This document shows positions 1 through 64,000 of a stretch of DNA of 64,000 bases, piece after piece; the first letter of the stretch is position 1, and every line of letters starts with the position of its first letter. This DNA is from Candidatus Daviesbacteria bacterium (GTDB lineage: Bacteria; Patescibacteriota; Microgenomatia; Daviesbacterales; UBA10151). The notes beneath the pieces were generated by a model that searched no databases, was not told the DNA's origin, and saw nothing but the letters and a program-made list of their open reading frames with translations. The DNA lies in assembly GCA_016184225.1 (NCBI GenBank), contig JACPDA010000004.1, positions 672,316 to 736,315 on the forward strand, written 5' to 3'. A program made the position numbers and the translations under genes.

Positions 1-1338
1 AGGGCTGTCAATAATATTGCCGATATTACCAATTTGGTCATGCTGGAATATGGCCAGCCTTCCCATGCTTTTGACGCCGCTACTATCAAGGATCAGGCTT
101 TAATCGTCCGGACTGCCAAAGAGGGGGAAAACCTAATTACTCTGGACGGTAAAACCAGAAAACTTCTTTCTTCGGATTTGCTGATTACTGATCCGGAAAA
201 GGCAGTAGGTTTGGCCGGAGTAATGGGAGGTAAAAACAGCGAAGTAACTGAGAAAACTGCCGAAATCCTTTTGGAAGTGGCCATTTTTGACCCTAAAACC
301 ATCAGAAAAACAGCCACCAGGCTTGGCTTACCCTCAGAAGCCGGCACCAGGTTCCAGCACGGTTTAACCGGAACAAGAGCCTTTCAGGCACTTAATGCAC
401 TGATCAGAACGTACCAACAATTGGGAGGAAAGCTGGAAGCCATTTCTATTGTGGACAACCTGGAAGAGAAAACAAAAACAGTCACCCTAACCCAGAAAAA
501 AGTAAATTCTCTTATTGGTATAGATATTCCACCAGCAGAAGTAGAATCATCACTTACCAAACTTGATTTTAAACTAGCTTCCCACTCGTCAACCCCGATT
601 AAATCGGGGTCAAGTGGGAACGTAGTTTGGGACGTAACAGTGCCATATTTCCGGCTGGATATTAATATTGAGGAAGATTTGATCGAAGAGGTAGCCAGGA
701 TGTATGGTTATGAAAAGATTCCCCCTCAGGAGCTTCAGGGCAAGCTGCCGGAAAAGATAGACCAATCCCTTTTTGATCTGATTTATAACCTAAGGCTTAA
801 GTTTGTGGAACTAGGGCTAACCGAAGTCCAAACTTATTCTTTCTATTCCACTCAAGTAATTAACGAATTACGAATGACGACTAACGATCTCATTAAAATT
901 GCCAACCCAATTTCCTCTGAGACAGAGTATTTAAGGGATGAAATTTGGCCCAACCTTTTGGAAAAAGCTGCTGAGAATTTAAAATACTTTAAGGAAGTAG
1001 CTATTTTTGAAGTAGGCAAGGCTTACCAGGCAAAACCGGAACTGAAAGAAGGATATCGATTATCCATACTTTTATCAGATGATTCCGGCGACCCCACTCC
1101 CGAGCTTTACCAAATTTTCCAGGAAACCATGTCACACCTTCCAGGTGAAAAATTGCAATTACACCTGGAAGGTGAAGCTGAGGAGCGGGAATTCTTTCAC
1201 CCAACCAGGTTTGCTGCTTTGGAAAAAGATGGAAAGGAGATTGGCTTTATAGCCGAAATCCATCCCCGGATTGCCAATAAATTCGGGATAGAAAAAAGGG
1301 TGGCTGTTTTAGAAATTAAAATACCGGATCGTCAATAG
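1..1338 (+). CDS. pheT: phenylalanine--tRNA ligase beta subunit, C-terminal portion (5' end lies outside window)
   Basis: ORF 34..1338 is open back to nt 1 in the same frame. It has a PheT-like B3/B4 region, a B5 region (EEDLIEEVARMYGYEKIP) and a C-terminal anticodon-binding-like region. Confidence 0.8.
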   Translation, partial: RAVNNIADITNLVMLEYGQPSHAFDAATIKDQALIVRTAKEGENLITLDGKTRKLLSSDLLITDPEKAVGLAGVMGGKNSEVTEKTAEILLEVAIFDPKTIRKTATRLGLPSEAGTRFQHGLTGTRAFQALNALIRTYQQLGGKLEAISIVDNLEEKTKTVTLTQKKVNSLIGIDIPPAEVESSLTKLDFKLASHSSTPIKSGSSGNVVWDVTVPYFRLDINIEEDLIEEVARMYGYEKIPPQELQGKLPEKIDQSLFDLIYNLRLKFVELGLTEVQTYSFYSTQVINELRMTTNDLIKIANPISSETEYLRDEIWPNLLEKAAENLKYFKEVAIFEVGKAYQAKPELKEGYRLSILLSDDSGDPTPELYQIFQETMSHLPGEKLQLHLEGEAEEREFFHPTRFAALEKDGKEIGFIAEIHPRIANKFGIEKRVAVLEIKIPDRQ

Positions 1339-1340
1339 CA

Positions 1341-1360
1341 TTCCGATCCCGGATCGGAGG
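1341..1360. repeat. REP-like palindrome, family A (TTCCGATCCCGGATCGGAGG)
   Basis: Perfect palindrome CCGATCC/GGATCGG between convergent pheT and the PBP gene. The same element recurs at 24763, 25526 and 28758. Confidence 0.7.
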
Positions 1361-1365
1361 TTTGC

Positions 1366-3921
1366 TTACAGCGCAACTGTTACCCCAATTGAAGAAGAAA
1401 ATATCCCGCCGCTGTTATCTTCCAAAGTGACTGTAATTGTATGGGACCCCTTATCACCTTGTGGAAATTCCACATGCAGGGCAAAAGGTTCGGCAGTTTG
1501 AGTTGATTTTTGATCCCCGTCTATCAACCAGGTGATTTTCTTAACTCCGGCAGGTGAATTGGCTCTGGCCAAGACATCAAATACCCTTGGCACATTAGCC
1601 CCATTACTAACGTTGACAATTTCAATCACCCCGCCTCCGCCGCTGGTAAACCCGGGTACTCCTGAACAGCCTCTGGTTGCTCCCACTAAACGGGCATCCG
1701 GAGCTGTTACCACCCACTCATCTATGCCTTTTTGCCACTTGTCCGCTCCGGTGGGATCATCCTCTTTCAAAACCACCACGTCTTTTTCTTCATTGTCCTC
1801 ATTATCATTAGCCAGCCTGTGAGGATTGCTCTTGCAAACTTTTTGCCGCTGGTAAGCGCTTGATTCACCCTTAGGCTCTGTCCCGGAAATGAAATATTCT
1901 TTTCTGGTGGGGGAGCCGCCATGCGGTTTTCCTGTCATTAAACCGTCCACCTCTACCTGGACGACATTGCTAGGTCTCTCAAATGGTTCATTTTGTTTAT
2001 CCTTTAAGCTAGCCTGCATAACCTTGTTCCAGATGGGAGAGGCGCCGGTGACACCGGAAGCCACCACCGGGCTCATTGCCGAATTGTCATTGTTTCCCAC
2101 CCAAACCCCTACCACTACCGAAGGGGTATACCCGACTGTCCAGTTATCCCTTTTTTCATCCGTGGTCCCGGTTTTTACTGCCACTACTTTACCGGGAATA
2201 TTTAAGACAGAGGTTGACCCGAAAGCGGCAGTTCTCGCCCCATTATCGGATAAGATATCGGAGATAATAAAAGCAATCCCGGAATCCAAAACTTTCCTGC
2301 CTTCCGCTTGATGAAACTCAAACAGAATTTTACCCTTGCTGTCGGTGACTTTCATAATAGATACAGGATCCAGCTGCCGGCCCTGGTTTGCCAGCACCGA
2401 ATAGGCCGAAGCCAAATCCAAAAGCCTGACCTCCCTCCCGCCCAAAACTAAGGACAGCCCCACTGAGTTAACATTCTCCTCCGACGGCTCCCAGGTTGTC
2501 AGTCCCATTCTATATCCCAGTTCCAACACATCCTTTACCCCCACCAAAGCTAAATTCTTCACAGCCGGAATATTGTAGGAATTACCCAAAGCATTCCTCA
2601 TCTGAACAGGTCCGCGGAATTGGCCGTCATAATTGACCGGGATATAGCTGGGCTTATCGCCTCCGGGGAACTCTGTCTTGACATCGATATAAACCTGGGC
2701 CGGCGTGTAACCTTCTTCCAAAGCTTTTGAATAGGCGATCGGTTTGGTGGCAGAACCTGGCTGCCTGGTTTGGATGGCCACATTAACATTCGGCTCAAAG
2801 GTGCAGGTTGCCCCTTCAGCGCACCCCTCTGGCAGGGAATCACCAAAATAATCCTTGCTTCCTACCATGGATAAGATCTGGCCGGTTTTGGGATCCAGGA
2901 CAACTGCAGCCCCGTTGCCTACTTTAGCCGAACCTAAATTTTCAACTTCTTTTTTGACTATTTCTTCTACCTGTTTTTGCAGCTTGTAATCCAGGGTGGT
3001 GGTAACACGAAGGCCGCCTCCCTCCACCATTTTATCCCCGAATTGCTCTATTAATTTTTCCTTTACATAAAGGACAAAATGCGGAGCCTTAAAGCCTTGT
3101 TCACTGCTGCCGGTTCGGTAAGTCAGCTGTTCCTGGGCGGCTGCTTTTGCCTGCTCTTTCGAAATATACCCATCTTCCACCATCCGGTTTAAAACTTCCT
3201 TCTGTCTGGTTCTGGCCAACTCAGGCCGGGTGCCATAAGGAGAATAAACAGAAGGCCGTTGCGGCAATCCTGCCAGTAAAGCAGCCTGCGCCAAATCTAA
3301 ATCCCTAGCAGATTTTCCAAAGTATAAGTTAGCGGCTGCTTCTATCCCATAAGCCGTACCGCCGTAAGGAATCTCATTTAGATACATCTCCAAAATCTCA
3401 TCCTTACTGTAAGAGCGCTCAACCTGGATGGCTAAAATAAACTCTTTAAGCTTACGGGTCAGAGTCCGCTCTCCCGAAAGCAGGGCATTTTTCACCAGCT
3501 GTTGGGTTAGAGTTGACCCCCCTTCAACCCGGCGGCGGACTACCAGGTCAAAAACAGCCCTGGATATGCCGGTAACTGAGAAACCTCCATGGGAATAAAA
3601 GTCCTTATCCTCAATAGCAATGGTTGACTCTTTGACATGCTCGGGAATATCCGGAAGCTTAATAGGAGTCCTGTTTTGATCCTGGTAGATATCATAAAGA
3701 AGTTCGTTGTCCCTGTCATAAATTTTGGTAGCCTGGGCAATTTGGCGGTTGGTAAGATCAGAAGGGTTGGGGATTTGGGTAGCAAAGAAAATCACTGCGG
3801 CAAAAAGGGCCAGCAGCGAACCTACCACAATCAGCAGCAAGCTGGTTGACAGGTGGGATAAAAACTTAAATTTCCAGATTCTTTTATTAACCTGCCTAAG
3901 CTTCCATGAGCCGGGAGTCAT
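1366..3921 (-). CDS. class A penicillin-binding protein (PBP1A-type transglycosylase/transpeptidase) with C-terminal extension
   Basis: N-terminal TM anchor, a GT51 transglycosylase region (GGSTLTQQLVKN, RKLKEFILAIQVE) and a transpeptidase region (SxxK-like GSATKP), followed by an about 200-aa C-terminal beta-rich domain. Confidence 0.8.
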   Translation of the reverse strand: MTPGSWKLRQVNKRIWKFKFLSHLSTSLLLIVVGSLLALFAAVIFFATQIPNPSDLTNRQIAQATKIYDRDNELLYDIYQDQNRTPIKLPDIPEHVKESTIAIEDKDFYSHGGFSVTGISRAVFDLVVRRRVEGGSTLTQQLVKNALLSGERTLTRKLKEFILAIQVERSYSKDEILEMYLNEIPYGGTAYGIEAAANLYFGKSARDLDLAQAALLAGLPQRPSVYSPYGTRPELARTRQKEVLNRMVEDGYISKEQAKAAAQEQLTYRTGSSEQGFKAPHFVLYVKEKLIEQFGDKMVEGGGLRVTTTLDYKLQKQVEEIVKKEVENLGSAKVGNGAAVVLDPKTGQILSMVGSKDYFGDSLPEGCAEGATCTFEPNVNVAIQTRQPGSATKPIAYSKALEEGYTPAQVYIDVKTEFPGGDKPSYIPVNYDGQFRGPVQMRNALGNSYNIPAVKNLALVGVKDVLELGYRMGLTTWEPSEENVNSVGLSLVLGGREVRLLDLASAYSVLANQGRQLDPVSIMKVTDSKGKILFEFHQAEGRKVLDSGIAFIISDILSDNGARTAAFGSTSVLNIPGKVVAVKTGTTDEKRDNWTVGYTPSVVVGVWVGNNDNSAMSPVVASGVTGASPIWNKVMQASLKDKQNEPFERPSNVVQVEVDGLMTGKPHGGSPTRKEYFISGTEPKGESSAYQRQKVCKSNPHRLANDNEDNEEKDVVVLKEDDPTGADKWQKGIDEWVVTAPDARLVGATRGCSGVPGFTSGGGGVIEIVNVSNGANVPRVFDVLARANSPAGVKKITWLIDGDQKSTQTAEPFALHVEFPQGDKGSHTITVTLEDNSGGIFSSSIGVTVAL

Positions 3922-3943
3922 AAAGAAATTATATCAATTTTCA

Positions 3944-4633
3944 TCAAAAGATGTTTGGGAGGGATTCTTCTTCTTTAGATAAAATGGTTTCTTTCTCCAA
4001 CCTTTCCATATTCGTAATAACCAAAAAAGGCCGCTTGTTGTTAATCAGGCCCCCGTTTTCAAACTCTTTCATCACCAAACTGGTCGTTTCCCTGGTCAAA
4101 CAAGCCAGGCTGGCAATAACCTGGTGGGTCAGAGGAAGCTCAATAGTCACTTGACCGGTTTCGCTTTTCCTGCCGAAACGCTTGGCAGCTACGACTAAAG
4201 CCGTGGCTACCTTATTGTAAGCATTGCCAAAAAGCAGCGATTCCATCACCCCTAACAACCCGTCCAAACCAATCAGGATCCGCCTGGTCAACTCATAAAG
4301 CACCTCAGGGTCGCGCCGGATAAATTCAAGCAGCTGGTCCTTGGGAGCCCGCCACAGCTCGATTTCTGTCAGCGCTTCAAAATAATGGCTGTTTTGGGCG
4401 CCGCCGATCGCCCACATCATGGAAAAGTAACACCCCGGTTTTAGGACATTGAAAGTTAATTCCTGGCCGCTGGGGGAAACCGTGTAAAGCCTGGCATGGC
4501 CGTCTTTGAGATAAAAAACTCCCGGAGGATCGTCGTCTGCACGAATGATCATTTCCTTCTTCTTATAGAAACGCTTAGTGGCAAACTGCGAGTAAAAGTT
4601 TTCCAGCTTTTCAATGGCTTTAGGTTCATCCAT
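3944..4633 (-). CDS. Crp/Fnr-family transcriptional regulator (cNMP-binding domain plus HTH)
   Basis: cNMP-binding beta-barrel signature (FYLKDGHARLYTVSPSGQELTFNVLKPG) and a C-terminal HTH region. The longer ORF 3944..4774 probably starts at the internal Met (MDEPKAIEKL) at 4633. Confidence 0.65.
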   Translation of the reverse strand: MDEPKAIEKLENFYSQFATKRFYKKKEMIIRADDDPPGVFYLKDGHARLYTVSPSGQELTFNVLKPGCYFSMMWAIGGAQNSHYFEALTEIELWRAPKDQLLEFIRRDPEVLYELTRRILIGLDGLLGVMESLLFGNAYNKVATALVVAAKRFGRKSETGQVTIELPLTHQVIASLACLTRETTSLVMKEFENGGLINNKRPFLVITNMERLEKETILSKEEESLPNIF

Positions 4634-4660
4634 CCGGGCTATTTTACTACATTTGACATT

Positions 4661-4676
4661 TGTAAGCAAAATCACA
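4661..4676. promoter_or_regulatory. CRP-like palindromic operator TGTAA-N6-TCACA
   Basis: TGTAAGCAAAATCACA matches TGTGA-N6-TCACA with one mismatch. It lies in the divergent intergenic region between the Crp/Fnr-like gene and the 903-aa surface protein gene, with a TTGACA hexamer immediately upstream at 4653-4658. Confidence 0.4.
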
Positions 4677-4761
4677 AATTTTTTGCAATCTGTCTGACGG
4701 AACTTTTTTACCCTTCGGGATATTCTGTGTTTGGTCAAAAAACCGGGAAGGAGGTGAAAAA

Positions 4762-7473
4762 ATGAAAAAAACAAATAATTTTTTTACAAAGTTTATATAT
4801 TTAGCAGCTGTCCAACTGATTTTAGTTTCCCAGCTTTTGGTCATCGCAGTTGCCATAACAGCTAACCCTATTTATGCGGAAAGCGGTTCCGGCTCAGACG
4901 GCCAAACAGTAATCGAGGAATCTAATAGTGGAAGCAGTTCATCAGAAGAGACGAACTCCGGCAGCGGAACATCCGGTGGAGATACGACACCTACTGATGA
5001 AAGCGCAGGAGCTTCTGAGCAGACAGCTGATACCACTGACCCCAATGCAGCAGACGGAAGTAATTCAGGCAGCGGCAGCAGCTCATCTAATGATGAGAAT
5101 ATCACAACAGAGGAGCCGACAACTGACGTATCAGATCCTAACTTAGCAGACGGAAGCAATTCTGGCTCAGGTAGCCAAGAAGAGCAAACCAGTAACTCCG
5201 GTTCAGGAAATACTGATAGTCAAGTTCAGGAAAATGAAGAGCCAGTTGCTGGCGAAGAGCCTATTGCTGGTGAGGAACCAGTTATCTCTCTACCAGTTAT
5301 TTCTAATGAAGAGCAGGCAGGCGGCACCCAGGATGCCCCGGGTGATACCATCCATGTAGCGCCTGAAGGCACTGCGCCTGAGGGAACACCAACAACAATC
5401 CTGGATCAAGTAACGGTTCCGGCAGCAGGTGAAATAGATCCTGCCACCGGTTTTCCGGCAGCTTACCAGGATGCAACAGGTATTGCAGTCGTTCCTTGTC
5501 TTGACGGCACGGATCCAAACTGTGTCTTACCAGGAGCGGGTGAGGAGCCAAATTTTGATCCTTCCCAACCCACGGTTTTAGACAGCAATTTCCCGTCCGA
5601 GTTTTTCTACTGGATCGCTGAATCAGATCTATTAGAAACTCCGAATGGAGGAAAAACCTTTATCAGAACAGCCGTTGAAGGGGCCTTCTTAAATGAAGAG
5701 CCTGTTGACGGTGACCAAATGGTCTTTGGCAGGATCAGGGTAACAGGTACAGGCTTAGAGCCTAACTCAGAATATACCGTCACCCATCCTTACGGTGTTG
5801 ATACTTACACAACGGATGAGGGGGGTATAATCAAAAGAGGTGAGGGCACACAGGACATTGGTTGTTTTGGGGCTCCCTGCAATTTTGCAGAGGCCTTAGG
5901 CAGCCCTGTCTTTGAAAACTTTCTGCGATGGGATTCCGGCGCACCGGCAGGCTACTTAGGCGATGCGGCTACTCCACACACAGTGGTAGGCAGCCCAACA
6001 GGCCAAAACTTCTTCCGGATTGAAGGTCCGGGACTACCTTTAGAGGGGTTATTTACTAACCTCTTTGCGGTAGCCGGGAAACTTTTATCCGGGGAATTTC
6101 TACCAGGAGTACCGCAAGCAGGCGGTGAAGCTCCGGCAGAGGTCGCACCAGGCGCAAGCGAAGCAGGAACTGTTGACGAAACAACCGGTTTTCCGGCTTC
6201 TTACCAGGATGCCTTGGGTACTTCGGTTGTCAGTTGCCTTGACGGCACTGATCCGAATTGTGTATTGCCAGCAGCAGGGGAGGAGGCGGGTTTTGACCCG
6301 ACCCAGCCAACTGAGCTGGGAACCAATTTCCCGTCCGAGTTTTTCTACTGGATCGCTGAATCAGATCTATTAGAAACTCCGAATGGAGGAAAAACTTTCT
6401 TCCGGATGGCAGTTGAAGGGGCCTTCCTAAACGAAGAGCCTCTAGCAGGTGACCAGATGGTCTTCGGCAGACTCAGATTAACAGGCACCGGACTTGAACC
6501 GAATTCGGTTTACACAGTGACCCATCCTTACGGGGTGGACACTTATGTGACTGATGAGTTGGGGATAGTCCGAAGAGGAGAAGGGACAGAAGATATCGGC
6601 TGTTTTGGTGCACCCTGCAACTTTGCAGCGGCACTTCAGAGCCGAGTCTTTGAAGGATTCCTGAGATGGGATTCCGGCGCACCGGCAGGCTACTTAGGCG
6701 ATGCGGTTACCCCGCATACCGTAACAGGCAGCCCAACCGGAAATAACTTCTTCCGGATTGAAGGACCGGGACTGGGAGAGGGAGGACTATTCACCAACCT
6801 TTTCACAGTAGCTGGTAAACTTGCCAGCACTATCGGTTCTACAATCAGCGGGATAGTTGATACTGTCCTGCCAGGAGTGGAACCGATCATTGATACGGAC
6901 CTACCGAGCGATATTGTAGCCGATGCTCCTGATACAGAAGTAATTCCTGTTCCCGACCCCGTAGCTGAAACTCCGACTACAGAAGCAGCGGAGAATGAAG
7001 TCACGGAATCTGTTGAGCAAGAAGCAGGAGTGGAGCTTACTGCAACTGAGGCATTAGCATCTGCGCAACCAACTGTGGATGCCACTGCGGACAATTCCGA
7101 CAGTAATGATACTAGCCAGCAGAGCAGTAACCAAGCTCAAACAGCTGCATCTGGCAGCTCTGATAACAACTCAGGCAGCGGATCATCCGACTCAAACAGC
7201 GGTACATCCGGCAGTTCTGAAGTTGAGCAGAGAGGCAGCGAAACAGAAGGCGAGGTAGCTAATAACGCTCTGGTTCTTGGCGCAGAGGCGCTGGCAGTTA
7301 CTGAAGAAGAATCTTCAGAAGAGGTTGCAGACGGCGAACAATCACAACAGGCAAACACCAATCCTTGGGAAACTTTCCCGGCTTTAGTCGTAATGGCTAG
7401 TGCCGTAGGATTCCTATTTTGGAAGACGATTGCCGGTCTAGGCTTAAATCCGAAAGGACTCCGGTTTAGATAA
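4762..7473 (+). CDS. large secreted/surface protein with signal peptide, Ser/Gly/Thr-rich linkers, two tandem ~250-aa repeats and a C-terminal TM anchor
   Basis: Strong RBS GGAAGGAGGTG at 4749-4758. N-terminal hydrophobic signal, internal duplicated domain (GFPAAYQDATG...FFRIEGPGL twice) and a C-terminal hydrophobic helix with basic tail (ALVVMASAVGFLFWKTIAGLGLNPKGLRFR). Confidence 0.75.
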   Translation: MKKTNNFFTKFIYLAAVQLILVSQLLVIAVAITANPIYAESGSGSDGQTVIEESNSGSSSSEETNSGSGTSGGDTTPTDESAGASEQTADTTDPNAADGSNSGSGSSSSNDENITTEEPTTDVSDPNLADGSNSGSGSQEEQTSNSGSGNTDSQVQENEEPVAGEEPIAGEEPVISLPVISNEEQAGGTQDAPGDTIHVAPEGTAPEGTPTTILDQVTVPAAGEIDPATGFPAAYQDATGIAVVPCLDGTDPNCVLPGAGEEPNFDPSQPTVLDSNFPSEFFYWIAESDLLETPNGGKTFIRTAVEGAFLNEEPVDGDQMVFGRIRVTGTGLEPNSEYTVTHPYGVDTYTTDEGGIIKRGEGTQDIGCFGAPCNFAEALGSPVFENFLRWDSGAPAGYLGDAATPHTVVGSPTGQNFFRIEGPGLPLEGLFTNLFAVAGKLLSGEFLPGVPQAGGEAPAEVAPGASEAGTVDETTGFPASYQDALGTSVVSCLDGTDPNCVLPAAGEEAGFDPTQPTELGTNFPSEFFYWIAESDLLETPNGGKTFFRMAVEGAFLNEEPLAGDQMVFGRLRLTGTGLEPNSVYTVTHPYGVDTYVTDELGIVRRGEGTEDIGCFGAPCNFAAALQSRVFEGFLRWDSGAPAGYLGDAVTPHTVTGSPTGNNFFRIEGPGLGEGGLFTNLFTVAGKLASTIGSTISGIVDTVLPGVEPIIDTDLPSDIVADAPDTEVIPVPDPVAETPTTEAAENEVTESVEQEAGVELTATEALASAQPTVDATADNSDSNDTSQQSSNQAQTAASGSSDNNSGSGSSDSNSGTSGSSEVEQRGSETEGEVANNALVLGAEALAVTEEESSEEVADGEQSQQANTNPWETFPALVVMASAVGFLFWKTIAGLGLNPKGLRFR

Positions 7474-7493
7474 TTTGCGGTTGTTAGAAAAAA

Positions 7494-7527
7494 ATGACTC
7501 TTCCTGAAAATGGAAGAGTCATTTTTG
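7494..7527 (+). terminator. rho-independent terminator (potentially bidirectional)
   Basis: 11-bp perfect stem ATGACTCTTCC/GGAAGAGTCAT with a 7-nt loop, followed by TTTTT and preceded by an A-run, directly after the surface protein stop. Confidence 0.8.
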
Positions 7528-7583
7528 TGGCTAGTAAATAACCCGTAGAAATAACGGGAGAAATTGGATATAATTGAGCTTAT

Positions 7584-7666
7584 CCGGAGGTGGCAGAGTG
7601 GCCAATCGCAACAGACTGTAAATCTGTCGGGTTTTCCCTACGAAGGTTCGAATCCTTCCCTCCGGA
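7584..7666 (+). tRNA. tRNA-Tyr (anticodon GTA), type II with long variable arm
   Basis: Acceptor stem CCGGAGG/CCTCCGG with discriminator A. Anticodon stem ACAGA/TCTGT with loop CTGTAAA (anticodon GTA). T-arm GAAGG-TTCGAAT-CCTTC. Strong similarity to bacterial tRNA-Tyr. CCA is not encoded. Confidence 0.9.
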
Positions 7667-7680
7667 CACAACCCTATAGT

Positions 7681-7709
7681 TTGACAACTACTTACAAATT
7701 AGATATAAT
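7681..7709 (+). promoter_or_regulatory. consensus sigma70-type promoter TTGACA-N17-TATAAT
   Basis: Perfect -35 (7681-7686) and -10 (7704-7709) hexamers with a 17-nt spacer. The ATG of the next gene is at 7719, which implies a leaderless or near-leaderless mRNA. Confidence 0.6.
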
Positions 7710-7718
7710 GCCTCAGTT

Positions 7719-8849
7719 ATGAGTCTTACACCTGACCGCGAGCGGTTATTTGAAGAGATATTAGCCCAATTACATTTTCAAGCTGAAGTCTACCCTTTAG
7801 AGGATAAATTTGATCGTATACCCCTCAGTCTTTCTAGAATTTTTGTGTTAGATGTTACTAAGGTTCCTGGTTGTCATTATGGTTTGAGAAATGTTTTTGT
7901 CCCAATAATTAAAAATCTTGAAGAAATTCGAAATAAAGGGAGGACTCGAGTTACTCCGGATAATGCAATTCTAGTTGAACCAAGTACAGGTAATGGCTGG
8001 GTAGCCTTTAGTGATGCTGCCGAAGCTTTAGGTTACGAACATTTAGTGGTAATGCCTGACGGTTTACCTGAGGCAAGATATAAACATCCCTCCGGTAGAC
8101 TTGTGAAGATCATTAAAACCTCTAAAGAACTTTATGCCAAAGGTATGCCACTTCAGCTTAAATCCATGCTAGATAGTAACCCTGACCGAATAAAGAATGG
8201 AGAAAAAATTTATGTTTCTCCGAATCATGCAGTGGCGGCGCACAATCTTGCTGCAAGTACCATGGCAGAGTTAGGTAAACAATTAGTTGACCAACTTAAG
8301 CCGAAGAGGCCTTTAACAGTGGTTGCCTCAATGGGAAATGGGGCTAGTATCTGTGCCTTAGGGGAATATGTCATGACTCATACCGCCCTAGCTAAAATTA
8401 TAGCCACAGAATCTTTTGCTTATGGGGGCGGCTATGATTGGTTTGCCAGACAACATCCTCCTTTTTGGAGAAGATATGCCGAGATTTTCGGTTTTGAGCC
8501 GGGAAATCCAGTATTATTAACGGGTTTTAAAACCTGGGGAACCAATGCACCTATCGGAATTAGGTTACCCTTACAGGCCCGGGCTATCGAAGGGTCATTA
8601 CTTAGCGATTATTCCTTATTTACTGATAATGATGTTCTTGCCGCGTATGATAAAGGTCCCACCACAGCTATGATATCTATGATGGAAGGAGTAGCACCAA
8701 GGTTATTACCAAACTATAGCAACTTACCATCCTGTCTAATAGATACCTATGGAAATTCTACTTTAGCCAATATTGCTGTTGCTGAACGAGCTCAAGAACC
8801 GGGCAGAATTACAGTTGCAATGGCATATGATTCCAGAAACAACTATTAA
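7719..8849 (+). CDS. divergent fold-type II PLP-dependent enzyme-like protein (cysteine synthase/Trp synthase beta superfamily), function unknown
   Basis: Motifs resemble PALP nucleotide/PLP-binding loops (ILVEPSTGNGWVAFSDAA, VVASMGNGASICALGEYV). The canonical Schiff-base lysine context is not obvious, so assignment is weak. Confidence 0.35.
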   Translation: MSLTPDRERLFEEILAQLHFQAEVYPLEDKFDRIPLSLSRIFVLDVTKVPGCHYGLRNVFVPIIKNLEEIRNKGRTRVTPDNAILVEPSTGNGWVAFSDAAEALGYEHLVVMPDGLPEARYKHPSGRLVKIIKTSKELYAKGMPLQLKSMLDSNPDRIKNGEKIYVSPNHAVAAHNLAASTMAELGKQLVDQLKPKRPLTVVASMGNGASICALGEYVMTHTALAKIIATESFAYGGGYDWFARQHPPFWRRYAEIFGFEPGNPVLLTGFKTWGTNAPIGIRLPLQARAIEGSLLSDYSLFTDNDVLAAYDKGPTTAMISMMEGVAPRLLPNYSNLPSCLIDTYGNSTLANIAVAERAQEPGRITVAMAYDSRNNY

Positions 8850-8905
8850 AGTAAGTTTTGTAAATTTGCATCTCCTCAAATGATAAGCTTAGGATAAGGG
8901 TTCGA

Positions 8906-9358
8906 CTAGCGGCCACCGAATTTGCCGGATCTTTTGACTAATTTGGCTACAAAGACAATCTCCCGCATCTCTCCGTCTTCTCCCTCAATCTGGTTAGAAC
9001 CTGATAGCCTTTGGTACTCACGGAGGTAATCTGATAAACCCTCTCTCAATTCTTTTTGTTCTGACTTTAAGGATTTTAATTTATTGGCAAAATCCGCCAC
9101 ATCAACCCTTTTCATGATTTCTTTTTTGGTATTAGACCTGATCCTGGCAGCTTCTTTGGCTAGCTTGTCATGCTCCTGATAAGTTTCATCCTGGGCAAAA
9201 ATATCATCCAGCATGTCCTTATGTTTGGTAATTTCCTCTTTTAACTCTGCAATCTGGGATAGATGGGTTTTAATCATCTCCTCGATCTTCGAAAGCAGAA
9301 CTGCATCATTGCTATCCATTGAGCCACCATCATAGCCAGAAAGTAGGCAAAAAAGCAA
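8906..9358 (-). CDS. hypothetical coiled-coil protein
   Basis: Highly charged heptad-like sequence (KEEITKHKDMLDDIFAQDETYQEHDKLAKEAARIR). An alternative start at the internal Met (MDSND) is at 9319. Confidence 0.4.
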   Translation of the reverse strand: MLFCLLSGYDGGSMDSNDAVLLSKIEEMIKTHLSQIAELKEEITKHKDMLDDIFAQDETYQEHDKLAKEAARIRSNTKKEIMKRVDVADFANKLKSLKSEQKELREGLSDYLREYQRLSGSNQIEGEDGEMREIVFVAKLVKRSGKFGGR

Positions 9359-9376
9359 GAGGCTGGAAAAAAGATA

Positions 9377-9940
9377 CTAAGATGCCTTTAAAAGGCGCAG
9401 TTCCTCTAAACCTACCCTTAAAGCTTCAACATACCTTTTGTCTGTTCTACCGATGGCAGCCTCAATCTTATCTGGCTTTATAGACCGCACCAAAAATAAA
9501 ACCCGTCCCGAATTTTGAGGATCACCCAAGAGCAAAATCTCCTTCTTCAAACTCGGTCTGCCGTACACTTCAGTAGCTGTCAAGAAACTAGTTCCGCTAA
9601 GCTGACTCGGATCTACCGGTTTAGAGGGTTTAGGGAAAGATTCTTTTATCCAGGAGGGATCGGTAGACAAAACAATGGTTCTTGAGCTACCGAGTCTAGC
9701 ACCAGGACATTTCTTCCTTCTAGCTTCTTTTTCAATTATCTCCTCCATTGTTATATTAAAAACACCCCTCCCAACATGGTGAAAAGGAATAATCACGGGA
9801 CATTCTTGTCCGCTTATCGCTCCTGCCATATGCCGGACAAAATCACCCATGCGCTTAAGCGGTCCTATATTTATTGCTGTTCCCGGCGTCAAGTCGTCTA
9901 TACTGACAATTTTGCAGTAATCACGAAACTCAATTCCCAT
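9377..9940 (-). CDS. hypothetical protein (187 aa)
   Basis: Clean ORF tightly spaced with the downstream coiled-coil ORF. No family recognised from sequence. Confidence 0.4.
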   Translation of the reverse strand: MGIEFRDYCKIVSIDDLTPGTAINIGPLKRMGDFVRHMAGAISGQECPVIIPFHHVGRGVFNITMEEIIEKEARRKKCPGARLGSSRTIVLSTDPSWIKESFPKPSKPVDPSQLSGTSFLTATEVYGRPSLKKEILLLGDPQNSGRVLFLVRSIKPDKIEAAIGRTDKRYVEALRVGLEELRLLKAS

Positions 9941-10007
9941 GATGTCGGATTATACTTCCTTTTTTACACAAAATCAAACCCGTATGAGACTTATTTAGTA
10001 GAAAAAC

Positions 10008-11948
10008 CTAGCGGAAAAGGTCTAAAAGCCTGTCCAAAATGCTCCTTACTGCGGCTATACCCTGAACTGCAGGAGCAGGCTCAGTGGCCGGGGGAGCTGG
10101 TGCCGGAGCAGCCGGAGCTGGTGCCGCCTCCTGTGGGGCAGGTTGGGGAGCGGCCTGCTGCTGCTGTTGTTGCTGCTCAGGCTGCGGTGCCGGAGCAGGA
10201 ACCGACCCACTGCCTCCGGAACCACCACCAGCTGGTGGGGTATAAGAGCCGGAAGAAGGAGCAGTGTAGCTGCCGGAACCACCCCCACTTCCAGCTGGCG
10301 GGGTATAGGATCCTGAACCGGAAGTACCTGAGCACTGACATCTGCTGCCGGTCCAAGTGCAACCTCCTCTGCCACAAGCTACCTCCGGTGACTCATACGT
10401 TCCACCATAACTGCCTGGGCCCGGAGAAGAGGCATAATTCGGATATCCTCCTTGTGAGGTACCTGTCGTTTCGCTTGCTCCAGTGCACTGGCAGGATGAA
10501 TTTATCCAAGAGCAACCCTGTCGTTTCCCGCAAGCAATTGCCGGGCTATCCTTAGAAACACTTGCGCAATCACAACTTGAACCAGTCCACCGGCAACCGC
10601 CAGAAGTACAAGATGATTCCGGGTTTTGTTCTGTGAACGCCGGGGGGGTGTAGGAACGGACAGTCGCAGCGCTACACTGGCAACTTGATCCATTCCAGGA
10701 ACACCCATACCTGCCGCACTCTGCTGCCGGATCCGGTCCGACACTGCTATTGTAATAACCACCGTATCGGCCATAAGATACTTGCGAGGCCTGCTCTGCC
10801 GGAGGCCTGCACTTGTCCGGATTTGCCTTACAGAAATCCTCAAATTCCTGGCGTTTTTCCGAATTTCCAAGAATCTCCGGCGGTCGTCCCTGAGGACACT
10901 GAGCTGGATTGGTGCGGCAGTAAGCTACGTATTCTTGAGACTTTTGGACAGTTTCTTTGGTTTCGCCATAATATCCGCATGAACAGGAATTGCCTGCCCA
11001 GGAACAGTTTGGCGTCCTGTTACACATCTCCACCGGATTGTAATAGCCGCCTCCGGGGGCAATTCCCTTACCCGGATCCTCACCTTTCTTGTAACCGCAA
11101 TCCGCCGGGTTTTGCTGACAATATTTAAGACAGCTCTCAGCCGAATTGCACCCCCCCGGACCGCTGAATGTACCTCCTGAAACTTCAGTAAAACCTTTAC
11201 AAACCTGGAAATTATTGGGGTCTGAGCAAAAAGTTTTGCAAGTGCCCTCTGATTGGCAACCGCCCGGCCCCACCTTGTGCTCCCCACCCCTAAGCCCCAC
11301 CTCCTCGGCAAAAGATTTACATTTACTGGTATTATCCTGCTGAAGGCAAAAAGCCTGGCAGGAATTGGCAGAATCACAACCTAAGACTTCCTTCGCTTTG
11401 TTGATAATTTCCGCTCTGCCCGGATCATTAACCACCCCTGCCGGTATTCCCTGGGATTTGGCAAAGGAGTTACACGTATCATAATTTGCCGGTATCTCGC
11501 AAAAATTTAAACATGCTTCATAAGAATTGCATCCCAATCTTCTTTGCGCCTCCCCTAAAATTTTATCTTTTTCCAAAACAACCGGATCATCTTTGTAAAA
11601 CCCCTTTGATTTGCCGTAATTTATGCAGGTTTTTCCGTTAACCGGATCCTCACAAAAACTTCGACACTCGTAATAAGTACCACAATTTCCCAAATCGGCA
11701 ATCGGAAACTCTACCCCGTAAATTTTGGCCCTGATTTGCGGATCAGCATAATCGCCAATCTTTTGCTCAAAATCATCAATCCCGTCTCTGTTATCATCAA
11801 TAAAAGGACGCCCCTGAGCCGTGGCAGACGGAGATGAGTCTTGTGCTAAAACAGATGAAAAGGAGAGAGTTGCCAGGATGGCTATTCCCAAAAGAAGAAG
11901 CCATTTTCTAACTATATATCCGATACTTAATTTATTTGCAATCATCAT
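10008..11948 (-). CDS. secreted cysteine-rich repeat protein with Gly/Ser-rich and Pro/Ala/Gln-rich C-terminal low-complexity tail
   Basis: Signal peptide (LLLLGIAILATLSFSSVLAQ). At least 4 repeats of GCxSxxxCxxFCxxxxNxxxCxxF and at least 4 repeats of CGxxGCxWxGSxCxC. Then a (SGSYTPPAG)n tract and PAPAPQPEQQQQQQQAAPQPAPQ. Confidence 0.7.
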   Translation of the reverse strand: MMIANKLSIGYIVRKWLLLLGIAILATLSFSSVLAQDSSPSATAQGRPFIDDNRDGIDDFEQKIGDYADPQIRAKIYGVEFPIADLGNCGTYYECRSFCEDPVNGKTCINYGKSKGFYKDDPVVLEKDKILGEAQRRLGCNSYEACLNFCEIPANYDTCNSFAKSQGIPAGVVNDPGRAEIINKAKEVLGCDSANSCQAFCLQQDNTSKCKSFAEEVGLRGGEHKVGPGGCQSEGTCKTFCSDPNNFQVCKGFTEVSGGTFSGPGGCNSAESCLKYCQQNPADCGYKKGEDPGKGIAPGGGYYNPVEMCNRTPNCSWAGNSCSCGYYGETKETVQKSQEYVAYCRTNPAQCPQGRPPEILGNSEKRQEFEDFCKANPDKCRPPAEQASQVSYGRYGGYYNSSVGPDPAAECGRYGCSWNGSSCQCSAATVRSYTPPAFTEQNPESSCTSGGCRWTGSSCDCASVSKDSPAIACGKRQGCSWINSSCQCTGASETTGTSQGGYPNYASSPGPGSYGGTYESPEVACGRGGCTWTGSRCQCSGTSGSGSYTPPAGSGGGSGSYTAPSSGSYTPPAGGGSGGSGSVPAPAPQPEQQQQQQQAAPQPAPQEAAPAPAAPAPAPPATEPAPAVQGIAAVRSILDRLLDLFR

Positions 11949-12187
11949 ATGCTGTCAAATGGATTTTTGTATCCTGAAAAAGGATTGACATATTGGGCAG
12001 ATTTATCAAAGGGGTTTTTATAGCCGGTCTGCAAAGATACTGTCGGCTCTTTTGAAAGGCCGGGTAATTTAATGGAGCTTAGCGGGCTTTTGATTAATCC
12101 TTTTGAAACGAGGAAAAAAACCACTGCCCCAACAATTAAAAGCAGGATTATCGGTGCAACTAACGCAATGGCCCCTTTTTGGTTCAT
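11945..12187 (-). CDS. small membrane protein with GYKNPF repeats
   Basis: Start taken at internal Met (MNQKGAIALVAPIILLLIVGAVVFFLV), overlapping the upstream DoxX-like stop by 4 nt. One TM helix and 3 GYKNPF-like repeats. Confidence 0.45.
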   Translation of the reverse strand: MNQKGAIALVAPIILLLIVGAVVFFLVSKGLIKSPLSSIKLPGLSKEPTVSLQTGYKNPFDKSAQYVNPFSGYKNPFDSI

Positions 12188-12633
12188 GCCTTTTTCAACC
12201 CTTTCAAAACATAAAATGCCCCAATAATTTGGATAACTGCCATGAGCAGATTTAGGCTGTCCGTCGAAGCGCTGGTGTAACCAAACCCCAGCCAAAAAGT
12301 GATATTCAAAAACGCCCCAATCACCAGTCCAGCGATTAAAGCTTTACTCATTAGTTTGTGAGGACGGGGGTTTAAAAGGAGTCCAAGCGCTCCAGTCGTA
12401 ATTAAAACAGCAGACAAAAATTCCCCGGTCAAAACCAGGGTAGCGAAAACCTGGGAGTTGGGGATTACTGTCGAAGTTAAAAAATCTCTAAACCAAGGAT
12501 GAGGGTTTTTAGGCGTTACTTTAGTGAGTGTCTCGCCCAGGTCTTGGACAAAGGTTCCGCCTGAAAGTTTTCCTAAACTGCTTCTTAACCAAATTAGGCC
12601 GACAGTTAAAAGTATTAACAAGAACGGTTTCAT
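12184..12633 (-). CDS. DoxX-family-like membrane protein (4 TM helices)
   Basis: 149 aa with four hydrophobic helices and DoxX-like topology and size. Not diagnostic. Confidence 0.45.
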   Translation of the reverse strand: MKPFLLILLTVGLIWLRSSLGKLSGGTFVQDLGETLTKVTPKNPHPWFRDFLTSTVIPNSQVFATLVLTGEFLSAVLITTGALGLLLNPRPHKLMSKALIAGLVIGAFLNITFWLGFGYTSASTDSLNLLMAVIQIIGAFYVLKGLKKA

Positions 12634-12670
12634 GGCAGTAATTTAAGCGTAGAATAAAAATAAACTCCTG

Positions 12671-14503
12671 TCAAGTGACCTTTTGCCAGCGGGATACCGG
12701 GGTTTTAACCAGGCCAAATTTCTGGCCCAAACGCAGTATTAAACTAAGCAATATGTAGTAGAACCTCCCGTGGTAATGCTTGGAAGCCTCTATTAAATGC
12801 TCATTGGCTTTTTCCTGGCCAATCTTTTTAGTGGATCCCCCATGGAAGTGAATGAATTTGGCAGAAGGGACAAAATAAATCGGCACCTTAAATCGTTTTA
12901 ATCTTCTGGCATATTCTATATCTTCAAAAAAGATAAATGTCCCTTCATCCAAAAGTCCTACTTTATTGATTATCCTTTTTGGAATTAATAAACAGGCCAT
13001 CACCAATCCTTCAACCCGCAACCACCTGGAAGGTGGGCTTTGACTCCTCCCAGGTGAAATCGGTTGAAACATAAAATACGCTCCTCGACGCGCCAAAAAG
13101 TATTCCTTAAACGCCCCGGTTAGAGTAGGCAAGTGAAACGCAGAATCCTGATTGCTTAAATCGGGAAACAGCAATTTCCCGCCCACAACAGCTTTACCCT
13201 GAAAATCTTCAGCCGTATCCAATAACTTTAAAATTCCTTTTTCTAAAACTTCTATATCTGAATTAAGCATCAGGTAATACTCACCCAGGGAGTACCTGAT
13301 AGTTTTGTTATATCCTTTGGAAAAACCTTCATTTTCACTATTCTGCAGGTATTTCAATTTAGGAAGAAACTCTTTGATCTTATCTCTGCAAGGATCAATC
13401 CGGCCGTTATCTAAAACTACAACCTCCATGTCATTCCGGCGAAAGCCGGAATCCATATCAAAAATGCTTTTTAAAAGTTTCCTGGTCAACTCCGGGGTAT
13501 TGTAATTAACAATGCCAATAGAAAGCTTAATCGGGTATTCAACATTGTGCTCACCTGGAAGGTGCAAACCTATCCCACCTTCCAGGTGGACTAGATTGAC
13601 ACCTCCTCTTATCCCTAAATAAAAATCCAACACCCCTCTTCGCTGGGCAGGCCTGCCGAAAATAAACAGTTTGATGGCTTCTCTAAGTAATGCAAACTTA
13701 GTGCGGATTCTACCATACTGAATTCCGAAGATCAGTCTATTCCGTGTGTGGTAGTAATCAGTAACAACGGAACCAATTCCGGTTGATTGGGAAACCTTAT
13801 GATAAAGGCTAACCTTACTATTGTAATAAATCTTAAATCCGGCCTCCGCAACCCTTTTTGCCAGATCACTATCTTCAAAATACAAAAAGTATTTCTCATC
13901 TAATCCTCCTAATTCCTCTAAGACCTCTTTTTTAATTAAAACGCAGGCCCCCGAGAAAATCCCGGCTTCTTCTCCGCCAGCTGGCGGATCATATTGCCCC
14001 TTATCTACCTCATCAATTCCCCGGTGTAATGAGCTGATATTATCCCAGTCAAACTTACCCCCGGCAAACCAAATCACTTTGCCCAAATCCTTACTTCCAT
14101 ACCTTTCTTTGTGAAATTCAAAACCAGGGGCAAAGTAAATCTTGGGGGAGACCAGACCAATTTTTGGATCGGATTTTAAAGTCTTTACAAGTTCTAAAAT
14201 CAAATCCGGATCTTTTATTAAACAATCATTATTTATCAGCAAAAAATAATCCGCCCCCCAGGCCTTTGCATAGTCCAAACCCCTGTTGAAACCGCCCGCA
14301 TACCCCAAATTTTCTCCGGTTTGTAAAACATCCACCTCAGGGAATGCCTTATGTACAGCAGAAACACTGCCATCCGTTGATGCATTGTCCACAACAATTA
14401 CCTGTAACCTGTAACCTGTAACCTGTAACCTCTTTAAAGACTCCAGAAAATCCAGTGTATCCTGCTTGCCGTTATAGTTAAGTGTAATAATTGCTACTTT
14501 CAT
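12671..14503 (-). CDS. tandem two-domain family 2 glycosyltransferase
   Basis: Two GT-A/GT2 modules (IITLNYNGKQDTLDFLESL...VVDNASTDGS and IGIVNYNTPELTRKLLKSI...VVLDNG), each with a DxD-like region. Confidence 0.8.
   Translation of the reverse strand: MKVAIITLNYNGKQDTLDFLESLKRLQVTGYRLQVIVVDNASTDGSVSAVHKAFPEVDVLQTGENLGYAGGFNRGLDYAKAWGADYFLLINNDCLIKDPDLILELVKTLKSDPKIGLVSPKIYFAPGFEFHKERYGSKDLGKVIWFAGGKFDWDNISSLHRGIDEVDKGQYDPPAGGEEAGIFSGACVLIKKEVLEELGGLDEKYFLYFEDSDLAKRVAEAGFKIYYNSKVSLYHKVSQSTGIGSVVTDYYHTRNRLIFGIQYGRIRTKFALLREAIKLFIFGRPAQRRGVLDFYLGIRGGVNLVHLEGGIGLHLPGEHNVEYPIKLSIGIVNYNTPELTRKLLKSIFDMDSGFRRNDMEVVVLDNGRIDPCRDKIKEFLPKLKYLQNSENEGFSKGYNKTIRYSLGEYYLMLNSDIEVLEKGILKLLDTAEDFQGKAVVGGKLLFPDLSNQDSAFHLPTLTGAFKEYFLARRGAYFMFQPISPGRSQSPPSRWLRVEGLVMACLLIPKRIINKVGLLDEGTFIFFEDIEYARRLKRFKVPIYFVPSAKFIHFHGGSTKKIGQEKANEHLIEASKHYHGRFYYILLSLILRLGQKFGLVKTPVSRWQKVT
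14399..14431. repeat. heptanucleotide tandem repeat (GGTTACA/CCTGTAA) x4 inside GT2 coding sequence
   Basis: acCTGTAACCTGTAACCTGTAACCTGTAACCtc encodes RLQVTGYRLQV in the N-terminal region of the GT2 gene. The same CTGTAACC motif recurs in the trmD insertion at 39510-39577. Confidence 0.85.
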
Positions 14504-14520
14504 ATATTTAATTTCCGTAC

Positions 14521-14572
14521 GTGTCTACTTATCCCACCCCTGGGGTGGGTTAGCTTCACACAGTAGATAAAC
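14521..14572. repeat. REP-like element, family C (GTGTCTACTTATCCCACCCCTGGGGTGGGTTAGCTTCACAC)
   Basis: Hairpin CCCACCCC/GGGGTGGG plus TAGCTT tail between two GT2 genes. Near-identical copy at 39241 and related copies at 40022, 40748 and 58696. Confidence 0.7.
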
Positions 14573-15473
14573 CGTCTATATAAACCCTGGCCCTCTTAGT
14601 TTTTCCCAAAAGAGAAAAGGCAACTACCCGAAGGATCAACCCCAGAATTAAAACCACCTTAAGCAGTAGATAAAATGACTTCATATGCTTCAAAATATAG
14701 TATCTAATTCCTCTCAGTTCATTTAGAAAACTTGGGGACAAGTCAAAGTTGGTAGAAGCGCCGTGCAAATGAACTACTTCAATAGTAGGTACATACCAAG
14801 CCTTAAACCCCTTATCGGCAATCCTTTTGCACCATTCCACCTCTTCCGTATGCATAAATAGATTTTCATCAAAACCGTTGGTACCAACAAAAACCTCTCT
14901 CTTTAGCATAAAAAAAGCTCCCATTACCCAGCCAACCGGGTGAGCCTTAGAAAAATATTTTTTATCAGTAGGGTGGAAAGCGGGAACAAGCTTATTTACA
15001 AGAGGAATCTTGCTTAAACCAAAAATCCAAAAAATTATATTTAAAAAGCTTGGTAAATTTCCGGCACTTGGCTGCAACCTACTGTTTGCATACTTTAACC
15101 TAGCTCCTAAAAGATCACAATTTAAATTAACTCGAAAATAAGCCAGGGCTTTATACAAACTTTCTTCCTCCAAATAAACATCGGAATTAAGCAGCAGGAT
15201 AAAGGGATCCTTAGACTGCCGCATGGCCAGGTTATTTCCTTTGGAAAATCCCAAGTTTTCCTTTGAAGCAATCAGCTTCACCCAGGGATAATCGGATTTA
15301 ATAAACTGCGCTGACCCGTCGGAAGAACCATTATCCAAAACAACTACCTCGATATTATTTCCCAGTCTTTTCTCGCAGTATTCCTTAGCTATTCTTACTT
15401 TATCCAAACACCTACCGGTGATATCTTTTGTGTTATAGCTTAAAATGACAACTGACAAATCTAAATTATTCAT
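14556..15473 (-). CDS. family 2 glycosyltransferase
   Basis: LSVVILSYNTKDITGRCLDKV...VVLDNGSSDGS GT2 signature. Confidence 0.8.
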   Translation of the reverse strand: MNNLDLSVVILSYNTKDITGRCLDKVRIAKEYCEKRLGNNIEVVVLDNGSSDGSAQFIKSDYPWVKLIASKENLGFSKGNNLAMRQSKDPFILLLNSDVYLEEESLYKALAYFRVNLNCDLLGARLKYANSRLQPSAGNLPSFLNIIFWIFGLSKIPLVNKLVPAFHPTDKKYFSKAHPVGWVMGAFFMLKREVFVGTNGFDENLFMHTEEVEWCKRIADKGFKAWYVPTIEVVHLHGASTNFDLSPSFLNELRGIRYYILKHMKSFYLLLKVVLILGLILRVVAFSLLGKTKRARVYIDGLSTV

Positions 15474-16407
15474 AACGGAGCCCTGCCATTATTTTAAACT
15501 TCCTGTAATGTTCTAAAAGTTTTATCCCCCAAAGCACAAAATCACGGAAAACTGGTGGGTATTTTTTGTAGTAGTGTTTTTTATAAAAAATCCTCATGGC
15601 TGAGACGGCATGGGTGGCTGCATTTAGCCTGGTTTCCTTTGCCACTTCCTTGGCCGATGTTTGCCGCAGGCCGGAAGAGGAACCCTTGAAATGGATAATC
15701 TTTACCTCAGGATAATAATAAATTTTCCAGCCTTTCTCCTTTAAGGAATAACAAAATTCAATATCTTCTCCGTTAAAAAAATAGTCCTCATCCCAAAATC
15801 CGATCTGCTGCCCGGCAATTTTCCGGACCATCAGGAAACTGCCGCTGACACAGTCTATTTCATGAGATTCATCAGGATTTAAGTATGAAGCACTGTAGCC
15901 GGCAAAAATAGGGGAGCGGGGAAAGAGTTTGCTCAGGCCACTAAAGTAAGCAAAAGAATTCCAGGGGGTAGGGAAACCCCGGTGGCAGGAATAATCTAAC
16001 CTGCCGTCAGGCAGTTCCACCTTGCAACTTAAAGCCCCAATATCCGGGTCAGATAATAAGACTTCCAGGGATTTCTGAATGGCATGGCCTTTGATAATAG
16101 TATCTGGATTTAAAAATAGAATCACCGGCGCCTTGACTTTTTTGACTCCCATGTTATTACCCGCCGCAAAACCTAGATTTGAGCGATTTTCGATCAAATC
16201 TACCCTGAGCGAAGTCGAAGGGCTACCATATCTTTCTTTTACTGCTTCCACTGACCCGTCACTTGAGCCGTTATCTACCACAATTACCTGCCAGCGGTTC
16301 AGCTTACCTTTGCTCTGGAAGATTGAAGCAAGACAGTTTAAAAGTAAGTCCTTAACATTGTAATTAAGGATAACAATAGATAACTCTGGAGTTCCTCTTT
16401 CTGCCAT
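15466..16407 (-). CDS. family 2 glycosyltransferase
   Basis: LSIVILNYNVKDLLLNCLASI...VVDNGSSDGS GT2 signature. Overlaps the downstream GT2 gene by 8 nt. Confidence 0.8.
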   Translation of the reverse strand: MAERGTPELSIVILNYNVKDLLLNCLASIFQSKGKLNRWQVIVVDNGSSDGSVEAVKERYGSPSTSLRVDLIENRSNLGFAAGNNMGVKKVKAPVILFLNPDTIIKGHAIQKSLEVLLSDPDIGALSCKVELPDGRLDYSCHRGFPTPWNSFAYFSGLSKLFPRSPIFAGYSASYLNPDESHEIDCVSGSFLMVRKIAGQQIGFWDEDYFFNGEDIEFCYSLKEKGWKIYYYPEVKIIHFKGSSSGLRQTSAKEVAKETRLNAATHAVSAMRIFYKKHYYKKYPPVFRDFVLWGIKLLEHYRKFKIMAGLRYE

Positions 16408-16604
16408 GTAATTACATTGTATAACAATCAGAACCTAACCTCAAAAACTGATAAAAAGCAGCGAAGTCACAGGTAAACAAAAAATGTTGAGGATTTTGTG
16501 CAATCAGTCTCAATGATTCGAGACTTAAGGTAAACACAGAATTCTCACAAGCGAGCAAGTACATACCGTGCGAGCGATTTTTTGTACTGTGACGAGCTGA
16601 TTAC

Positions 16605-17015
16605 CTACCTTACTCTGTGGCGGCGTTTAACCCTAAGCTGGGCCAGGGATTTTTCCAGGGCAGCCATAGTTTCGGCATATTCTTCATCAGATAAAGTTTG
16701 AGATAGAGCCTGTTCAGCTCTTTTTTTAGCCTCTTCCACAACCCGCTCATCTATATCTTCTGCCAAAGTGGCCAGGTCTGTCATTACGGTTAAAGTATTA
16801 TCAGAAACCTGTAAAAATCCGTCTCCGATGGCCATAGATTCTGCCTTGCCGTTTCTTTTAATAACCAGCTCCCCAGGCTCTAGTTTGGCCATTAAATTGG
16901 CATGGTGGGGTAGTATGCCAATCTCGCCTTGTTCGGTCGAGACATTAACCTGAGAAACTTCCTCATCTAGTATCAACTTTTCCGGGGTAACAATTTTTAA
17001 GTGTAACTGAGCCAT
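16605..17015 (-). CDS. atpC: F1 ATP synthase epsilon subunit
   Basis: Start at internal Met (MAQLHLKIVTPEKLILDEEVSQVNVSTEQGEIGILPHHANL) with beta-sandwich plus C-terminal helices. The longer ORF to 17216 is an unlikely N-extension. Confidence 0.8.
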   Translation of the reverse strand: MAQLHLKIVTPEKLILDEEVSQVNVSTEQGEIGILPHHANLMAKLEPGELVIKRNGKAESMAIGDGFLQVSDNTLTVMTDLATLAEDIDERVVEEAKKRAEQALSQTLSDEEYAETMAALEKSLAQLRVKRRHRVR

Positions 17016-17054
17016 TTTTATAATATAATCGTTATAGCAATTATAACCGATACC

Positions 17055-17444
17055 ATGATGAATGACCATACTTGCGAGGCAATAATTATCACCTGCATTG
17101 ATTTTAGGTTTCAGGAATACATAAATAAATGGATTGCAGAAAATTTCCGGCCTAAAACTTTTGATAGGATAGCATTTGCCGGAGGAGTGAAAAGCCTGGA
17201 TACCATCCTGGGACAAATAGAAATTGCCTACAGATTACACCATATTACGAAAGTTATTTTAATCAACCATGAAGACTGCGGGGCTTATGGGGATCCGCCG
17301 GCTGGCGGACCGGAAAAACACACAGAAGACCTAAAAAAAGCTGCTTCCCAGATAAAACAGCACTATCCTGACTTAGCAGTAGAAACTTACTATCTCCACC
17401 TGGACAGTACCTTTCAACCTATTTCAACCCCAGGGGTTGATTAG
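17055..17444 (+). CDS. short beta-carbonic-anhydrase-like protein (divergent)
   Basis: CIDFR and HEDCGA motifs resemble the beta-CA CxDxR and HxxC zinc ligand motifs. At 129 aa it is only about two-thirds of typical length. Confidence 0.3.
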   Translation: MMNDHTCEAIIITCIDFRFQEYINKWIAENFRPKTFDRIAFAGGVKSLDTILGQIEIAYRLHHITKVILINHEDCGAYGDPPAGGPEKHTEDLKKAASQIKQHYPDLAVETYYLHLDSTFQPISTPGVD

Positions 17445-18420
17445 CTTCCAACCTCTGGATTTAACCCTTGAAAAACCACTTTCATATTCTTAATATATAA
17501 AGATATGCCTTATAGAACAGTCATTCTTGCCGCAGGGGAAATTTACCACATCTTAAATAGGGGAGTAGCCGGCCTCCCCATATTTCATTCGCCCACCAAT
17601 TATTCTAGATTTATACAACTTATGGACTATTACCGATTTGCCGACACTCCTGTAAGTTTTTCTCATTTTATGAAGGTCCCTTTTGAAGAACGAAACTTAA
17701 TTTTGGATAAATTAAAGAAACAAAATAATCTGCAGGTTGAAATTTTGGTCTTTTGTCTAATGCCTAATCATTTCCATCTGCTACTAAAACAGATCACTGA
17801 AAAAGGCATCACTAATTTTATAAGCAATGTCCAAAATGGCTATGCGAAATACATCAATATTAAGGAAGACAGAGCAGGCCCCTTGTTTCAATCAGCATTT
17901 AAAGGAGTAAGGATAGAAACTGACGAACAACTACTTCATGTATCAAGATATATTCATTTGAACCCGTCGACAGGATATTTGGTGGGAATAGAAAAGTTAA
18001 TAGAATATCCTTGGTCTTCCTTACCGGATTACCTTGAAAGCGCCAATAAAAAGTTTGCTTTTGTAAGCCCCGACTTAATTCTTAGTTTCTTTGGAAGCAG
18101 AGGAAGTAGGGGGAAATATAAAGAATTTGTTTTAAATCAAGCTGAATACCAAAGAAAATTAGCTAATATAAAACATCTGGTTTTGGAATAGAAATTATAG
18201 GAATTACCAAGGGTTTGAAGCCATTCAACACCAGGGGTTGGAAGCTATGTTACTGGTTCAAATTAAAGCCAGTGATACATAAACATCAGTGAATCACATT
18301 TGTCCCACGGCCGTGGAATATTTGAAACAACTTTAGCTTGCAACCTTTCAGGTTGCCGCACACCGTGGGATATTTGAAAACTTTAGCTTTCCACACCGGG
18401 TGTGGAATCGTAAACACTGG
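17427..18420 (+). mobile_element. REPtron-like unit 1: RAYT gene with flanking family-D REPs plus a downstream REP hairpin cluster, inserted between atpC and atpD
   Basis: CAACCCCAGGGGTTGATTAGCTTCCAACC at 17427 and CACCAGGGGTTGGAAGCTAT at 18230 flank the RAYT ORF. Hairpins CCCACGGCCGTGG, GCAACCTTTCAGGTTGC and CCACACCGGGTGTGG (each preceded by TTTAGCTT) lie at 18281-18420. Confidence 0.65.
17505..18191 (+). CDS. REP-associated tyrosine transposase (RAYT)-like HUH Y1 transposase, copy 1
   Basis: HuH motif LMPNHFHLL and a downstream catalytic Tyr context (HVSRYIHLNP). Paralogous to the ORFs at 24822, 40078 and 49509. Confidence 0.75.
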   Translation: MPYRTVILAAGEIYHILNRGVAGLPIFHSPTNYSRFIQLMDYYRFADTPVSFSHFMKVPFEERNLILDKLKKQNNLQVEILVFCLMPNHFHLLLKQITEKGITNFISNVQNGYAKYINIKEDRAGPLFQSAFKGVRIETDEQLLHVSRYIHLNPSTGYLVGIEKLIEYPWSSLPDYLESANKKFAFVSPDLILSFFGSRGSRGKYKEFVLNQAEYQRKLANIKHLVLE

Positions 18421-18462
18421 TCGGTTTGAATAAACCAGTTACATCTGGTAAAATGCCAACCT

Positions 18463-18696
18463 ATGAGCAAAGAGAGTATAGTACATTGCTTGCTTGGAAA
18501 TGGGATTTGTCCAGAGGAATGTCCTCATCATGAAGTAGCTGCCAAAGTGTCAGAAAAATTAGGAGACTCATTTGAGCCTTTTTTGTCGAGGTTAGCTATT
18601 GTATTTGGAGATGGATTTATTAAAGATATAAACGTAACTCACGTAGCCGCTGCAATGGCAAGATGCGCTCTGGAGAAACCGTTAAAAGAAGGATAG
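18463..18696 (+). CDS. small hypothetical ORF (77 aa), possibly a gene remnant
   Basis: ORF only. It lies in the insertion-disrupted gap between atpC and atpD. Confidence 0.2.
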   Translation: MSKESIVHCLLGNGICPEECPHHEVAAKVSEKLGDSFEPFLSRLAIVFGDGFIKDINVTHVAAAMARCALEKPLKEG

Positions 18697-18701
18697 ATCA
18701 A

Positions 18702-21047
<2,346 letters not shown>

Positions 21048-21066
<19 letters not shown>

Positions 21067-21110
21067 GAGTCTAGTGAATTTCTAGATTCTAGACTCTAGC
21101 GACTAGACTC
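21048..21110. repeat. REP-like element, family E (AGTCAAGAGTCTAG...CTAGACTCTAGCGACTAG)
   Basis: Imperfect palindrome in the atpG-atpA intergenic space. Related copies at 23603, 35944 and 56525. Confidence 0.75.
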
Positions 21111-22732
21111 TATTTTTTGCCTCCCTTTGAAACCTTACTAAATATCCCTACAAACTCCTTTGTTACTTTCTCCAACTCTTTAGCCGTCTTTTCATCCAAT
21201 TCCTTTTTATCCGCTATCTCAGACAATAACTTCTTGTTGCGCAATTTTAGGTGGGCAATATATCTTTGTTCAAATTCACGCGCCTTTTCCACTTCGATCT
21301 CGTCTAAATACCCATTCGTGACTGCCCAAAGCGATACAACTTGTTCTTCAACCGGAACAGGGGAATAGGGAGGTTGCTTTAAAATCTCCGTGATTCTTTT
21401 GCCCCTTTCTATCTGTTGCTTGGTAGCCTGGTCCAAGTCAGAAGAAAATTGGGCAAAAGCTTGCAAAGCCCTAAATTGGGCCAAATCCAACCGGAGCCTA
21501 CCTGCTACCGTTTTCATGGCTTTTGTCTGGGCAGTACCACCAACCCGGGAAACCGATAAACCGACATTAACAGCCGGCCTAATTCCGGCAAAAAACAGGT
21601 CTCCCTCTAAATAAATTTGTCCGTCAGTAATGGAAATAACATTAGTCGGGATATAAGCAGAAACATCACCGGCCTGCGTCTCAATAATCGGCAAGGCAGT
21701 TAAAGACCCTCCCCCGAAGTCTTTGCTTAACTTGGCAGCCCGCTCCAAAAGCCTTGAGTGCAGGTAAAATACATCTCCCGGGTAAGCCTCCCTGCCGGAA
21801 GGCCGGCGCAGCAGCAAAGACATTTGTCGGTATGCCCAAGCATGTTTAGACAGATCATCATAAATTATCAGTGCATCTTTTCCCTGGTCCATGAAACACT
21901 CACCCATGGCACAACCGGCGTAAGGGGCCAGATACTGCATAGTAGCCGAATCCGAAGCAGAAGCTGAAACTATAATAGTGTGTTCCATTGCCCCAGCTTC
22001 TTCCAGTTTGGCCACCAACTGTGCCACTTTGGATATTTTCTGCCCGATTGCTACATAAATACAAATTACAGGAGAGCTTTCAGTCTTCAGACTCGCTTCG
22101 CTGTCAGCTTTCAGACTTTTTGAATCTGTCTGACGACTGACGACTGACGACTGACGACCTTGATTAATGATCGTATCTACCGCAATGGTGGTCTTACCGG
22201 TGTTTCTGTCACCGATAATCAGCTCCCTTTGCCCCCGGCCAATTGGGATCATGGCATCAATTGCTTTAATACCGGTCTGCAGGGGGGTATTGACACTTTG
22301 CCTGGTCACAACTCCGGGAGCAATCTTTTCCACAGGATAGCTTATCTTTGTCTTAACAGCACCTTTGCCGTCAATCGGATTACCCAGCGCATCAACTACC
22401 CGGCCAATCAAAGCTTCTCCTACAGGAACTTGTAAGATTTGACCGGTGGTTTTAACCTGATCACCTTCTTTAACTAAAGTAAAATCCCCAAAGATCACTG
22501 CTCCGACATTGTATTGTTCCAAGTTTAAGGCCAAGCCGAAAACTCCTTTCCCGAAGTCTAAAAGCTCCGAGTATTGGACATCTGATAGACCCTCAATCCT
22601 GGCCACACCATCACCAATCTCGGTCACGACACCAATGTTTTGCTTCTGAGCTTTTAATTTTAGTCCTTTAATTTGGTTCTCTATATCAGCAATAAGCGAA
22701 GCTTGCGAGCTACCGCTCTTTAAATTAGCCAC
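21110..22732 (-). CDS. atpA: F1 ATP synthase alpha subunit with ~27-aa in-frame insertion
   Basis: Walker A GDRNTGKT. The inserted segment [28 protein letters not shown] is encoded by a family-F REP at 22078-22160. Confidence 0.9.
22078..22160. repeat. REP-like element, family F (CAGTCTTCAGC...CTGACGACTGACGACTGACGAC) inside atpA
   Basis: Same architecture as the intergenic copies at 51110-51190 and 53003-53080. Here it is translated in-frame. Confidence 0.75.
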
Positions 22733-23117
22733 TGATGGCCTCCTTCACCTGCATAATCTTATCTTTAATTGACTCATCCCAAACCTCATCTCCTACCTTA
22801 AGTTTAAACCCACCCATAATCTCCGGGTTAATATTCACCAAGACTTTAGTAATTTTTTTCTCATTCTCTACAATCTTTTTCATCCTGTTGATTTGGGCAG
22901 GGGAGAGGGAAATTGTTGATTCAATATACAAAGTATGTTCCCGCTCTTTTCTTTTTAAACTTTTCAAATATTCTGATAAAGCCTGTATCGCCTCAGACTT
23001 TGACAGGGATTTCAAAATTTTAATAGACCTGATTACCTGGGTTTCCAAAATCCTGCCTTCTTTAAAGCTTAAATCCACCAGCTTTCTAACCGTTTTATGT
23101 AGCTGTTTTTTAATCAT
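22725..23117 (-). CDS. atpH: ATP synthase delta (OSCP) subunit, short form
   Basis: 130 aa. The position between atpF and atpA and the delta-like C-terminal region support the call. Confidence 0.6.
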
Positions 23118-23620
23118 GACAAGTTTTTTACCTCTTTTTCTATGATTTCTTTCTGATCTTTTTTATTTAAAACCTTGCCAGTCACTTTTTCCATGGCTGA
23201 GACCACCACTTCTGCTACTTTACTCATCACTTCTTGCTCCATCCTGACACTTTCAGCCTGGACAGCTTCTTGGCCCTTTTTAATGATTTCCTGAGCCATC
23301 TTATCGGCTTTCTCTTTTGTTTCCTCAAGATACAACACTCTTTCTTTCTTTGATTCATCTATGATTTTTTGCGCTTCATCTGAGGCTCTACTAATCATTA
23401 CTTCTATTTTCTCATTGGTTTCCGATAATCTTTTTTCAATCTCTTCCGTATTCCTTAGGCTTTCTTCAATCTTTTTCTTTCGTTCTTCTAAAACTTTCAA
23501 AATTGGTTTATATAAAAACCTCTTTAAAATAAAAAGAAGTAAGAAAAAATTGACTACCTGCGCAGCCAAAAGTAACGGATTGATGCCAAATTGGTTTAAA
23601 ATTTCCATAATTAGAGTCAA
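23114..23620 (-). CDS. atpF: ATP synthase Fo subunit b
   Basis: N-terminal TM helix followed by a long charged coiled coil, in atp operon context. Confidence 0.8.
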   Translation of the reverse strand: MTLIMEILNQFGINPLLLAAQVVNFFLLLFILKRFLYKPILKVLEERKKKIEESLRNTEEIEKRLSETNEKIEVMISRASDEAQKIIDESKKERVLYLEETKEKADKMAQEIIKKGQEAVQAESVRMEQEVMSKVAEVVVSAMEKVTGKVLNKKDQKEIIEKEVKNLS

Positions 23621-23684
23621 GAGTCTAGAATCTAGAGTCTAGGAGAAAAATAAATACTTGACTCTCGACTCTAGTGACTAGACT

Positions 23685-23685
<1 letters not shown>
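23603..23685. repeat. REP-like element, family E
   Basis: GAGTCAAGAGTCTAGAATCTAGAGTCTAGGAGAAAAATAAATACTTGACTCTCGACTCTAGTGACTAGACTC. Near-identical to the copy at 56525-56598. Confidence 0.8.
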
Positions 23686-23906
<221 letters not shown>

Positions 23907-24629
23907 TTAATGCTCCTCTGCATGCTTTTCTGAAAGTAACACCATAAATACCAGTGTCAGCATCATAAAAACAGCAGCCTGTACAAATCCTACAATAATT
24001 TCCAGAAAATAAAAAGGGAGCGGTACTATAAAGGCAAAGATTCCCGAAATCGTTGCCAGCACCACTTCCCCGGCGAATATATTACCAAAAAGCCGGAAAG
24101 AAAGCGATACTATTTTGGTAAATTCTCCGACTAATTCTAAAATTCCCACAAATAAAAATATCGGGTTTAGGGTAAACCACTTTTTTAAATATTCAAGCAA
24201 TCCTAAATAACGCAGGGCAAAAATATGGGTCAAAATAGCGGAGATCAAAGCCAGAGCCAAAGTCATGTTTAAATCGGAGTTCATGGAACGAAGCAATGGT
24301 TCACCATGAAACTTAATGGTGGCAAAACCTGGTAAAAGGCCAATCCAGTTTGAAAACAAAATAAACAGAAAAAAGGTCATTACAATCGGGAAAAATACCT
24401 TAGCCTTTTTGTCTCCTGCCAAATCAGAAACCGTAGTGTGTCCAAAATCAATGATCATTTCAAACAAGTTTTGCAAACCAGAAGGGACTAGCCGCACCTT
24501 CCAGGTGGCCAGGACAGAAATAATTATCAAAACTGCCATTGTTATCCAGCTGACCAGCAGGGTATTGGTAATGGGGAAATTCTTAAAATACCCCAATATT
24601 TCCGGCGGCAGTACTATTGCATTTTCCAT
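23907..24629 (-). CDS. atpB: ATP synthase Fo subunit a
   Basis: Five to six TM helices and a conserved Arg in the penultimate helix (FRLFGNIFAGE). Confidence 0.9.
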   Translation of the reverse strand: MENAIVLPPEILGYFKNFPITNTLLVSWITMAVLIIISVLATWKVRLVPSGLQNLFEMIIDFGHTTVSDLAGDKKAKVFFPIVMTFFLFILFSNWIGLLPGFATIKFHGEPLLRSMNSDLNMTLALALISAILTHIFALRYLGLLEYLKKWFTLNPIFLFVGILELVGEFTKIVSLSFRLFGNIFAGEVVLATISGIFAFIVPLPFYFLEIIVGFVQAAVFMMLTLVFMVLLSEKHAEEH

Positions 24630-24762
24630 AGCATATATTTTACGTTTTTCCGAAGGAAAAAGGCAAGGTTCTGATTTCTGAGTTATACAATATCATACTG
24701 CGAAGAAATCAGGTCCTTACAAGAAGCTAATAAGAGGCGTCAACCACTTGTATCATTTAATC

Positions 24763-24800
24763 TTCCGATCCCGGATCGGTTATCTATTGACGATCCGGTA
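24763..24800. repeat. REP-like element, family A (upstream flank of RAYT copy 2)
   Basis: TTCCGATCCCGGATCGGTTATCTATTGACGATCCGGTAAA. About 90% identical to the intragenic copy at 28758-28798. Confidence 0.8.
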
Positions 24801-24821
24801 AATTACCACTAAACTAAGATT

Positions 24822-25493
24822 ATGGCTCTAAGAAAAACTATCTTAGCTACTGACCAAATCTATCACATATATAACCGTGGTGTGGAAAAAAGGCCAATAT
24901 TTTTAAATAGAAGGGGCTACAATAGATTTCTTCAAGTAATCAATTACTATCGTTTTGCTAACTGTCCCGTAAAATTTTCCCAATTTAAAGCATTATCCCA
25001 AGATTCAAGAAACGATTTATTAAACAAGCTCGAAATCCAGTCAGATAAACATGTTGAAATCCTGGCTTTCTGTCTTATGCCAAATCACATTCACTTTCTC
25101 TGTAAGCAATTAAAGGAAAAAGGTATTTCTAAGTTTATGGGCAAGTTAAGTAGCGGCTATAGCCATTACTTTAATACCATTAATCAAAGAGTAGGACCTC
25201 TATTTCAAGGAAATTTTAAGGCAGTCAGAATTGAGACAGATGAACAATTAGTGCATACTTCTCGCTACATACATCTAAACCCGGTTTCATCTTATCTAAT
25301 AGAATTTGATTCCCTGGAAAGCTACGAGTATTCTTCTTATCCCGAATATACCGGACGAAAAACAGGATTCTGCAACACAGAACAAGTCCTTTCTTATTTT
25401 AAGAGTATTAAAGCATACAAGGATTTTGTTGGTGACCAAGTGGACTATGCAAGAGAACTAGAAAATATCAAACATCTAATTCTGGAAGATTAA
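24822..25493 (+). CDS. RAYT-like HUH Y1 transposase, copy 2
   Basis: LMPNHIHFL HuH motif and TSRYIHLNP Tyr motif. Flanked on both sides by family-A REPs. Confidence 0.75.
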   Translation: MALRKTILATDQIYHIYNRGVEKRPIFLNRRGYNRFLQVINYYRFANCPVKFSQFKALSQDSRNDLLNKLEIQSDKHVEILAFCLMPNHIHFLCKQLKEKGISKFMGKLSSGYSHYFNTINQRVGPLFQGNFKAVRIETDEQLVHTSRYIHLNPVSSYLIEFDSLESYEYSSYPEYTGRKTGFCNTEQVLSYFKSIKAYKDFVGDQVDYARELENIKHLILED

Positions 25494-25525
25494 ATTTCCG
25501 GAGAAGATAACCGAATCGCAAACCT

Positions 25526-25545
25526 ATTCCGATCCCGGATCGGAG
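25526..25545. repeat. REP-like element, family A (downstream flank of RAYT copy 2)
   Basis: ATTCCGATCCCGGATCGGAG. Confidence 0.8.
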
Positions 25546-25580
25546 TTATTGGAAATCACTCAAGATAACAATCTGCATCC

Positions 25581-25607
25581 GTATTCCCACTCGTCAAGTG
25601 GGAATAC
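25581..25607. repeat. REP-like hairpin, family G (TTCCCAC-N-GTGGGAA)
   Basis: GTATTCCCACTCGTCAAGTGGGAATAC. Related copies at 25931, 55936 and 58946. Confidence 0.7.
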
Positions 25608-25637
25608 AGTGGGACTGGTCCTGGTATAATAAAATAA

Positions 25638-25931
25638 GTGAAAACTTTTACAGCAAGTATCGCAGCAATACTATTAAGTTTATTTAGTGCCTTTTGCCTA
25701 TCTTTAGCATTAACTATGTTTCTTTCTGTTTTCTTTTTACTTCCTGGTCTCGGCAATCTAAATTATTTATTCCTTGGATTAATAATCCTTATTATTCTAT
25801 CTATTACATTAGGAATTATCTTCTATAAATGGATTACTAATGGCCTAAAAAGAGGTGTCTTTTATACTTGTTTTATATCTATTTGCTTCCTTCTTGTTAT
25901 TTGGATTCTTGTAGCAATAAGGCAAATTTAA
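25638..25931 (+). CDS. small hydrophobic membrane protein (97 aa, 3 predicted TM helices)
   Basis: ORF bracketed by family-G REP hairpins. No homology recognised. Confidence 0.35.
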   Translation: MKTFTASIAAILLSLFSAFCLSLALTMFLSVFFLLPGLGNLNYLFLGLIILIILSITLGIIFYKWITNGLKRGVFYTCFISICFLLVIWILVAIRQI

Positions 25932-25965
25932 TTTAGCTTCCCACATGGAATGTGGGAATGCGCTT
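25931..25965. repeat. REP-like hairpin, family G
   Basis: TTTAGCTTCCCACATGGAATGTGGGAATGCGCTTC. Confidence 0.7.
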
Positions 25966-26040
25966 CAACGGCACCTAGATTCATTACAGCGTATCCGGTA
26001 TAATTTATAACGCAAACGATTAAAGAGAGGTCTAAAAAAA

Positions 26041-26271
26041 ATGTTTAAAGAATTAGATATGGTAGTTTTGATTCATGATAAAAAAGAGCATGGGCTTAAA
26101 AAAGGTGATTTAGGAACAATCGTTCATTTATATAGTAATAAAAAAGCTATGGAGGTTGAGTTTGTTGCTGCCTCCGGAAAAACCGTTGCTGTACTGACAT
26201 TAACTCCCAAAGATATCCACCCAATGGCAAAGAATGAAATTCTTCATGTCCGGGGCTTTGCGACAGCCTAA
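26041..26271 (+). CDS. small DUF4926-like protein
   Basis: 76 aa. The VVLIHDKKEHGLKKGDLGTIVH pattern resembles the DUF4926 family. TATAAT box at about 26003 and RBS AGAGAGG upstream. Confidence 0.4.
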   Translation: MFKELDMVVLIHDKKEHGLKKGDLGTIVHLYSNKKAMEVEFVAASGKTVAVLTLTPKDIHPMAKNEILHVRGFATA

Positions 26272-26273
26272 TC

Positions 26274-27842
26274 TTAATCCAGCTTTTCGCGCTGGCTCCG
26301 CAGGAATGAAAACCATTGTTCAAAAAAGGCAAAAATGCCCTTAAACGGGGTCTCTATAATAAAATCAAATATATATAAGAAAATATTAATTTGGGTCATG
26401 GTCAGGGTTAACCTTCTGCCGATTTGGATCAGCGGCATAAAGAAAAAGTCAAAAACCAAAGAGCCTAAGTTTTCCTTTTTATCTTTTAAAATATACTTAT
26501 GGGCAGTCCGGTTGATCCGGTAACTGACAAAGGAAACTATTGCCAGGAAGAAGATAAACACCCCTTGGGAAAACGGATTAACTCCCAGCTTGGTTAAAAT
26601 AAATATTACCGCCCCGAAACTTAAAGCAGCGGTGGCCAGCCAGAGCAAAGCAAATACAAACCAGAGCAGAGGATCAATCTTGTTCGGCCTTTTTTTAACT
26701 ATTAAAGGAGTTCCCAACTGCGCAGGCTCGCCGTATAAAATTGTATTGATCTTCCTTAAAATCCGGTAGGAATTTTCCCTACTGGGTGAGGGCATCAAAA
26801 GTCCCACTATAATCATTAAGATAGGTGGAGTCATGATATTGACGATGATGGAAGCCCAATAAGTCCGCCCGTAAAAAAGCCTCTCAAATGCCCCTTCCAC
26901 AAACAAAGCAAAAATAGCCTTGGTGACAAATATAAATATGACGCTTCTGACAATCGCCCTTCTGACTTTTCCGGCAGTGGATTTATAACGGGCATTGCAC
27001 GCGGCCAGTACCTCCGAGCTTAAGTATTCCTCATTGGAAACCAGGCCATAAGCCTTACCGCGGTGTTTCCTTAACACATCATCCAGGATTAAAAAGGGGA
27101 TGGTCCGGTCTTTAATATAAGTATGGATTTTATCTTTGGCAGGGTATTTGAATTGCTGTTCAATTTGGCGATAAGCTGTCAGAAAATGCTCTGCTATCTT
27201 TTCCAATTTCTCTTCGCTTAAAACACCAAAATACTGGATAAATAGATGGTATCGTAAAAATGCCAGGTCATCACTGGCATAAGCCCGCCTCACGGCTATA
27301 AAAACCTGCAGATCCCGGACTTCTTCTGTATCATCGCTAATGCTCACAAGGTCCTTGAAAATCCTAAAGATGAAATTACTCATCACATCTTTGGGATCAT
27401 TAGGTTTTAAGAGATGCTCTATTTCGGAAGAAAGTAAATGCATCATCCATTCATTAATTACTCCTTTGTTTAAGGAATGAGCTTTGTGGATTTTCTCCTC
27501 CAATTTCAGATATAAATCGATTGCTTCCGCTACTTTAGTCACCTGCGATTCAGGAATAGAGGAGTCCGGAAAATAACGAGCCCAAACCAACTCCCTGATG
27601 AGTGGTGCTGCTACTGTTTTGCCGTTTCCACCTAAAATCAGCCTTCTTTTTAAGATTCGCTCAATAGTTGAGCGCAGGATGACTTCGTCCTCCCGGTAAT
27701 CCATGGCGGTGCGGAACTTTTCATACCAGGTAGCCAGTTCTGCCACCAAAGGGTTCACGGAAACAGTCCTATCGTAGTTGGGAGCAGCAGTCCGGTCATA
27801 TGCTGCAACGAGTGCAGTAGATAATTTATTTAATGTGGCCAT
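26274..27842 (-). CDS. hypothetical integral membrane protein (N-terminal soluble ~300 aa, C-terminal 5-6 TM helices)
   Basis: Hydrophobicity pattern only. It may belong to the membrane-embedded family annotated in Pfam as putative site-specific recombinase, which I cannot verify. Confidence 0.4.
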   Translation of the reverse strand: MATLNKLSTALVAAYDRTAAPNYDRTVSVNPLVAELATWYEKFRTAMDYREDEVILRSTIERILKRRLILGGNGKTVAAPLIRELVWARYFPDSSIPESQVTKVAEAIDLYLKLEEKIHKAHSLNKGVINEWMMHLLSSEIEHLLKPNDPKDVMSNFIFRIFKDLVSISDDTEEVRDLQVFIAVRRAYASDDLAFLRYHLFIQYFGVLSEEKLEKIAEHFLTAYRQIEQQFKYPAKDKIHTYIKDRTIPFLILDDVLRKHRGKAYGLVSNEEYLSSEVLAACNARYKSTAGKVRRAIVRSVIFIFVTKAIFALFVEGAFERLFYGRTYWASIIVNIMTPPILMIIVGLLMPSPSRENSYRILRKINTILYGEPAQLGTPLIVKKRPNKIDPLLWFVFALLWLATAALSFGAVIFILTKLGVNPFSQGVFIFFLAIVSFVSYRINRTAHKYILKDKKENLGSLVFDFFFMPLIQIGRRLTLTMTQINIFLYIFDFIIETPFKGIFAFFEQWFSFLRSQREKLD

Positions 27843-27883
27843 TTGGTGTATTATAGTAATATTACCATATCAGTGGAGGAATA

Positions 27884-29035
27884 ATGACTAACGAGGAAAA
27901 ATTTAATTTAATAACCAGGAATTTAGAGGAAACTTTAACTGCAGAGGAGTTAAAAACTCTCATTAATTCTGGTACTCCATTAAAACATTATATCGGCTTT
28001 GAGATTTCCGGAAAAGGTCACATGGGCTGGGTTTTTACAATGCAGAAAATTAAAGATCTGCAGGATGCCGGGGTAGAAATAAACATCCTGCTGGCAGATT
28101 GGCATACCTGGCTTAATAAAAAATTAGATGGAACCTTAGAAACAGCTAAAAAAATGGCCAGGGGATATTTTGAGGAGGCTCTCAAGGCTTGTGTTTTATC
28201 TGCCGGATCAGATCCGGAAAAGATTAATTTTGTCTTAGGCAGTGAACTTTATGAAAAACTTGGTAACGATTACTGGGCCAAAGTAATTAAAGTTGCCAAA
28301 GCTACAACCCTTGCCAGAATGATCAGGTCAACTACCATTATGGGCAGAAAAGAGTCTGAGCTCTCTGACACAGCTATGTTAATTTATCCTGCCATGCAGT
28401 CAGCAGATATTTTTGCCTTAGGAGTTAATATTGCACACGCGGGAACGGATCAGAGAAATGTCCATGTGGTAGCCAGGGAAGCTGCTGCCCAGTTAGGAGA
28501 ACAAAAGCCGATCGCAATCCATCATCATTTGCTGCAAGGCCTGATGCAGCCGGTTTTTACAGAAGACGAAAGAGGAAATAAAATCCTGGATTTGGAAGCG
28601 GCAAAAATGAGCAAATCAAAACCGGACAGCGCAGTGTTTATCCATGACAGCCCGGATGAAATTAAAAGAAAAGTGGGTAATGCCTTTTGCCCGGAAGGGG
28701 AAGTGGAATTTAACCCCATCTTGGACTGGATCAAACATTTAATTTTTTACAATACATCCTTCCGATCCGGGATCGGAATAGATTTGCGATCCGGTAAAGA
28801 TAATGCAATCTTCACCGTGAAGCGTAATCCAAAATGGGGAAGGGATCTGGTTTACAATTCTTATGAAGAATTAGAAAAAGATTATGCGGAGAAAAAATTG
28901 CATCCGATGGATTTAAAAGTAGCTGTAGCAGAATGGCTGATTAAAAAATTAGAACCGGCCAGAAAATACTTTGAAGATCCAAAAAGAAAAGCTGCTTTGG
29001 AAGAGATTGAGAGACTAACTACAAAATTGACCTAA
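27884..29035 (+). CDS. tyrS: tyrosine--tRNA ligase, archaeal/eukaryotic type, with in-frame REP insertion
   Basis: HIGH-region variant YIGFEISGKGHMGW...ILLADWHTWLN matches the archaeal TyrRS pattern (YIGFEPSGKIHLGH...ILLADLHAYLN), plus KMSKS. Extra segment SFRSGIGIDLRSGKD is encoded by the REP at 28758-28798. Confidence 0.75.
   Translation: MTNEEKFNLITRNLEETLTAEELKTLINSGTPLKHYIGFEISGKGHMGWVFTMQKIKDLQDAGVEINILLADWHTWLNKKLDGTLETAKKMARGYFEEALKACVLSAGSDPEKINFVLGSELYEKLGNDYWAKVIKVAKATTLARMIRSTTIMGRKESELSDTAMLIYPAMQSADIFALGVNIAHAGTDQRNVHVVAREAAAQLGEQKPIAIHHHLLQGLMQPVFTEDERGNKILDLEAAKMSKSKPDSAVFIHDSPDEIKRKVGNAFCPEGEVEFNPILDWIKHLIFYNTSFRSGIGIDLRSGKDNAIFTVKRNPKWGRDLVYNSYEELEKDYAEKKLHPMDLKVAVAEWLIKKLEPARKYFEDPKRKAALEEIERLTTKLT
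28758..28798. repeat. REP-like element, family A, inside tyrS coding sequence
   Basis: CCTTCCGATCCGGGATCGGAATAGATTTGCGATCCGGTAAAG is in-frame and collinear with the copy at 24763-24800. Confidence 0.8.
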
Positions 29036-29040
29036 TTAAC

Positions 29041-29479
29041 CTAATTTCTAATTGACCTAAAGAATGACTAATGACAAAATTACCAAAAAATTTGATCTGG
29101 AAGACAGAACTGCTAAATTTGGAGAAGGTGTGATTAAATTGTGTCAGAAGATACCGAGAGGACCTATTACTGATCCACTAATTACACAACTGGTGAAATG
29201 TGGTACCAGCGTAGGAGCTAATTACTCCGAGGCAGATGATGCGGAAAGCAGAATGGATTTTAAACATAAGATCGGGATCTGTAAGAAGGAAACTAGGGAA
29301 GCTAAACATTTTATCAGGATGATTGTGGTTGCTGTATCGGTTTTAAAAGAAGAAGCCAAACCGTTGTGGCAGGAAGCTAAAGAATTAAACTTGATATTTA
29401 ACTCTATTTATAAGAAAGTAAAGTAGGCGGATGATTTTAGACATTTGGTCATTGAGATTTGATTAGAAATTAAAAATTA
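29041..29479. repeat. perfect 13-bp inverted repeat pair (CTAATTTCTAATT ... AATTAGAAATTAG) bracketing the four-helix-bundle gene
   Basis: Left arm 29041-29054 and right arm 29467-29479. Additional CCTAATT/AATTAGAAATT direct iterations on both sides. Confidence 0.6.
29064..29426 (+). CDS. four-helix-bundle protein (23S rRNA intervening-sequence protein family, TIGR02436-like)
   Basis: Size and the characteristic pattern FGEGVIKLCQKIP...QLVKCGTSVGANYSEA...EAKHFIRM. Confidence 0.75.
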   Translation: MTNDKITKKFDLEDRTAKFGEGVIKLCQKIPRGPITDPLITQLVKCGTSVGANYSEADDAESRMDFKHKIGICKKETREAKHFIRMIVVAVSVLKEEAKPLWQEAKELNLIFNSIYKKVK

Positions 29480-29591
29480 GAAATTAGAAATTTATCGTAT
29501 TATGATGTACTCAAAGAAATTTAAAATTTTCTGGATAATTTTATCCGTAATTGCCGGGATAGCCATTATCCTTTTTTCTCTTTTGCCCCTC

Positions 29592-29933
29592 TTAACCAGT
29601 TTCTGAAAGTGATCCTGCTTGGGCTTTTTCTTTCTCGTACTCTGCCAAAAATCCGATGGCAAAATCATCCAGGAATTTTTGGGTTTCTTCAGCTGCGCTT
29701 CTGCCAGTTCTTAAATTATAAAGCATTTTAATTTTCTCATTGGCTGACTCCTGATCAGGGCAAGCTTCAATTGCCTGCATATCTTCTTCTGTAAAACTAG
29801 CCATACCAGCGGTATAAATTCTGGCAAAGGCAGATTTGGTGAGTTCTGTTAAAAATTGGCTAACCTGCTCGTCTGTCGAACCCTTCTCTTTCATAACATC
29901 CACCACTTTTTGCATTTTAGTTTTTTCGTCCAT
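29592..29933 (-). CDS. hypothetical acidic protein (113 aa)
   Basis: ORF co-directional and adjacent (5-nt gap) to the 645-aa ORF. No family recognised. Confidence 0.4.
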   Translation of the reverse strand: MDEKTKMQKVVDVMKEKGSTDEQVSQFLTELTKSAFARIYTAGMASFTEEDMQAIEACPDQESANEKIKMLYNLRTGRSAAEETQKFLDDFAIGFLAEYEKEKAQAGSLSETG

Positions 29934-29938
29934 AAGTT

Positions 29939-31876
29939 TTATCCCAAAGCTCCTAGGACAGCACTAATGCCTTCTTTGTTCAAAATCTTAAGTTTTTGAC
30001 CGGCAGGGATATAACGTAAAGCCGCCAGAAGTTTTCGCAAAGCTTCTTTATCTCCTGTTTGGGCTTTAGCCACTAAGTCATTTATCTCTGTAAGTCCCAC
30101 CGGAAACGGGCTTTCCGGGATATTATGATTAGCAGCCATCTGCTGCCACATATCTGTCAGCATATCATTATTAGCCGCAATATGTGCCCCCAGCATTGGA
30201 GCATCAGCACCGGTCCAGGTGACCTGATATCCTGCATCTTGGAGCATTTGGCCGACATTACTACCTTGGGCAATTGCCTGGTCGACAAATAAATCAGGTG
30301 CCGTCTCCAGAGCAGAAGAAACATTTTGTGTCAAGGCTTCTGTCACTTGAGTTTGTTCATTAATAGCTTGTTGAGCAACTTCAGTCAATTGCTGGTGGGT
30401 GGCATCTTGAGCCAGCCAGGATTCAAAGGCATTTTGGCCTGCTTCAGCCCCACCACTTACATCATAAACGGCATTTGCTTTCTCTTCCAAAGCATGCTGG
30501 ACCGCCTGATGTGCTCTATCTATGGCTGCCTGATCAATATCTGCCAGGGTGTGATTGCTTTGCTCTAAGGCTTTTTTGACAACTTCATCCTGCATTGAAG
30601 GCAAAACTTTACCTACCTCTGCTGCCTTATCCTCTAGTAGCAGATCAATAGCACCCGTTTCTGTCGGCAGGGGAGCGGCTGGAGACGACACTAAAGGAGC
30701 GGGCGGAGGTTGTACAATGTCCGGACTACCAGCTTGGGCAGGCGTTTCAGGACCAAACGGGGCAGCAGCCGGCGGTTGTGCCAAGGTAGGTGCGGGGGTG
30801 GGAAAAGCTGTAACGGGAGGGACTTCGGTTGGGGTAGCTAAAACTTCTAAATTACCACCCGGTAAACCACCCGGTCCTGCTGCAATAGTAGGTGTAGCAG
30901 TTGGGCTGGCTATTGTTTCAGTTGCTGGTCCTGGTGCTGCGGTGGCAGTAGGTATCTTAGGTGCTTCACCCCCCACCAAACCAGCTGGCATCTTGGGTGG
31001 AGGGGTCCCTGTTGCTGTTGCTGTAAATGCTTCTTTGCCTACTTCAGAAACAATACTACCCAAAGATAGGTACATTGCTCCGGCAGATAACCCTAAAGCA
31101 AAATCCTTAATTCTTTGGTGAGCCTTACCGTATTTTTCAGCAATCTTAGCCATCTCTTCATCCATACTTGCCGGATACAATTTGAGTAGTCTTTGCATTC
31201 GGGCCTCTTCACGGGCGCGGGGCAAATTCAGTACCAAATGTGTACCTTGGGTAATGGCTAAATTCAATCCGGCTTTAGCAAATCCTTTTAACGGGAGTGG
31301 TAAAGCTATAAAAGCCGCGCTTTCAGCAGCACCGACTCCAAACCCGATCCTCCATAACCAATCCTTTTGAACAAAATTTTTGGGATTTAAATTCTCAGCC
31401 CAATGTCTAAAGCCAATTCCAACAGCTTGTTTAAGTTCGCCACTGCTAATAACCTGACCAATCCCGCCTGCCTTTTCTCCAATCCCACCTCCAATCCTTC
31501 CTGCTGTATCACCAATGGTCCGACCGACCACCCCTGCAGCATCCCCAACTTTACCTAATCCTTTTTTGAAAAAACCTGGCCGCGCAGCTGATACACCTGA
31601 TAATTGTTCTTCTAAGGCGCCCTCTCGCAGTTCCCTTCTTTTTTCTTCAGGCGATCCAGCTCCACCGCTCTGATCGCCTGTGCCAGGATCAGGAAAGGTT
31701 TGCTCCATAAACTTATCAGCAGCTTGTTCAGCAGCACCTGGATTAACTGATGATGGTTCTCCATCAGGCATTGGTATTCTCCCTCTTTCCATAATAATGC
31801 AGGATATACCCCTCTTGTCAAATTTGCAAACAGTTCCTAAGAATAGGATAATAAAAAATATATGGAAATGGACCAA
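29939..31876 (-). CDS. large hypothetical protein with Gly-rich N-terminal region, central Pro/Ala/Thr-rich linker and helical C-terminal domain
   Basis: Long ORF. The internal Met at 31792 (MERGRIPM) is a possible true start. No family recognised. Confidence 0.45.
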   Translation of the reverse strand: MVHFHIFFIILFLGTVCKFDKRGISCIIMERGRIPMPDGEPSSVNPGAAEQAADKFMEQTFPDPGTGDQSGGAGSPEEKRRELREGALEEQLSGVSAARPGFFKKGLGKVGDAAGVVGRTIGDTAGRIGGGIGEKAGGIGQVISSGELKQAVGIGFRHWAENLNPKNFVQKDWLWRIGFGVGAAESAAFIALPLPLKGFAKAGLNLAITQGTHLVLNLPRAREEARMQRLLKLYPASMDEEMAKIAEKYGKAHQRIKDFALGLSAGAMYLSLGSIVSEVGKEAFTATATGTPPPKMPAGLVGGEAPKIPTATAAPGPATETIASPTATPTIAAGPGGLPGGNLEVLATPTEVPPVTAFPTPAPTLAQPPAAAPFGPETPAQAGSPDIVQPPPAPLVSSPAAPLPTETGAIDLLLEDKAAEVGKVLPSMQDEVVKKALEQSNHTLADIDQAAIDRAHQAVQHALEEKANAVYDVSGGAEAGQNAFESWLAQDATHQQLTEVAQQAINEQTQVTEALTQNVSSALETAPDLFVDQAIAQGSNVGQMLQDAGYQVTWTGADAPMLGAHIAANNDMLTDMWQQMAANHNIPESPFPVGLTEINDLVAKAQTGDKEALRKLLAALRYIPAGQKLKILNKEGISAVLGALG

Positions 31877-34381
31877 GAATCAGCTCCTGCGGCCCCTAGA
31901 AATCCAAGGGAAGTCTGGAACCAGTTAAAACAGGACCAGAGAGCGGGAAATATTCCTGCTGTTCTTCAAGGAATTTACACCCTTGACCAAATCTCTATCC
32001 CTTCTTCCCAAGACCCTAACCAGGAAATACCACTTACTCAAACTCCACAACTTGAGGCCTATCTTAAAACTGTGGTCGGCCCAACAAAACATGTCCAAGA
32101 AGCACTCCGATTGAATCTTCAAAAAGCAGATGAAGAAAAAGACTCACGGTATGCGGAAAAAACCCTTCGTCTGGCAGAGCTGCTGGGGATAGACCTGCCT
32201 TTAACAGCAGAGCCTCCACCCGCAGAAGCCCCTGCCCCAGATATCTTACCAAATCCATTCCTAGAGCCGAAAACAGCAGAACTAGTCACCCCAGCTGGAG
32301 CAGAACACGCCATACCAGAAACAGCACCAGCCCCAGGAACACTTCCAGGACAAACTCCTGTCTTGCGAGAAGTAGAAAAAATACCCCTGTCCCCAGAACG
32401 CCTAGTTGCGGAAGAGACAGCAATCCAACAGGTACAGGGTCTAGGCAACCAAATGACACGTTTTGGTCTGACTGAACAAGAACTTATTAACTTACAGGCA
32501 GAAATCAGTAAGATGTCTGATGCCGAACTCCAGCATTTTACCGAACGGATCATCCGGGAAAGGTATCGGGTTCAGACAGATAAACTTGGGGTCAGAATGC
32601 CCCAAGGGGATTTCTTGCCGGTTGACGGCCAAAAAATTACATCTTTTTGGGATGAAGAAGGTACTATTCAACCATCGCATGCAGATCCGGAGGAGGTAGA
32701 AAAAAGGCTTCCCAAAGTAGGTTTTTGGGGGGGCAATGATGGGGCTTTAACTTTTGTCGGACCCGACGGGAGGTATTGGGTGGGGTTTGGATCAGATGAA
32801 AATATCAAGGCTCTTGAGGCCGCCGGATACAAAAATTCTGGTCAACATGGTGTTGACGCAAATCGGGTAAATAATATCATGAATGCAGACTGCGCCTTTG
32901 CTGACCCGGATTTACAAACACAGTGGGAAACATACCTTAGTCCTACTGACTCCTTGATCCAGCCGGATAAAAGGGAAAATGAGGCACTCGAAGAAAAAGC
33001 AGAGAGATTATTGAGGAGTGTAACCAGGGCAGAGTTTGCTTCATTCCAAGAATATAGTTTAGTTTCAAACCGCTCTGGAAAAGGTTTTGTCAGCATGAGA
33101 CCGCAGCCCTATGTAGGCCGTGAATATCCACATAATTCATATCCGGAGAACTATCAAGACTCTGATCTAATAAATAGTGAATTTGGGAAGCGTTCCTGGT
33201 ATATTCCTATTTCAATAGCTCGCTTGATTGATCCGGCTCTTGTTACAGAAAGAATGGGGCAGCCTGATACTGAATGGGGAGAACTATATTGTGTAGTGGG
33301 GAGAAGGGAGGGAAGGGTAATTATTCAAGGAGGGGGTAAAATGCATCCGGATTTTGCTCATAGACCAAATTATAGTTCCTTCAAATTAGTATTTGATTCA
33401 GAAGATGCTGCAAATGAATACATCAGTTGGTTGGTAAAAGATCCTAAAGAGGCGTATGGTCCCGTACTTAGGCGGGCAATTGGAAACTATGATGAGCAGG
33501 GGAATTTCAGGCAGGCATTAATACCTCCAAAAGAATTTAATATGGGAAAAGAAAGATTTTCTGATCCATTTTCAGTTGTACCAAATAAAGTTTTAGTAAA
33601 AGACTTAAGAACATCCGATGTTACTTCAACCACAGCAATTCCTAACCAAAGACCCTTTGGAAGTGATGTAGTGTTGGAAGAAATTCCCCAACCTCAACCA
33701 GCCGACTCCGAGCAGATTACTTTAACTCCAGAAATCCGCACTCAACTTGAACCCCTCTTTAACCAGCTTCGCGAAGCCTATGCATCAAAACCAGAAGAAA
33801 CGAACGCTACTTATAGACAACATATAAATTATCTTGAAGAAAGAATAGAAAGACTTCTAGGACTGCAGGCAGATGCTAATAGTAACACCCGTAAGGCAGA
33901 GTCTAACAAACATGCATATGGCTACACTAGCGATAAACCTTTGTTTAGACTCCGCAGAATTATAGAAACTGCAGAAAGAAAACCTGGTACCCTCGAGAGA
34001 TTTTTTGATCAGTTTTCTCCAGATATGCAGGAAGCACTCAGACAATATTATGAAGCACAACAGGCAATTAGTAGGGGTGAAGATGGAAAATGGGGTGATT
34101 CTGATCAGGCTCAACGCACCCTTTTGGATTTGATATCACAACAAATAGGCACCAGTGAAGACCTAAGTATTAATTCTATCAAATTTGAAGAAAGGAAATC
34201 TGAATTTACTGCTCTTCTTGAAAAAGGCAGAATCATACCGATCGAAGACTTAGCCCAAGCCTTAGCTGCAAGAAACCGTGCTGAAATTGCCATGCTTCGA
34301 TCCTACTATGACATGTTTCTAAAAGAAGCGGATTTCTTCCTGGAAGCAGCTAAAAAAGCAAAGATTAACCTCGAAACCTGA
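31862..34381 (+). CDS. large hypothetical protein (839 aa) with Pro-rich N-terminal third
   Basis: Long ORF divergent from the 645-aa ORF. No family recognised. Confidence 0.45.
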   Translation: MEMDQESAPAAPRNPREVWNQLKQDQRAGNIPAVLQGIYTLDQISIPSSQDPNQEIPLTQTPQLEAYLKTVVGPTKHVQEALRLNLQKADEEKDSRYAEKTLRLAELLGIDLPLTAEPPPAEAPAPDILPNPFLEPKTAELVTPAGAEHAIPETAPAPGTLPGQTPVLREVEKIPLSPERLVAEETAIQQVQGLGNQMTRFGLTEQELINLQAEISKMSDAELQHFTERIIRERYRVQTDKLGVRMPQGDFLPVDGQKITSFWDEEGTIQPSHADPEEVEKRLPKVGFWGGNDGALTFVGPDGRYWVGFGSDENIKALEAAGYKNSGQHGVDANRVNNIMNADCAFADPDLQTQWETYLSPTDSLIQPDKRENEALEEKAERLLRSVTRAEFASFQEYSLVSNRSGKGFVSMRPQPYVGREYPHNSYPENYQDSDLINSEFGKRSWYIPISIARLIDPALVTERMGQPDTEWGELYCVVGRREGRVIIQGGGKMHPDFAHRPNYSSFKLVFDSEDAANEYISWLVKDPKEAYGPVLRRAIGNYDEQGNFRQALIPPKEFNMGKERFSDPFSVVPNKVLVKDLRTSDVTSTTAIPNQRPFGSDVVLEEIPQPQPADSEQITLTPEIRTQLEPLFNQLREAYASKPEETNATYRQHINYLEERIERLLGLQADANSNTRKAESNKHAYGYTSDKPLFRLRRIIETAERKPGTLERFFDQFSPDMQEALRQYYEAQQAISRGEDGKWGDSDQAQRTLLDLISQQIGTSEDLSINSIKFEERKSEFTALLEKGRIIPIEDLAQALAARNRAEIAMLRSYYDMFLKEADFFLEAAKKAKINLET

Positions 34382-34416
34382 ACTTCCAACACCGGAGAAA
34401 ATCCAGCCTGCAACTC

Positions 34417-34483
34417 ATTCGAGTCTGAGCCTGAGGGCTTCGGCCGTGAGCTCAGCCGAATCGGCTCATCCCTCAGAGTCGAA
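34417..34483. other. GC-rich structured region with nested imperfect inverted repeats (probable terminator or structured RNA)
   Basis: CGAGTCTGAGCCTGAGGG ... CCCTCAGAGTCG outer arms and an inner AGCCGAATCGGCT palindrome, directly 3' of the 839-aa ORF. Confidence 0.4.
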
Positions 34484-34570
34484 GACCTGAAAGGTTGAGG
34501 CAAAGGTTGACGCACGAAATTCTAACAAAAATAGCCTGTTTTTAAACTCAATTTGTGCTAAAATATAGTT

Positions 34571-34873
34571 GTGAAAAAATTACCGGCCTTCTTAAAAAAA
34601 TACTTCTGGGAGATTGACTTTGATGGACTAAATCCGAAGAAATATCCTTACTACATTATCAAAAGAATTCTAAATTATGGAGATGAACGTGCGACCGGAT
34701 GGCTCTTCAGAAATTTTGATAAAGAAGCCATGATATATTCCCTTCAAAATCACCGTGACTACACGAAACGGGCAGCAATATACTGGGGCAAATTTTTCAA
34801 AATGCCGAAAAGAAATATCATGTACTTTAAAAAAGGCTTCCCCAATCCACCCGTACGGCTCTGGCCATATTAG
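34571..34873 (+). CDS. hypothetical basic protein (100 aa)
   Basis: ORF immediately upstream of recG. No family recognised. Confidence 0.35.
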   Translation: MKKLPAFLKKYFWEIDFDGLNPKKYPYYIIKRILNYGDERATGWLFRNFDKEAMIYSLQNHRDYTKRAAIYWGKFFKMPKRNIMYFKKGFPNPPVRLWPY

Positions 34874-34890
34874 GTTGTATAATTAAGCCC

Positions 34891-36975
34891 ATGGAACTTA
34901 AAACCCCGCTTTCTGCTCTTACCGGCATTGGATCCGGGCTTTTATATAAGCTGAAAAGGCTTAACTTAAATACTGTAGAGGATTTGATTTATCATTTTCC
35001 CTTTAGGTATGATGATTTTTCCAATGCCACCTCTGCCCTGGATGCCAAAATAGGGGAGAATGTAACCCTGCAGGGGGAGATTTGGTCCATCCAAAATATC
35101 TATACCAGGTCCAGGAAAATCATTACCAAAGCTATCTTTAATGACGGCACCTCGCCCATAGAGCTCACCTGGTTTAACTCTTCCTGGCTGATCAAGCAGA
35201 TCCAGACAGGTGACAGGCTACAGGTTTCAGGCAAAATCAGTAAATACAAATCCAAATTATCAATTATTGCCCCGCGCTGGGAAAAACTGAATAGCTTTCA
35301 GTCATCAGCTATCAGTCATCAGACTTTGCACACAGGAAGGTTAGTTCCTGTTTATCCTGAAACAGATGGCTTAAGTTCTAAATGGCTTAGGACCAAAATA
35401 GACAAGCTGCTGCCGGAAGTAATAGATCAAATTAGTGATCCTCTACCTGATCAAATCCGGGATAACATGATGCCGCTTAATGATTCCATACAACAAGTAC
35501 ATTTCCCGAAAACTCTAGAACAGGCAGAAAAAGCCCGGGAAAGGTTAGGCTTTGATGAGCTGTTTTATGTCTCTTTGGCCACCCAAAAAGCCAGGGCAGA
35601 GTGGAAGAAAAAACCAATTGTTGAACCATTAAAAATTAATCCTGCAGATATCAGAGATTTTGTGGGTAAACTTCCCTTTAAATTGACCGGCGCCCAAGAA
35701 AAAGTCTTAACGGAAATTCTGGATGACCTGAAGAAAAAACAACCCATGAACAGGTTAGTCCAGGGAGAAGTAGGCTCCGGGAAAACAGTGGTAGCCGCCA
35801 TTATTGCCTATTTGGTCCATAAAAATAACCTGCGTACCTTGTTTATGGCCCCCACGGAAATTCTGGCCTTCCAACACTTTGAAACTCTTTCCAAACTCCT
35901 CGAACCATTCGGGGTCAAAGTGGGAATATACACAGGAAGTAAGAAGAGTCTAGAGTCAAGAGTCAAGAGTCAAGGGAAGAAACAATCTAGACTCTCGACT
36001 CTAGCGACTAGCCACTATCCCGATATAATCATCGGCACCCATGCCCTTTTGTCCCAAAAACTTTCCACCGACAATGTCGGACTAATCATCATTGACGAGC
36101 AACAGCGTTTTGGGGTCGAGCAAAGAACACTTTTGCGGGGAAAAGCCAAAATTCCGCATTTCCTGACCATGACAGCCACCCCCATCCCCAGGACAGTAGC
36201 CCTAACCTTGTACGGTGATCTGGATATGTCAGTCATTGATGAGATGCCGGTGGGAAGACAAAGGGTCAAAACCTATGTAGTACCCGAAAAAAAGCGGCTT
36301 GATTCATATAAATTTATTGCCAAAAGGGTAGCTGAAGGAGACCAGATTTATATCATCACCCCCTTAATAGAAGCATCCGAGACCCTAGTCAGCGTCAAAG
36401 CAGCCAAAGTAGAGTTTGAGAAACTAAAGAAGGTTTTTCCTTCTCTTAATCTGGACCTGCTTCATGGCAGAATGAAAGGAGTTGATAAAGATCAGATAGT
36501 CAAGGATTTTCGCTCCGGCAAAACCCAGATTCTGGTTTCCACCTCTGTGGTAGAAGTGGGCATGGATAACCCTAATGCCACCATTATTGTCATTGAAGGC
36601 GCAGAACGATTCGGCCTGGCCCAGCTTCACCAACTTCGAGGAAGAGTTGGCAGAGGAGAAAAGCAGTCTTATTGCCTGCTTTATACATCAAATTATTCAA
36701 GCGATGAAAGAAGAAGATTGAAATACCTGGAAACTACTTTTGATGGTTTGAAACTGGCTGAGCTGGATTTAAAGATCCGGGGCAGCGGGCAAATTTTTGG
36801 GACTTTGCAGTCAGGCAGATTTGAGTTCAAGATAGCGAGCTTCCATAATATCACACTCCTGGAGAAAACCAAGCAGGCAGCCAAAGATCTGTTGGACTCT
36901 GATCCCGCTCTTGACAAACACCCGCTGCTCAAGGCAAAATTACAGGATATCTCATCAGCAGTGATGCCTGACTGA
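34891..36975 (+). CDS. recG: ATP-dependent DNA helicase RecG with in-frame REP insertion
   Basis: Wedge-domain N-terminus, helicase motifs (GEVGSGKT, DEQQRFG, TATPIPRT, QLRGRVGRG). Extra segment SKKSLESRVKSQGKKQSRLSTLATS is encoded by the family-E REP at 35944-36012. Confidence 0.9.
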   Translation: MELKTPLSALTGIGSGLLYKLKRLNLNTVEDLIYHFPFRYDDFSNATSALDAKIGENVTLQGEIWSIQNIYTRSRKIITKAIFNDGTSPIELTWFNSSWLIKQIQTGDRLQVSGKISKYKSKLSIIAPRWEKLNSFQSSAISHQTLHTGRLVPVYPETDGLSSKWLRTKIDKLLPEVIDQISDPLPDQIRDNMMPLNDSIQQVHFPKTLEQAEKARERLGFDELFYVSLATQKARAEWKKKPIVEPLKINPADIRDFVGKLPFKLTGAQEKVLTEILDDLKKKQPMNRLVQGEVGSGKTVVAAIIAYLVHKNNLRTLFMAPTEILAFQHFETLSKLLEPFGVKVGIYTGSKKSLESRVKSQGKKQSRLSTLATSHYPDIIIGTHALLSQKLSTDNVGLIIIDEQQRFGVEQRTLLRGKAKIPHFLTMTATPIPRTVALTLYGDLDMSVIDEMPVGRQRVKTYVVPEKKRLDSYKFIAKRVAEGDQIYIITPLIEASETLVSVKAAKVEFEKLKKVFPSLNLDLLHGRMKGVDKDQIVKDFRSGKTQILVSTSVVEVGMDNPNATIIVIEGAERFGLAQLHQLRGRVGRGEKQSYCLLYTSNYSSDERRRLKYLETTFDGLKLAELDLKIRGSGQIFGTLQSGRFEFKIASFHNITLLEKTKQAAKDLLDSDPALDKHPLLKAKLQDISSAVMPD
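35944..36012. repeat. REP-like element, family E, inside recG
   Basis: AGAGTCTAGAGTCAAGAGTCAAGAGTCAAGGGAAGAAACAATCTAGACTCTCGACTCTAGCGACTAG. Confidence 0.8.
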
Positions 36976-36984
36976 TACCTAACT

Positions 36985-37179
36985 ATGGCTGGTGAACCAA
37001 AACGAAGACATTCCAAAGCACGAAAAAGAACACGCAGGGCTGCAATTAAATTAGCAGTTAACTTGGTCAATTGTAAAAACTGCGGCAAGCTGACTTTGCC
37101 CCACATTGTTTGTAAAGAGTGTGGATTTTACGGCGGCAAGGCTGTTGCAAAAGAAAAAGTCCAGGTTGTTAAAGCATGA
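36985..37179 (+). CDS. rpmF: 50S ribosomal protein L32 (zinc-ribbon type)
   Basis: N-terminal PKRRHSKARKRTRRA and a CxxC...CxxC zinc ribbon. Confidence 0.8.
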   Translation: MAGEPKRRHSKARKRTRRAAIKLAVNLVNCKNCGKLTLPHIVCKECGFYGGKAVAKEKVQVVKA

Positions 37180-37541
37180 AGAGAAAATCTGACCCAAGGC
37201 ACCTAAAAAGAGTTGCTATCATGCAGGATCTGTTCTCCTGGCAATTTAAGAAAACCCAAAAGGTTACTCTTAAGATTCGCCCGATCGTTGCCAGACTTCC
37301 CAAAATCGACAAACTGATCAAGAAATCTGCCCCTGACCGGCCTATCTCTGAAATCAACAGAATTGATTTAGCTATCTTGCGTCTGGCAGTTTTTGAGATT
37401 ATATTAAATAAAGGGGTTCCCCCGAAGGTCGCCATTGATGAAGCAATAGAGTTAGGTAAAGAGTATGGCTCAGACTCATCTGCAAGTTTTATTAATGGGG
37501 CTTTGGGAAAACTCTTAGAAATGGAAGATATTCAAACATGA
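37176..37541 (+). CDS. nusB: transcription antitermination factor NusB-like
   Basis: The C-terminal region AIDEAIELGKEYGSDSSASFINGALGKL matches the NusB signature. Confidence 0.65.
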   Translation: MKRKSDPRHLKRVAIMQDLFSWQFKKTQKVTLKIRPIVARLPKIDKLIKKSAPDRPISEINRIDLAILRLAVFEIILNKGVPPKVAIDEAIELGKEYGSDSSASFINGALGKLLEMEDIQT

Positions 37542-37774
37542 ATCAGGAAGGAGAAATTCTCCAGGCTATAGCGGATCATTTGGGTCTTTCTGTGGAAGAC
37601 TTGGACCGCAATAGCTTGTTGAAAGAAGAACTGAATTTAGGTCTCATTGAACTAAATGACTTACTTTCCGATTTATCGCAGAAGTTTGACGTTAGCTTAA
37701 GTCCGGAAGAAATAGAAGATTTAAAAAAAGTAAACGATATAATTGTTCTTATCGAAGATAATTTATTAGACTAA
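37538..37774 (+). CDS. acyl-carrier-protein-like small acidic protein lacking the conserved phosphopantetheine Ser
   Basis: ACP-like size and helical pattern (LSVEDLDRNSLLKEELNLGLIELNDLL). The DSL serine is replaced. Confidence 0.35.
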   Translation: MNQEGEILQAIADHLGLSVEDLDRNSLLKEELNLGLIELNDLLSDLSQKFDVSLSPEEIEDLKKVNDIIVLIEDNLLD

Positions 37775-38463
37775 TGCCAAACAATGATTTTACACAGCTT
37801 CTCAGTTTACTTGATATAAGATTTAAAAAACCAAAACTTTTGCAACAAGCTTTTTTACACAGATCCTACTTAAATGAAGTTAAAATAGACACTCCATCAA
37901 ACGAGCGTTTGGAATTCCTGGGTGATTCGGTCCTTTCTCTGGTAATCTCTTATTACCTCTACACTTTAAGACCGACGGATTCCGAGGGTGAGTTAACCAA
38001 CCTCAGGGCTCATCTGGTAAAGACAAAATCTTTGGCAGAAGCTGCAGGCAACCTAAAGTTAGGAAACTACTTGAAACTCTCAAGAGGAGAAGAAATTTCC
38101 GGAGGAAGGAACAATCCGCAACTTCTGGCAAATACCTATGAAGCTTTACTAGGAGCTGCTTTTTTAGACCAAGGACTGGAGGCGGCCAAAAAGGTTATAG
38201 ACAAAACACTGTTGCCTCTTTTTGAAAAAGAGCTAAAGTTAGGACCGCCAAAAGATGCAAAATCTAATCTGCAGGAGGTGGTTCAACAAAGATTAAAACA
38301 GTCTCCTCGTTACAGAATTTTAGCAACCACCGGGCCGGATCATGCCAAACAATTTAGCGTAGCAGTATTCGTAGGCGGAAAAGAAATGGGGCGAGGCTTG
38401 GGAGCCAGCAAACAAATTGCCGAAGAGGAAGCAGCCAGACAGGCTCTTTCGCAGTTGACTTAA
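37774..38463 (+). CDS. rnc: ribonuclease III
   Basis: ERLEFLGDSVL signature and a C-terminal dsRBD. Confidence 0.9.
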   Translation: MPNNDFTQLLSLLDIRFKKPKLLQQAFLHRSYLNEVKIDTPSNERLEFLGDSVLSLVISYYLYTLRPTDSEGELTNLRAHLVKTKSLAEAAGNLKLGNYLKLSRGEEISGGRNNPQLLANTYEALLGAAFLDQGLEAAKKVIDKTLLPLFEKELKLGPPKDAKSNLQEVVQQRLKQSPRYRILATTGPDHAKQFSVAVFVGGKEMGRGLGASKQIAEEEAARQALSQLT

Positions 38464-38491
38464 AACTACTCCATCCTCTATACTTATCTCC

Positions 38492-39019
38492 ATGCTAAAA
38501 ATCCGTTTAATGCGAATAGGAGCAAAAAAGAAACCATTCTACCGGGTGGTAGTTTTAGATGAAAGGGCAAAAAGAACCGGTGCTTATATTGAACTGCTGG
38601 GTACTTATAATCCTTTAACAGAGCCCAAGGATATTAAACTAGTCCAAGACAGGATTGATCATTGGATAAAACAGGGAGCACAGCTTTCCACCGGATTTTT
38701 ACGGATCATTGGCAAAGCCCCCCAAAGACCACCCAGAAAGCCTAAGAAAGAGAAAAAGACTGAAGAGCCATCAGCTGTCAGCGATCAGACTTCAGAAAAA
38801 AAAGCTCAAGAAGAGGAGCCAGTAGAGGAAGTAGTCGGAGAAGAGACGAAGTCTAAGTTAGAAAGGCCGGAAGAAGCGAAGTCTGAAGAGCAAAAAGCGG
38901 AAGAAGATGTCATTCTGGGGAGTGAAGCGACTCCAGAATCTAAAGATGATGCTGGACAAGCCAGCATGACAGAAAATAAACCTGAAGAAAGCGAGAAAAA
39001 AGATGAAGGATCTGCTTAA
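38492..39019 (+). CDS. rpsP: 30S ribosomal protein S16 with Lys/Glu-rich C-terminal extension
   Basis: MLKIRLMRIGAKKKPFYRVVV...GTYNPL. Confidence 0.9.
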   Translation: MLKIRLMRIGAKKKPFYRVVVLDERAKRTGAYIELLGTYNPLTEPKDIKLVQDRIDHWIKQGAQLSTGFLRIIGKAPQRPPRKPKKEKKTEEPSAVSDQTSEKKAQEEEPVEEVVGEETKSKLERPEEAKSEEQKAEEDVILGSEATPESKDDAGQASMTENKPEESEKKDEGSA

Positions 39020-39251
39020 TTTTATTGTCACCAGTTTGGTCACCAAACCGGAAGCTGTTATAGTGGATGAACAAAGGGAAGAGGGCAATATTAACCTCAA
39101 CCTGACAGTTGACCCGACCGATATGGGACTCGTGATTGGTAAAGGTGGGCAAACAATAAGGGCAATCCGCAAACTCTTAACTGTCCGTGCTATAGCGGAA
39201 AATGTTAGAGTAAATCTTCAATTAACCGAACCATTAACTGTGTCTACCTAA
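39003..39251 (+). CDS. KH-domain RNA-binding protein (KhpA-like)
   Basis: GxxG loop VIGKGGQTIRAIR. Conserved position between rpsP and trmD. Confidence 0.8.
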   Translation: MKDLLNFIVTSLVTKPEAVIVDEQREEGNINLNLTVDPTDMGLVIGKGGQTIRAIRKLLTVRAIAENVRVNLQLTEPLTVST

Positions 39252-39281
39252 CCCACCCCTGGGGTGTACTAGGTTCACACC
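39241..39281. repeat. REP-like element, family C
   Basis: GTGTCTACCTAACCCACCCCTGGGGTGTACTAGGTTCACAC overlaps the KH gene stop. Near-identical to the copy at 14521. Confidence 0.75.
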
Positions 39282-39293
39282 TAAGGACTTTTT

Positions 39294-40001
39294 ATGAAAT
39301 TTTCCATCATTACTTTATTCCCGGAAGTCTTTGAACCTATACTGAATTCCTCAATCCTGAAACGGGCCCAAAAAAAGGGGCTAGTAGAATTTGAGCTGAT
39401 TAACCTGCGCGGTTTTGGTAAAGGCAGACACCAGGTAGTTGACGGCAGGCCCTATGGCGGTGGAGCAGGAATGGTTTTACGGACAGACATACTGGCCAAA
39501 GCAGTCAGGAAGGTTACAGGGAACAGTAGACAGGTTACAGATCAGAAACTAAAACCTGTAACCTGTAACCTGAAAACTATCCTTATGTCTGCTTCCGGGA
39601 CACCTTACAAACAGGCAAAGGCACATGAGTTTTCCAAGTTAAAACACCTAATCATTGTTTGCGGACATTATGAAGGAGTAGACCAACGGTTTATCGACAA
39701 ATATGTAGATGGCGAGATTTCCATTGGGGATTATGTCCTGACAGGAGGAGAGATCCCGGCCATGGTAATTGTCGATTCTATCACCAGGCTGATTCCGGGA
39801 GTCCTGGAAAAACCGGAAGCTACTATCAATGAGTCCTTCTCCGAGGGCCTGCTTGAGCATCCTCAATATACCAGGCCGGCAGGCTTTGAGGGAAAAAAAG
39901 TGCCTGAAGTCTTGTTGTCCGGAAATCATGCCGAAATAAAAAAATGGCGTTTAAAAAAATCCCTGGAAAAAACCAAAAAAATCAGGCCTGACCTGTTATA
40001 A
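39294..40001 (+). CDS. trmD: tRNA (guanine37-N1)-methyltransferase TrmD with ~22-aa in-frame hairpin insertion
   Basis: SPOUT/TrmD motifs (GRPYGGGAGMVL, LIIVCGHYEGVDQRF, YVLTGGEIPAMV). Extra segment KVTGNSRQVTDQKLKPVTCNLK at 39510-39577. Confidence 0.9.
   Translation: MKFSIITLFPEVFEPILNSSILKRAQKKGLVEFELINLRGFGKGRHQVVDGRPYGGGAGMVLRTDILAKAVRKVTGNSRQVTDQKLKPVTCNLKTILMSASGTPYKQAKAHEFSKLKHLIIVCGHYEGVDQRFIDKYVDGEISIGDYVLTGGEIPAMVIVDSITRLIPGVLEKPEATINESFSEGLLEHPQYTRPAGFEGKKVPEVLLSGNHAEIKKWRLKKSLEKTKKIRPDLL
39510..39577. repeat. inverted-repeat element (AGGTTACAG x2 ... CTGTAACCT x2) inside trmD
   Basis: AAGGTTACAGGGAACAGTAGACAGGTTACAGATCAGAAACTAAAACCTGTAACCTGTAACCTG. Shares the GGTTACAG unit with the heptamer tract at 14399-14431. 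Confidence 0.75.
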
Positions 40002-40021
40002 TACCAAGCTGTCTATCTACC

Positions 40022-40059
40022 ACACTTCCAGGGTGAATTAGATTGACACCCCGGTAAAG
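40022..40059. repeat. REP-like element, family C variant (upstream flank of RAYT copy 3)
   Basis: TACCAAGCTGTCTATCTACCACACTTCCAGGGTGAATT. Confidence 0.75.
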
Positions 40060-40077
40060 AGAAACTATTATGGTGTT

Positions 40078-40746
40078 ATGGCCTTCAGAAAAACTCTTAT
40101 TGTAACCAATGAGATATATCATGTCTTCAACAGAAGCGTAGGACAACAACCCATCTTTTTATCGAGCAAAGATTATGAACGCGCTGTAGAGGTGTTGAGA
40201 TTTTACCAATATGGGAAACTCCCTCTTAGATTTTCCTTTTTTAATCGCCTTGCAAAAGATCAAAAAGAAACATTCCTCCTAGATATTGAGGAATCTTTAA
40301 AACCTGTTGTGAAGATTATTTGTTTCTGCTTAATGCCAAATCATATCCATTTCTTGTTGAAAAACTTAACCGAAAATGGAATCACGCAGTTTATGGGTAA
40401 CCTACAAAATAGTTATGCGCGATACTTTAATATCAAAAATGGGCGAACCGGAACACTTTTTCAACAAAACTTCAAAGCAGTCAGGATTGAAACAGACGAG
40501 CAATTAGTGCATGTTTCCCGTTATATCCATTTAAACCCAGTTACTGCATACCTCATCAAACCAGAGGAACTTAAGCAATATGAGTGGTCTTCATATAAGG
40601 ATTACTTAAATACCAATCTCTCTTATCTTAAAAAGAAAGTAATTCTAGATTTTTTTAAATCTCCTAAAGAATATGTGAATTTTGTCCTAAATCAAGTTGA
40701 TTATCAAAGAGAATTAGATAGGATTAAGCATTTAATTTTGGAGTAG
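40078..40746 (+). CDS. RAYT-like HUH Y1 transposase, copy 3
   Basis: LMPNHIHFLL and HVSRYIHLNP motifs. Flanked by direct copies of the family-C-variant REP. Confidence 0.75.
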   Translation: MAFRKTLIVTNEIYHVFNRSVGQQPIFLSSKDYERAVEVLRFYQYGKLPLRFSFFNRLAKDQKETFLLDIEESLKPVVKIICFCLMPNHIHFLLKNLTENGITQFMGNLQNSYARYFNIKNGRTGTLFQQNFKAVRIETDEQLVHVSRYIHLNPVTAYLIKPEELKQYEWSSYKDYLNTNLSYLKKKVILDFFKSPKEYVNFVLNQVDYQRELDRIKHLILE

Positions 40747-40747
40747 A

Positions 40748-40786
40748 TTACCAAGGTGTCTACCTACCACACTTCCATGGTGAATT
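40748..40786. repeat. REP-like element, family C variant (downstream flank of RAYT copy 3)
   Basis: TTACCAAGGTGTCTACCTACCACACTTCCATGGTGAATT. Confidence 0.75.
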
Positions 40787-40797
40787 GTTAACATAAA

Positions 40798-41496
40798 CTA
40801 TTCAAAAGGATTGGATTTGCCTTTAGGTGATGAGGGGATAAATAAAGTGCCGGGAATTATTGTCCCTTCATTTATAAGTCTTGCAATCAGTTCTTCATCT
40901 TTCTGACTAAGCTCAGGCACGGGAGAATCAGGGCTGCCAAAGTTTTTAGGCAGGGGTGAATATAAAACTTCAACTGCCAAAGCTATATCAAGAGCTTGAC
41001 TGGCTTGGTTAGATGAAACATTAATACTTTTTACCCTAATCAATCTGGGTGAATTTTCCAAATTACTTAACAGAGTTTGCAAACCAGCCCGGGGGCCTTT
41101 AATGTCCAGCTTAACTTCGAAGCTCTCCGAGTTTCCTGACTTTCCCGCACCACTGCCAAAAGAGATCGAACCGATGTTAAATCCGGACTCAATCGTCAGT
41201 TTTTGCAAGCTACCCAGGACAATTCCGAAATCTTTTTCCCCGGGAAGTGTAACCAAAGCATACTCCAGTTTGCGTAACAAATCCTCACTGTCATAACTTT
41301 CCAGCGCATTAACCTTATTTTCCAAAAAATCAGACTTATTAATCAGGTCTCCAATTGCCTGCTGGTTATCTATCAATTTATTCACCTGGGGATAAATTAC
41401 AAACAGACTTAAGAAAATACTAGAAATCGCCACTACTGCCGGAAAAATATAGAGCTTGTATTTGGAATAAAATTTAATCAGGTCTTCTTTTTTCAT
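40798..41496 (-). CDS. pilO: type IV pilus assembly protein PilO-like
   Basis: Single N-terminal TM helix and coiled coil, followed by a periplasmic domain. Sits directly downstream of pilN. Confidence 0.6.
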   Translation of the reverse strand: MKKEDLIKFYSKYKLYIFPAVVAISSIFLSLFVIYPQVNKLIDNQQAIGDLINKSDFLENKVNALESYDSEDLLRKLEYALVTLPGEKDFGIVLGSLQKLTIESGFNIGSISFGSGAGKSGNSESFEVKLDIKGPRAGLQTLLSNLENSPRLIRVKSINVSSNQASQALDIALAVEVLYSPLPKNFGSPDSPVPELSQKDEELIARLINEGTIIPGTLFIPSSPKGKSNPFE

Positions 41497-42038
41497 TTTG
41501 ATTTTATCTTAAAACTGATCCTGTAGAATCCATCCTTGCCTCTGTTCAGGCTTTCCACTGAAACTTGGGCTATGCGCCCGTCGTTACTTTCTTTATCCGT
41601 CAAATTGCTGACTAGTCTGTCCAAACTCCCGGCATCCGGTACCAAAGCCAGTAGAACTACCTCATCCGCTTTATCAATAGTAATGGCATTTATTGCAACT
41701 GTCGAAGGTATCAACTTATCAATTAGTTCATATACAGCGGATTGTTTTGACGGTACACCCAGGTATTTATCAATTACCGCTAATCTATTTTTTAAAAGCA
41801 GTAGTGATGCTTGAGTACTTTTTAGATCCGAAACCTTCTGCTCTGTTTGGGAGAGCTTGGCTTGGACTTCTGAGATATTACGGCTTTGTAAAATCCGCAG
41901 GGCTACAGTTAAAGAAGCCAAAAAGACTAAAACTAAAATTACCGCTACCCCGGCAAACTGGATCTTATAAAATTTAGTCTTTTTTATCTCCAGGGCAATA
42001 ATTTCCGGTGGAAGCAAGTTAATAGAGATTTTAGCCAT
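41493..42038 (-). CDS. pilN: type IV pilus assembly protein PilN
   Basis: INLLPPE N-terminal motif and a TM helix. Confidence 0.7.
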   Translation of the reverse strand: MAKISINLLPPEIIALEIKKTKFYKIQFAGVAVILVLVFLASLTVALRILQSRNISEVQAKLSQTEQKVSDLKSTQASLLLLKNRLAVIDKYLGVPSKQSAVYELIDKLIPSTVAINAITIDKADEVVLLALVPDAGSLDRLVSNLTDKESNDGRIAQVSVESLNRGKDGFYRISFKIKSK

Positions 42039-42041
42039 CTG

Positions 42042-43079
42042 TTAATCCTCTCTTAATGCCAACCCTACTGCGACCGAGTAGGAAGGAGCATCCTGGGCGA
42101 GCTTTGAAATTGATTCTTTTTCCCGAATAATAGAATACCAAGGGTCAGCTTCCTGAACCTCCAACCCCAAAATATTTGCCAGATAAACTACCAGTCCGGG
42201 CATTTTTGCACCACCTCCCGAAACCACTATTCTCTTGATGGGATCAGCCGGGTATTTTGTTTCAAAAGCCTGGATCACTCTTTTAGCTTCACCTGCCAGA
42301 ATATCTACCACCGGCTTTAGCGCCTCAAAAACTTTACCTTCTAATTGGTCTTCCATTAACCCATAAATCCTCTTGTACTGCTCGGCTTGACTGACCTCAA
42401 AATTGAAATGTTGGGCTAAGGAGCGGGTTAGCGCCATTCCGCCGGTAGAAATCGAGCGGGTCAGCCATATTAATCCCTTGGAAACAGTTGCAAAATCCGT
42501 CGTTGTGGCACCAAGTTGCATAATTAAAGTACAAGGGGAGTAAATATTACTGCCAACCAGAGATCTTGTAACTGCTATTATCTCCGTTTCTAAAACCCTC
42601 GGCCTAAGCCCTGCCATATCCAGCACTTTCAGATACTTTGAAACCACATTTTTGGGGGAAGCAATTACCAAAACTACTGTTTTAGTGTTCTTACCCTTTC
42701 CGTCCGACCTGACTAAAACCTGCCAATTCAAATTAACATCTGCTAAAGACATCGGAATAAACTCTTCCGCGGCATAACGGATAGCCGAAGTAAGCTCAGC
42801 ATCGGTCAAATACGGCAAATCATCAATAACCCTGGTAAAAACCCGGGATTCGGGAAGCGCGACATTAATTTGCTTTTCGGAAATCTTAGCTGCTGCAAAA
42901 AGTTGCTTTACGGCGTTTGCCAATGTCTCAAGGTCTGTATCAATATCGGATACAATCCCGGGTTGGGGAGAGGCAATTGTGCCGAGAGACTCGAGTTTAA
43001 ATTGTTCCTTGTTTTTTGACAGCGCCACTACTTTGATGGAAGAAAAACCAATATCTAAACCAACGGTAATTTTGGGCAT
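42042..43079 (-). CDS. pilM: type IV pilus assembly ATPase-fold protein PilM
   Basis: Actin-like fold N-terminus (ITVGLDIGFSSIKVVAL) with FtsA/PilM architecture. Confidence 0.8.
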   Translation of the reverse strand: MPKITVGLDIGFSSIKVVALSKNKEQFKLESLGTIASPQPGIVSDIDTDLETLANAVKQLFAAAKISEKQINVALPESRVFTRVIDDLPYLTDAELTSAIRYAAEEFIPMSLADVNLNWQVLVRSDGKGKNTKTVVLVIASPKNVVSKYLKVLDMAGLRPRVLETEIIAVTRSLVGSNIYSPCTLIMQLGATTTDFATVSKGLIWLTRSISTGGMALTRSLAQHFNFEVSQAEQYKRIYGLMEDQLEGKVFEALKPVVDILAGEAKRVIQAFETKYPADPIKRIVVSGGGAKMPGLVVYLANILGLEVQEADPWYSIIREKESISKLAQDAPSYSVAVGLALRED

Positions 43080-43127
43080 TAAAATTATTTTAGAACAAAC
43101 TATACCCTAAACGCTATACCCTAAACC

Positions 43128-44939
43128 CTACTTAACTTGGTAAGTTCCTTTCACCAGTGAATATGATCCTGAAGGGCCGGAAGTAAACATGGTGCTGGTC
43201 AAGCCGGTTTCATAATCTATCACCGAGTTATTAATTAGCTTGATCTTCCAAGCTGTTAATTCTTTAAAGGAGTTGCCCGTACCGGGCTGGATAATACCAG
43301 TACTGGCATAATAAACTCCCGTGTTGCCATTACTATTTACCTCTATTGCCGACTCATCATTAGTTCTTGAATCAAAAGTAGTTAAAACCATCAACAAGCT
43401 GCTGCCTGTCCCCGTACCATTCAGATGGTTATTGCTATTTAACTCAACCTTCCCGTCCACTATAATTACTCCTGATGTTGCTCCGTAGCTTGTATCAAGT
43501 GTTAATCTGTTATTACTATTTAGTATCAGATCACCGGTTATCCAAATAGGGGTCTTTATACTCACCCGGCACCCGCTATTAAAAGTGACATTGCCGATAA
43601 TTTTTTGGGAATTGAGGCTGCTGACACAACTGCTTATATTGCCTGTACTCTGACCATTTTCCTCTGCAATTTGCTTCCAACTGGCGACGTTGGCATCGGA
43701 AATTGGGAAAACTTTCGGTGGCGGATCGGCAGAACCCGGGTAAGAGGTCCCTCCTACGGTTGAACTGATGATTGTTTGGTAGTAGGCATCTTGACCAATA
43801 ATTAAATTTTCAATTATATTGGCATGGATTTCTCCTCCCACAGTCATTTTATTGCTGCCGGCTCTCACTGACGTAGGCGATCCGCCCAGAAAGGACTTAA
43901 AACTTAAGTCTCCCGGAGGGTTAAGTAAATTCCAGGTGGGGTTTCCGGTTGACCAATTGGGAGACCACCTGGGCAGCCCCCTGGAGTAACTTTGGGCCAA
44001 ATCAGATTGCCAGGACCAGTAATTGGTATTATCAGAGGGGGTATCAATCATTAGCCAGTAAGTGGTATTTGCTTGTATCTGAGGGGAGGAATTAAAGGCG
44101 ACATCAATCCACCCATAAGAAGAAGTCACTAAACTGCTGTAAAGCGTGCCTTGCGCCAAAACACCGTTTTTATCAGGCGCGCCGTCTTTATCTTGCATGA
44201 TTCTCACTGTAGCATCCGGTGGATTGCCTATCTTTTTTATCTTGATGGAAGCCTTATTTAATAAGCCATCTGCGGCAGGTTTTAGGCTTTGGGCAACGTC
44301 AAACCGATCCTCACCGCTCACTGTTTTACCAAAAGTAAAGTCCTGGCAGTTGCTATCCGTGCAGTCTGTTTCCTGGTCAGACTCCGGTTCCGGCCCGCCG
44401 GCTACCCAAACATCCCCGGTGATTTGGTTACTGTTTTCGGCAGTGATGTTGCCATTTGAATAAATGGACCCTTCCACTATATTACTATTGCCCAATTCCA
44501 GGCCGCCGTCTCCTACTTGCAGTCCGTATACAAAGGCTACGCCCACCCCCGCTGTTGACTTGATACTGATTGTTCTTTTGGCCCTGGCTGCTGTTTTATT
44601 GGGGATATAGCCGGTTGATTGGATAACCTTGACTCCGGCATCCTGGGAAATAATGGTAACAGAATAAGATCCCTCACCAAAAGTGGTTTCCGTTTCTCCT
44701 GTGTAGCCTCCGCCCGTCCTGTTTAGGGAATTTAGCGCCTTATCCACCCCGGCTTCAGCTAAGGCTGTGGCGGCTTCTGCCTCAGCTGCATACTGGGCAT
44801 TTTGATAATAAATTTGCGCCCCGGCAATCACCGATAAAACGGTAAACAACACCACGCCCAAGGCAACAATAACCACTACCACAATCTGTCCCTTTTCCTC
44901 TAATTTAATCATTGCGTAAATTTGCCTCCGAAGTAGCAA
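43128..44939 (-). CDS. large pilus-associated protein (N-terminal hydrophobic helix, beta-rich Asn/Gly/Ser/Thr C-terminal domain), possible tip adhesin
   Basis: Position at the head of the pseudopilin block. N-terminal TM segment and repetitive beta-helix-like NSNN/TGxG stretches. No family recognised. Confidence 0.35.
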   Translation of the reverse strand: MLLRRQIYAMIKLEEKGQIVVVVIVALGVVLFTVLSVIAGAQIYYQNAQYAAEAEAATALAEAGVDKALNSLNRTGGGYTGETETTFGEGSYSVTIISQDAGVKVIQSTGYIPNKTAARAKRTISIKSTAGVGVAFVYGLQVGDGGLELGNSNIVEGSIYSNGNITAENSNQITGDVWVAGGPEPESDQETDCTDSNCQDFTFGKTVSGEDRFDVAQSLKPAADGLLNKASIKIKKIGNPPDATVRIMQDKDGAPDKNGVLAQGTLYSSLVTSSYGWIDVAFNSSPQIQANTTYWLMIDTPSDNTNYWSWQSDLAQSYSRGLPRWSPNWSTGNPTWNLLNPPGDLSFKSFLGGSPTSVRAGSNKMTVGGEIHANIIENLIIGQDAYYQTIISSTVGGTSYPGSADPPPKVFPISDANVASWKQIAEENGQSTGNISSCVSSLNSQKIIGNVTFNSGCRVSIKTPIWITGDLILNSNNRLTLDTSYGATSGVIIVDGKVELNSNNHLNGTGTGSSLLMVLTTFDSRTNDESAIEVNSNGNTGVYYASTGIIQPGTGNSFKELTAWKIKLINNSVIDYETGLTSTMFTSGPSGSYSLVKGTYQVK

Positions 44940-45450
44940 TATTTGTTTGGTTTAAAGTTAAACTGATACGGACTTTGGTAGCAGCTGCGGGGGTCACTTC
45001 CAGGGGCGGGGATGCGGAATTGAAATATTGAAAAGCCAGGCTATCCACACCGATAGAGAGTACCGTATCCAGGGGTTGCCGGGAGCTTGCGGGATCGGGA
45101 AAAGTTTTAAACCTTAAATAAGTTTGGTCCTTTAAAAAAACAAAATAATCAAACGTATCGACTAATAAATTTCCTGAAGCATCAACTGATGCCACTTTTA
45201 AAACAAGCTGGTTACCACCGGTTGTGTAAAGCGTTTCGCCGGAATCATAAGACTCAGCCACCGAGCCGGCGTCTTTAATGCTTCTTCTGACTTGTGATAG
45301 CGCATCGTTGATATTTAAACCCTCCTGCACTTTTGACGATTGCTCGGTAAACATCCCGGCGCTGTTAACTAAAATAACCACCAGCAAAGCCCCTACTACT
45401 GCCGCTATCCCCATTGCCACTAAAACCTCAATTAAAGTCAGACCTTTCAT
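44905..45450 (-). CDS. type IV pilin-like (pseudopilin) protein
   Basis: Prepilin leader plus N-methylation motif MKG/LTLIEVLVAMGI. Confidence 0.75.
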   Translation of the reverse strand: MKGLTLIEVLVAMGIAAVVGALLVVILVNSAGMFTEQSSKVQEGLNINDALSQVRRSIKDAGSVAESYDSGETLYTTGGNQLVLKVASVDASGNLLVDTFDYFVFLKDQTYLRFKTFPDPASSRQPLDTVLSIGVDSLAFQYFNSASPPLEVTPAAATKVRISLTLNQTNIATSEANLRND

Positions 45451-45848
45451 TGATTTATCCCTCCTTCTCCGATCATGGTTTTTATAGTAATCGTTTGGGG
45501 CTTGTTGTTATCCTGCCAGTTCACTGTTGCTCTCACCTGTTTAACATTTTCTCCGTTAGTGCAAATTAAAGGGTCGCAATCGACCACTTCCACTGTTCCG
45601 CTGCCGCCGGGCAACAAACCTAAACGGTTGTCACTAATCGGGGAATTGTCCAAAACTAAATTGCTGTAGCTTATTGCCCTTTTATCTTCAATTTGCTTGA
45701 GTGCTATTTCCCTTGCCAAGCTCATGTGCTTACTTTTGCCGATTAGCATCAGGGCATTAGGCAAGCTTGCCAGCAGGAAAACAACCGACCCCAAAACTGC
45801 AATAACCAATAATGATTCAATAAGGGAAACGCCGCCTTCATTTTTCAT
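45447..45848 (-). CDS. type IV pilin-like (pseudopilin) protein
   Basis: GVSLIESLLVIAVLG N-terminal helix. Confidence 0.7.
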   Translation of the reverse strand: MKNEGGVSLIESLLVIAVLGSVVFLLASLPNALMLIGKSKHMSLAREIALKQIEDKRAISYSNLVLDNSPISDNRLGLLPGGSGTVEVVDCDPLICTNGENVKQVRATVNWQDNNKPQTITIKTMIGEGGINQ

Positions 45849-45851
45849 TAC

Positions 45852-46712
45852 TTACTTATTTATATCTCCGGCCGAGAAGATGGCATAATCGAAATAAGGG
45901 GGAACAACCTTATCCAGCCTGAACACCTGGACTTTCCGCTGGGTTTGTCCTGATACGCCGGTAGAGGTAAAAAGTCTGGCTTGCGGAGGCAGAGAACCAG
46001 ATGTGGGCATGACTGCAAAAGGTTGTGAAATACTGCTGTATAAAATCCTTGCTCTTAAAAGCATTAAAGTAGGAACCAATCCTGGTAGGGTGGTTTTACA
46101 AAAGAAGGTTCTATTACTGCCTAAACTGGTATCTATAACAGGGTTGGTACAACCCGCGGAAACATCTTGAAAATTATTTGAACCAGTCCTGGGTGAGTCA
46201 GAATCTAGAAAGAATTTTTTAGATTGATAATCTCCACTTAGGTAAACGATTATCACTTCTATCGCAGGTTTGTCACTAGTAGTGTTTGGCACACCCCAAT
46301 AAATATCTAGATTAGATTCATTGTAACAGATTTTACCGACATCACAATTTGGAAAAGTTGAACTAGTAGGATCAGCCAGCCAGACCTGTGCCAATTCTTC
46401 CTTGGCCAGCGGTGGATACTCTAAAGCTTGATTAGGGGCAGGAAGCAAGTCTGTTTGTACATCAAATATACTTGAATCATTACCTAAAGGAATAGGGGAG
46501 GTAATAGAACCACCGCTTTGGATGGCTTTTTCTATCCCGGCCTCTGCCGCGGAATATGCCCTGGAGGACTGCTCCACTTTTGTGGAAGTGGATAAATCGG
46601 AAAGAGAGCGCTGGATCACCGATATCCCGATAGCCAGTGCCACGGTCATCACTAAAATTAAGATTAAAACAGTCTGACCCCTTTGGTTTCTCATATAATT
46701 AATATACATCAT
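45852..46712 (-). CDS. PilX-like minor pilin/pilus assembly protein
   Basis: N-terminal hydrophobic helix (RGQTVLILILVMTVALAIGISV) with a PilX-N-like pattern. Confidence 0.45.
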   Translation of the reverse strand: MMYINYMRNQRGQTVLILILVMTVALAIGISVIQRSLSDLSTSTKVEQSSRAYSAAEAGIEKAIQSGGSITSPIPLGNDSSIFDVQTDLLPAPNQALEYPPLAKEELAQVWLADPTSSTFPNCDVGKICYNESNLDIYWGVPNTTSDKPAIEVIIVYLSGDYQSKKFFLDSDSPRTGSNNFQDVSAGCTNPVIDTSLGSNRTFFCKTTLPGLVPTLMLLRARILYSSISQPFAVMPTSGSLPPQARLFTSTGVSGQTQRKVQVFRLDKVVPPYFDYAIFSAGDINK

Positions 46713-47347
46713 CTAAGCTGAACAGTTGTCTGAAAAACTACACTGTCAATCTGATCCGCTACTGCGGGTGGAACTGCGCTTCCCGGACCAAGTTCAAAAG
46801 AGACCGTCACGTTGTCTTTAAAACCCGCCTGTTGGCTTCTGCTAAAAAAACCGCTCTTTACGGAAACTCCCGACTGGGGGTTAGTATCGGTAAGGGTAAT
46901 CGTACCTGCTAAAGCTGGATATGTACAAACAGTATTCAAAAATGAATTAATATCACTTCCCGGAGCAGGGGAATCCTGCTGGATAGAGCCGTTATCCGTA
47001 GGATGCGGTACAAATCTAAATCTTGTATAACGGCCGTTTTTTACAATGACTAAAGTATTTGGCTCAGGGTTGACCAGTTTCGGGCATACCACCTCGTCCG
47101 CATCCCGGATAGTTTTGTCCATATGGTCTAAAACAGCCTGGCCGTTTTGCTTAATAGCGGCCAGTATTTGCGATTTATTGCTGCCCCGCAGGGTATTGCT
47201 AAAAATAGCTACCATGATCGTTCCCACAATAGCAGTGATGGCAATAACCACCAAAATCTCAACTAAAGTAAAACCACTGTTTAGCTTTACACCTCGAAGG
47301 TGTAGCTGCACTTTTTTCACCTTCGAGGTGGATTGTAGCTCTCTCAT
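46709..47347 (-). CDS. type IV pilin-like protein with long leader that contains a REP-like element
   Basis: GFTLVEILVVIAITAIVG motif. The 25-aa leader is encoded partly by palindromes at 47283-47340. Confidence 0.65.
   Translation of the reverse strand: MRELQSTSKVKKVQLHLRGVKLNSGFTLVEILVVIAITAIVGTIMVAIFSNTLRGSNKSQILAAIKQNGQAVLDHMDKTIRDADEVVCPKLVNPEPNTLVIVKNGRYTRFRFVPHPTDNGSIQQDSPAPGSDINSFLNTVCTYPALAGTITLTDTNPQSGVSVKSGFFSRSQQAGFKDNVTVSFELGPGSAVPPAVADQIDSVVFQTTVQLR
47283..47340. repeat. REP-like double hairpin (ACACCTCGAAGGTGT / CACCTTCGAGGTG)
   Basis: TAGCTTTACACCTCGAAGGTGTAGCTGCACTTTTTTCACCTTCGAGGTGGATTGTAGCT sits within the 5' end of the pilin ORF. Confidence 0.7.
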
Positions 47348-47847
47348 AGCTTTCTTAGTATTGTTGTCAACCTTGATTCATGTGCCCCCGAAAAATCCGT
47401 CCAGGTAACAAGGACTGTAATCTTTTTTTGTTCGGTTGGAGGGCTATCATCCTCAATCTGAACTTGTCTTTTAAACGGAGAGTTTGGGATCTCTTCAAAA
47501 TTAGTGCCGGTTCCACCGGTTAAAACATCTGAAGAACTCAAGTAGAAATAGCAATTATTATTAGCAGGAGGGCATGCAAAACTAATATCCCATAATTGGC
47601 TAAACTCCGTTCGTTGATCCCCCTGATTAACAGAATATGATACCTTGCCATCTTGATCCCGGTCCCGAATACTCCTTACTTTCTCTATCCCTTCCTGGGC
47701 TAACTTGGTAGCCTGGGCAGAAGTTTTAGCAAAACTGGCATTTCTAAGGGAAAAAATAGTAGCAAAAGTCAAAGCCGAAACCACTAAAATCCCCACAGTG
47801 GCAGCCACAATCACCTCCAATAAGCTCTGCCCACCTTCATTGCTCAT
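47344..47847 (-). CDS. type IV pilin-like (pseudopilin) protein
   Basis: GQSLLEVIVAATVGILVV. Start set at the internal Met (MSNEGG). The ORF extends to 47868. Confidence 0.65.
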   Translation of the reverse strand: MSNEGGQSLLEVIVAATVGILVVSALTFATIFSLRNASFAKTSAQATKLAQEGIEKVRSIRDRDQDGKVSYSVNQGDQRTEFSQLWDISFACPPANNNCYFYLSSSDVLTGGTGTNFEEIPNSPFKRQVQIEDDSPPTEQKKITVLVTWTDFSGAHESRLTTILRKL

Positions 47848-48346
47848 AAATCCTGCCTCCTTGTTCAATAACTAAAGACTTAACAGCACCTTTATTATTT
47901 TTTATGATAATGGTAACTGATGCACAATTTGCATTTCCCAAATCTGCCTGTCTTTTTAAGGAAGCGAATGCTATTTGGAAGGGTAAACCAGAAGGACAGT
48001 TAGATCCTGTACCTGTTATGCTTTGTATTTCAATGTTTGAACCTAAACTTGAGCTTTTCTTTAAAGTTGCGGAAGCTTGAGGTTCTGTACACTTCAAATT
48101 GATATTTGTTGTGCTGCTAAATTCAACCGTCCAGGTGGCACCGTATTGAGTATCGCATTTTACGTTAGCAGTGGCATTTGTCTGGGCGGTTCTAAGAATG
48201 CTTTGGACATCCAGTAAGGCATTTTTAAGATTCTGGTCTTCCCCAAAAGACCTGTAATTAGCCAGGGTAAAAGCCCCTACAAGGCCCATAATGGCAATCA
48301 CTACCAGCAGTTCGATAAGGGTAAATCCGCGTTGGGCAGACAACAT
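47837..48346 (-). CDS. type IV pilin-like (pseudopilin) protein
   Basis: RGFTLIELLVVIAIMGLVGA. Confidence 0.75.
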   Translation of the reverse strand: MLSAQRGFTLIELLVVIAIMGLVGAFTLANYRSFGEDQNLKNALLDVQSILRTAQTNATANVKCDTQYGATWTVEFSSTTNINLKCTEPQASATLKKSSSLGSNIEIQSITGTGSNCPSGLPFQIAFASLKRQADLGNANCASVTIIIKNNKGAVKSLVIEQGGRIYEQ

Positions 48347-48350
48347 GATT

Positions 48351-48392
48351 TAATTGTACATTGTAAATTTTACATTGTACATTCCCTATGGC
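48351..48392. promoter_or_regulatory. AT-rich near-palindrome (TGTACAATGTAAAATTTACAATGTACA) immediately upstream of a pilin start codon; candidate operator/promoter element
   Basis: TACATTGTA units in inverted arrangement begin 5 nt upstream of the ATG at 48346. Confidence 0.35.
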
Positions 48393-48871
48393 GGAAAAAC
48401 AGCAAAATTGTATCTGTTATTAAAGATACTTGTAATTATACTCGAACAATTACCGAGCCCCGGATTAGTATTTTCTAAATGAGCAGCAAGACAATAGAGC
48501 GTGCATTTAGTCGTTAAATTATCACATGAAGTTGGGCTTGAAAATGAGCCTGCAAAAGACGTATAGAAGTATTCCGGTTTCCCTGTAGGATCAGTCGGGA
48601 CAGCATTAAGGTACGTCTTTCCACCTGCAGAGATAGAGCCGGAGCCACCGAGTGACGGCAACACTTGCACAGGATAACTAAAATTATCGGCATAATATTG
48701 CTCCAGGGCAGACTGGATAGACCGAAGATCTGACTGTCTTTTACTATCCCGTCCCTGTTTCATCACTGAAGAATAAACAACCAATCCTACTGCAGAAAGA
48801 ATGGAAATAATACTGATAGTAATCAAAAGTTCAACCAGGGTAAAACCGCGTGATTTGGGCATTAGATCCAT
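48386..48871 (-). CDS. type IV pilin-like (pseudopilin) protein
   Basis: SRGFTLVELLITISIISILSAV. Start chosen at the internal MDLMPKSRG (alternative at 48862). The ORF extends to 48937. Confidence 0.65.
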   Translation of the reverse strand: MDLMPKSRGFTLVELLITISIISILSAVGLVVYSSVMKQGRDSKRQSDLRSIQSALEQYYADNFSYPVQVLPSLGGSGSISAGGKTYLNAVPTDPTGKPEYFYTSFAGSFSSPTSCDNLTTKCTLYCLAAHLENTNPGLGNCSSIITSIFNNRYNFAVFPP

Positions 48872-48875
48872 AGAC

Positions 48876-49289
48876 CTACTGTTGATTGGATTTACAGTAA
48901 CAGGTAGCGCTGGTTGCGCTACAAGCAGCCGCTGCATCGCCTAGGGTTGCACAAACATTGTACGTATCTGCACCTATCGATTCGTTTGCTCCTGATGCAT
49001 AATTATAAGAGTTACCGGTACTTGGATCTTTAGGAATAGTTCCACTTGAAAACCAAGTCGGTAAAAGTTTAAGGTAGTAAGGGGAGACCTTAACTATATT
49101 CGCTTCCCATGCACTACTGATACTATCAATATCTGCCCTTCTTCTTGCATCCCGGGCGTTTTTTTGTACTCCTGTAAAAATGGTTATCCCAATAACCGAT
49201 AAGACGGCAATAATGGCTACTACCACCAGCAGCTCAACCAGGGTAAAACCAGAAGGATTGCGAACTAATGCGGGCAGCAGTTTTTTCAT
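48876..49289 (-). CDS. type IV pilin-like protein
   Basis: SGFTLVELLVVVAIIAVLSVIG. Confidence 0.75.
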   Translation of the reverse strand: MKKLLPALVRNPSGFTLVELLVVVAIIAVLSVIGITIFTGVQKNARDARRRADIDSISSAWEANIVKVSPYYLKLLPTWFSSGTIPKDPSTGNSYNYASGANESIGADTYNVCATLGDAAAACSATSATCYCKSNQQ

Positions 49290-49445
49290 CTAAAAATATC
49301 TCTAACCCATTATTGGTACAAAAAGGCTTAATTGTCAATACTTCGATTTCACTTAAAGAAATTGATACTGAGCGTAGTCGAATGTATCAAGTCCCGAGGC
49401 GCAGATACCAATCAATAATTTCCTGGCCCCAAAAAACCATAATAA

Positions 49446-49475
49446 GATTACACCCCAAGGGTGTAATCGGAGGTT
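49446..49475. repeat. REP-like element, family B (GATTACACCCCAAGGGTGTAATCGGAGGTT), upstream flank of RAYT copy 4
   Basis: Perfect 30/30 identity with the copy at 50174-50203. Hairpin ACACCC-CAAG-GGTGT. Confidence 0.9.
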
Positions 49476-49508
49476 TACATTTAAACCAGGATATGGTCTA
49501 CTAAATCT

Positions 49509-50159
49509 ATGCCTTCAAGAATTGATCCCTTGGTTAATGGGGAATATTACCATATTCTCAATAGAGGTGTGGACAAAATGAATATCTTTAAGAACTCATA
49601 CAATTTTCAAAGATTTTTAAAAACAATGCTCTATTACGAAGTACTCGGACCAAAACCCAGATTCTCCCTATTTACACCTACTAATAATTTATTGGACACC
49701 AGTAAACAGATCGTCGAGATTGTTTGTTACTGTTTAATGCCAAACCATTTCCATTTCCTGGTTAAACAATTAATTGATGGTGGTATAACTGAATTTATCA
49801 GCAAGTTAAGCAATAGTTATACCAAGTATTTCAACATTAAATATAGAAGAGTAGGACCCCTGCTACAGGGAGAGTTCAAATCAGTATTGGTAGAAAGCAA
49901 TGAGCAATTATTACACCTTAGCCGCTACATCCACCTTAACCCCTTAGTTTCAGGCTTAGTTAAAGATTTAAAAGATTATCCCTGGTCATCTTATCCGGAA
50001 TATATCGGGCTAAGCGCTCAAAAAATCTGTGCCAAAGAAATTATCTTAAACCAATTCAAATCATCAAAAGATTACCAAAGATTCGTTTTGGATCAGGCAG
50101 ATTATGGCAGGGAACTGGAAATTATTAAGCACCAGCTGATAGAGGAGGAATATAACTAG
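49509..50159 (+). CDS. RAYT-like HUH Y1 transposase, copy 4
   Basis: LMPNHFHFLV and HLSRYIHLNP motifs. Flanked by identical 30-nt REPs. Inserted within the type IV pilus locus. Confidence 0.75.
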   Translation: MPSRIDPLVNGEYYHILNRGVDKMNIFKNSYNFQRFLKTMLYYEVLGPKPRFSLFTPTNNLLDTSKQIVEIVCYCLMPNHFHFLVKQLIDGGITEFISKLSNSYTKYFNIKYRRVGPLLQGEFKSVLVESNEQLLHLSRYIHLNPLVSGLVKDLKDYPWSSYPEYIGLSAQKICAKEIILNQFKSSKDYQRFVLDQADYGRELEIIKHQLIEEEYN

Positions 50160-50173
50160 GTCGGAATTATCAG

Positions 50174-50203
50174 GATTACACCCCAAGGGTGTAATCGGAG
50201 GTT
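50174..50203. repeat. REP-like element, family B, downstream flank of RAYT copy 4
   Basis: Identical to 49446-49475. Confidence 0.9.
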
Positions 50204-50207
50204 ATAG

Positions 50208-51110
50208 TTAAGATCCTAATTTTAAATACCAATCAACAATTTGATTTCCCCAGTAAAGCATAATTAAACTTCCTAAAACCAGAAACGGGCCAAAGGGGAT
50301 AGTTTGGCCGAAGTGCTTTTTACCGAAAATAATCAACCCGATTGAAAATACAGCGCCTGTTAAAAATGCAAGGATCAGGGCAAAAAGGGCTTGCGGAAAT
50401 CCCAGCATAAGTCCGATAAATGCCCCCAGCTTAACATCCCCGCCGCCCATTCCTTTTCCCCGGGTAATAATGATTAAACCATAGAAAAACCCTCCGATTA
50501 AAATGCCCATAAAAATTCCCCACATTAGAGGCTGGGCTGCCGCTATGGCATGCCTTTGGAAGTAATCACTGTGAGGGGGGAGCAGCAATCTACCCACCAT
50601 GCTTTGGGAAAGGGAGTAATACAGGTAACTGACTTTATATATGGTTACAACAATCAGGGAAACTAAGGCAATTACTATGGCCGGCTTGATGACCCGGTCG
50701 GGAATCAGCATTTTCTTAAGGTCTGTCAGGAAAAGAACGGCCAGAATTGTTATAAAGAAGGTTTTAGATAGCAAATCCACTAAAAGAATTGAGGATTGAA
50801 AAACAGATTGCCACGTCGCTTCGCTCCTCGCAATGACGAATGGGGTTTGCCAAAACAGAAACCCCACCAATATCCCCATTCCTATTTCAACCAGTAAATA
50901 CTCGATCCCTATCTTTTTATGGCAATACCTACACTTCCCACGGAGCAGTATATAAGAGGCAATAGGAAACAGGTCGTACCAGGCCAGTTTGTGATGACAA
51001 CTCAAACAGTACGACCTTCCCCAAAATGATTTCTTGCCTAAACTTCTATCAGCCAGGGCTTTAACAAAACTTCCCAAAATTGTACCTAAGATAAAACCTA
51101 TTACGATCAT
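50208..51110 (-). CDS. pilD: prepilin peptidase (A24 family)
   Basis: N-terminal tetracysteine region (CLSCHHKL...CRYCHKKI) and multiple TM helices with a conserved Asp context (GGGDVKLGA). Confidence 0.85.
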   Translation of the reverse strand: MIVIGFILGTILGSFVKALADRSLGKKSFWGRSYCLSCHHKLAWYDLFPIASYILLRGKCRYCHKKIGIEYLLVEIGMGILVGFLFWQTPFVIARSEATWQSVFQSSILLVDLLSKTFFITILAVLFLTDLKKMLIPDRVIKPAIVIALVSLIVVTIYKVSYLYYSLSQSMVGRLLLPPHSDYFQRHAIAAAQPLMWGIFMGILIGGFFYGLIIITRGKGMGGGDVKLGAFIGLMLGFPQALFALILAFLTGAVFSIGLIIFGKKHFGQTIPFGPFLVLGSLIMLYWGNQIVDWYLKLGS

Positions 51111-51190
51111 AGCTTTCAGTCTTCAGCTTTCAGCTATCAGACTTTTAATTACAACAATCTGACGACTGATGACTGACTGCTGATGGCTAC
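51110..51190. repeat. REP-like element, family F (intergenic pilA-pilD)
   Basis: AGCTTTCAGTCTTCAGCTTTCAGCTATCAGACTTTTAATTACAACAATCTGACGACTGATGACTGACTGCTGATGG. Confidence 0.8.
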
Positions 51191-51732
51191 TAATAAGTAC
51201 AACTTCCTCCCGATTCGGCGATCAATGCTAGATTGGAACCAACCTCGTAGAGAGCACTATCATTACCCCCATCTCCTCCTGCCTTACCTGATTCCTTCTG
51301 GGACTCCAAAGCGGTATTAATTTCCCAACCATTACCATCAGAACAATATGTGTAGTGAGTGGCTGTATTATTGGTCGGATCAATAGGCAGGGTTGGAACT
51401 GAAACACTGTTTTGGATGGATAAATTCACTTTTACCCAACCTGTTCCATCCGAAGCCCTGGTACCTGTATTACTTGACCCGTTACAGGGTGCTGTTGTCC
51501 CCTCGCACAAAATAGCAGCCGAGGAAGAAGTTGCTTCCTGGACCGCCACATTTATTGCTCCTTGCAGACTGGCAAGGTCGCTTAACCTAGCCGCATCGCG
51601 GCCCCGGCGGGTGATTTCTAACGGATTAATAATTAAAACAACAACCGCAGCCAAAATGGCAATAATAGCTATAACAACCAAAAGTTCAACCAGGGTAAAA
51701 CCCCTGTGTAGAACCTGAGCAGATTTTTTCAA
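51190..51732 (-). CDS. pilA: type IV major pilin candidate
   Basis: RGFTLVELLVVIAIIAILAAVVV. Strong RBS AAGGGGGTGAG. Possible sigma70-like promoter (TTGACT-N19-TACAAT) at 51755-51785 on the minus strand. Confidence 0.7.
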   Translation of the reverse strand: MKKSAQVLHRGFTLVELLVVIAIIAILAAVVVLIINPLEITRRGRDAARLSDLASLQGAINVAVQEATSSSAAILCEGTTAPCNGSSNTGTRASDGTGWVKVNLSIQNSVSVPTLPIDPTNNTATHYTYCSDGNGWEINTALESQKESGKAGGDGGNDSALYEVGSNLALIAESGGSCTY

Positions 51733-51798
51733 ATTTTCTCACCCCCTTACTTCCATTGTAGACACAAACGTTAATGTCCAGTCAAGAGATCAAATATG

Positions 51799-52998
51799 TT
51801 AAAAAGATGTAGTCAGCTGGTATATCGGCAAAATAATCGAGATGACCAAAAATGCCACCCCGATCCCCAGTATAATCAAAACAATCGGCTCGATCGCTAC
51901 CGTTAAATTCTTCACCATATGGTCTGACTCCGACTCAAAATATTCGGCCAGTTTAAAAAATATCTCATCAACCTTACCCGTCTCTTCGCCCACTTTAATC
52001 ATCTGGCTGACAATTTTGGGGAAAACAGCGCCAGCAAGCAAAGACGAAAAGGGCAACCCTTTTTCAACACCCTTATAAGCATCTCTTAGGGCATTTTTAA
52101 AAACCGGATTCTCTGTTAAATCGGAAACTATACCTATTGATTCAAGCAAAGGGATGCCGGCAGAAGTCAACAGGCCAAAAGTACGGTTGAAATTGGTTAA
52201 AGTGACACTGGTAACAATTTTTCCCACAATCGGCGTCTTTAAAATTAGCCTGCCAAAGAAAAGATTTCCTTTAGGGGTTTTCTTCCATCTGTTAATACCT
52301 ATAAAGCCGCCAATCAGAATAATCACCCCCACCCACCAAAAGTTTACAAATAGGTTTGATGTACCGATCAATATCCGGGTCGGCAGGGGAAGCGTCATTG
52401 TAGATTGAGTGTAGAGGTTCATCAGTTTCGGGACGACAAAAACCATCATTATGATGACCACCACCACCATCATAGATAGAACAACAACCGGATAAATCAT
52501 TGCCCCTTTAATCCTGGCTTGAAATTCCCTGTCTTTTTCCAATCCGTCGGCCATCTGGAGGAGTACCGAATCAAGCTTGCCCGAGGCTTCACCGGATTTA
52601 ACTAAGTTAATGTAAAGATGGGGAAAAATATGCGGGTATTTGCTCAAAGCCTGAGCCAGGGTTAAACCGCCCTTAATATTCTGAGAAATTTCTACCAAAG
52701 CCTTCTTTAGAGTCTTATTTGTTTGCTGTTCTTCCAGAATATCTATCGCTTCGGATAAAACCAACCCGCTGCTGACCATTGTTGCCAACTGCCTTGTCAC
52801 AATAACCAGCTCTGTAAAACTTACCCTGTTAAAAAAACGGTCTAAAAGTTGGTTTGCAGGAGCATTTTTAGGGCTAAGAGAAACAACAATTAAACCTTTC
52901 TTGTGTATAGTAGCGGCAGCAGAGTGAATATCCGGAGCCTGGACGCTACCAACATGATCATTTCCTTGTAAATCTTTGGCTTTATAATTAAATTCCAT
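51799..52998 (-). CDS. pilC: type IV pilus inner-membrane platform protein PilC (GspF family)
   Basis: Two GspF-type repeats. Three TM segments. Confidence 0.85.
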   Translation of the reverse strand: MEFNYKAKDLQGNDHVGSVQAPDIHSAAATIHKKGLIVVSLSPKNAPANQLLDRFFNRVSFTELVIVTRQLATMVSSGLVLSEAIDILEEQQTNKTLKKALVEISQNIKGGLTLAQALSKYPHIFPHLYINLVKSGEASGKLDSVLLQMADGLEKDREFQARIKGAMIYPVVVLSMMVVVVIIMMVFVVPKLMNLYTQSTMTLPLPTRILIGTSNLFVNFWWVGVIILIGGFIGINRWKKTPKGNLFFGRLILKTPIVGKIVTSVTLTNFNRTFGLLTSAGIPLLESIGIVSDLTENPVFKNALRDAYKGVEKGLPFSSLLAGAVFPKIVSQMIKVGEETGKVDEIFFKLAEYFESESDHMVKNLTVAIEPIVLIILGIGVAFLVISIILPIYQLTTSF

Positions 52999-53002
52999 AG
53001 TA

Positions 53003-53080
53003 ATAGTCGTCAGTCTTCAGCTATCAGCTGTCAGACTTTCTTGTGATTATCTGACGACTGACGTCTGATGACTGATAGCT
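53003..53080. repeat. REP-like element, family F (intergenic pilT-pilC)
   Basis: TCGTCAGTCTTCAGCTATCAGCTGTCAGACTTTCTTGTGATTATCTGACGACTGACGTCTGATGACTGATAGC. Confidence 0.8.
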
Positions 53081-54131
53081 ACTTTAGTAACTTAAGTAGT
53101 AATTCCGGCCGGAGCGCATAGCGCATTGCCACCTCCTGAGAGATTTTTCCTGCCTTTACCAAACCGGCAAGGGAACGCTCAAGAGGCTGCATCCCCAGTT
53201 CTGCCGAAGTTTCAATAGTATTATCTATTAAATAAGACTTGCCTTCCCGGATAATATTGCTGACAGCAGGCGTGGCAAACAAAATTTCCGAAGCCAAAAT
53301 CCTTCCCGGTGCAATTGTGGGGATTAAACGAAGTGATAAAATCGCTTCTAAAGTTGCGGCCAGTTGAAGCCGTATTTGGGATTGCTGTATTTCCGGAAAA
53401 ACATCAATAATCCTATCTACTGACTGCGCGGCCGAATTTGTATGCAGGGTTGCAAAAACCAAGTGGCCGGTTTCTGCAATAGTCATAGCCGATGCAATAG
53501 TCTCTAAGTCTCTCATTTCACCGATTAGTACCACATCCGGATCTTCCCGGAGACTGGCGCGCAGAGCATTTCCCCAGGATTTGGTATCAGCATACATCTC
53601 TCTTTGTTCGATTAATGATTTGCCCGGCGGATATACGTATTCTATGGGGTCCTCAACAGTGATAACATGGGCTGCCCGAGTTTGATTAATCTTGTTTATA
53701 AACGACGCCAAAGTGGTAGATTTGCCATGACCGGTTGGCCCTGTCACTAGAATAAAACCTTGCTTTAGTCCTATTATCTTATTTATCACAGGGGGGAGAC
53801 CTAATTCTTCAATAAGTGGTATACGGTAAGGAATAAGCCGCAAAGCTGCGCCGGGGTGGCCCTTTTGTCTGTATAAATTTACTCTAAACCTGGCTCTCCC
53901 TTCAAATTCAAAAGAGAAATCAAGTTCAAAGGTTTCCTTAAAAATATTCGCCTGCAAATCCGTCAGCAGGGGTTTAATCAAGCTTTCAATTTGCTCCGGT
54001 GTAGTAGATGGTTCACCCGGCACGGGAATAAGTTCTCCGTGAACTCTAAGGGTGGGAGGAAAACCCACAGAAAGGTGGAGGTCGGAAGCATTCCTGCGAA
54101 TGGTAAGATCTAATAGCTGCTGTATGTTCAT
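53079..54131 (-). CDS. pilT: type IV pilus retraction ATPase PilT
   Basis: Walker A GPTGHGKSTT plus Asp and His boxes. About 350 aa, PilT/PilU size. Confidence 0.85.
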   Translation of the reverse strand: MNIQQLLDLTIRRNASDLHLSVGFPPTLRVHGELIPVPGEPSTTPEQIESLIKPLLTDLQANIFKETFELDFSFEFEGRARFRVNLYRQKGHPGAALRLIPYRIPLIEELGLPPVINKIIGLKQGFILVTGPTGHGKSTTLASFINKINQTRAAHVITVEDPIEYVYPPGKSLIEQREMYADTKSWGNALRASLREDPDVVLIGEMRDLETIASAMTIAETGHLVFATLHTNSAAQSVDRIIDVFPEIQQSQIRLQLAATLEAILSLRLIPTIAPGRILASEILFATPAVSNIIREGKSYLIDNTIETSAELGMQPLERSLAGLVKAGKISQEVAMRYALRPELLLKLLK

Positions 54132-54134
54132 CTT

Positions 54135-55847
54135 CTAGTCCTGGGCTACTCTCAGCACCTCCTCCATAGTAGTTATCCCTTCCAAAACCTTTAAATACCC
54201 GTCCTGTTTCATGGTAATCATGCCTGCTGCCACAGCAGCTTGTTCAATGCTGCCGGATGAAGCATGCTCCAGCACCAATTTGGAAATTTCTTCCGTAATG
54301 GAAAGTATCTCAAATATCCCAACCCTGCCAACGTAGCCTGTATTGCCACAAAATGGACAGCCTTTGCCTTTAAAAAGCTTCAGAGTAGTGCTGCCGGAGG
54401 GGAGAATTTTACCCAAAACCGCCTTTATGTTTTCAACTACCTCCGGTGGTGCACTAAACTCTATCCTGCAGCGCTGGCAAATCTTCCTGACTACCCGCTG
54501 CCCCACCACGGCATTCAAAGCTGAAACCAGTAAAAATGGCTCCACTCCCATATCCAACAGCCTGGGCGGAGCGCCGGAGGAGGAATTAGTATGAACGGTA
54601 GAAAAAACCTGATGCCCGGTTAAGGCTGCCTGGATAGCCAAATCTGCAGTCTCAGTATCTCTGATCTCACCGACCATGATTATGTTAGGGTCTTGCCTGA
54701 GAAAGCTGCGAAGGGCCGAGGCAAAAGTTAAACCAACCTGGGTATTGACTTGCACTTGATTGACTCCGGGGATTTGATACTCAACAGGATCTTCAATTGT
54801 CACTATGTTTACCTTTGTAGTAGAAATCTTCGTCAGGATGGAATAAAGGGTGGTAGTTTTTCCGCTGCCGGTCGGGCCGCAGATCAGGATAATTCCATGA
54901 GGCCTGAGGAGTTGGGTTTCCAGACTTTTTAAAGAATTCCCCCGTAGTCCGAGTTCCAAAAGGGACGGCGCCCCTGTTGATTTAGGCAATAACCTCATTA
55001 CCACCTTTTCCCCGAAAACAGTAGGCACAGTGGAAATACGAAGGTCTACCACATTTTGTCCGAAGGTAAAAGTAAACCTGCCGTCTTGAGGTAATCTTTT
55101 CTCGTCAATTTTCAAAACGGAAAGGATCTTAATCCGGGAAACCAGGGCGTCGTGTACGCCTTTTGGGAGCAGGATTTTTTCCTGTAAAATACCGTCAATC
55201 CTGTAGCGTACCCTGGTCCGATCCTCCTGGGGCTCAATATGGATATCAGAGGCTCGGCTCTTGATGGCGTATTCCAAAAGCTGGTCTATGATGTTGGAAA
55301 CAGGTGCCTCGCGTAGAATTTCCGGACCGGTTTGTATTTGTTCTTCCGGCCTGACAGCTGCCACTTCCTTTAAGGCTGATGTTACCTCCGAAGTTAAGTT
55401 TTGGGAATATTGGTCGGAAATGGTTTTAAGGACATCTTCGGCCAGGGCTAAAAAGGGTTTGACGCGCAGGCCGGCCCGCTTTTCCACAAACTCGGTAATT
55501 TGAATATCCAAAGGGTCGGCCATCGCCACCCAAAGTTCATCATTTTTTTTATCGAAGGGGATGATTACATAGCGACGGGCTGCCGCTTCTGGCACTAAGT
55601 TTAAGATATCTGCAGCAATGGCTTTACCTTCAAGCTTAATATAAGGAACGTTCAGGATCTGGGCTTTTGCCTCCGTAATTTTATCAGTAGGTATTTGATA
55701 CTGCGCAAGAATTTTCTCAATAGGCTGGCCGGAGTTAATACTTTCCAGCTTAATCGCAGCCAACTGGTCGGCATTTATCAATTTCTCCCTGAATAAGATC
55801 TCTTCCAGGGAAGAATCAGGCGCACTTTGGGCAGGTATATTGGGCAT
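54135..55847 (-). CDS. pilB: type IV pilus assembly ATPase PilB (GspE family)
   Basis: GspE N-terminal domain, Walker A GPTGSGKTTT and tetracysteine CxxC...CPFCGNTGY. Confidence 0.9.
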   Translation of the reverse strand: MPNIPAQSAPDSSLEEILFREKLINADQLAAIKLESINSGQPIEKILAQYQIPTDKITEAKAQILNVPYIKLEGKAIAADILNLVPEAAARRYVIIPFDKKNDELWVAMADPLDIQITEFVEKRAGLRVKPFLALAEDVLKTISDQYSQNLTSEVTSALKEVAAVRPEEQIQTGPEILREAPVSNIIDQLLEYAIKSRASDIHIEPQEDRTRVRYRIDGILQEKILLPKGVHDALVSRIKILSVLKIDEKRLPQDGRFTFTFGQNVVDLRISTVPTVFGEKVVMRLLPKSTGAPSLLELGLRGNSLKSLETQLLRPHGIILICGPTGSGKTTTLYSILTKISTTKVNIVTIEDPVEYQIPGVNQVQVNTQVGLTFASALRSFLRQDPNIIMVGEIRDTETADLAIQAALTGHQVFSTVHTNSSSGAPPRLLDMGVEPFLLVSALNAVVGQRVVRKICQRCRIEFSAPPEVVENIKAVLGKILPSGSTTLKLFKGKGCPFCGNTGYVGRVGIFEILSITEEISKLVLEHASSGSIEQAAVAAGMITMKQDGYLKVLEGITTMEEVLRVAQD

Positions 55848-55872
55848 ATACTCATTATGTTAAAATCTCCTT

Positions 55873-56524
55873 GTGATTGCAAGGCTTTTAATTTCACCCA
55901 GTATTGAAAGAAGGGTAGATGAGATAAAAAAGATACTAGCTTCCCACATCACACGTGGGCTAATCGCCCAAGGAAGTGGGAATACAAATCATCCGGATTT
56001 GCTATACATTAAAGCAGGAGAAAAACTGGGAATTGCCCAGGCCAGAAAGATTAAAGAACACTTTTCCTTAAAGCCATACTCTGCCAAAGGCGCAGTTGTA
56101 GTGTTAGAAGATGCATCAGTCATGACAGACGAAGCGCAGAATGCCCTGTTAAAAACCCTTGAAGAACCACCAAAAGAAGCTATTTTAATTTTGGGGGCCA
56201 ACTCCGATACCAACTTTTTGCCTACCATACTATCAAGGTGTAAAATAATAACTCTGGAAACCAGAAGTGATGATAGACTAGTGTATCATAGTAGATTCAT
56301 TCCAGACCTCGAGAAATTATTAAGTTATTCCATAGAGGAACGTTTTGCATTTATTGAAAAGCTCAAAAACAAGGAAGAATTTTTAAAGGCATTAATATTA
56401 TATTTTCATCAGGATGTAACTAAAAACAAGGACTTTCTAATGAAACTCTTGCAGACAGAGGCGTGGGCCAAACAGAATGTCAATATCAGGGCAATTTTGG
56501 AATATCTAATGCTGGTAATGCCGA

Positions 56525-56550
<26 letters not shown>
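55873..56550 (+). CDS. DNA polymerase III delta'-like clamp-loader subunit, short form lacking P-loop, with in-frame REP insertion
   Basis: LLKTLEEPP and TILSRCK boxes. Extra segment LASHITRGLIAQGSGNT is encoded by the family-G REP at 55936-55990. Confidence 0.6.
55936..55990. repeat. REP-like element, family G, inside holB-like gene
   Basis: CTAGCTTCCCACATCACACGTGGGCTAATCGCCCAAGGAAGTGGGAATACAAATC. Confidence 0.75.
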
Positions 56551-58689
<2,139 letters not shown>

Positions 58690-58695
58690 TTTTTT

Positions 58696-58725
58696 CCACC
58701 TGGAGGGTGGACTAGCTTGGCACCT
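58696..58725. repeat. REP-like element, family C relative (CCACCTGGAGGGTGGACTAGCTTGGCACC)
   Basis: Hairpin CCACC-TGGAG-GGTGG plus TAGCTT tail directly after the gyrB stop. Confidence 0.7.
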
Positions 58726-58775
58726 GTCCTTTTCTCGCATTAACAGGTTAAAAATCATATAATGTAGCTTAAGTT

Positions 58776-60170
58776 ATGGCTACAAAAGTTCATTTTTTAG
58801 GAATAGGGGGGAGTGGGGCATCGGGAGCTTCGGCGATTGCGGAAGCCCAGGGTTTTGAAGTTACCGGATGTGACCTAGAACCTCACAACGAATTCACCAC
58901 CATCTTTAAACCCAACCAACTCTTTACCGGCCACAACCCCAAACATTTAGCTTCCCACATCGGAAGTGGGAACGTAGATATCCTAGCAGTTACTCCCGCC
59001 ATTTTTTCTTTAGACCCAAACAATCCAGAACTTGTGGAAGCTAAGGAAAAAGGCATTCCGGTTATCACATGGCAACAATTTGTGGGAGAGTATCTGACCA
59101 AAAACAAGTTTGTCATTGCCATCTGCGGCACCCACGGCAAAACCACCACCACCGCTATGATTGCCAAACTATTGGAAGATGCCGGACTAGATCCCACAGT
59201 TTTACTCGGAGCAACTATTCCCAAATGGGGAACAAATTTCCGCTTGCCAAAACAAAAACATGACGGCCGTCAGTATTTTGTGGTAGAGGCAGATGAATTT
59301 AATGATAATTTTTTACCAACCAAGCCGGATATTGCAGTTGTTACCAATATAGAAATGGATCACCCGGAATATTTTAAAGACCTGGAGGCAGTTAAAGACA
59401 GCTTTAAAAAGTTTTTAATCCAAACTAAAAAGACTGTAGTCGCCAATTTAACCGATCCCGGAGCTGCCGAAGTAGTAAAGGTTGTCATGAAGGAACCAAA
59501 ATCACAAACGTCCTCCGATCGTGGGACAAATGTACAATACTTAGATTATACCAGAAATGAATTGGGTATGAACTTACAAATCCCAGGAGAGTTTAACAGA
59601 CTAAACGCTAAAGCTGCCATGCAGGTGGGGCTTTTATTGGGGATAGAACCAGCAACCATCAAAAGAAGTTTAGAAAACTACACCGGAGCCAGCAAAAGGT
59701 TTGAGTATATTGGACAGTATAAAGACGCCCAAGTTTATTCTGATTTCGGCCACCACCCGACAGAAATAGAAAAAACCATGGAGGCTGCCCGGGAAAAATT
59801 TCCGGACCAGCGGATATTGTTAATTTATCAACCACACATGTTTTCCCGGACTAAAGTTTTGTTTAACGATTTTGTAAAAGTTTTTCAAAAAGTACCCGTG
59901 GATAGAACCTTTGTTATGGACATTTATCCATCAAGAGAGGTAGATACCGGTTTAATTACCAGCAAACAACTAGTTGAAGCAATCCAGAAAGGAGTGGTAC
60001 CAAAATTTCGCAATAGCGAAAAAATGGTACCTTTAGTTTTATATATAGGAGAGACAAAGCAAGTATTGGAAAAATTAAAACCGGAAATTAAGCCGGGTGA
60101 TATTGTCTTTTTTATGAGTGCCGGAGATACTGATAAATTGGCAAAAGAACTAGTCGGCGGGCTTAAATGA
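58776..60170 (+). CDS. murC: UDP-N-acetylmuramate--L-alanine ligase with short in-frame REP insertion
   Basis: VHFLGIGGSGASG N-terminus and Mur ligase central and C-terminal domains. LASHIGSGNVD is encoded by the family-G REP at 58946-58975. Confidence 0.85.
   Translation: MATKVHFLGIGGSGASGASAIAEAQGFEVTGCDLEPHNEFTTIFKPNQLFTGHNPKHLASHIGSGNVDILAVTPAIFSLDPNNPELVEAKEKGIPVITWQQFVGEYLTKNKFVIAICGTHGKTTTTAMIAKLLEDAGLDPTVLLGATIPKWGTNFRLPKQKHDGRQYFVVEADEFNDNFLPTKPDIAVVTNIEMDHPEYFKDLEAVKDSFKKFLIQTKKTVVANLTDPGAAEVVKVVMKEPKSQTSSDRGTNVQYLDYTRNELGMNLQIPGEFNRLNAKAAMQVGLLLGIEPATIKRSLENYTGASKRFEYIGQYKDAQVYSDFGHHPTEIEKTMEAAREKFPDQRILLIYQPHMFSRTKVLFNDFVKVFQKVPVDRTFVMDIYPSREVDTGLITSKQLVEAIQKGVVPKFRNSEKMVPLVLYIGETKQVLEKLKPEIKPGDIVFFMSAGDTDKLAKELVGGLK
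58946..58975. repeat. REP-like element, family G, inside murC
   Basis: TAGCTTCCCACATCGGAAGTGGGAACGTAG is translated in the same frame (LASHI...) as the copy inside the holB-like gene. Confidence 0.75.
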
Positions 60171-62657
60171 AGTCACAAAATCTTTAAACTGATTACCTCT
60201 ATCTTCATAATCCTTAAATAAATTAAAGCTGGTTGAAGCAGGGGAGAGGAGAACTATTTTGCCTGGAGTAGTATGTTTAAATGCAATTTCTACTGCATCC
60301 TGCATGCTGTCAGTATCGAATTTCCGAATTTTCAATTTTAAATTTTTAATTTTCAAACTCACAGCTTTCCAGATTTTTGTACCAGTATCCGGAAACAGAA
60401 TTAGGTTTTTTATCTTTGACTTGGCAATTGCCTTACCCAAAATAGAATAATCTATACCTCTGTCATACCCACCGGCAATTAAAGTTTCAACATTTCTTCC
60501 CAGGGCAGCCAGTGCCTCAACTGTAGATTGTGGAATGGTCGACAGCGAATCATTATAGAATCTGATTCCGGAAATTTCAGCCACAAATTCCAGCCGATGA
60601 GGAAGGGGCTTGAAATTGATGATTGCCTCTTCAATTTTCTCATCCGGAATTTTAAATAATCTTCCTATAATAATGGCTGGCACAATATTTAGGAGATTAA
60701 ATTCTCCCAAAAGAGGGATCGTATCTTTGTGTACTACATCCGAAACCATCTGTTTATCTTTCTTGGAAAAGGCAATTTTTTTGGCATGACTTTGTTCCGC
60801 AATATATTTAAACTCCGCAATATCTTGATTATAGATTAGATAATCCTGACTTGTTTGGAACTTGGTGATATTATTTTTTGCCCTGACATAAAGAGGGAAA
60901 TCTCCGTGACGATCTAAATGTTCCGGATAGATATTGGTCATCACGCCTATATGAGGACTTTTATCCAGATCTTCCAGCTGAAAAGAGGAAAGTTCATAAA
61001 CCACTACCGAATTTTCGTTTAAATTGTCTAATAAATCCAGAGCAGGTTTGCCGATATTACCTACCAAATGTGCATCCATTCCGCCCTTTTTTAACACTTC
61101 ATATATTAACGAGGCAGTGGTACTCTTGCCCTTGGTGCCGGTTATTCCAATAATTTTCCCTTTAAAGTTATTGAAAAAAAATTGAGTAGCTGATGTAATA
61201 ACTTTTCCTTGTTTCTTTGCTTCTTTTATTTCCGGAAGATAGGGGATACCCGGAGATTTTATTATTACATCATAATCCTTTAACTTTTCTAAATAATTTT
61301 CTCCATCACTTTGATCTGCAATGCCAATTTTCCTATTGGGGTAGTGTTTTTTAAAATAATCCAGAGTAGCTCTTCCTTCTCTGCCAAATCCTAGAATCAA
61401 AGTTTTCTGATCCTCAAAACTCTGTAAGAGCTTAGGAATTTCCTGACCATCTGTCTTTACCCTTTTAATACTTAAAGAAATTGCAGTTTTTATCTCATCA
61501 ACAGTTGCCACGCACTCAAATGGCTTAACCTCGCCGTTTTCACGGAGCAAGCCGCGAACTACAGGTATCAGATTTTCATCTTCCAATAAATTTTTGCCGA
61601 AAATTTTTTCAGTTTTGCTTCCCAGAAAAGGGTAGAGTAAAAGATAGGTAGATACGCATTTTGGACATTTACCACACCATATGCCTTTTTTAAAACCCTT
61701 GTTACAACTTCTAAACAGTTTGTGATACTTGTCCATCTTAGAAAAAATCTCGGCTATTTGAAGTTCACCCAAGTTCCTTAAGAAGCTAAAATAATTTGTA
61801 ATGGTAGATAAATACTTTTTGGAATAATCCCTAAAATCATGTTCAAATTCAGTAGTTTTGGAGTACTGATGGTTTATTTCCTGACCCAGCCATTTCAGAT
61901 TACTTTCATTAGAACTGGCTTCATTGGAAACAACCAGATTTTTATAGTCATATAAGACTCCGACCAGAGTAGAAAGGAATGCCAAATAAGCAGAAAAGGG
62001 GGTATGGCCATTCAAATATCCTTGCCCATTAAGCTCCAGAAGCTTTGGGTCTATTGTTCTTCTAATAATTATCGGATTTTTACATCCGCCAACTTCTGCA
62101 ATTTTTATTGCCGCATCAGTTGGGTTTAAGATTAGGCAGTTAAACTCTCCTCCCTTCTTACTAATAGACTCCAGTGTCACGGCGGAATCCTTTCCTCCGC
62201 CAACTAAAACCAAATCCCGATCCTGTAAATGCCCAGCATATTTAGCTTGCAACCTTTCAGGTTGACGCACAAATTTAACCAGATCCTTTTGGGTAAAATC
62301 AATCTGGTTCTTATAAAAAAATTCCCCCAGGCCTTTGATTAGGAGATTCTGCCAAAAAGCAATTTGCTCCTCATTTAAGAAACCGGCTTTGATAATAATT
62401 TGCGGGGAACAGGTTGCTTTCCAGTAACTTAGCAGCTCAACCATCCCTAAATTAAATACCAAATTCTGCAATGCTTCCGGGCCAATTTCATCCAGTCTTG
62501 CCTTTGAAACATTCAACAAAATAACTTCCGGGTTAAATTTAATATCAGGATCAAGAAGAAAATCAAAAGCTATTTTTAAATTTCCCTGCTCAAGCACTGT
62601 CTGGTAGCCTTTATAAATAAACTGACTATGTCTTTTCCTGAGTGTATTAAAATTCAT
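60150..62657 (-). CDS. murD: fusion ORF: N-terminal ~400-aa PP-loop ATP-pyrophosphatase-like domain with Cys cluster, plus C-terminal UDP-N-acetylmuramoylalanine--D-glutamate ligase (MurD)
   Basis: C-terminal half has the MurD pattern (ILGFGREGRATLDYF...GTKGKSTTASLI...). N-terminal half has a PP-loop-like LVGGGKDSAVTL and a CGKCPKC zinc-ribbon-like cluster. No in-frame stop or ATG separates the halves. It also contains the REP GCAACCTTTCAGGTTGAC at 62236-62265. Confidence 0.6.
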   Translation of the reverse strand: MNFNTLRKRHSQFIYKGYQTVLEQGNLKIAFDFLLDPDIKFNPEVILLNVSKARLDEIGPEALQNLVFNLGMVELLSYWKATCSPQIIIKAGFLNEEQIAFWQNLLIKGLGEFFYKNQIDFTQKDLVKFVRQPERLQAKYAGHLQDRDLVLVGGGKDSAVTLESISKKGGEFNCLILNPTDAAIKIAEVGGCKNPIIIRRTIDPKLLELNGQGYLNGHTPFSAYLAFLSTLVGVLYDYKNLVVSNEASSNESNLKWLGQEINHQYSKTTEFEHDFRDYSKKYLSTITNYFSFLRNLGELQIAEIFSKMDKYHKLFRSCNKGFKKGIWCGKCPKCVSTYLLLYPFLGSKTEKIFGKNLLEDENLIPVVRGLLRENGEVKPFECVATVDEIKTAISLSIKRVKTDGQEIPKLLQSFEDQKTLILGFGREGRATLDYFKKHYPNRKIGIADQSDGENYLEKLKDYDVIIKSPGIPYLPEIKEAKKQGKVITSATQFFFNNFKGKIIGITGTKGKSTTASLIYEVLKKGGMDAHLVGNIGKPALDLLDNLNENSVVVYELSSFQLEDLDKSPHIGVMTNIYPEHLDRHGDFPLYVRAKNNITKFQTSQDYLIYNQDIAEFKYIAEQSHAKKIAFSKKDKQMVSDVVHKDTIPLLGEFNLLNIVPAIIIGRLFKIPDEKIEEAIINFKPLPHRLEFVAEISGIRFYNDSLSTIPQSTVEALAALGRNVETLIAGGYDRGIDYSILGKAIAKSKIKNLILFPDTGTKIWKAVSLKIKNLKLKIRKFDTDSMQDAVEIAFKHTTPGKIVLLSPASTSFNLFKDYEDRGNQFKDFVTSFKPAD
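62236..62265. repeat. REP-like hairpin (TAGCTTGCAACCTTTCAGGTTGAC) inside the murD fusion ORF
   Basis: Same hairpin as in the REP cluster at 18320-18355 (TTTAGCTTGCAACCTTTCAGGTTGC). Confidence 0.7.
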
Positions 62658-62733
62658 TTGTGCTCTAAATTATACCTTCTAATCAATTTAGATGCTATTA
62701 GCCTCCTTTTGAGGTATAATCTAGCTTCAGAAT

Positions 62734-63357
62734 ATGACTCAAGTTAATAATAACTATTGCACGCTTTACCTGATTCGGCATGGCCAAACAGATTGGAATG
62801 CTAAAGGACTGACTCAAGGCCAAACAGATATCCCCTTAAATTCTGAAGGCATTAAACAAGCACAAACTTTAGGCGAAAGTTTAAAAAATATAAAATTCAA
62901 TGCAATGTTTTCTTCTGATTTAATTAGAGCCAAAAGGACTGCCGAAATTATCGCCCTGGAACGAAAGCTGGCTATCAAAACAACAGAAGCTTTAAGAGAA
63001 CGGTGGTATGGAGAACAAGAAGGCAAGAATGAACAATTACTTCAAAAATATTATAAAGCCTGGGCCACTTTGAGCAGGAAAGAAAGAGCCGCTTTTAAAC
63101 CATTTCCCGACTATGAAACCAATGAAGAGCTAATCAGCAGACTTATTATTTTCTTAAGAGAAATTGCAGTCGCATATCCGGGAAAGACAATATTAATTGT
63201 CAGCCATGGAGGAATTATACGGGCATTTCTAAATCACTTATCTGAAGAAATCTACTTAGACGGAGCTATTAGTAACATGGCATATATTAAACTGGAATCT
63301 GATGGTGTGGATTTTTTTATCAAAGAAATGAAGGGTGTTAAAAAATCCAATGCTTAA
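62734..63357 (+). CDS. histidine phosphatase family protein (phosphoglycerate mutase-like)
   Basis: LIRHGQTDWN catalytic His motif and a C-terminal SHGG motif. Confidence 0.8.
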   Translation: MTQVNNNYCTLYLIRHGQTDWNAKGLTQGQTDIPLNSEGIKQAQTLGESLKNIKFNAMFSSDLIRAKRTAEIIALERKLAIKTTEALRERWYGEQEGKNEQLLQKYYKAWATLSRKERAAFKPFPDYETNEELISRLIIFLREIAVAYPGKTILIVSHGGIIRAFLNHLSEEIYLDGAISNMAYIKLESDGVDFFIKEMKGVKKSNA

Positions 63358-64000
63358 ATTCTTAAATTTTTTTGGAAACAAATATGAAGCTCTAAATCAA
63401 ATAGAGATCTCACGCGATAGCCTACTACACAATTACCGTTATCTGTCTTCCCTTAACAAAAAGGTTAAAATTGCGCCGGTTGTCAAAAGTAACGGCTACG
63501 GGCATGGCATCACAAATGTCGCCAGAATCTTAGATTCCCAAGGAATACCATTTTTCTGTGTTGACAGCCTGTTTGAAGCATATCAGCTGCAAAAGGCTAA
63601 CATTCAAACTAAAATCTTAATCATGGGTTATACAAATCCGGAAAATTTTAAAGTTAAAAAATTACCCTTTGAATTTGCAATTTACGATATTGAGACAGCC
63701 AGAATTCTAAATAAATTCCAGCCAAATTCCAATGTGCATATTTTTGTAGATACCGGCATGCACAGGGAAGGCATAGTTATTGAAGAATTACCCAACTTTT
63801 TAAACCAGATCAAGGAATTATCCAACATTAAAGTCGAAGGATTAATGTCGCATCTTGCATCTTCGGACAACCAAAGTGATTCGCTTTTCCTTGCTCAAAT
63901 TAAGCAGTTTGAAAAAGCAAAAGAAATCTGTAAGAAAATGAAGATCACTCCTAAGTGGTTCCATATCGGCGCAACCGGCAGCATCATCAATCCCGAGACC
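63350..64000 (+). CDS. alr: alanine racemase, N-terminal part (3' end outside window)
   Basis: ATG at 63350 overlaps the upstream stop. Translation gives the PLP-binding motif PVVKSNGYGHG and TIM-barrel N-terminal domain features. It is open to the window end. Confidence 0.8.
   Translation, partial: MLKFLNFFGNKYEALNQIEISRDSLLHNYRYLSSLNKKVKIAPVVKSNGYGHGITNVARILDSQGIPFFCVDSLFEAYQLQKANIQTKILIMGYTNPENFKVKKLPFEFAIYDIETARILNKFQPNSNVHIFVDTGMHREGIVIEELPNFLNQIKELSNIKVEGLMSHLASSDNQSDSLFLAQIKQFEKAKEICKKMKITPKWFHIGATGSIINPET

Follow-up and report, generated by a model that had tools for sequence, protein, structure and literature searches.

We show here that three uncharacterised ORFs of a Candidatus Daviesbacteria chromosome, called A, B and C in the following, are real genes and belong to a conserved cassette that is confined to a small group of ultra-small bacteria of the CPR. 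The cassette most likely encodes a membrane-anchored surface protein (B), a small partner (A) and a mosaic cytoplasmic protein (C). Our preferred reading, to which we tentatively assign a probability of about 0.35, is that the cassette is lineage-specific, fast-evolving and cell-envelope-associated, and that it is fixed between tyrS and recG in Daviesbacteria. CPR bacteria (Patescibacteria) have small genomes, in which about half of the genes are without an assigned function; to our knowledge, how these organisms build their envelope and attach to a host is largely unknown. All coordinates given below are positions in the window, that is, the whole 64,000-nucleotide stretch of DNA that was analysed.

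Three real genes between tyrS and recG

The initial annotation, made from the sequence without database searches, placed three ORFs of 113, 645 and 839 aa in this part of the window. All three are present, and the locus has the following features:

29592–29933, minus strand: gene A, an ORF for an acidic protein of 113 aa without a hydrophobic segment
29939–31771, minus strand: gene B, 610 aa from the ATG at 31771 (the longest ORF reaches the TTG at 31876)
31772–31861, no strand: divergent intergenic region, 90 bp between B and C with back-to-back promoter-like sites
31821–31816 (−35, TTGACA) and 31799–31794 (−10, CATTAT), minus strand: B promoter-like site, consensus match only (10/12 matches)
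31824–31829 (−35) and 31847–31852 (−10), plus strand: C promoter-like site, consensus match only
31862–34381, plus strand: gene C, 839 aa (837 aa at NCBI, from the second ATG)

As had been claimed, A and B lie on the same strand and almost touch, the start of A being 5 nt downstream of B, and C lies divergently on the opposite strand. A gap of 2–6 nt between B and the small gene is seen in every locus, and A and B are probably translationally coupled. The NCBI entry for C is hypothetical protein HYU45_03965 of Candidatus Daviesbacteria. The overlap of the B and C starts, in contrast, is an artefact of the 645-aa reading, which is simply the longest ORF, opened by the TTG at 31876. The ATG at 31771 is closely preceded by GGGAG, a Shine–Dalgarno-like sequence, the top promoter-like site on the B strand sits downstream of the TTG, and the public database call for B (P0005) is likewise 610 aa; B therefore most likely starts at this ATG, clear of C. 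Over positions 29000–35000, 15 promoter-like sites were found compared with 9.7 ± 3.1 in shuffled sequences.

The neighbours are also as first described: the four-helix-bundle gene matches TIGR02436 (62 bits), and tyrS is of the archaeal type, its best model being NF006330 (418 bits) as compared with 125 bits for the bacterial model TIGR00234. Other large Pro-, Gly- or Cys-rich ORFs in the window (4762–7473 and 10008–11948) encode secreted or surface proteins that are unrelated to the trio.

The cassette is found at the same address between tyrS and recG in the window as well as in all related loci that were recovered. The order tyrS, A, B, then divergently proteins with the ND1 and/or D2 modules described below, then, where present, an LCP (LytR-CpsA-Psr) gene, and recG is shared by the window and loci L001, L002, L004, L006, L007, L010, L011 and L013; the LCP gene is absent from the window's own locus. 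A gene for a protein of 104–111 aa follows B in 10/10 distinct loci, and ND1 and/or D2 proteins are encoded on the divergent side in all eight loci that reach that far. Conservation across related genomes, proposed earlier as a check, is borne out for the gene arrangement.

All three genes are under purifying selection, with dN/dS values of 0.04–0.09 for A, 0.07–0.14 for the C-terminal head of B and 0.28–0.33 for C, which indicates that the ORFs did not arise by chance, and they are intact in 10 loci. The cassette is also hypervariable. It occurs in at least two types and diverges several-fold faster than the housekeeping genes that flank it; the flanks are 76–88 % identical between genomes whose cassettes are hypervariable. 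Between L004 and L010, for example, the flanks are 81–88 % identical, as compared with about 24 % identity for A, 37 % for B, 37 % for the ND1 protein and 47 % for the D2 protein. The locus is also mosaic, with signs of recombination between conserved flanks.

The search for relatives of A returned 14 close ones of 96–111 aa and nothing else. The small proteins encoded after B fall into two sequence types, which match two B types. Homology between type-1 and type-2 small proteins is unsupported (hhalign probability 0.5 %), and the 22–24 % identity between them is read from an alignment that may be forced; for type-2 proteins no Pfam match was obtained at the curated cut-off. A match of the A profile to staphylococcal protein A constructs in the PDB (E 2.5e-6) was rejected as a repeat-summed helical artefact, no single stretch passing.

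The view of the trio as 'dark matter' was upheld by sequence searches and, for modules D2–D3 of C, by structure. A, B and C had no match at the curated cut-offs of Pfam and NCBIfam, and none at E < 1e-4 in either PHROGs (best match E 3e-4, over 28 residues only) or PADLOC (best E-value 0.007, 12 bits); about 25 further proteins, from the loci or from relatives, were included in the scans. Sequence and profile searches of the PDB with B, C, ND1, the A family and D2–D3 gave nothing credible, the best match of the B profile having an E-value of 0.88. Only 71 relatives were found among 1.84 billion representative proteins. No relatives of B or D3 were found in IMG/VR, and none in GTDB representative genomes with the exact short patterns used, a result that is not proof of absence.

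Architecture of the B and C proteins

B was divided into the following regions, the last of which is part of the fourth:

31367–31771, minus strand: residues 1–135, Gly-rich (GxxG runs), poorly conserved, predicted disordered
31037–31366, minus strand: residues 136–245, hydrophobic block, conserved; candidate membrane helices 142–160, 163–181 and 224–242
30647–31036, minus strand: residues 246–375, Pro/Ala/Thr/Gly stalk, predicted disordered
29942–30646, minus strand: residues 376–610, predicted helical C-terminal region
29942–30331, minus strand: head, last 130 residues, most conserved part of the B family

This agrees with the original description of a Gly-rich N terminus, a Pro/Ala/Thr linker and a predicted helical C-terminal part. 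The N-terminal region has a pLDDT below 50, and its first 100 residues have a mean pairwise identity of 30 % and a Gly content of 21 %. The hydrophobic block is 51 % identical, contains many invariant Gly/Ala/Pro residues and is modelled as helices; its hydrophobic segments are kept in all B homologues, with Kyte–Doolittle maxima of 1.4–1.8. Pro (24 %), Ala (20 %) and Thr (15 %) make up 59 % of the stalk, which has a pLDDT of about 27 and differs in length among the aligned homologues. The head stands out with a mean pairwise identity of 78 %, as compared with 30–59 % elsewhere in B, and has no sequence relative in the PDB. The structure model of B, built from 7 sequences, has a pLDDT of 41.6 and is too poor for a fold search. 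A LysM-like reading of the head and of a segment in longer homologues was discarded, as there is no Pfam match and the head is predicted to be helical.

Based on these sequence features, B is probably a protein with three membrane helices, a Pro/Thr/Ala stalk and a conserved helical head. The loop between the second and third candidate helices carries a net positive charge, which suggests an N-in, C-out topology, and the N-terminal region (1–135) would be cytoplasmic. Given the weak hydropathy of the segments and a Glu residue within one of them, they could instead be buried helices of a soluble protein.

For C, a Pro-rich N-terminal third and a large region devoid of motifs had been proposed. 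The Pro-rich sequence exists as a spacer of roughly 60–90 aa, but it is preceded by a conserved domain of 115 aa, here termed ND1, and C is not motif-free, consisting instead of four modules with separate sets of relatives:

31862–32206, plus strand: residues 1–115, module ND1, defined by BLAST and HMM
32207–32467, plus strand: residues 116–202, Pro-rich spacer, candidate fusion scar
32468–32956, plus strand: residues 203–365, module D2, two helices and a beta-beta-beta-alpha unit of small size
32957–33646, plus strand: residues 366–595, module D3, alpha/beta
33674–34378, plus strand: residues 605–839, module D4, repeat-type, with three copies in P0004

A check for signal peptides, as had been advised, found none in C, and no hydrophobic or membrane segment either. 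In sister loci, ND1 is also the N-terminal domain of LCP enzymes, of a Pkinase-like protein and of proteins of 800–860 aa. The ND1 of C is 25–30 % identical to the N-terminal domains of the LCP proteins (HMM E 1e-23 to 1e-37). Behind ND1, the LCP proteins have a cluster of Lys/Arg residues, then a hydrophobic stretch (~18 residues), then a Pro/Thr linker and finally the LCP domain itself. The ND1 HMM detected no second copy in the 64-kb window. The idea of one N-terminal domain common to ND1, the L002_552 group and three L009 proteins was abandoned (hhalign probability about 1 %).

Residues of about 170–208 in C resemble the last ~40 residues of a separate upstream ND1 gene in sister genomes, with local alignment scores of 52–62 against a shuffle mean of 35 (sd 6, maximum 53). 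This is suggestive of a fusion scar, and C appears to combine two genes that sister genomes keep apart. Probably, the interior of the upstream ND1 gene was lost by deletion and what remained was joined in frame to the D2 gene downstream.

D2 is marked by the motif FVGPDGRYWVG..N..AL..AGY, and single or tandem copies are found in other Patescibacteria proteins; D2 proteins recur beside kinase-fold proteins. In another Patescibacteria genome, a large serine recombinase is encoded near a D2-repeat protein. D3, with the motif IIQGGG.H.D...R..SSFKLVFD, is also present in proteins of 250–400 aa. A catalytic Cys/His dyad was considered for D3; both residues vary across the family, which argues against it. 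The D2–D3 model is confident (pLDDT 84.9) and has no significant structural neighbour in the PDB or BFVD, so that the structural check suggested by the initial annotation revealed no ordinary housekeeping fold. Both D2 and D3 are candidates for new domain families and look more like modules for binding or regulation than like enzymes, and D4 looks helical from its sequence.

A tentative envelope role and its alternatives

According to the envelope reading, B would be held in the membrane by three weak Gly/Ala-rich helices, with its N terminus inside and its C terminus outside, and the 130-residue Pro/Thr/Ala stalk would carry the helical head through the wall to the surface. There, the head might bind a conserved ligand, for example a wall polymer, the S-layer or a partner protein. 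A would be a small acidic cytoplasmic protein that probably binds the cytoplasmic parts of B, since the two are made together (5-nt gap) and their types change together. C would be a soluble cytoplasmic mosaic protein. ND1 may serve as a docking domain that brings LCP/amidase proteins, kinase-like proteins and D2/D3 scaffolds together at a single place on the membrane, probably B/A; we infer this from its N-terminal position, ahead of a probable membrane anchor, in the LCP wall-glycopolymer ligases of sister loci. As the window's locus is without an LCP gene, the envelope link rests on the sister genomes, and the absence of homology between the trio and any characterised protein also counts against this reading. 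A further point against it is the conservation of the proposed surface head, which a simple arms race with hosts or phages would not predict.

The initial annotation had suggested host-interaction or effector proteins of an episymbiont, or a novel system. If the cassette were a secretion or effector system, polymorphic effectors would carry ND1 and D2 as N-terminal trafficking domains, B would be the conduit and A a small acidic chaperone, and kinase-like, JAB-like, D3 and helical-repeat cargo would be exported or delivered to a host. A common N-terminal domain with shuffled C-terminal modules, the hypervariability of the cassette, the lack of a signal peptide in C, and the size and charge of A, which match those of secretion chaperones, would fit this, as would the enzyme-like cargo in relatives, namely Pkinase in L007_625 (E 4e-7) and Prok-JAB next to a D3 protein of L009 (E 4e-4). 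We nevertheless regard it as doubtful. Neither an ATPase nor a channel-forming family nor a small immunity-like gene is present in any of the 10 loci, no toxin domain was found in 67 relatives or in the locus proteins, and the hydrophobic helices of B are weak and number only two or three. Furthermore, ND1 of the LCP proteins precedes an apparent ordinary signal-anchor and therefore probably stays cytoplasmic. The ND1 profile weakly matches the N-terminal region of the type III secretion translocator AopB (E 0.016, 18.5 bits), but this helical, low-information alignment is at chance level. For host interaction in general, the lack of a signal peptide, a secretion ATPase and a toxin/immunity pair is likewise unfavourable.

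That the trio is a novel system is plausible. In a more specific and, in our judgement, unlikely form, B and A would be a new membrane apparatus, and thus a new targeting or secretion system, that recruits, and possibly exports or displays, a rapidly shuffling set of ND1- or D2-tagged proteins with LCP or amidase, kinase-like, JAB-like, D3 and helical-repeat modules. If this were true, the B/A apparatus would be used by an episymbiont at the interface with its host or phages, and the cassette would persist as two or more deeply divergent types that recombine.

It is improbable that the locus is a conflict or defence island, in which B would act in the membrane as a sensor or an effector and proteins of the C type would have signalling or modifying functions against phages or competing cells. 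Hypervariable, mosaic genes with signs of recombination between conserved flanks might be expected of such an island, and relatives of D2/D3 adjoin JAB-like, proteasome-like and kinase-fold genes and, once, a serine recombinase. However, no PADLOC model matches, a nuclease, NTPase or other typical defence effector is missing, the cassette has the same position in every relative rather than a patchy distribution, and, within a type, purifying selection acts strongly on both A and the B head.

A prophage or mobile-element remnant inserted between tyrS and recG is very improbable. The GC content is raised over 30–32 kb (48 % locally as compared with about 40 %), which might be taken as a foreign signature, and a D2-repeat protein lies near the serine recombinase mentioned above; however, the GC rise tracks the Pro/Ala/Gly-rich coding stretches of B, the same position is filled in all related genomes, there are no significant PHROGs matches and no IMG/VR relatives, and scans of the locus for an integrase, repeats, tRNA and Rfam families gave nothing relevant. 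Finally, that the ORFs are spurious or decaying and functionless, as the lack of any annotation, the fusion/deletion scar in C and the long low-complexity stretches might suggest, is barely credible in view of dN/dS values of 0.04–0.33, intact ORFs in 10 loci, the confident D2–D3 model and a B head that is 78 % conserved.

The locus offers a bounded target, namely a four-to-five-gene cassette at a fixed chromosomal address, which pairs a probable wall-spanning surface protein with mosaic cytoplasmic proteins that have a docking-type domain in common with wall-polymer ligases. If the docking or secretion reading is true, this would be a new way to organise envelope enzymes or effectors in ultra-small bacteria; if it is false, a clean description of new lineage-restricted protein families is still obtained.

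Comparison with known systems

LXG/Rhs-type toxins and 'polyvalent' mobile-element proteins are polymorphic or mosaic multi-domain proteins. The cassette resembles polymorphic toxins in its conserved N-terminal ND1/D2 modules, its differing C-terminal modules and its rapid turnover between close genomes. However, neither a trafficking or toxin domain nor an immunity gene or secretion machinery was recognised in it, and its genes are chromosomally fixed. With regard to type VII secretion, neither the trio nor the small proteins of type 2 have a Pfam match at a curated cut-off, WXG100 and LXG do not appear among the sub-threshold matches listed, and no FtsK/SpoIIIE-type ATPase is present in the gene lists of the 10 loci. 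Similarity to type III secretion translocators or class II chaperones is not significant, and neither C nor 67 relatives match DUF1508/UPF0339 (YegP-like, PF07411).

The ND1 of C and the N-terminal domain of LCP proteins from sister loci are homologous, but C lacks a membrane anchor as well as any LCP or amidase domain; the LCP catalytic domain (PF03816/TIGR00350) is absent from A, B and C and is present only in neighbouring ND1-bearing proteins of sister loci. C also has no protein kinase (Pkinase/APH fold) domain. The Pkinase match of L007_625 is weak (30.1 bits, as compared with a cut-off of 31.7), and the kinase-like C terminus of P0002 was assigned from motifs and goes undetected by Pfam and NCBIfam.

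MapZ, TonB, TolA and RodZ are envelope-spanning anchor proteins. B differs from them in having no sequence match (Pfam, NCBIfam, PDB) and probably three helices rather than one, and A has no counterpart in these systems. By analogy, and with the topology suggested above, B would nevertheless share their layout: a cytoplasmic part at the N terminus, then an anchor, a long spacer that is Pro-rich or of low complexity, and a conserved domain at the C terminus. The C-terminal region of B is predicted to be helical, like the extracellular part of MapZ, and in sister loci there are kinase-fold genes close by.

Gene content and conserved arrangement

The window, from Candidatus Daviesbacteria bacterium (CPR, Microgenomates), is a piece of core chromosome, and the three ORFs on which the initial annotation had focused, here called A, B and C, are present as it described them apart from the start of B. 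The trio follows tyrS (NF006330, 418 bits) and a four-helix-bundle gene and precedes a DUF6922 gene and recG; ORFs past recG have translations resembling rpmF, nusB and rnc, and the surroundings further include the ATP synthase operon, a type IV pilus ATPase gene, gyrB and Mur ligases.

Features of the window
4762-7473 (+): 903-aa ORF with a ~230-residue internal duplication and a hydrophobic stretch near the C-terminus; probable large surface protein, unrelated to the trio
10008-11948 (-): 646-aa ORF in which Cys-containing modules recur many times, followed in this list by a Gly/Ser/Tyr-rich region and a tail of poly-Gln/Pro/Ala; probable large surface protein, unrelated to the trio
26274-27842 (-): 522-aa ORF, no annotation and no match in Pfam or NCBIfam; hydrophobic C-terminal half, read as a putative membrane protein
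29064-29426 (+): four-helix-bundle gene (TIGR02436 / 23S rRNA IVS protein family)
29502-29606 (+): strongly hydrophobic 34-aa ORF MMYSKKFKIFWIILSVIAGIAIILFSLLPLLTSF, promoter-like site at 29478-29506
29592-29933 (-): A, 113 aa
29939-31771 (-): B, 610 aa
31862-34381 (+): C, 839 aa
34571-34873 (+): DUF6922 gene, after C and before recG
43128-44939 (-): 603-aa ORF without a Pfam match (E <= 1e-5), some 9 kb away from the type IV pilus ATPase gene
54135-55847: type IV pilus ATPase gene (T2SSE)

The initial annotation had B begin at TTG 31876 (645 aa), with its start overlapping that of C. We place the start at ATG 31771 instead, because the best promoter-like site on the B strand (TTGACA 31821-31816, 16 nt, CATTAT 31799-31794; 10/12 matches) falls between the two codons, and because a GGGAG site lies close upstream of this ATG and 610 aa is also the length of the public gene call, P0005. 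B and C therefore do not overlap, and 31772-31861 appears to be a divergent control region between them; a promoter-like site for C lies at TTGCAA 31824 and GATAAT 31847-31852.

Conservation of the trio, on which the initial annotation had made its case depend, is borne out, as the arrangement recurs across ten distinct loci: the window and the related (sister) loci L001, L002, L004 group, L006, L007, L010, L011 group, L014 and L015. A gene of 104-111 aa sits 2-6 nt after B in 10/10 loci, the divergent side bears proteins starting with ND1 and/or D2, two modules of C, in 8/8 loci reaching upstream of B, and the entire cassette is placed between tyrS and recG. The window has one divergent gene, whereas its relatives have two or three. 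It is also peculiar in having the four-helix-bundle and DUF6922 genes, one at each cassette edge; neither is present at the matching positions in sister loci whose sequence extends there, so that both look like small insertions. In sister genomes an ND1-LCP protein of 920-970 aa is encoded between the variable genes and recG, usually adjoining the latter (L004 2060-4828; L006 1141-4002; L010 474-3359; L011 355-3252), additionally with an Amidase_3 domain in one genome and a second LCP-like segment in another, whereas no LCP gene was found at window 34382-34890 or among the large window ORFs scanned. The 34-aa ORF is convergent with A, with a 15-nt overlap at the 3' end of A; in its place, sister loci carry after the small gene a co-directional ORF of 64-102 aa that includes a hydrophobic segment, and no remnant of this longer ORF is visible on the window minus strand.

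Two types of a hypervariable cassette

By the small protein at the A position and the sequence of B, the cassettes fall into type 1 (window, L004, L006, L007, L011) and type 2 (L001, L002, L010). The genomes compared are roughly equidistant in their flanks, with identities of 75-86 % for tyrS, 80-95 % for recG and 81-86 % for the 522-aa neighbour, which is kept beside tyrS in all related genomes. Identities among type-1 members are 80-94 % for A and 70-88 % for the B head (the last 130 residues); between types the B head falls to 41-48 % and the small proteins to 22-26 % in a forced alignment, their homology not being demonstrable (hhalign probability 0.5 %). Cassette type does not track the flanks: the tyrS closest to that of L004 (type 1) is that of L010 (type 2), at 86 %, and these two loci are 81-88 % identical in their flanks but only ~24 % in A, 37 % in B, 37 % in the ND1 protein and 47 % in the D2 protein. 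That each small-protein type goes with one B type is, of the evidence here, the best indirect sign that A and B may work together. The ND1 of the window is nearest to that of type-2 genomes (55-57 %), while its A and B are of type 1, a mismatch that suggests recombination at the divergent promoter.

Architecture of proteins B and C

From alignment A2 and composition, B was partitioned into five parts. Its N-terminus is Gly-rich and poorly conserved (mean pairwise identity 30 %). Residues 136-245 form a conserved hydrophobic block (51 %) in which many Gly, Ala and Pro are invariant, and residues 246-375 a stalk whose length varies (59 % Pro/Ala/Thr); a helical region (376-480, 59 % identity) then leads to the head of 130 residues (78 % identity). 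In each B homologue the hydrophobic block reaches a Kyte-Doolittle maximum of 1.4-1.8 at least once. Its candidate helices lie at 142-160, 163-181 and 224-242, and the loop between the second and third carries a net charge of ~ +3, from which we infer an N-in, C-out topology that would put the stalk and the head on the outer side of the membrane. The AlphaFold model of B is all-helical, with a pLDDT of 41.6, and hence unreliable, including for the fold of the head.

C lacks both a signal peptide and a hydrophobic segment (top Kyte-Doolittle window 0.75), and four modules were resolved in it by BLAST and phmmer. ND1 (residues 1-115) is also N-terminal in LCP proteins of 922-971 aa from sister loci, one with an Amidase_3 domain, as well as in a Pkinase-like 625-aa protein and in 800-860 aa proteins of sister loci. 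In the LCP proteins a Lys/Arg cluster, then a hydrophobic stretch of ~18 residues and then a Pro/Thr linker separate it from the catalytic domain, an order that predicts a signal-anchored enzyme whose ND1 lies in the cytoplasm. D2 (~203-365) is N-terminal in the second divergent gene of sister loci, and other Patescibacteria proteins contain its core in single or tandem copies; D3 (~366-595) is found too in 250-400 aa proteins, and D4 (605-839) is a repeat module with three copies in the database relative P0004.

The ND1 and D2 proteins are encoded by separate adjacent genes in L001, L004, L007 and L010. Residues ~170-208 of C resemble the last ~40 residues of the sister upstream gene (local scores 52-62; shuffle baseline mean 35, sd 6), and the residues after ~208 align with the N-terminus of the sister downstream gene, so that the best reading of C is an upstream gene that kept ND1 and its tail, lost its interior and was fused in frame to the downstream gene.

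A model of D2-D3 (C residues 195-605, 59-sequence trimmed alignment) had a mean pLDDT of 84.9, with 270 residues at 90 or above. D2 is modelled as two helices and a small beta-beta-beta-alpha unit, and D3 as an alpha/beta domain containing two beta-meanders and packing helices. In PDB and BFVD, Foldseek gave no match at E <= 1e-3. The 'QGGG' loop of D3 is near invariant across the family and the adjacent Cys and His are variable; we read D3 as a putative binding or regulatory module, not an enzyme.

The closest relative of D2-D3 is P0002 (L001 5559-7745), in which D4 is replaced by residues ~440-728 with kinase-like motifs (G-rich loop, AIIKVAK, DRRPDT, IIDFS); no kinase was detected there by Pfam or NCBIfam, and this C-terminus may be a divergent kinase or pseudokinase. 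The D3 protein P0015 shares a row of three genes, at L009 156-5424 (+), with a JAB-like protein (Prok-JAB, E 4e-4, under the cut-off). These co-directional genes, of 429, 687 and 640 aa, all open with a roughly similar 120-aa region, helical-looking from sequence and with no detectable relation to ND1 (hhalign probability ~1 %); the JAB-like motif, HSHP...S..D, is in the first and D3 in the third. The D2-repeat protein P0079 (HUV42861.1, Patescibacteria MAG; L008 2595-10856) has 951 aa and two D2 copies. The adjoining gene, divergent to it, encodes 575 aa with a proteasome-subunit domain (26 bits, above cut-off) and DUF6941, and a large serine recombinase lies four genes off. Another D2 protein adjoins an APH/fructosamine-kinase gene. 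These neighbours hint at signalling or protein-modification partners, the links being few and weak.

Rarity and possible role

The trio families are very rare. In a word-indexed search of 5.8 billion proteins, B had 7 relatives and C had 4. An exhaustive phmmer run with C over 1.84 billion representatives found only 71 matches at E <= 1e-3, a mixed profile of both small-protein types matched 23 small proteins, and one JGI metagenome scan yielded 4 loci for B; with the patterns used, no relatives were found in GTDB representatives or IMG/VR. The NCBI hypothetical protein HYU45_03965 is identical to C.

The best supported reading of the trio, still tentative at a probability of roughly 0.35, is a lineage-specific envelope-associated cassette. 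B would be a membrane-anchored surface protein spanning the wall, A its cytoplasmic partner, co-translated with it, and C a soluble mosaic protein recruited to the B/A site by ND1, a domain that C has in common with wall-polymer ligases. A secretion or effector system, the effector role being one of those that the initial annotation had suggested, is less probable, and no secretion component backs it. A conflict or defence island seems less probable again. Searches of Pfam, NCBIfam, PHROGs, PADLOC and PDB sequences with the trio and with families built on it gave nothing above a curated cut-off or at a credible E-value, nor was any ordinary housekeeping fold found, the outcome that the initial annotation had set against its own proposal. 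That the trio is a mobile-element remnant is very improbable, and no tRNA, Rfam match, repeat or integrase was found at the locus. Spurious ORFs can practically be dismissed: A, B and C are real genes, with dN/dS (Nei-Gojobori, against orthologues) of 0.04-0.09 for A, 0.07-0.14 for the B head, 0.28 for the N-terminal domain of C and 0.33 for its residues 203-598. Functions beyond those named take the rest of the probability.

Any functional role stands at the level of inference, and the interesting points of the trio are its cassette structure and evolutionary behaviour. Its features belong to no described family or system, and conserved unannotated clusters of genes are common in CPR genomes.
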